A stretch of 24,391 nucleotides of DNA from Cyanobacteria bacterium P01_A01_bin.123 (GTDB lineage: Bacteria; Cyanobacteriota; Cyanobacteriia; Phormidesmidales; Phormidesmidaceae). The stretch lies in NCBI GenBank assembly GCA_039815185.1, contig JBCBZT010000082.1, positions 1-24,391 of the forward strand, written 5' to 3'. The stretch's first letter is position 1. Every line of letters begins with the position of its first letter. Below the pieces are notes generated by a model. It was not told the DNA's origin, searched no databases, and saw only the letters and a list, made by a program, of their open reading frames with translations. This document shows, piece after piece, positions 1 through 24,391 of the stretch. The position numbers and the translations under genes are program-made.

Positions 1-1
1 G

Positions 2-193
2 ACCCGCTTCGTAGAGCTGACTCGGGTGGCGCGGCGCATCGCCGCCCATCGGAAAGATAATCGCCCAAGGTACCTCGGTGGCCCGGCCCCAAAGCTCGCC
101 GTTGACGAAATTCGCGAGACGGCCAAAGAGAAAGCCGAAGGGGATCACACAGGCGATATAATCGCAGATGCGCAGAAAACTGAGTTTTTCTTT
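2..193 (-). other. lgt: Fragment of prolipoprotein diacylglyceryl transferase (Lgt), in frame with the NB-ARC ORF
   Basis: Translation [64 protein letters not shown] contains the Lgt signatures GR-x-[GA]-NF-x-NGE-x-[WY]-GR and [10 protein letters not shown] is 65% over 1-120 versus 56% over 201-320 (hand count). Confidence 0.88.
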
Positions 194-2389
194 GCCTAGG
201 GCTTCCGGCAACAGCTCCGGCAGGTATTTGCAAAACACGACTAAAGCCTGCGCCCGATCAGAGACATCTTGTATCTCGCGGGCAATGGCTAGCGCCTGGG
301 ACCAATATTGTGAGGGCAACAGATGAACAATACTCTCCAGGGCTAGCGCTCTGTATGAGAATCCCTCCGTACGTTTCCGATCCTCTCCATAGCGATCTTG
401 TATTTGTTGAATCGCTGTGAGTACGTCTGGCCATACTTCAGGAAAATGCTCCGCCAGCTTACTCAAAACATAAGCGCGAGAGGTGACATCTTTGATATTG
501 CTGATTGTGTTCAGTACTTCCGGCAATAGGGTTTGAGGCATATAAGGCACAATGGCGGAAATACACTCTGCTCTTTGCCTGGGATTGCGGGCTTGTTGTG
601 CGTAGGCTAGGCCCTGTGCAGGCTGCCAAATCTCTTTTTCTACCAGTCTGCCGACCAACTCAGCCGGAATGTTGCTCGCCAGACTGTTGAGAGAACCCCG
701 TATCAGCGCATAATGGAACAACAAGGCCACGGCTTGACTGGGCGCTTGCTTATAGCCAGATGCTGCTAGACGCCATGCCCGACCCACGTCGCTGGCAAAT
801 CCGGCGGGTTTGCCGATCGCCTCACAAGCTGCATACCAACTATTACGACCCGCTTTGTTACTCGCTTGCAACAATTGGTGAATGGCCTCTGGCTGCTGCG
901 CTCCTTCCATGTGCCAGGTCAGATAGGCATGGATATAACCGTCGTCTAGCAAGGTATGCCACTGCCCATCTGTTGTTTTAGCCCGGTAAAGAGCCAGTAG
1001 CTGACGATGCGCTTCGACTGTAGTTAGGCCTAATCCGGGTAAGTTACCGGGTGCGAATGGCGTTTCAGGTGTGGTCAGCAAGCGCTGCGCCAAATAATGC
1101 ATCAGGTCATGCATGCGAAAGCTTGGTTGTCCATCGGCCTGCTGCACACTGGATAAGATTAGAGACTTGCTCCTAAAGCTGTGCAATATCTCTCGGGCTT
1201 GGCGCGAGTTAACTTGCCACAGGGTTTCGGCCATCGCTTCGGTCAAGCTGACATCTTCAGGAATGATGCCTAACCAGGCAAACTGACGGCGTTGTGCATC
1301 TGGAAGACGTTTCAAGCTCAAGTTAAAACAGGCTAGGAGACTGTACCGACGCTGCTCTCCTTCACTGATGGTGTCGCCTGGCTCACAAATGTTCAAGGAT
1401 TCTAGGCGAGCAACTTCTTTATTCAAATCTGCTAAGAGATCTTGCCAGGCGCTGAACCCTTCTTCAATTTGAGAGGCGGCTAGCTCTAGAGCCAAGGGGA
1501 GGTAGCCAACCCGCTTGGCAAAGGCTTCTGCTTGCTCACGGGCGTTAGCATCCAGGGGTTCCGATAGCTTTTGGGTCATCAGCTCAATCGCTTGACCTTC
1601 ATCCATCACATCCAGGTCATAGCGCTTAGCATCAGGGATTCTTGCTTCACGGGTCGTGACCAGCACACAACTCTCGTCACTCCCGACTTGAAACGGTTTT
1701 AGATGGGTGGAGTTCCAAACATCATCCACCACCAATAGAGCCCGTTTGCCGTAGAGCAAAGTGCGTAGATGATTGGAGGCGGATTGAATCACAGTGGGCT
1801 TATAGTTGTAGTCCCCCATGGCCTGTATCCAGCCACTCAGCAATGGCAAAATGTCCGGTGCTTGGCCCAGCGTGGCCCACAGAATGCCATCTGAAAAGCG
1901 GGCCTGCACGTCAGGGTCATAGGCGAGCTTTGCCGCCAGCACCGACTTACCAATGCCCCCCAAGCCATAAATAGCACTGACTACCAAGATGCCAAAGCCA
2001 CTGGCGTCCTCACACAACAACTGCCCCTTCACTGCGTTCTGATGCGCCGGACGGTCCACAAAGTGCGGCGGTAGCGGCGGCGCTTGAAAAGGAGAACCTG
2101 GCCTGAGTGGCGGCGTAATAGATGAAAGCCGATTTGGACTGCTTGAAGGATTGGCGATCTCTAGCGGCTGCTCTTCGACAATATCATTCCAATTAACCCC
2201 CACAGTCTCGCAAATACTCTTGAAAGTTTCCGCTTGAATTGCCCTCTGGAGCCAAAACCGCTTCAACGTGGATTTAGATGTCGTGGCTGAATCGACCCAT
2301 GCTTTCTCTGTCTTTGCCCAACCCTTCTTGCGACGGGCTGTCTCAACAATCCCTAGCCCTTTTTGCGATGCTTTGAGAGTAGCTGCCAT
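2..2389 (-). CDS. STAND/NB-ARC ATPase with N-terminal XRE-like HTH and C-terminal alpha-helical repeats; open to the window edge; last ~64 codons are Lgt-derived
   Basis: Translated by hand from ATG 2389: [46 protein letters not shown]... Walker A GLGGIGKS (1943-1966), Walker B LLVVDDVW (~1715-1738), GYLPLALEL (GLPL-like, ~1482-1507), FRMHDLMH (MHD motif, 1106-1114), then repeats like [32 protein letters not shown]. No stop found before the edge, which explains its absence from the ORF track. Confidence 0.9.
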
Positions 2390-2425
2390 TAGCGTCGTTG
2401 CAGTTTAGAGCGTAGGGTACCTTCC

Positions 2426-2479
2426 GGTTCAGGATTGGTTCACCTCAAAATGACCCGTGAAATGAACTAAATCTGAACG
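2426..2479. promoter_or_regulatory. Candidate operator: GTTCA-N6-GTTCA / TGAAC-N6-TGAAC dyad in the divergent promoter region
   Basis: GTTCA at 2427-2431 and 2438-2442, TGAAC at 2463-2467 and 2474-2478. Each pair has 11-bp phasing and the four sites are exactly symmetric about 2452.5. Confidence 0.45.
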
Positions 2480-2534
2480 CTTAACCATGGAGCCAAGGAT
2501 GATACTAAGGCCATGGCGTTGACGGAGCACGATT

Positions 2535-2714
2535 ATGCGACAAACTTTCTACATTCTAATTTCCACTGCTGCGTTGACGAACCTGACGGCTTTCAGAGGG
2601 GTTACTGAAGCATTCATACAACGCAGTGACATAACCTCAAAAGCTAAGTTATGCCAGGAATTTATGATAATCATTGGGTTCTTGATGTTCAGCGGAAATG
2701 AAAATCCGGGATGA
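2535..2714 (+). CDS. Possible small protein (59 aa), hypothetical
   Basis: GGAG at 2524-2527 precedes ATG 2535. MRQTFYILISTAALTNLTAFRGVTEAFIQRSDITSKAKLCQEFMIIIGFLMFSGNENPG*. Just below the ORF-track size cutoff; no recognised family. Confidence 0.25.
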   Translation: MRQTFYILISTAALTNLTAFRGVTEAFIQRSDITSKAKLCQEFMIIIGFLMFSGNENPG

Positions 2715-2821
2715 ACAATAAGGCTTTCTCAACGTTTCAGGTTACCGACTAGTCCTGTAGGCACTTTGTCACAGCTACGTTTCAAACAACTCTGGTTCTG
2801 ATGAATTGATAGGAGAACAGT

Positions 2822-3328
2822 ATGATTCCAAATAGCATTAATCCTCTCTTCAGTAGGTTTTGGCGTAAACAACAAACGCAAAGACAGATCAGTAAAGCTG
2901 CTCAAAAAGTAAAAATGCTAGAGCAAGTTGCCATAGTCGAAGAGCCAATTTTGCCTTATCAGCAGGGTAAAGTACGTTACCAGGGCAACTGTTGGAAAGC
3001 TATTGCAGATCAAGACATTCGTATCGATCCGCCGAAACGAGTTTTAGTGGTTGGGCGAGAGAACATAACTCTCCTTGTTCGCCCTTTTTCAATGCCAGAA
3101 AAACCCGTTATTGCGCTCAATAGGAATCGTCTCTCCCTTGAGCGCAAACCGCAAGCTCATTTCCGTACTTTTTTCGCTGGTTTGGTTGTCATCCTGCTGC
3201 TGCTGTGGCTGCTCGATAGCATTCACCAAAGTGAACCGTCTACCACTGTTCCTAACGAAGTTGAACTCGAACAGCGTTTAGGCGATCGAAAGCCACTCGA
3301 CTTCGAGCTACCGCCCGTCGAAGACTAG
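2822..3328 (+). CDS. NfeD-like OB-fold protein with a C-terminal transmembrane helix
   Basis: AGGAG RBS upstream of ATG 2822. AIVEEPILPYQQGKVRYQGNCWKA...VLVVGRENITLLVRP fits the NfeD C-terminal OB-fold pattern (G.V...G..W.A...V.V.G..G.TL.V.P). Hydrophobic run FFAGLVVILLLLWLL lies downstream. Confidence 0.75.
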   Translation: MIPNSINPLFSRFWRKQQTQRQISKAAQKVKMLEQVAIVEEPILPYQQGKVRYQGNCWKAIADQDIRIDPPKRVLVVGRENITLLVRPFSMPEKPVIALNRNRLSLERKPQAHFRTFFAGLVVILLLLWLLDSIHQSEPSTTVPNEVELEQRLGDRKPLDFELPPVED

Positions 3329-3770
3329 TGAGCGTGATGCTGAGAGCGTACCAAACGTATGAGCAAGCGTGTAAATACGCCATCGGTGGGCTGAGCGGCT
3401 ATCGATATAAGCCGCAGAAGTTAGCCTAGCCAGGGGTAAGTGAAGCGAGCGTGTAACAAAGTGTAAGAGGCTCAAAAGTGGAGGCCGAAACGACGGAACT
3501 TCCCTAAAAATAGGTGCCTTTCGGGGATATTTGTACCATCAAAATACAAACCTTAAACCATTGATATAGAAGCCTTTCATGATCCTTCTTACACTTGGTT
3601 GTAGTTTTGCCTCAATCAGGCCATCTTTCAGAAGATGTGATCACCTGCACACCCGTCTCATACGGTTTAGTTTTGAAATGTCCCACGTATCCTAGAGGTA
3701 TCGTTTCGGGTCAGAAGCGATATCCCATTGAGTACTGTATCTTCGCTACTTTAGGGCCTTGTTTGACGAA

Positions 3771-4337
3771 TTAAGATAACTTCGTATTCAAGTCACGAAC
3801 TCTAAGCACAGGCAGTAGACTCAGAATCTTCCCAAGGAGACTTCTGTACACTTCCCGCGTCTCTTCGGGAGTAATGGAGCCCCCCGATATGAGCATTTCA
3901 AACGGTTGACCCAACTCTTCAACAATGATTCCAGTGGATGTATAGCCGTTCTTCCCATAGAATCTTTTTCGCTTCACTCGCTGCGCATAGTTATCGGCCC
4001 GCTCGTCAATTTGTTCGATGTTCAACACAATCCGTTTGTCTGGGTGGTTCTCTCTCAACGCTGTTAAGACCTTGGTTCCATAGCCCCCTGATCGGCAGGC
4101 AGCGTCAATGGCGAAATAGAACACCAAGATAATGTCCCTGTATTCAATCGTGTAGAGCAGACCGATCCATGATTCATCGTCATAGAGCGAGTTGAAAGAA
4201 ACATTGCTTTGCTTCGCTTTATGTCGAAGGAACCAAAATGGAGCGCGTTCATTTTTTGGAAACGCATTCTCGTAGAGAGATTTAATCTTAGTGGAGTTCT
4301 CTTTATCAGCCACTGCTGGTACGAAATTGATACTCAT
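3771..4337 (-). CDS. GNAT family N-acetyltransferase
   Basis: Acetyl-CoA motif A FAIDAACRSGGYGTKVL (R-x-x-G-x-G) and motif B RKRFYGKNGY. Start placed at ATG 4337 (MSINFV); the ORF track uses TTG 4361. Confidence 0.88.
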   Translation of the reverse strand: MSINFVPAVADKENSTKIKSLYENAFPKNERAPFWFLRHKAKQSNVSFNSLYDDESWIGLLYTIEYRDIILVFYFAIDAACRSGGYGTKVLTALRENHPDKRIVLNIEQIDERADNYAQRVKRKRFYGKNGYTSTGIIVEELGQPFEMLISGGSITPEETREVYRSLLGKILSLLPVLRVRDLNTKLS

Positions 4338-4389
4338 AATTGTTTGATTTTGCTTAGTCAAACTCTTAACTTTAGATAGACAGTTTTAG

Positions 4390-4512
4390 TCTATTGTGGT
4401 GCCGGATGACTCAAATGGCCAAGCGGTACCAGAACCTGTCTCCAGACTTGCTTTCTTTGTCTTTGGCGTTGTTGCTGCTGGTAGCGTCTTGAAAAAGAAG
4501 GCAACTGCCTAG
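4390..4512 (+). pseudogene. Orphan 3' end of a PEP-CTERM-sorted exoprotein gene
   Basis: Frame reads SIVVPDDSNGQAVPEPVSRLAFFVFGVVAAGSVLKKKATA*: VPEP motif, hydrophobic helix and basic tail. An in-frame TAG lies immediately upstream (4387-4389), so the gene body is missing. Confidence 0.8.
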
Positions 4513-4541
4513 TTCCTTGGAATACATCTCAACGTGACTAC

Positions 4542-4568
4542 CCCAGGTTTACGCCTGGGATTTCTTAT
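4542..4568 (+). terminator. Rho-independent terminator of the PEP-CTERM remnant
   Basis: Stem CCCAGG (4542-4547) / CCTGGG (4554-4559), 6-nt loop, followed by ATTTCTTAT, about 30 nt after the TAG at 4512. Confidence 0.6.
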
Positions 4569-4881
4569 GGGTACGTGGGACATTTCAAAACTGAAACCGT
4601 ATCACAAAAGCTCTTCATGCAATGCCTAACGCGCTGAAAAGAGTCAAAGATAAGAGTGCTGGACTATTAGCCCTAACATCATGGGGCTGTCCTTAAGACT
4701 AGAACAGCGCAGCTTGCGAGTCTCAAAGATAGACTTAGTGGCTGAATAGATAGACTAAAATCAGTACTAGTTAGACTCGTATTGAGAATTACGATCGCGC
4801 TATCAACAATCGTATCGATTGATTGAAGACTCCCATAGCTGTTAATGCAGATTGCTCAGGTCAAATGCTGCGAGCCCAATA

Positions 4882-5388
4882 TCAGGCTTGTGGTGGCAAT
4901 GCCGCAACTTCAGGAGCGCGAGCATTCAGGACATGTGAAAGATTTAAGAGAAAAATTGTTTTATTGCCTTCCTCATCGGGAACAACAGCCGTGTGGCTGA
5001 TCAGTTCTAGAAAATGGGATGACGCGCTGACGGATGGCGGCAGCGATCGCAGTAAATCTGGTGATAGCTCAACCAAATCTGGCAGACCATCTGTCCAAAT
5101 ACCGAAGGGTTCCCATTCAGGGCTACGGGCAATGATCAGGAAAGGTTGGGGTGTTGAGAGTGATAGCGAAGGGGTAGGGGTTAGCCATTGATGCAGATTG
5201 AGCACTCGAATCACATGGCTACCGATTTGGAGCAGCCCCAGGCGATTCAGTTCATCATCGCGATCGCTTGGCCCATGGCGCAAAACTCGCAGAACGTTCT
5301 TTGACGGTAGGGCCAAAGCATGATCCGCTACGGGAAAGGCGATAAACTTTTGCAGATCCGCATCTTGATCTAAATCTAATGATGTCAT
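4882..5388 (-). CDS. cheW: CheW-like coupling protein (last gene of the Pix/Tax operon)
   Basis: KFIAFPVADHALALPSKNVLRV...LGLLQIGSHVIRVLNL...FLIIAR...FGIWTD fits the CheW pattern; starts 11 nt after the cheA stop. Confidence 0.78.
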   Translation of the reverse strand: MTSLDLDQDADLQKFIAFPVADHALALPSKNVLRVLRHGPSDRDDELNRLGLLQIGSHVIRVLNLHQWLTPTPSLSLSTPQPFLIIARSPEWEPFGIWTDGLPDLVELSPDLLRSLPPSVSASSHFLELISHTAVVPDEEGNKTIFLLNLSHVLNARAPEVAALPPQA

Positions 5389-5399
5389 AGCTTAATCTC

Positions 5400-8300
5400 T
5401 CACCCAGAAATTGGATTTAATACTTCTGCTTCCAGGACCTCTGCAACCATTGACAGCAGTTTGTGTTCTAAATAAGGCTTGCTGACATATGCGATCGCGC
5501 CAAGTTGTTCTGCTAAAAAACGATGTTTCTCGCTACTGCGAGAAGACAACATCATCACTGGCATCTTGACTAACGCTGAATCATTCTGACAATGCTGCAG
5601 CAATTCGAAGCCATTCATACGAGGCATCTCGATATCACAAATCACCAATTGAACATTGGGGTGTTGCAAGAGTTGGTCAACGGCTTCCTGACCATCCTGA
5701 GCCTGAATAACTTGATATCCAGCCTTTTGTAGAGTGAGGGTGAGGGTTTGGCGCGTTGTAACCGAGTCATCTACGATTAAGAGCTTCTGGCCCAGTTGCT
5801 TGCCAATCTCTAAGTCGGTGGTGATGGGTAGTCGTGGGGGATGGGTGGACGCAGCAAGCGTTTCGGTTGATAAATGAGTCGAATCATAGCGGGTCTTACT
5901 ATCAGCCTGCAGATTAGATACGGATAGATTAGATGCAGATTCGGCCAGTGCTGCACCGTCTAGCACCAAGGTCAGTCGACCATCTGCCAGAATGCTTGCC
6001 CCATAAAGATAAGCATGGGTCTCTAGTAAAGGATTTAAGGGACGAATCACCAATTCTTGCTCACCCAGCATCTGCGCTACCTCGATTCCCAGAAGAACAC
6101 CTTGATGGCGAATGAGGAGAATATGGGGCACAGATGTTTTGGGCATTAAAGGAGAAGCCGATTGAGTGGGGAGACGTTGAGCCTGCCCATGGTAGTCCAA
6201 CAAATCTGACAAAGCATAGATGGGGATCCAGCAAGCCGCCTCATCTTCTCCCCACCATAAGACTTTGCAATGGTCTCGCTGCTGAATTTGATCGGGTTGA
6301 GGAATCAAAATCTGCTCAATAGCATCGGGTAGGAGTGCATAGGCTCTGGCATTTGCCTGACACAGAAGCAGTTTGGCAATGGTTAAGCTCAGAGGAATGT
6401 GTAGTGTGAAAGTGGTTCCCTGGTGTGCCACCGAAGTGACTGTAACTTCACCTTGAAGCGCCTGCAGTTGACTCCGCACCACATCTAGCCCCACCCCTCT
6501 TCCTGAGAGGCTACTGATTTGAGACGTGGTGGAAAAGCCTGGTTCAAACAGCAAGTCTGTCAGCTGAGCTTGGCTGAGATTATGGGCCTGTTGGGGTGAG
6601 ACCAGTTGACGTTCAACAGCTTGCTGACGAATGCGCTCAAAATCCAGTCCCTGGCCATCATCTCGGACTTCTATCACCAGATGTTTGCCCTGGTGGTGGG
6701 CTGCAATTTCGAGTTGCCCTGCTTTTGGCTTAGCCCATTGCTGCCGAACTGCTACAGGCTCAATCCCGTGGTCAAAGGCATTTCGGACTAAGTGTAGGAT
6801 TGGATCGTACAGTCTCTCTCCGATCGCTTTATCCACTAATACTTCGGTGCCATGCAGCGTCAGCTCTACAGGCTTGTGATGGAGTGTTTCCAACTGTTGC
6901 AAGACGCCGGGGAAACGTTCAAAGAGTTGACCTAAGGGAAACATCCGACTTTCAATCAGGGCGTCACGCGTTTTGAGTAAAAGTCGCCCTTGCTGTTCCT
7001 GAGTCTGGCGCGATTGACGGGTAAACAATTCAATGGCATCGGCAGCCTCCGTCAATTGCACTGTGTCATCCAGGAGGGATTGAATGACCAACTGCGGTTC
7101 ACTGTATTGATCCAGTTCTAGCGCATCAAATCCGATGGGCAAGGGGCGCGATACTTGGAGATATTGACTGGCCCCCCAAGATTCTGACTGGAAAGCGGGG
7201 GGAACTGATTGGCGTAGAGGCGTTACTTGCCAGTCGCCCATTTGAGGCCGAGTCTGCGGCATTTGCTGGTGATCGACCCAGTCTTGAAGTTGACTCAACA
7301 CTTGTTGATGCTGTTGCAGTCGCTTGTAGAGATGACGCACGGCTATTTTAATCTGTTCAGCCTGAAGGGACTGCTGATTGTGATTGGTGAGTAGCTCACC
7401 CACGGCATAATTGAGTTGATCTAGATGCTCAATCTGAATCCGCACCGTGGGAGCAGGCGCCATGAGCCCTTTGTTTGGCGAGGGGATTGGCTGTTGACCA
7501 GAAGGCTGAGCATTGGGCGAATTGGATAAATCCCTGAGCCTAAGCGTCTCTGGTTCGGCAGTTGATTGGGACTTGACGTTTGGATTAATCGCTTCAGGAG
7601 AAATAGCAAGTGCCGCAGGGTTCGAATCAGACTCTAGATTACTGTCTGCATTAGTTGGAGCGGCATCTGCTCCCCAGATATTTTCTAAGAGCGTGTTGGC
7701 ATTATCATCGTAGGGTTGCTCTAGAGAAACATCGGGGGTTTCATATACCTCTTGAGCAGACCCCTGATCAGGCTCAACAACAATATCAGATAGTTTAGGC
7801 GAAGCGACCCCTTGTGCCTCGTTCATTTGATCCGATGATGGCTGGACAGACCCTCGCATCCATTGAAAGAGTTTGTGGATAACCGGAATAGTGGTCGTTT
7901 CGACAGCCTCTGTCTCCTGATCAAGGACTGATTCTTCAATAACGGCTGTTTCTTCGACAACGGCTGATTCCTCAATAACAGCTGCTGTATTTCCTAAAAC
8001 AACTGCTGTATTCTCTACGGAGTAATCTGCAACCTGATCATGCGCTTGAATGTGAGCTAGGGCTTGTAAGGCTTCAGAGGGCTGTCCACCTTGGTCGCGA
8101 TCGCCTGCGAGGACGGCGGTTTGTCCCGCCTGAAAATCCTTTAAGGCAAGTTGGGCAATGGCGATGACCTGATCGGGATGCTGCTTGAGCGCTGCGATCG
8201 CGACTTGAGCAATGGCTTCAAATCCAGGTAAATTAAGGGACTCCCCCAAACCTAGGAAGACTTCAGCTTGGGTTTGTAACACGGTGAGGATTTCTTTGGG

Positions 8301-8831
8301 TGGCTCTGTTTCCAGTGCCGCTGCAAGCTGATCGAGCCGTTGAGCAACCCCCACTTCAAAGATCGATTGAGTGACATCAAAACCCAATTCTACTGAGGTA
8401 GGAATATGGGCATTCTGATCAAAATAATCTCCCAAATAATCTTGGAGTCGGGCAAAGATGGTCGCTGTCCGATCCAGGATTTCATCATCATTGACGGTCG
8501 CTTCAGTCAGCTCGGCCCTTAAGGCTAAACGGAGACATTCAAATCCCTCAAACAGTAAAGCTTCAACTTCTGCATCAATGGACACCGCTGGACGACAGAG
8601 TGCTCTAAACACATCCTCCAAGGAATGAGCAACTTTAGCGATCGTCTCTAGTTCGAGGCTGGCCGCAGCCCCTTTGAGCGTATGCGTAGCCCGCATCAAC
8701 GTATTGACTTTGTTGATACTGCTATCTTCCTGTAAGGTCAGTAACCCTGTCTCCAGAACCTGCAATAGTTCCGGAGCCTCCTGCAGGAAGTACTGATAGC
8801 CTTGCGCTCTAATAGTCGGGTCAGTCGTCAT
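5400..8831 (-). CDS. pixL: CheA-like hybrid histidine kinase (PixL/TaxAY type): Hpt, degenerate Hpt-like region, linker, dimerisation, HATPase, CheW, receiver
   Basis: Hpt RATHTLKGAA; N box HLVRNAFDHGIE; G1 DDGQG; F box LFEPGFST; G2 GRGVGLDVV; C-terminal receiver IVDDS...CDIEMP...SKP. The gene symbol rests on operon position. Confidence 0.93.
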   Translation of the reverse strand: MTTDPTIRAQGYQYFLQEAPELLQVLETGLLTLQEDSSINKVNTLMRATHTLKGAAASLELETIAKVAHSLEDVFRALCRPAVSIDAEVEALLFEGFECLRLALRAELTEATVNDDEILDRTATIFARLQDYLGDYFDQNAHIPTSVELGFDVTQSIFEVGVAQRLDQLAAALETEPPKEILTVLQTQAEVFLGLGESLNLPGFEAIAQVAIAALKQHPDQVIAIAQLALKDFQAGQTAVLAGDRDQGGQPSEALQALAHIQAHDQVADYSVENTAVVLGNTAAVIEESAVVEETAVIEESVLDQETEAVETTTIPVIHKLFQWMRGSVQPSSDQMNEAQGVASPKLSDIVVEPDQGSAQEVYETPDVSLEQPYDDNANTLLENIWGADAAPTNADSNLESDSNPAALAISPEAINPNVKSQSTAEPETLRLRDLSNSPNAQPSGQQPIPSPNKGLMAPAPTVRIQIEHLDQLNYAVGELLTNHNQQSLQAEQIKIAVRHLYKRLQQHQQVLSQLQDWVDHQQMPQTRPQMGDWQVTPLRQSVPPAFQSESWGASQYLQVSRPLPIGFDALELDQYSEPQLVIQSLLDDTVQLTEAADAIELFTRQSRQTQEQQGRLLLKTRDALIESRMFPLGQLFERFPGVLQQLETLHHKPVELTLHGTEVLVDKAIGERLYDPILHLVRNAFDHGIEPVAVRQQWAKPKAGQLEIAAHHQGKHLVIEVRDDGQGLDFERIRQQAVERQLVSPQQAHNLSQAQLTDLLFEPGFSTTSQISSLSGRGVGLDVVRSQLQALQGEVTVTSVAHQGTTFTLHIPLSLTIAKLLLCQANARAYALLPDAIEQILIPQPDQIQQRDHCKVLWWGEDEAACWIPIYALSDLLDYHGQAQRLPTQSASPLMPKTSVPHILLIRHQGVLLGIEVAQMLGEQELVIRPLNPLLETHAYLYGASILADGRLTLVLDGAALAESASNLSVSNLQADSKTRYDSTHLSTETLAASTHPPRLPITTDLEIGKQLGQKLLIVDDSVTTRQTLTLTLQKAGYQVIQAQDGQEAVDQLLQHPNVQLVICDIEMPRMNGFELLQHCQNDSALVKMPVMMLSSRSSEKHRFLAEQLGAIAYVSKPYLEHKLLSMVAEVLEAEVLNPISG
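7930..8016 (-). repeat. Degenerate ~18-bp (6-aa) tandem repeat in the CheA linker
   Basis: Protein ENTAVVLGNTAAVIEESAVVEETAVIEES; DNA units such as TTCTTCAATAACGGCTG / TTCTTCGACAACGGCTG / TTCCTCAATAACAGCTG. Confidence 0.6.
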
Positions 8832-8898
8832 GGCGAGGAAAGCGGGGTGGGTAAAGAACCTATCAATTCAAAGGACTGACACAGTTGGGTGCCTTTTG

Positions 8899-8966
8899 CC
8901 CCCTTAGCCCCGCAATTCTGGAGAGCATCAGCGTCAAAATTCTCCAGAATTAGGGAATTCAGGGGG
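8899..8966. repeat. Palindromic cyanobacterial short dispersed repeat (CCCCAGAATTGGGG-type), degenerate, between pixJ and pixL
   Basis: Perfect 11-bp inverted repeat AATTCTGGAGA (8914-8924) / TCTCCAGAATT (8941-8951), extended by CCCCCT... / ...AGGGGG arms. Confidence 0.65.
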
Positions 8967-8979
8967 ACGTAGCGGAGTC

Positions 8980-11900
8980 CTAATTCACTCTGAATTGTTG
9001 ACTGGTCGTCTGGAGATCTTGAGCGGTCGTGAGTAGGGTTTGGAAAGCAGTAGAGATATTAACGGAGTCTTCGGAGGTTTGATTGGCAATCTCAGCAACA
9101 TCCCGCATGGTCAGGGTTACAGACTGACATTGCTGTGTCTGCGTCTGCGTCGCCTGGGTAATGCCTGTAACCAATTGGCTAATTTGACTGGTGGCATCCA
9201 CAATGGCACTGAGGCTTTGACGGGCTTCGCTCACCACCGTAGTTCCTGAGGCAACCCGCTGAATCCCATCTTCCATCGCAGTGGCAACCGCCGATGTGTT
9301 GGCCTGAATTTCCTGCACTAACTCCTCGATATCTGTAGCTGCTTCAGCCGACTGGCGGGCTAGAGATCGCACTTCATCCGCAACGACTGCAAATCCCCGC
9401 CCGTATTCTCCGGCTCGGGTAGCCTCAATTGAGGCGTTCAGTGCCAGAAGTTGGGTTTGGGTCGTAAAGTTGCCAATCAAATTCACCACCTTGGAAATTT
9501 TTTGGGAGGATTCACCGAGACGTTTGAGCCGTTTGTTGGTTTCTGCCACCGTGCCTCGAATTTGCTGCATCTCATCCACGGTGCGGTCAATAGCGGCATC
9601 CCCGGTCAGTACGGTTTGGTTGGCCTGCTGAACAGCAGTTTCCACCTGCCGAGCATTGACCTCTACTGCTTGGGTGGTTTGGGCCATGACCTGGAGTTGT
9701 TCTAACGCAGTGGCTAGGGCTTTAAATTGTTCCTGAGCTTGGTCTGCTAACGTAGCAATGGCAGATTCACTGGTTTGGGTGGTTTGAGTGACTTGGCTAG
9801 AGGCCGCCTGCATTTGAACGATGATTTGCCGTAGGCTACCGAGAGTGTTGTTGTAGGCATCTGCTACAGTCCCCACTTCACTCTCAGTCACCGGAGCCCG
9901 GACCGTTAAATCCCCGTCTAAAGCAGGGCGCACTGCTGACAGCAATTGAATCACCTGCTGTTGAAGCCGTTCTTTGGCAGCCTTGTCTCGCTCGGCTGCT
10001 TCAGCCAGTTGCACCGATTGATGCTGTAGTTGCTTGACATACTCGCCCTGTTGAATCGCAATGTCGAGCTGTGCCGCAATGCGTTTGGCGAAGTCAATTT
10101 CATCCGCTTGCCACTCGCGGGGATGTTCACATTGATGGATACAGAACAGACCCCAGAGGTCTTCTCCTCTGAGCAGTGGCACCACCAGATTAGCCTGCAC
10201 CTGAAACTGTTCTAAAACATCGACGTAACACTGTTGAATGCCAGACCGGTTGATATCAGCAAAGGTAGAGACATGCCCCCGTCGATATTTATCTGCAAAT
10301 CCCTGGCTGAAGCAGTGATCTATAACTTCGACTTCAAGGGCAGAGACGTAGCCCGGACGCACATTTTCAGCAATTGTTTTGCCTTGGCTGTACTTGGAGC
10401 CCGGCACAAATTGAAAAACCGCTACCCGATCCGCCTTGAGAAAGTTGCGAATTTCCCGAGTCGTGGTGTTGAAGGCTTGCTGCAAATCTAGGGACTGGCG
10501 AATTCGCTCGACGATCTGGTTAATCAGCCGCTCTTGTTCAGCTACTTTGAGCTGTTGCTCAGACTGACGTTGTAATTCCTCAATGTATTCACCTTTTTGA
10601 ATGGCGGTGTTGAGCTGAGCGGCAATGCGTTTGACGAACTCGATATCACTATCTTGCCAATCGCGGGGTTTACGGCATTGGTGATTGTAGAACAAACCCC
10701 ACAGCTTATCGCCCTTCATTAGAGGCACAACAAGACTCGCTTTGGCCTGGAAATTAGAGAGAATCTCAACCAGGCAGTCTTCTAATCCAGAGTGCTGAAT
10801 ATCTGAAATACACCAGATTCGGCCCCGCTCATACTCCGAAACAAAGTTTTCTTGAAAGCAGTGATCTCGAATCGAAACATCAAGCGACGAGAGAAAGCCC
10901 GGTTCGACATCCTCGGCTACGGTTGTGCCATCGCGATAGTCGGATGCAACATCAAACTTATAAATTGCAGTGCGATCGGTCTGCAAAAAGCGGCGGATTT
11001 CTCGGCAGGTTGTGGTGAGGGATCGCTGTAAATCAGTCGATCGTTGAATCCGATCCACTATTTTGTCAATCAGGCGCTCCTGTTCGGCGGCTTTAGTCAT
11101 CTGGTTCGAGGTTTGTTCCAGATAGTCGACTTGTTGCATGGCCACACCGACCTGAGTCGCAATTTGAGTCAGTGCGTTGATTTCAACCGTTGCCCAGGAG
11201 CGGGGCTCGTCGTCCTGATAGGTTCCCAGGAGTCCCCATAGCTTGTTTTCCTTAAAGATCGGCGCAATTAGGAAGGCTTGAACAGCAAAATCTGCCAAAT
11301 CCTCAATTTGCTCGGCGGAAAAATCAGCTGTTTGAATGTTATTGACGACTAGGTGTTCTCGATTGCGATAAGGGCCCCCCTGAGTAGCTTGGAGATCGAT
11401 CTTGGGCCAGGTGGCCCCAACCCTAGCATCCTCTAGCGTATCCAGGCCCTTCTTTGTTTGCTCAGCGACCAATTGGCTGCTCCAATCTGGCTGAAACTGA
11501 TAAATCGCCACGCGATCGCTTTTCAAGAGCCGTCTGACGGACTGTTTTGTGGTCTGGAAGACAGCCTCAAGATTGGCAGACTGACGAATCTCAGGAATGA
11601 TTTCAGCGACTGCATGGCTGATGCGAGCCACTTGAGTTATCTGCGCAGATTGTTCCTGCAATTGCGCCAAATACTCGGTGCCCTGTAGCGTTGCCCCCAG
11701 CTGTCGCCCCACTTCTGCGAGCAGGGTGACTTCTCGACCTGACCAATGGCGAGGGCCACTATGTTGAAAGGCACTCAATAATCCCCAAAGCTTTTCGCCT
11801 TGTTTGATCGCTACGATAGCAAAGGATTTGATCCCAAAGTAGTCCAGGATATCAATATGACAATCACTTAAACCCGCATCATAGACGTCATCTGCAATGT

Positions 11901-13062
11901 AGGATTCGCCCGTGCGGAATCGACCGCCCTGGTTCTCCTGGATATAGGTATCTTCCCAGGCACTCCCTACTAATGTTGGCCAGCCTCCTGATTCGGACTC
12001 GTAAACGAAGTCGCCAAAATAGTCTGGACGAAATTTGTAGATCGCCACCCGTTCCACATCTAAGAGTTCTCGGACTTCTTGCACGGCAGTTTGGCAAGCA
12101 TTTTCAAGGTATGAAGCATCACTGATTTTCTGAATGATGGCAGGCAGTTCTTGCTCATACTGTGCTGCTTTGAGTTTCTCTTGGCGCAATTCTAGAGATT
12201 GCAAACCCAGCCGCAGCTCGGTCACAATTTTGTAGAGCAAGGCCAAGTCTGCATCTTGCCAAGGCTGAGGGACAGTACATTGCTGCACGACGATTAATCC
12301 CCAAACTTGATCCAGGAGAATCGGCACACTCAGACTTGACTGGGTTTGAAATTGGGCCCAGATCTGTTCCTGGTGAGGGCTTAAGGAAACCTGAGCGACA
12401 TCATTGATGGAAACAACTTGCTGTTGAGCTTCCTGAGGCGATTGGGCCCCAAATGCGATCGCTGGCAAAGTCTCATTCAAACTGGGCGTGTAGCCTTCTG
12501 CCAGCAACTCTGCAACCACGCTTCCCTGTGTCTCTGTCTGAAACTGATAGATCAGAACCCGATCAATATTGAGGTGCTGATGCACATCCGCCACCACCAC
12601 CGCCAGCAGAGTCTCGAGCGTATCTGCTTGATGCATGCGTTGCGAGGTACTGAGTAATCCCTGGAGATCAGCATGACCTGGTAGGGTTTCTGGGAATCCG
12701 TTGTCATCAAAAACTGACCAGTCATCATTGACGAGGTTGCCATTCAAGGACAAGTCATCGGCCGACTTAGGGGAGAGGTTGTACTCGGACTTCTGGAGTT
12801 TCTGCATGGTCATTTCCGGAGTTTCTGGGGTGAGGGTTTGGTCGAAAGCTGAAAGGCTAGTCTGATCGGTCTCCAGTAAAGGGTTCAAGGCTGAATGGGT
12901 AATTTGTTCCGGCTGGGACTGAACAGTTAACCCATTAGACGTCGAAGGCTGGGGTGGGTTTTGCAACTGACGATGATGAACCGGACGCTCCCGCGGTTGA
13001 CCCTTGACAACTCGCCTTATCCACTGGACGGTCGGAGAGGTATTCAACTTAAAAAACTTCAA
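8980..13062 (-). CDS. pixJ: Soluble methyl-accepting phototaxis receptor with five GAF domains (cyanobacteriochrome, PixJ-like)
   Basis: MCP signalling hairpin [34 protein letters not shown] and a HAMP-like [25 protein letters not shown]2 has [14 protein letters not shown]...DCH, GAF4 DHCF...DCL, GAF5 DHCF...QCY. GAF1 and GAF3 lack the Cys. Likely start is TTG 13062, with AGGAGG upstream and a TTGA overlap with the cheW stop; the track uses GTG 13098. No TM helix seen. Confidence 0.93.
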
Positions 13063-13616
13063 GGAACGTCCTCCTGTGATTGCCGCCACAGCGGACACTG
13101 AATAATGGATGGCGCATCTAAGACTGCACCCTGATCTCCTGGCAAAATGCCTGCAATGAAGGCGTGCATTTTGGGTGGAAATATTCCCGGTGCCACTATT
13201 TGTAGGCGACTCAAGTCATGGCGCTCAATGTCATCGAATCGCGGTACCCCAAGCCCAATAGATTTATCCTGAGCCTGAACCACCAAGACAAGCACAGGAG
13301 AGAAGTCTGACACCTGACTCAGGAGGGGGGAATAGCCCATGAGGGCATTACAATCAATCAACCAGAGCATCTCTCCACGCCAGTTGCAAACGCCTAGCGC
13401 CTCGTCTGGAACACCTGGAATCGGTAAGATGTCTGCCAAAGCGACCTGCAATACCTCTGCAATGTTTTCTAAAGGCAGTAACCCACTGTCTTTAGAACTC
13501 AATGGAAAGCGCAGCAGCCGCTGACGGGTATCGGGCGGGGGAGGTTCAAAGTTCAGGGATTCCAGGCTAAGGAAATCCAGTTGAGTGGTTGCGATCGCTG
13601 AGTCTGATGCAGTCAT
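13059..13616 (-). CDS. pixI: CheW coupling protein (PixI-like)
   Basis: [26 protein letters not shown] is the typical cyanobacterial CheW motif; lies between cheY and the MCP. Confidence 0.88.
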
Positions 13617-13709
13617 AGGACTTACGCTGGGGGAACTGATGCTTAGGACAATACGCTGAGGGAATAGTTTGAAAGGATGATGGGTAGCGAGTCGGGGTGT
13701 GGTATTTCA

Positions 13710-14075
13710 TCACATGGAAGTCAGACTTAAGACGGTCTTCATTAATTCCTTTTGATCCACGGGCTTTGGCAAATATGCATCTGCCCCCAGCATGGTTCCC
13801 CAGAGCTTGTCGGCTTCAGTCCCTTTGGTTGAGCAAATCACCACTGGAATATTCTCGGTACCTGTGCTGGTTTTGAGTTCGCGACATAATTCAAAGCCAC
13901 TTTGTCCCGGCAAAATCACATCCAGCAATACCAAATCTGGCATTTGAGACTGGAGCTTAAGCCGTGCTTCTTCACAGCTCATGGCACTAACAACAGCTAG
14001 ACCGGCTTGTCTCAGGTACTGAGTTAGTAGCTCAGCTTCGGTCAAGCTGTCTTCAACTAAAAGAACAGTGGTCAT
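13710..14075 (-). CDS. pixH: Single-domain CheY-like response regulator (PixH-like)
   Basis: VLLVEDS, LLDVILPGQSGFELCRELK, VVICSTK, GADAYLPKP. Confidence 0.92.
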   Translation of the reverse strand: MTTVLLVEDSLTEAELLTQYLRQAGLAVVSAMSCEEARLKLQSQMPDLVLLDVILPGQSGFELCRELKTSTGTENIPVVICSTKGTEADKLWGTMLGADAYLPKPVDQKELMKTVLSLTSM

Positions 14076-14103
14076 GGGGTATTCCTTTGCGATATCAATC
14101 GTT

Positions 14104-15411
14104 CTAAATTCTGTTTCTAGGCCAAGCTCGGATTTCCGGGTATAGGCGTTGACTCGGGGGCTGCAGCCTTAGGGGAGGGGGAAGCGGTGACGGCAGTGGC
14201 AGATGGTTTTGTAAAGTCGCTAAAACCTTCTCAGCCGTAATGGGTTTAGCTAAGAAGTCTGAGGAACCCATGAGTTTTGCCCGGACTCGATCAACGATGC
14301 CATCGCTACTGGTCACAATAATGACGGGCGTATGCTTGAAAGTAGAAATCTGACGGATTTGAGCACAAACTTCATAGCCATTTAAACCCGGCATAATTAA
14401 ATCTAAAAAGATCAGCTCTGGCTTTTGTTCTAGTAACATTGGCAAGGCTTGGATCGGATCGTCGATGCTGGTGTAGCGATACCCGGCTTGATTGAGGATT
14501 TTTCCCATTGCCATACTGTCAAATCGGCTGTCCTCAAGATAGGCAATCAGGGGGCCATCTGGTTGAGGCTGTGGCAGCTGGGCAGGAACGATTGTTGTTG
14601 GACGGGTGGGATAAGCAATATCTGAAACAGTATCTAACCCTATGATGCCTTGCTTGACATAGGGCATAATCGAATGGGTTAAGGGAATCAAGTGTTGCTT
14701 CAGTTTGATTGCCAGATCTCGGAAGGTACGATCGCCATTAATCAGCTGGGTAAGATTGTTATAAACCGATGGCGGGGTTTGTTGTCGTAAGGCTTCAGCA
14801 TCCTGAATCACAGGTGCAAGATTAGGAGAATATTGGCCTAAACCTGCTTGAATCCAGGCATTCCAAACTTGTACGACTTGCTGGATGAGGGGGTTAGGTT
14901 GAACTAAAACAGGGGGAGTAGTTGTAATACTCTGGCAAAAGTCGTGATAAGTGAGTTGTATACTCGAAGCGCGATCGCGGGATTGATGAGCTTGAATAAA
15001 ATCGAATAACATTTCATTCAGATTGCCTCTAACAACCCCAATCATCTGGCTTTTTAAAAGTTGTCCTTGCTCAACCCGCTTCATCAGGGATGAATAATCC
15101 CAAAGCTGGAATGAATCCATTAGCTGAGTGGAAAATTCTTGACTCACTTGTGGGCAGTATTGAGTAACTTGTCGGTACCAACGCCGAACAGGATTGCCCC
15201 CATTTATACCACCTACAAGGCATCCATCCTGAAAATAAAAATTCCAGATCTGCTTTTGCTTTTTCTTCCCTGGTATTGCTAAGGTCAAACAGCCTGAAAA
15301 ATGAGTCTGGCTGCAAGATAAAACTCTCTGCAACGTCTCTTCACTACTATTGACTACTTCATAGGTAATGGGTTCACTTTCAACAGTATTTAAGGATTCA
15401 GGAAGGAACAT
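14104..15411 (-). CDS. pixG: PatA-family response regulator (PATAN + receiver; PixG-like)
   Basis: N-terminal FSGCLTL...WNFYFQDGCLV...RRWYR (PATAN-like); C-terminal receiver AYLEDS...IFLDLIMP...IIVTS...FLAKP; first gene of the operon. Confidence 0.88.
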   Translation of the reverse strand: MFLPESLNTVESEPITYEVVNSSEETLQRVLSCSQTHFSGCLTLAIPGKKKQKQIWNFYFQDGCLVGGINGGNPVRRWYRQVTQYCPQVSQEFSTQLMDSFQLWDYSSLMKRVEQGQLLKSQMIGVVRGNLNEMLFDFIQAHQSRDRASSIQLTYHDFCQSITTTPPVLVQPNPLIQQVVQVWNAWIQAGLGQYSPNLAPVIQDAEALRQQTPPSVYNNLTQLINGDRTFRDLAIKLKQHLIPLTHSIMPYVKQGIIGLDTVSDIAYPTRPTTIVPAQLPQPQPDGPLIAYLEDSRFDSMAMGKILNQAGYRYTSIDDPIQALPMLLEQKPELIFLDLIMPGLNGYEVCAQIRQISTFKHTPVIIVTSSDGIVDRVRAKLMGSSDFLAKPITAEKVLATLQNHLPLPSPLPPPLRLQPPSQRLYPEIRAWPRNRI

Positions 15412-15476
15412 TTGAAGATCTTAAACCTGCTGTAGATACGACTTGAAACTTTAGCAGCACATCAATTCCTCTCAGA

Positions 15477-15504
15477 TTCCAGGTCTCAACTTCCAGGTCT
15501 CAAC
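15477..15504. repeat. Perfect 14-bp tandem direct repeat upstream of the phototaxis operon
   Basis: TTCCAGGTCTCAAC at 15477-15490 and 15491-15504, 66-93 nt upstream of the pixG ATG. Confidence 0.7.
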
Positions 15505-16232
15505 CTAATAGATTCTGACGGATTCTAATTTTAAAGCTGTTCAGATTGAATAATTAACAAGCAATTAGCAATCAAAAACCGTCAACCCAAAGGTGATAAA
15601 CGGCTAGTTTCTTGCCTCAAAGCAATTTTTTCTAGGAACTCTTAAATCTCAACCTTTATTGATAGTAGTTCAGTAAATGGGGAGGGTCAATTTCGATATA
15701 AAACTTTCATCGCCCTGAAATTTTCCTTAAAGAATGAGTGAAGTCGCAGTCGATTTTCCTGTTAAATTCAAGAAAAAGAGAATTAGTAACGCGATTTTTG
15801 GTGAGATCTGAGGTTTTTACATCAGACGCTTCGCCACCTTGTTTGCGATATTGAGATGCTTATATGCTGCTTAAATTTGTCCTAAAATTGCTTTTTCCCG
15901 GCATCATTTTTGGTTTTGTAGCAATAGCTATTCAATCTTTAAGACATCCAACAAATGTACTGAGATTTTCAGCACAATTACTTATTTTTCGTCGCATTAG
16001 GCTGACTTTGACACTCCCCCCGCCAAAAAGACAAGGGATTCTCAGAAGTTATGCGAGAAATTCTAGTGATGACAAATGGCTTAGGTGACTGCCAAAAATT
16101 GCGGTCACCTGAGGAGCAACCCTCGCTAAACATATGCCACACAAAACAGCCCCGGTATATCTGCCCACTGACTGACACCCCGCCAATGGTCTGAAAAAAA
16201 CGATGCAGCGTAACCCCACAGTGAACCACGCC

Positions 16233-17573
16233 TTAGTTTTCCTCGTCAGCGCATTCAGTCCCGTTTTTGCAACACTGTCCTTCTTGCTCAATCAAGTCAG
16301 CTGCATAAGCAACCCCACCTGCTTGCTTAAAAGATTCCTGAATCGCTGGAATGGCTTCAACAAAAGTCGGATCTGATATGACTTGTTTGATCGCAGAGCG
16401 CAGTTCATCGGGAGAAAAAGACAACTTATCGACAAACAGTCCGACGCCTGCATCCTTAACTCGCATTGCCATGTCAAATTGGTCAGCCAGCATTGGAATC
16501 CCTACAATTGGTGTTCCACTTGCCATTGACTCGTGCACACTATTAATGCCGCAGTGTGAAACAAATGCTCGAACATTGGGGTGCTGCAAAACTGCGAGTA
16601 AAGGCGGTCCCCAAGACTCTACGCGGATATTTGGGGCGATCGCAGCCGGTAGACACTTTTGCATCGCAGGTCGAAGTATCCACCAAAATCGGAAAGGGGC
16701 ATTCTCAAACGCTTTGTACATCCGATCAATTTGATTGGCAGACGCGATCGCAACGGTTCCCAGATTGACATAAACGACTGGCAAGCCCTCATCTGGCCAT
16801 ACTTTAACCCCAGTTGGTAACGGCTCAACCGTTGTCGGTAACATTGGCCCCACCATCTTGATGTTGGGCGGTAGTGGACGAGCGTACTCCAGACCAAAGG
16901 CACTATCAACGATCACGCGATGCTTGGCCCAAACTTGATTTATGGTCAATTTCTTCAAGCCGCGTTTAGCTCGAAATTGATTGAGTTTGCGCCCCACAGT
17001 CACCTCGATCAGCCAACCACTGAGCCATCGAAGTAAGGGATAACTCCATTGTCGATGCCAGGGCATCTGATGAATGGAATGTCCTAAATAGGGAAGCGGC
17101 ACATCGTACGCAGGCGGCAGATAAGCAATCGAGACTGTCACCAGCAAATCTGGATTGTTAATCACGACCGGAATCCCTTCCGCTTCGGCAACATCGACTC
17201 CGGCTCTTGTGACGAAATCAACAATCATCACATCCGGGCGCTCTTGTTGCACAACTTCCATGAGACTGTCAAAGTAACTGTCCCAAATTAACCACAGTGC
17301 ATTAACAATATCGAGACTGGTCTTTAAAAAAACTTTTTCGTTAGAGTTTAATTGCTCAATTCGGGAGAGTTCATCTTGAAATTGGGATAAGTGTCCTAAA
17401 CTGACAAAGCGAACGCCCTGGGCAATACAAGAATCTGCTTCTACAAAAGGTTTCATTTCTTCAGCAGAAGCAATTCTGACGCGCCATCCACGCCGAGCAA
17501 GCTCTTCTGCCTGCCGAAGCAGAGGCGTTAGATGCCCCACAAAAGGAATTGAGACAAAGAGTGCAGATTTCAT
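16233..17573 (-). CDS. GT1/UDPGT-family glycosyltransferase
   Basis: N-terminal catalytic His in PFVGHLTP; VVYVNLGT; PSPG-like box WGPPLLAVLQHPNVRAFVSHCGINSVHESMASGTPIVGIPMLADQ (16479-16613). Confidence 0.92.
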   Translation of the reverse strand: MKSALFVSIPFVGHLTPLLRQAEELARRGWRVRIASAEEMKPFVEADSCIAQGVRFVSLGHLSQFQDELSRIEQLNSNEKVFLKTSLDIVNALWLIWDSYFDSLMEVVQQERPDVMIVDFVTRAGVDVAEAEGIPVVINNPDLLVTVSIAYLPPAYDVPLPYLGHSIHQMPWHRQWSYPLLRWLSGWLIEVTVGRKLNQFRAKRGLKKLTINQVWAKHRVIVDSAFGLEYARPLPPNIKMVGPMLPTTVEPLPTGVKVWPDEGLPVVYVNLGTVAIASANQIDRMYKAFENAPFRFWWILRPAMQKCLPAAIAPNIRVESWGPPLLAVLQHPNVRAFVSHCGINSVHESMASGTPIVGIPMLADQFDMAMRVKDAGVGLFVDKLSFSPDELRSAIKQVISDPTFVEAIPAIQESFKQAGGVAYAADLIEQEGQCCKNGTECADEEN

Positions 17574-17587
17574 AGTGTGGAATTAGG

Positions 17588-18463
17588 CTATCTGACAGCA
17601 TAGACCATGAAAATGTCCATTACCCTGAATATTGCCCAATCCTCTTGAGCAACTTTGGTTCGATATCCATGGCGTTCAAGCATCGAAACAATTTGCTCAA
17701 CGCGATCATTGACGTTATGGACTTCGACAACAACTTGTCTAATTTTTCGCCAATCTTCCTGCTCAATTCCCGTCAGCACATCTAACTCACTGCCTTCGAC
17801 ATCGACTTTCAAGAGATCAATGCTACTAATATGATTCTCTCTCATCACTTCTGAAACTGTTTTCAACTCACAATTGACCTGCTTCGAGGCGCGTGTCTCA
17901 AATATGAAAAATTTGTTGAGATAAAGAGAAAGGGCTCCAAAGAGCAGCGATCGGAGGCCTGAAATTGAAAGGATCTTGACTAGAATCTGAGCCAGCTTGG
18001 CATTGAGCTCTGAAATGCGTTGCAAGTCAAGAACGATTGCCTTCATCCAGTCGTAGGGGCTGGCTTTTTGAGGTACGCTCGTCGCTGCTTCTGAAAAATA
18101 CATACTTGCAGTCATACTCAGTGCAGGGCTGTAGCTGAACTGTGTAATTTTGGCTGTGTTTGAGAGACCAACATTGCACAATATCGTGTCTGAAAAATAG
18201 CGTTCTGCATTGCTTTTCAGGACGTTAAAGGTCTCAGGGATGGGTTCAAATGCGAAGATTTTGAGATTTCGGAATGACTGAGTGAGCGAGAGCGAGAACA
18301 GACCAATATTCGCGCCAACATCAAAAATGCAATCCCCATCGCAAACTTGCACGCCGTGCTTGAGATAAGGCTGCATCTGAAACATCTCGTGATAGAGAAT
18401 TTTAGTATCTATCTGACTTAAGGCATTGATGCTTAATCCGTTCGGTAAACAAATATGCTTCAT
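17588..18463 (-). CDS. FkbM-family SAM-dependent methyltransferase
   Basis: IFDVGANIGLF, FAFEPIP and IDLLKVDVEGSE motifs; AGGAG RBS upstream of ATG 18463. Confidence 0.9.
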   Translation of the reverse strand: MKHICLPNGLSINALSQIDTKILYHEMFQMQPYLKHGVQVCDGDCIFDVGANIGLFSLSLTQSFRNLKIFAFEPIPETFNVLKSNAERYFSDTILCNVGLSNTAKITQFSYSPALSMTASMYFSEAATSVPQKASPYDWMKAIVLDLQRISELNAKLAQILVKILSISGLRSLLFGALSLYLNKFFIFETRASKQVNCELKTVSEVMRENHISSIDLLKVDVEGSELDVLTGIEQEDWRKIRQVVVEVHNVNDRVEQIVSMLERHGYRTKVAQEDWAIFRVMDIFMVYAVR

Positions 18464-18504
18464 AATTCTCCTTGCTCAATGATTTGCTAATCATGATTTT
18501 TTTT

Positions 18505-18528
18505 CCCAGAATTGGGGGGCTAGGGGGG
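18505..18528. repeat. Half-copy of the same cyanobacterial short dispersed repeat
   Basis: CCCAGAATTGGGGGGCTAGGGGGG resembles the right arm of the 8899-8966 element (CCAGAATTAGGGAATTCAGGGGG). Confidence 0.55.
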
Positions 18529-18554
18529 CCTGGATAGCTTTGAATTCGCTGATT

Positions 18555-20807
18555 TTAGTAATGCCTTGCCAATACATACCAACCAAACGCGCGCAGCTTG
18601 ACCTTCACATCCGAGTCTGGAACCAAAGGATCAAGATGCTTCCAAGCAGACTCTACCAATGCTTCAGCTTGCTGTTGACAATCTGCGATCGCGCCACACA
18701 TTTCGAGTCTATCGATCACGCTGGCAATTACTGTTGGATCAGTGGGTTTTGAACGAATCGTCAGCCATAGGTCTCGGCGCGCATCAACCTGCAATCTGGC
18801 CATTGCTTTTGCGACTGGCAGCGTAATTTTTCCACAGGCAATATCTTCTCCTTTCAATTTTAGATTGCCTTTAAAGCCACGTAAGTTCAACACATCATCC
18901 ACGATCTGAAACGCTAAGCCAAGCGACTCAAAGAACTGCCCAAGGGCTTGAGTTTGCTCTGGTGTTCCTTTTCCAATTAGACTACCAAGCTGGGCTAAAG
19001 AACTGGCTGGAACAGCCGACTTGAGTCGATGCACTGCCAAAACTCGTTTCTCTAATAGCTTGCCTTCACCTTGCTCAACGACTTCCGGCATCAGTGCATG
19101 GAAGCCATCAATATCGATTGCTTGTCCTGCATGAGCTGCGCGCAATGTCTCGAAGTAAATCTCATAAATCTTCAGCTTCTCTACATTGCTCAGGGATGAA
19201 TTGAGTAGTAAGATTTGCCCCAAAAAGTAGCAAGCATTCCCTGCATTAATTGCGATCGCTTCCCCATAGAGATGGTGACAGCAAGGCTTGCCTCGCCGAA
19301 TCTCTGAACGATCTTGAACATCATCCACGATTAGCGACCCCGTATGAAGCAATTCGGGCCAGACCAACCAATTTGCAAACGGTTGTGAATTACCGCCAAC
19401 GAGATCGATACAAGCTAAGACGGCATAAGACCGCCATGCTTTGCCACCTCGATCAATAACGTCTCGAATTGGTTTTAACAATGCACGACTGTACTGTGAT
19501 TGATCTAACCCCTCTAAGGAAAAACTTCTCTCTTTATTCGCCACAAGTTGATAGAGTTCCTCAGACGTTGGCGAAATCGGCAGCAAAGCCTGAATCGATT
19601 TCTGAGTTTCTTGGGCGACTGCCTGGAAGAAATGACTGAGTTTTTGGACCGGGTTAAACCCACTCCGCTCTACAAATCCTAAGCCACTCACCCCGTTTTG
19701 CCTAAATGTTCCCTCGCCTCGAATGCGACCTTCCCAGAATGCTGGTTTTGAAAGAATCGTGACGAATTCTTGTGCTGGAAATTCTGCTTTAATGATTAGA
19801 CTAATCTCTGCTTCTGGAATCTCTAACCGCCACTCAACCGGATAAGTATGAAAAGTTCGAGTGCTCGTCCAGTTTGTCAGCGGTTGAAACAGGAAATCTT
19901 GATAGTGACAAGCTTTTCCTTGCGGATCGATCACAATCGCCCAGCGCCCGCAGTTTTTAGCCAAATCAGCACTATCAAACAAATCGTAAACACTGACCTG
20001 ATAGCCATTGCTCAGTTGAATCGAAAGCCAATTCCAAGCAATATCATGCTTGATATGCCCTGCTGGCTGTTCTGCGGTGGGTTTGCCAAACTCATGATCA
20101 TACCAACCACTTCCTTCGACCGAGAAAGAATCATCCTCTAACGTCAGTGAGCCTTCAACTCGGCACTTCGGGATGAAATAGTAAAACATATTTTCATGAG
20201 CAGTTCCTCTAACGACACCTTGATCGCCATGGCGAACCACAGCGGTTTCAGGTTTAAAGTACAGTTCGCAACTAATTTGCTGTTCTGAATGTATCAGAGC
20301 CAGCTTGTAGGTACCGTCTTCAAGCCTGACAAATTGATTGCTATCTAAATCAAGGTCAAGCGAAGTTAAACTGACTTTTGGCTCTTTTCTCAATAATCGA
20401 TCGGGTAATGGAACATTACCTTTCTCAAATACCTCTCGTAGCGCTTTTTGAAGTAAGGGATCACTGCCTTCTCCCCCTTCCTTAATCATTTGCAATCCGA
20501 TCTGAGGAGCAGATTGATCTACTAATGAATCAAGCTGGTACTTTTGCTGCTCAACATCACAAATTGCCCAAGTCAGAGAATAGGCATACTGAAATGATTC
20601 GAGTTGCTGGTCTCGCCCAATCGCTAACCAAAAGAATGAAGCAAAGAGCGAGAATTCTCGACCATCGGCTGCTTTCAGATGGCTGTTGACGTACCACCAC
20701 TCTATTGTTGAAGACGCATGAGGCAGATCGTGAACTGCTAGATCGATCGCGCCTGCTTTGGGCCAATCTGCTGGAAGCTGACAAATAGACTCGAGTAACT
20801 GTACCAT
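18555..20807 (-). CDS. Fusion protein: N-terminal AttH/CrtC-like double-lipocalin domain plus C-terminal trans-isoprenyl diphosphate synthase
   Basis: N-half: EWWY (20691-20702), GWYDHEFG (DHE 20091-20099), WNWLSIQL, YPVEWRL, FWEG...GLGFVERSG. C-half: GGKAWR, FARM LHTGSLIVDDVQDRSEIRRG (DDVQD 19311-19325), GQAIDI, SARM FQIVDDVLN (18885-18899), GEDIACGK. GAGGT RBS before ATG 20807. Confidence 0.9.
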   Translation of the reverse strand: MVQLLESICQLPADWPKAGAIDLAVHDLPHASSTIEWWYVNSHLKAADGREFSLFASFFWLAIGRDQQLESFQYAYSLTWAICDVEQQKYQLDSLVDQSAPQIGLQMIKEGGEGSDPLLQKALREVFEKGNVPLPDRLLRKEPKVSLTSLDLDLDSNQFVRLEDGTYKLALIHSEQQISCELYFKPETAVVRHGDQGVVRGTAHENMFYYFIPKCRVEGSLTLEDDSFSVEGSGWYDHEFGKPTAEQPAGHIKHDIAWNWLSIQLSNGYQVSVYDLFDSADLAKNCGRWAIVIDPQGKACHYQDFLFQPLTNWTSTRTFHTYPVEWRLEIPEAEISLIIKAEFPAQEFVTILSKPAFWEGRIRGEGTFRQNGVSGLGFVERSGFNPVQKLSHFFQAVAQETQKSIQALLPISPTSEELYQLVANKERSFSLEGLDQSQYSRALLKPIRDVIDRGGKAWRSYAVLACIDLVGGNSQPFANWLVWPELLHTGSLIVDDVQDRSEIRRGKPCCHHLYGEAIAINAGNACYFLGQILLLNSSLSNVEKLKIYEIYFETLRAAHAGQAIDIDGFHALMPEVVEQGEGKLLEKRVLAVHRLKSAVPASSLAQLGSLIGKGTPEQTQALGQFFESLGLAFQIVDDVLNLRGFKGNLKLKGEDIACGKITLPVAKAMARLQVDARRDLWLTIRSKPTDPTVIASVIDRLEMCGAIADCQQQAEALVESAWKHLDPLVPDSDVKVKLRAFGWYVLARHY

Positions 20808-21181
20808 GATGACCTCAATGAAATAGCTTTAGGAGGTTCTTCTACAGGCGCTGCTTTAATTGCCCGAAATTGCAAACCTGCCGCTGAACCACGTTGAAAA
20901 ATTGTGAGTGAAACAACCGATAGTGCAAGGATCGTGCCAAACGTCAGTTCTCCTAAGGAGGCTGCTGCACTCAATGCGAAGTTGTCTACGTCTTCAATGC
21001 CGAGCAGGCAAGGGGCAATATCAGCATAGACCTCACCGTTGGAAAACCTTTGCGCATATCCCAAGCTTTCAGGCGGTAGCGGCACAATAAGGTTTTGGCT
21101 ACTTAGCTCAAAGGTACCGCCTGTGTCGGTCAGGCTGTCTCCAAATAAAACCAGGCGATCAAAATCAAGGGAAGCGTTCAT
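20738..21181 (-). pseudogene. Truncated SGNH/GDSL hydrolase (blocks I-II only), continuing into unrelated sequence
   Basis: AAGGAG RBS then ATG 21181. LVLFGDSLTDTG (block I), RFSNG, NFALSAA (block II-like). No block III G-x-N-D or block V D-x-x-H. The ORF overlaps the next gene by 70 nt. Confidence 0.72.
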
Positions 21182-21399
21182 TTTGTTACTCCTTACTATG
21201 TATGAAATGAGATAAACAAGGTTCAATCGACGCAGCTCAGAGCAACTGTTTGGTCGAGTATCTCTATTTCAGAGAGTAAGCGAGAGCAATCCGAGAAGAC
21301 ATGAGGCGAAAGCCCTATGTATCCTGGGACTTGAGCCATTATTTGAACATAAGACTTTAGCCCTGGGAGCTTTAGGTCTCAATAGTGCTTCAATCCCAT

Positions 21400-22296
21400 C
21401 TAGATTGAAGCGCTATCGCGAAACGATGCTACGAGATAATCCACAAAGGCACGAGCTGAAGGCTTTGCACTTTTTCCTCCAGCGAGCAATGCGTTAACTT
21501 CGACAGTCCCAATTTCCCAATCGGTAAGAAGTTGAACAAGTTCACCACTTTCGAGTTGTGCTCTACACCCCCAGAATGAAGTGGAAATAATTCCCATTCC
21601 GGCCACAGCAGCAACTGTTGACGCCTCATTGACGGTTAACATAAGCTGACCATCAACTCTGACGGACAACGTTTTGCCGTCTTTTTTAAAATTCCAGCCA
21701 GTTGACCCCATACTTGACGGTCCAATAATCACCTGATGCCCTGCAAGGTCTGCTGGAGTTTTTGGGATTCCAGCCTTCGCCAAATAGGCGGGAGAAGCTG
21801 CTAGTAGTCGTGTTGTTACCCCTAGCCGCCGCGCAACCATGGTTGAATCGCGGAGCGGACCAAAACGAACGGCAACATCAATACCCTCATCGATCAAGTC
21901 TTGATACGAATCAGTCACCACAAGATCAACATTCAAATCCGGGTGTTGAGCTAGGAAATCGGGAAGGCGAGGAATGATTTCGCGTACCGCGAAGCTGATG
22001 GCAACCCCCACTCTCAAGCGCCCCTGCAACTTTCCATCACTACGAACTAGATGGTTGGCCTCTTCCAACGCAGCCAGAATCGGGTCTATTCTCGCCAGAT
22101 AGTCCGCCCCGGCCTCAGTTAATTTCACTGCATGGGTACTTCTGACAAAGAGCGCCGCCCCCAGATCCTTTTCCAGCTTGGAGATGATTCTGGAGACAGA
22201 GGGCTGTGACAAGTCAATCTCTTGGCCCGCAGCCGTAAAGCTACCGGTTATGGCGACACGGCAAAACAAGCGTAAGGTCGAGATCCGATCACTCAT
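21400..22296 (-). CDS. LysR-family transcriptional regulator (CrgA/DmlR-like)
   Basis: HTH GSFTAAGQEIDLSQPSVSRIISKLEKDLGAALFVRSTHAVKLTEAG; effector domain DLIDEGIDVAVRFG, AASPAYL. Confidence 0.93.
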   Translation of the reverse strand: MSDRISTLRLFCRVAITGSFTAAGQEIDLSQPSVSRIISKLEKDLGAALFVRSTHAVKLTEAGADYLARIDPILAALEEANHLVRSDGKLQGRLRVGVAISFAVREIIPRLPDFLAQHPDLNVDLVVTDSYQDLIDEGIDVAVRFGPLRDSTMVARRLGVTTRLLAASPAYLAKAGIPKTPADLAGHQVIIGPSSMGSTGWNFKKDGKTLSVRVDGQLMLTVNEASTVAAVAGMGIISTSFWGCRAQLESGELVQLLTDWEIGTVEVNALLAGGKSAKPSARAFVDYLVASFRDSASI

Positions 22297-22354
22297 TCGT
22301 TTTACAAATAACTATTAGACATATATTACCTCTACCAATCAATAAACGAATGAG
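22292..22354. promoter_or_regulatory. Candidate LysR binding region in the divergent promoter
   Basis: T-N11-A box ATTCGTTTTACAAAT (22295-22309) overlaps the lysR start codon. Perfect 11-bp inverted repeat CTCATTCGTTT (22292-22302) / AAACGAATGAG (22344-22354). Confidence 0.55.
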
Positions 22355-22478
22355 CAATACTTAATCCATAAGCAGATGGCGCGGTTCACTTTCATCGAAG
22401 AACAGTGTTAAAGTCTGCGACTCTCACTCGAAAAACTAGCAAATTAAACAGCGTATAAACAGAATTGGAGGAATTAAG

Positions 22479-23024
22479 ATGAGCAGCAATTTTACTGTCA
22501 AGGTGTTTTTTAGAGGTGATTGGTGTCCGTGGTGTTCGGGCTACTTGAAAGACTTTAACGATAAAGCTCTTCATAAAATTCAAGAGCTTGGTGGAAAAGT
22601 TGTCGGAATTACTTCTCAAGCGGGAAACCAGTCCCAAAAAAACCTTGGCCTCAACTTTGATATTCAAATTGATGAGGAAAACATTGAAGCTAAAAAATAC
22701 GAGATTTTCATTACGCCTAAAGCTGAAACTCCGCTCAAAGATGTAGACGGAGCTTACCCAAACGGAATGGTTCAACCCGGAGTTGTTATTGAAGACTCTG
22801 AAGGAAAGATACTTTACAAGTGGGCAATCGTTCCTAGTGAGATGAATCTGGGTGGGGCTAGTGACAGACCATTAGTTGCAGATATTGTTGCTTCACTTGA
22901 GCAAATCCTTAAGGGCCAAGGAAACGGTGATTCATTTAACACAACTGACATGAATTACCTTGAGCAAAACCATCCTGAAGAATACCAGAAGGTTCAGGCC
23001 TACATTGCCTCTTTGAATCAATAG
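22479..23024 (+). CDS. Thioredoxin-fold peroxiredoxin-like (AhpC/TSA/redoxin) protein with CxxC
   Basis: VFFRGDWCPWC, VVGITSQ, MVQPGVVI (cis-Pro region); GGAGGA RBS. Confidence 0.8.
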   Translation: MSSNFTVKVFFRGDWCPWCSGYLKDFNDKALHKIQELGGKVVGITSQAGNQSQKNLGLNFDIQIDEENIEAKKYEIFITPKAETPLKDVDGAYPNGMVQPGVVIEDSEGKILYKWAIVPSEMNLGGASDRPLVADIVASLEQILKGQGNGDSFNTTDMNYLEQNHPEEYQKVQAYIASLNQ

Positions 23025-23168
23025 GATGCAAGCATAAGCAGAGGATAGAAGGGGAAAGGTTACCTAAGTCTGTAGAGTGGTTTACGAAAGCCTGAAAGCA
23101 TTGCCAGTCTTTGATTAGAGCTGGTGTACCCCCCTGCCACTACAAACCCACAAAACAGGAATAAGATT

Positions 23169-23834
23169 ATGTCTCTCCAAGAAAAACTCGACGCTTTTAA
23201 GGCAGACTTTGAAGCCAATAAGGCCCCTGCTGCAGCGGTGGAAGCCTTTCATCGTTCCACCCGTGAATTGATCGAAAATGGAAATGCCGAGCGCGCCCTC
23301 AAAGCCGGTGAACGAGCGCCCGAATTTACGTTGCCGGATTCAGACGGCAACCTCGTCTCTTCGAGAGCCTTGCTCACCAAAGGTCCCCTTGTACTAACTT
23401 TCTATCGTGGTGTCTGGTGCCCCTACTGCAATTTTGATCTACAAGCACTGGAAGAAATTGCTGACGACATCCGTTCCCGAGGTGCTTCACTTCTGGCAAT
23501 CTCCCAGCAAGGAGCTTCAAGCAGTCGCAAGTCCCAAAGGGATAACAATCTGAGTTATCCGATCCTCACAGACCAAGGTGGAGACTTGGCAGAGCGTTTT
23601 GGCCTGCGCTGGACATTGCAGCCCTATGTAATTGAATTCTTTAAGATGTTCCAGGTGGATCTTTCCAAGATCCATAACGATGACAAATGGACCTTGCCTA
23701 TGCCTGCAAGGTATGTCATCGACACTGATGGCACCATTGCCTACGCAGAGGTCAATCCGGATTATACTCGCCGCCCTGAGCCTAGCGATCTATTCCCGGT
23801 TCTCGAGCAACTTGGTCTTTCAGCAGTGAAATAG
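23169..23834 (+). CDS. Peroxiredoxin-like family protein (AhpC/TSA) with CxxC
   Basis: LKAGERAPEFTLPD, LTFYRGVWCPYC, WTLPMPARYVID, YTRRPEP. Start placed at ATG 23169 (MSLQEKL) after AGGA, rather than the track's GTG 23124. Confidence 0.9.
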   Translation: MSLQEKLDAFKADFEANKAPAAAVEAFHRSTRELIENGNAERALKAGERAPEFTLPDSDGNLVSSRALLTKGPLVLTFYRGVWCPYCNFDLQALEEIADDIRSRGASLLAISQQGASSSRKSQRDNNLSYPILTDQGGDLAERFGLRWTLQPYVIEFFKMFQVDLSKIHNDDKWTLPMPARYVIDTDGTIAYAEVNPDYTRRPEPSDLFPVLEQLGLSAVK

Positions 23835-23864
23835 CAGAGGAACGCACTATCGTCTCTCATTGGC

Positions 23865-23918
23865 TTGGTGTAGTACCCGAACACTACTACACCAACGCTG
23901 AGGCTGCGATGGCCTCAG
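23865..23918. other. Two tandem stem-loops between the redoxin and hydrolase genes
   Basis: TTGGTGTAGTA (23865-23875) / TACTACACCAA (23885-23895) and CTGAGGC (23898-23904) / GCCTCAG (23912-23918); no U-tract follows. Confidence 0.5.
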
Positions 23919-24000
23919 ACCCGTTCAAGCAACATGCCGCAGGAGCAATGAAGATTTTTGGAAGTAATTGACGCGAGTCCACCCTAACAAAAGAGGGATT

Positions 24001-24390
24001 ATGACAACTCAATCAGCGAACAACTTGACACAAGTTCGATACGGCACGGAACCGGTTGATGGCATCAACGTTTTTTACCGGGAGTCAGGAAGTGCCCAGC
24101 AACGAGCAGTCGTATTGCTGCATGGCTATCCGGCCTCGTCGCACATGTACCGTGACGTTCTAGCTGCACTGGGTGATGACTTTTACCTGCTTGCCCCTGA
24201 CTATCCGGGCTTTGGCAACAGTGACTTTCCAGACTCCCAGGATTACGAATACACGTTCGCCAATCTGGCCACAACGATTGACAAATTCCTTGAGCAGAAA
24301 GGTATCACCGAGTTTGTGCTGGGGATGCAGGACTACGGAGCACCGGTTGGTTATCGGCTAGCAACGAAATACCCCGACCGAGTCAAGGGC
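24001..24390 (+). CDS. Alpha/beta hydrolase, epoxide hydrolase/haloalkane dehalogenase-like (partial, runs off the right edge)
   Basis: GAGGGA RBS, ATG 24001: MTTQSANNLTQVRYGTEPVDGINVFYRESG...LLHGYPASSHMYR...APDYPGFGNSD...MQDYGAPVGYRLA. HGYP oxyanion motif and Asp nucleophile elbow QDYG. Missing from the ORF track. Confidence 0.92.
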   Translation, partial: MTTQSANNLTQVRYGTEPVDGINVFYRESGSAQQRAVVLLHGYPASSHMYRDVLAALGDDFYLLAPDYPGFGNSDFPDSQDYEYTFANLATTIDKFLEQKGITEFVLGMQDYGAPVGYRLATKYPDRVKG

Positions 24391-24391
24391 C

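Follow-up and report, generated by a model that had tools for sequence, protein, structure and literature searches.

The hydratase CrtC of Rubrivivax gelatinosus and Thiocapsa roseopersicina (PF07143) is a stand-alone, membrane-associated enzyme that acts on C40 carotenes and is encoded in pigment clusters. According to one report (PMC12402844), R. gelatinosus CrtC accepts many head groups and can also hydrate the terminal double bond of C20 terpenes, namely geranylgeraniol (4%) and geranyllinalool (25%); its W283 and W285 have a cation-stabilising role. Kievitone hydratase of Nectria haematococca (7A0Q/7A0T) is a secreted fungal detoxifier of prenylated isoflavonoids, and the Diels-Alderases Fsa2, Phm7 and CghA, which act on polyketide-peptide hybrids, share the same fold class and carry out catalysis where the two barrels meet (PMC8154222). 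Prenyl-chain synthases have been found joined to modifying domains in the fungal prenyltransferase-cyclases PvCPS, fusicoccadiene synthase and variediene synthase, in which the partner is an alpha-helical class I/II domain on a long linker. We found no study of a barrel-synthase fusion in the open-access literature.

Here, we analyzed a 24,391-nucleotide stretch of DNA (hereafter, the window) from a marine cyanobacterium, in which one gene joins a prenyl-chain synthase to a hydratase-type barrel domain. The gene (18555..20807, minus strand) is a single ORF of 750 aa, the plus frame being full of stops, and it contains all the motifs listed in the first-pass annotation: EWWY at residue 36, WYDHE at 235, WNWLSIQL at 258, YPVEW at 322, WEG at 358 and GLGFVE at 375, followed by DDVQD at 495, RRG at 504 and DDVLN at 637. 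The barrel-prenyltransferase architecture proposed there was confirmed by fold and by Pfam matches over the cut-off to CrtC (PF07143; aa 35-241, E 3.5e-21), Lipocalin_9 (PF17186; aa 257-383, E 4.3e-23) and polyprenyl_synt (PF00348; aa 442-699, E 1.6e-46). The AlphaFold2 model (87-row alignment) has a pLDDT of 90.5 and a pTM of 0.89. A rigid joint of a few residues connects the beta two-barrel to the synthase. An assembly chimera could be ruled out: the junction was crossed by one contig each in three of the four runs compared, from two studies (X2, 18710-19922; X3, 18505-20056; X5, 15794-20195), and all 120 best matches listed carry the three Pfam domains together. The fusion is thus not unique to this contig, a possibility that the annotation had named as counting against its proposal.

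The family is present in many bacterial phyla, including myxobacteria and cyanobacteria, and extends to trypanosomes (Trypanosoma), an amoeba (Willaertia) and a fungus (Clonostachys); the eukaryotic copies are annotated just as 'polyprenyl synthase'. It is rare in cyanobacteria (0 of 400 sampled), and none of 51 pattern matches in viral contigs was confirmed as the fusion. All six longer homologues have an N-terminal extension, with GT1 and sulfotransferase Pfam matches in five of six each; some relatives are sulfotransferase-glycosyltransferase-barrel-synthase fusions beside an exporter, and the longer Tolypothrix homologue is flanked on both sides by devBCA-type exporter genes, cysC being close by.

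The trans-prenyltransferase domain (aa 389-750; 18558..19643, minus strand) was recognized by Pfam, fold and motifs. Its FARM (DDVQD, 19311-19325, minus strand), SARM (DDVLN, 18885-18899, minus strand), RRG, KS/T and K..ED motifs are intact and invariant in 119/119 close homologues, and its fold is all-alpha. The positions -5/-4 are occupied by the small residues G490/S491, Y527-F528 and H559 would form a C20 floor of the YF and HxGQ kind, and D637-D638-N641 make the second motif a DDxxN; these features are those of type III GGPP synthases. In the yeast enzyme, the chain-length floor residues are Y107/F108/H139. The best PDB matches of the chain-length region are C20 synthases that share the YF and HxGQ residues, the top one being the synthase domain of PvCPS, whereas the whole domain was closest to the archaeal Pyrococcus GGPP synthase 1WY0 (E 4.9e-35, Z 36.5), with yeast 2DH4 in sixth place (E 2.5e-29); the likeness to type III enzymes suggested earlier fits the chain-length region. 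Small -5/-4 residues are found in long-chain enzymes too (bioRxiv 2022.04.04.487054), so the chain length of the fusion is not fixed by them. On the basis of sequence and fold, the product is most likely GGPP (C20), which supports the earlier view of an intact prenyltransferase making a C20 or longer chain. The domain falls below every NCBIfam cut-off. The genome separately encodes housekeeping CrtE and solanesyl synthase, suggesting that the fusion is accessory, and the idea that it serves as the housekeeping GGPP synthase of this genome was dropped.

The N-terminal half (aa 11-385; 19653..20777, minus strand) is a duplicated lipocalin-like barrel (PF07143 plus PF17186) and belongs to the AttH/CrtC two-barrel superfamily. 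Its matches include NE1406 (2ICH; Z 34.9, profile E 8e-34) and kievitone hydratase (7A0Q; Z 32.0, E 1e-13). As noticed in the first-pass annotation, there is no signal peptide: the best 11-residue hydropathy is 1.2, versus 3.1 in the stand-alone AttH of the same genome, and it exceeds 2.0 in just 1 of 120 homologues. No adjacent ABC permease was found at the window locus either; exporters flank some relatives. A two-helix insert in the model (aa 100-128; 20424..20510, minus strand) is missing in the genome's stand-alone AttH; it is present in three secreted stand-alone AttH proteins of Armatimonadota, which rules it out as a fusion-specific adaptor.

Within the barrel, WYDHE (aa 235-239; 20091..20105, minus strand) contains D237, which alignments and conservation point to as the catalytic acid equivalent to CrtC D268. 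W258-x-W260 (20028..20036, minus strand) is the putative cation-stabilising pair corresponding to CrtC W283/W285, as judged from conservation and from alignment to WTW of kievitone hydratase. WYDHE aligns to WYDRQWG of kievitone hydratase, and the CrtC segment G-H-A-Y-L-D268-S-N-E, taken from R. gelatinosus primers in PMC4717167, lies gapless against G232-S-G-W-Y-D237-H-E, so that the register was set by these primer sequences together with the match to kievitone hydratase, rather than by the full CrtC sequence. With D237, W258 and W260, the fusion has the CrtC arrangement, in which the Asp of G-x-x-[YW]-x-D-x-x-x-G precedes a W-x-W pair; the pattern G..[WY].D...G turned up in 0.6% of shuffles. 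On the other hand, the essential H239 of CrtC (two residues before W241) appears to fall on M207 in a hand-made register, and kievitone hydratase apparently also lacks an H239 equivalent. The aspartate is retained in NE1406 as WLDREW; since the function of that protein is undescribed, D237 alone is no proof of hydration.

D237, W258, W260 and Y209 are invariant in 119/119 close homologues, whereas D237 is missing in 26 of 85 diverse members (∼30%), 21 of which have E instead, with the synthase intact in them. W37, Y209 and W260 are retained in 53, 55 and 57 of the 59 diverse members with D237, versus 8, 2 and 10 of the 26 without it, respectively; E347, W38 and Y322 persist while the acid-aromatic residues decay together. 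This joint decay suggests that D237, W37, Y209 and W260 mark one functional site, although a test on phylogenetically independent pairs was not significant (8 pairs). At least 13 such changes were counted on the tree. E36 of EWWY persists in 19 of the 26 members lacking D237 and therefore looks more structural. The first-pass annotation had proposed an acid/base domain, with the E of EWWY and the D, H and E of WYDHE as candidates; it now appears that the barrel is probably an acid catalyst and that the likely catalyst is D237 rather than E36.

The same losses, in which fold residues and synthase are kept, would also fit a barrel that catalyses no reaction and acts as a module for lipid binding or docking, which takes GGPP and eases product inhibition or passes it on, leaving a plain GGPP synthase that may be housekeeping in some eukaryotes. 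Lipid binding has been proposed for NE1406 (PMC2954199), and a PX lipid-binding domain is carried by some fusion forms. We consider such a module quite unlikely here, because the acid-aromatic site is invariant in the window protein and all its close homologues, its decay elsewhere suggests a specific role where it is kept, and a genome with CrtE and solanesyl synthase has no need of a further plain GGPP synthase.

The fusion heads an operon whose second gene encodes an FkbM-family SAM methyltransferase (291 aa; 17588..18463, minus strand; PF05050 E 3.9e-21, TIGR01444 over the cut-off) and whose third encodes a GT1 UDP-glycosyltransferase of the MGT/YjiC-like type (446 aa; 16233..17573, minus strand; PF00201 E 1.1e-33). 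The first-pass annotation had overlooked these co-transcribed genes and the breadth of the family. The best PDB matches of the glycosyltransferase are YjiC and OleI, and it is 66-80% identical to fusion neighbours in three other loci (L001, L008 and L053). A terminator-like hairpin with a 10-pair stem directly follows its stop codon (16207..16232, minus strand), a consensus match only; the 8 such sites of the region are close to the shuffle mean of 6.2. A promoter scan was likewise at chance level (8 versus 9.3). Upstream of the fusion lies a shortened GDSL-lipase remnant (20738..21226, minus strand; PF00657 positions 1-57 of 208 only), in the region of which run X5 has ∼1.3 kb of extra sequence at 20921; the remnant is probably outside the pathway. 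Taken together, the operon probably makes an undescribed sugar-bearing terpenoid lipid.

We tentatively favor a GGPP synthase plus terminal hydratase that starts a glycosylated, methylated terpenoid lipid. The fusion would be a cytoplasmic two-domain enzyme opening a specialised terpenoid-lipid pathway. In the first step, which is well supported by sequence and fold, the C-terminal domain would use IPP to extend an allylic primer, and the resulting all-trans prenyl diphosphate is most likely GGPP. The terminal isopropylidene of the chain, either as the diphosphate or after phosphate loss, might then enter the inter-barrel cleft, where D237 would protonate it, W37/Y209/W235/W258/W260 would hold the cation and water would add to give a tertiary alcohol, 15-hydroxy-geranylgeranyl. 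Finally, the operon context suggests that the glycosyltransferase attaches a sugar and that FkbM O-methylates a hydroxyl or the sugar, the former paralleling O-methylation of the CrtC-made carotenoid hydroxyl; other lineages may add P450 oxidation, sulfation and export. Against hydration, a C1 hydroxyl left by dephosphorylation would suffice for the glycosyltransferases, which then need no hydratase, and the same fold also houses Diels-Alderases (PMC8154222).

Examination of 91 fusion loci revealed glycosyltransferases of three kinds beside the fusion in 19, and FkbM in 11; within the clade of the window's fusion, 9 of 11 loci have such a glycosyltransferase. None was seen in 72 of 91 loci, many of them on short contigs; where 3 kb or more of downstream sequence was available, 43 of 58 loci showed none. 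We had also considered FkbM as an IPP methyltransferase producing homo-terpenoids; this was rejected, since the known ones are described as GPP-methyltransferase-like and FkbM is unmentioned in the review on them. A neighbour of ∼200 aa, 4 of 9 members of which match DUF2378 weakly, was regarded as background. No recurrent phosphatase was found among the neighbours scanned, and no crtB/crtI cluster among those of the 91 loci, which had just two PF01593 genes.

A ∼600-aa membrane protein adjoins the fusion in 21 of 91 loci, mostly high-GC, and has a DD motif after its first helix; it shares no locus with the soluble glycosyltransferases. PMT_2 was found on 11% of the members of one Atlas cluster of this protein, but Pfam and PDB profile searches gave no matches, so that its assignment as a GT-C glycosyltransferase is kept as a lead only. 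Its recurrence would be compatible with non-consecutive steps, in which a separate enzyme attaches the prenyl diphosphate from the synthase to a lipid, sugar, aromatic compound or pigment, and the barrel hydrates or ring-closes the prenylated product; kievitone hydratase and CrtC likewise modify the prenyl groups of completed molecules that carry no phosphate. However, no enzyme for such a transfer (UbiA-type or aromatic prenyltransferase, phytoene synthase or any other) recurs near the fusion and none is present in the window operon, which makes this route rather unlikely.

Another option is a class II-like barrel cyclase, in which D237 protonates the chain end, the polyene folds into rings and a copalyl-type or water-quenched cyclic diphosphate is tailored by P450s, FAD oxidases and glycosyltransferases. 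P450s and FAD oxidases each adjoin the fusion in 5 of 91 loci, and a scan of 151 further neighbours revealed no separate terpene cyclase; the FAD neighbours belong to the FAD_binding_4 family, and the searches backed this family only, not a sterol-reductase-like enzyme. Tocopherol cyclase, a cyclising relative of the barrel fold, also speaks in favor. CrtC chemistry has been proposed (PMC4717167) to begin like that of squalene-hopene cyclase, and the inter-barrel cleft hosts decalin formation in Fsa2, Phm7 and CghA (PMC8154222). Nevertheless, both characterised acid-catalysing relatives reached by our searches are hydratases; with more than 20 terpenes, CrtC was fully regioselective for the terminal position, and the accessible part of its study mentions no cyclisation; and neither a DxDD motif nor the alpha-barrel cyclase fold was found in the fusion by Pfam and structure searches. 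Protonation-initiated cyclisation therefore seems unlikely. The same low probability applies to the broader proposal of a new kind of terpene synthase within a single protein, where a beta two-barrel with no relation to the helical class I and II cyclases would start the protonation-driven cyclisation of GGPP made by its own fused synthase and seed an undescribed class of glycosylated, methylated or sulfated diterpenoid lipids from bacteria to trypanosomes, amoebae and fungi. The bifunctional terpene synthase of the first-pass annotation is thus supported as a two-domain architecture and seems unlikely in the cyclase sense; the barrel's closest relative of known reaction is a hydratase.

Both halves of the protein have known folds, but their rigid fusion is widely conserved, and its function would inform a large family and probably the wider AttH group. 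If hydration is correct, this would be the first synthase-hydratase chimera and would point to undescribed terpenoid glyco- and sulfolipids; cofactor-free terminal terpene hydration is sought in biocatalysis. Cyclisation, if true, would provide a new fold for this reaction. The eukaryotic copies suggest that protists have a branch of isoprenoid metabolism that has been overlooked.

Compared with known systems, the fusion resembles CrtC in Pfam family, Asp segment and W-x-W register; it differs in that the barrel is joined to a synthase, no carotenoid genes recur nearby and the H239 equivalent is seemingly missing. Kievitone hydratase is the closest structure of known reaction, with WYD, WxW, YP, QE and EG aligned, but it has only ∼17% identity and no synthase domain. 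The putative AttH NE1406 (Nitrosomonas europaea) is the best structural and profile match to the barrel but is stand-alone; the stand-alone AttH genes seen encode a signal-type N-terminus and are often preceded by an ABC permease gene, unlike the fusion at the window. Fsa2, Phm7 and CghA were outside its sequence matches and top-50 structure matches. Type III GGPP synthases (human GGPPS, yeast Bts1 2DH4) and archaeal 1WY0 share DDxxD without insertion, small -5/-4 residues, the YF/HxGQ floor and DDxxN with the fusion, at ∼25% identity and with the closest overall fold in 1WY0, whereas the fusion alone bears a barrel. Like PvCPS, fusicoccadiene synthase and variediene synthase, it combines an N-terminal modifying domain with a C-terminal GGPPS-like domain; its partner, however, is an all-beta two-barrel on a joint of a few residues instead of a helical class I/II cyclase, which supports the earlier view that the fusion is unusual.

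The fusion is encoded by a single 750-aa ORF on the minus strand (18555-20807; the plus frame is closed), in which an AttH/CrtC-like two-barrel region (aa 11-385) precedes a trans-prenyltransferase (aa 389-750). A first-pass annotation, made from sequence alone, had proposed a candidate bifunctional terpene synthase lacking a signal peptide. All motifs that it named were present: EWWY sits at residue 36, WYDHE at 235, WNWLSIQL at 258, YPVEW at 322, WEG at 358, GLGFVE at 375, DDVQD at 495, RRG at 504 and DDVLN at 637, with G490/S491 at -5/-4. No signal-type N-terminus was found, and Pfam searches matched CrtC (aa 35-241), Lipocalin_9 (aa 257-383) and polyprenyl_synt (aa 442-699), each above cut-off, while no NCBIfam synthase model reached its own cut-off. 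The AlphaFold2 model (87 aligned sequences) was confident (pLDDT 90.5, pTM 0.89); only a few residues separate its all-alpha synthase from the preceding two-barrel, which is all-beta and bears a two-helix insert. Foldseek ranked NE1406 and kievitone hydratase at the top, and VIA-align gave Z scores of 36.5 for Pyrococcus GGPP synthase, 34.9 for NE1406 and 32.0 for kievitone hydratase. Contigs from three of four sequencing runs, in two studies, crossed the domain junction, one of them spanning 15794-20195; thus, an assembly artefact could be ruled out for both the fusion and the operon order. Most runs containing window DNA were labelled marine metagenome. At 18617, near the 3' end of the gene, one contig of run X3 lacked one base, reflecting either an allele with a frameshift or an error in the contig.

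In the synthase domain, the FARM (DDVQD), RRG, K596, the SARM (DDVLN) and K650-E654-D655 were invariant in all 119 close homologues (120 listed, minus one under 680 aa). The whole domain was closest to archaeal 1WY0, whereas aa 480-575 best matched the fungal PvCPS synthase domain and human GGPPS in the PDB, whose YF and HxGQ motifs aligned with Y527-F528 and H559. The yeast match was equal in length on both sides, so these residues would correspond to Y107, F108 and H139, which we take to be the C20 floor residues of the yeast enzyme. Small residues at -5/-4 before the FARM permit C20 or longer chains, according to bioRxiv 2022.04.04.487054. A C20 product is quite probable.

With a 69-row profile, the only significant PDB matches of the barrel were NE1406 (E 8e-34), described as without known function in PMC2954199, and kievitone hydratase (E 1e-13); WYDHEFG of the barrel aligned with WYDRQWG of the latter, and WNW with WTW. 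For CrtC of Rubrivivax gelatinosus, PMC4717167 lists H239, W241, Y266 and D268 as essential, and PMC12402844 describes an inter-barrel cavity lined by D268, W110, W283 and W285 and hydration of C20 alcohols at the terminal double bond. The CrtC segment W-S-G-H-A-Y-L-D-S-N-E, translated from published primers, was in register with G232-S-G-W-Y-D237-H-E, and the H239 position seems to correspond to M207. D237, the putative catalytic acid, was kept in 59 and absent in 26 of the 85 diverse representatives (out of 92) in which both domains were covered. In counts that ignore kinship, W37, Y39, Y209, W235, W258, W260 and E359 were lost together with it, whereas W38, Y322, Q346, E347 and the synthase motifs were retained; on 8 independent pairs, the joint decay was not significant. 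We read this as an acid-aromatic active site, intact in the window protein and dispensable in some lineages. That the barrel is a non-catalytic carrier we consider improbable. Diels-Alderases also use the two-barrel fold (PMC8154222). A protonation-initiated cyclisation by the barrel, with D237 as the acid, seems unlikely.

The fusion is not confined to this contig: among 8000 candidates, 1283 proteins were homologous at E <= 0.001, and the best 120 of these all had the three Pfam domains (51-67% identity). It is real and conserved, and apparently uncharacterised. Its distribution is patchy. None was found in 40 relatives, 8 of which had a stand-alone AttH only, and 400 genomes from the phylum of the window likewise yielded none (only two candidates scored per genome in the rows listed). 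Proteins with both domains occurred in 22 of 200 other genomes from the phylum to which a Myxococcales locus belongs, and in 3 of 150 other genomes from the Spirosoma family. Named carriers included Cyanosarcina, Calothrix, Merismopedia, Spirosoma, Fibrella, Flavobacterium, Polyangiales, Chloroflexota, Streptomyces and Glycomyces. When 20 representatives were looked up, three bore eukaryotic names: Trypanosoma rangeli (P0172), Willaertia magna (P0195) and a Clonostachys fungal cluster (P0406). The trypanosome copy (749 aa, annotated 'putative polyprenyl synthase') retained D237 and the synthase motifs. Three other representatives (P0125, P0192 and P0239) carried an N-terminal PX domain; the synthase motifs were damaged in the last two. 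A tree of 55 rows placed the window protein inside a 22-row clade (support 99) mixing cyanobacteria with Bacteroidota, a pattern that fits gene transfer. When the barrel was taken by itself, its closest relatives were fusions or fragments of fusions. Armatimonadota AttH proteins at three loci (L012, L013 and L014) had the two-helix insert and no synthase domain, the latter two with signal-type N-termini.

The host genome encodes CrtE and a solanesyl diphosphate synthase of cyanobacterial type, each above its NCBIfam cut-off, which marks the host as a cyanobacterium whose housekeeping synthases are present; a stand-alone AttH whose N-terminus is hydrophobic lies elsewhere. Downstream of the fusion gene, in the same orientation, lie an FkbM methyltransferase gene (91-nt gap) and a GT1 glycosyltransferase gene (14-nt gap), and then a terminator-like hairpin. 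Third-position GC in the fusion gene, 0.41 against 0.46-0.52 in three flanking genes, hints mildly at a foreign origin. Compared with another fusion locus (L053), identity was 73% for the methyltransferase and 80% for the glycosyltransferase but only ~51% for the fusion gene, indicating that operon parts were reshuffled. Between the fusion and FkbM genes, a short G-rich, dispersed-repeat-like stretch (18505-18547) was matched by many unrelated contigs; no second copy was found in the host genome at E 1e-4. A GDSL-lipase remnant lies at 20738-21226 (minus strand), where run X5 had ~1.3 kb of extra sequence at 20921 and run X2 a loose end at 20925; the window strain therefore probably carries a deletion. 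At 21400-23834 (a LysR regulator and two peroxiredoxin-like genes), X2 depth was several-fold higher, X5 cover was absent beyond ~21500 and loose ends occurred at 21376-21404, which suggests a separately mobile or variable block. A complete, ordinary-looking cyanobacterial taxis cluster (response regulators, CheW, multi-GAF chemoreceptor and CheA hybrid) occupies 4882-15411 (minus strand).

To identify neighbour families at 91 fusion loci (11 + 80 from two sets, including many short loci and some closely related ones), search profiles were derived from the neighbouring proteins. Soluble glycosyltransferases of three kinds occurred at 19 loci, FkbM at 11, lipase-maturation-factor homologues at 7, and P450s and FAD oxidases at 5 each. 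None of these was seen at 12 stand-alone AttH loci, a weak control because flanks were 1.5 kb or less in 9. A glycosyltransferase was present at 9 of 11 loci of the window's clade, and the order fusion-FkbM-glycosyltransferase recurred in L001, L008 and L053. IspH, HMG-CoA synthase and reductase, and a Nudix protein, presumably IPP isomerase, were occasional IPP-supply neighbours. Fusion provides the strongest link: proteins of 1360-1510 aa have sulfotransferase and/or GT1 domains joined to barrel and synthase. One of them, a 1509-aa sulfotransferase-glycosyltransferase-barrel-synthase protein on a Tolypothrix PCC 7601 plasmid (L112:12646-17175), has an ABC exporter membrane-fusion gene on one side and devC/ATPase genes on the other (devBCA-type), with cysC (adenylyl-sulfate kinase) ~11 kb away; the arrangement is a compact candidate for a pathway that makes and exports a sulfated terpenoid glycoside. 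In Bacteroidota operons, a ~765-aa lipase-maturation-factor homologue lies directly 3' of the fusion (L005:7360-9651, L030:9258-11558, L144 and L145); these operons also contain FkbM and a glycosyltransferase of the MGDG type, and often two P450s as well. A membrane protein of ~600 aa, in which a DD motif is invariant and which is GT-C-like by appearance only, adjoins the fusion at L066:6467-8263 and 20 other, mostly high-GC, loci, never at the same locus as the soluble glycosyltransferases.

Our leading, still tentative, reading is that the synthase would make GGPP, the barrel would add water at its far end, and operon enzymes would glycosylate and methylate the hydrated product. The context favours a tailored terpenoid alcohol over hydration as such, since a C1 hydroxyl could serve glycosylation equally well. 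The barrel might instead act on a downstream prenylated molecule, which appears rather doubtful. No recurrent cyclase, aromatic prenyltransferase or phosphatase was found among the 151 of 232 further neighbours scanned.

No paper on the fusion was found in the open-access literature. Being fused and without pigment context, the protein falls outside the carotenoid CrtC family, and it does not belong to the fungal prenyltransferase-cyclase chimeras, whose partner fold differs. By analogy, it would behave like CrtC or kievitone hydratase joined to a GGPP synthase.
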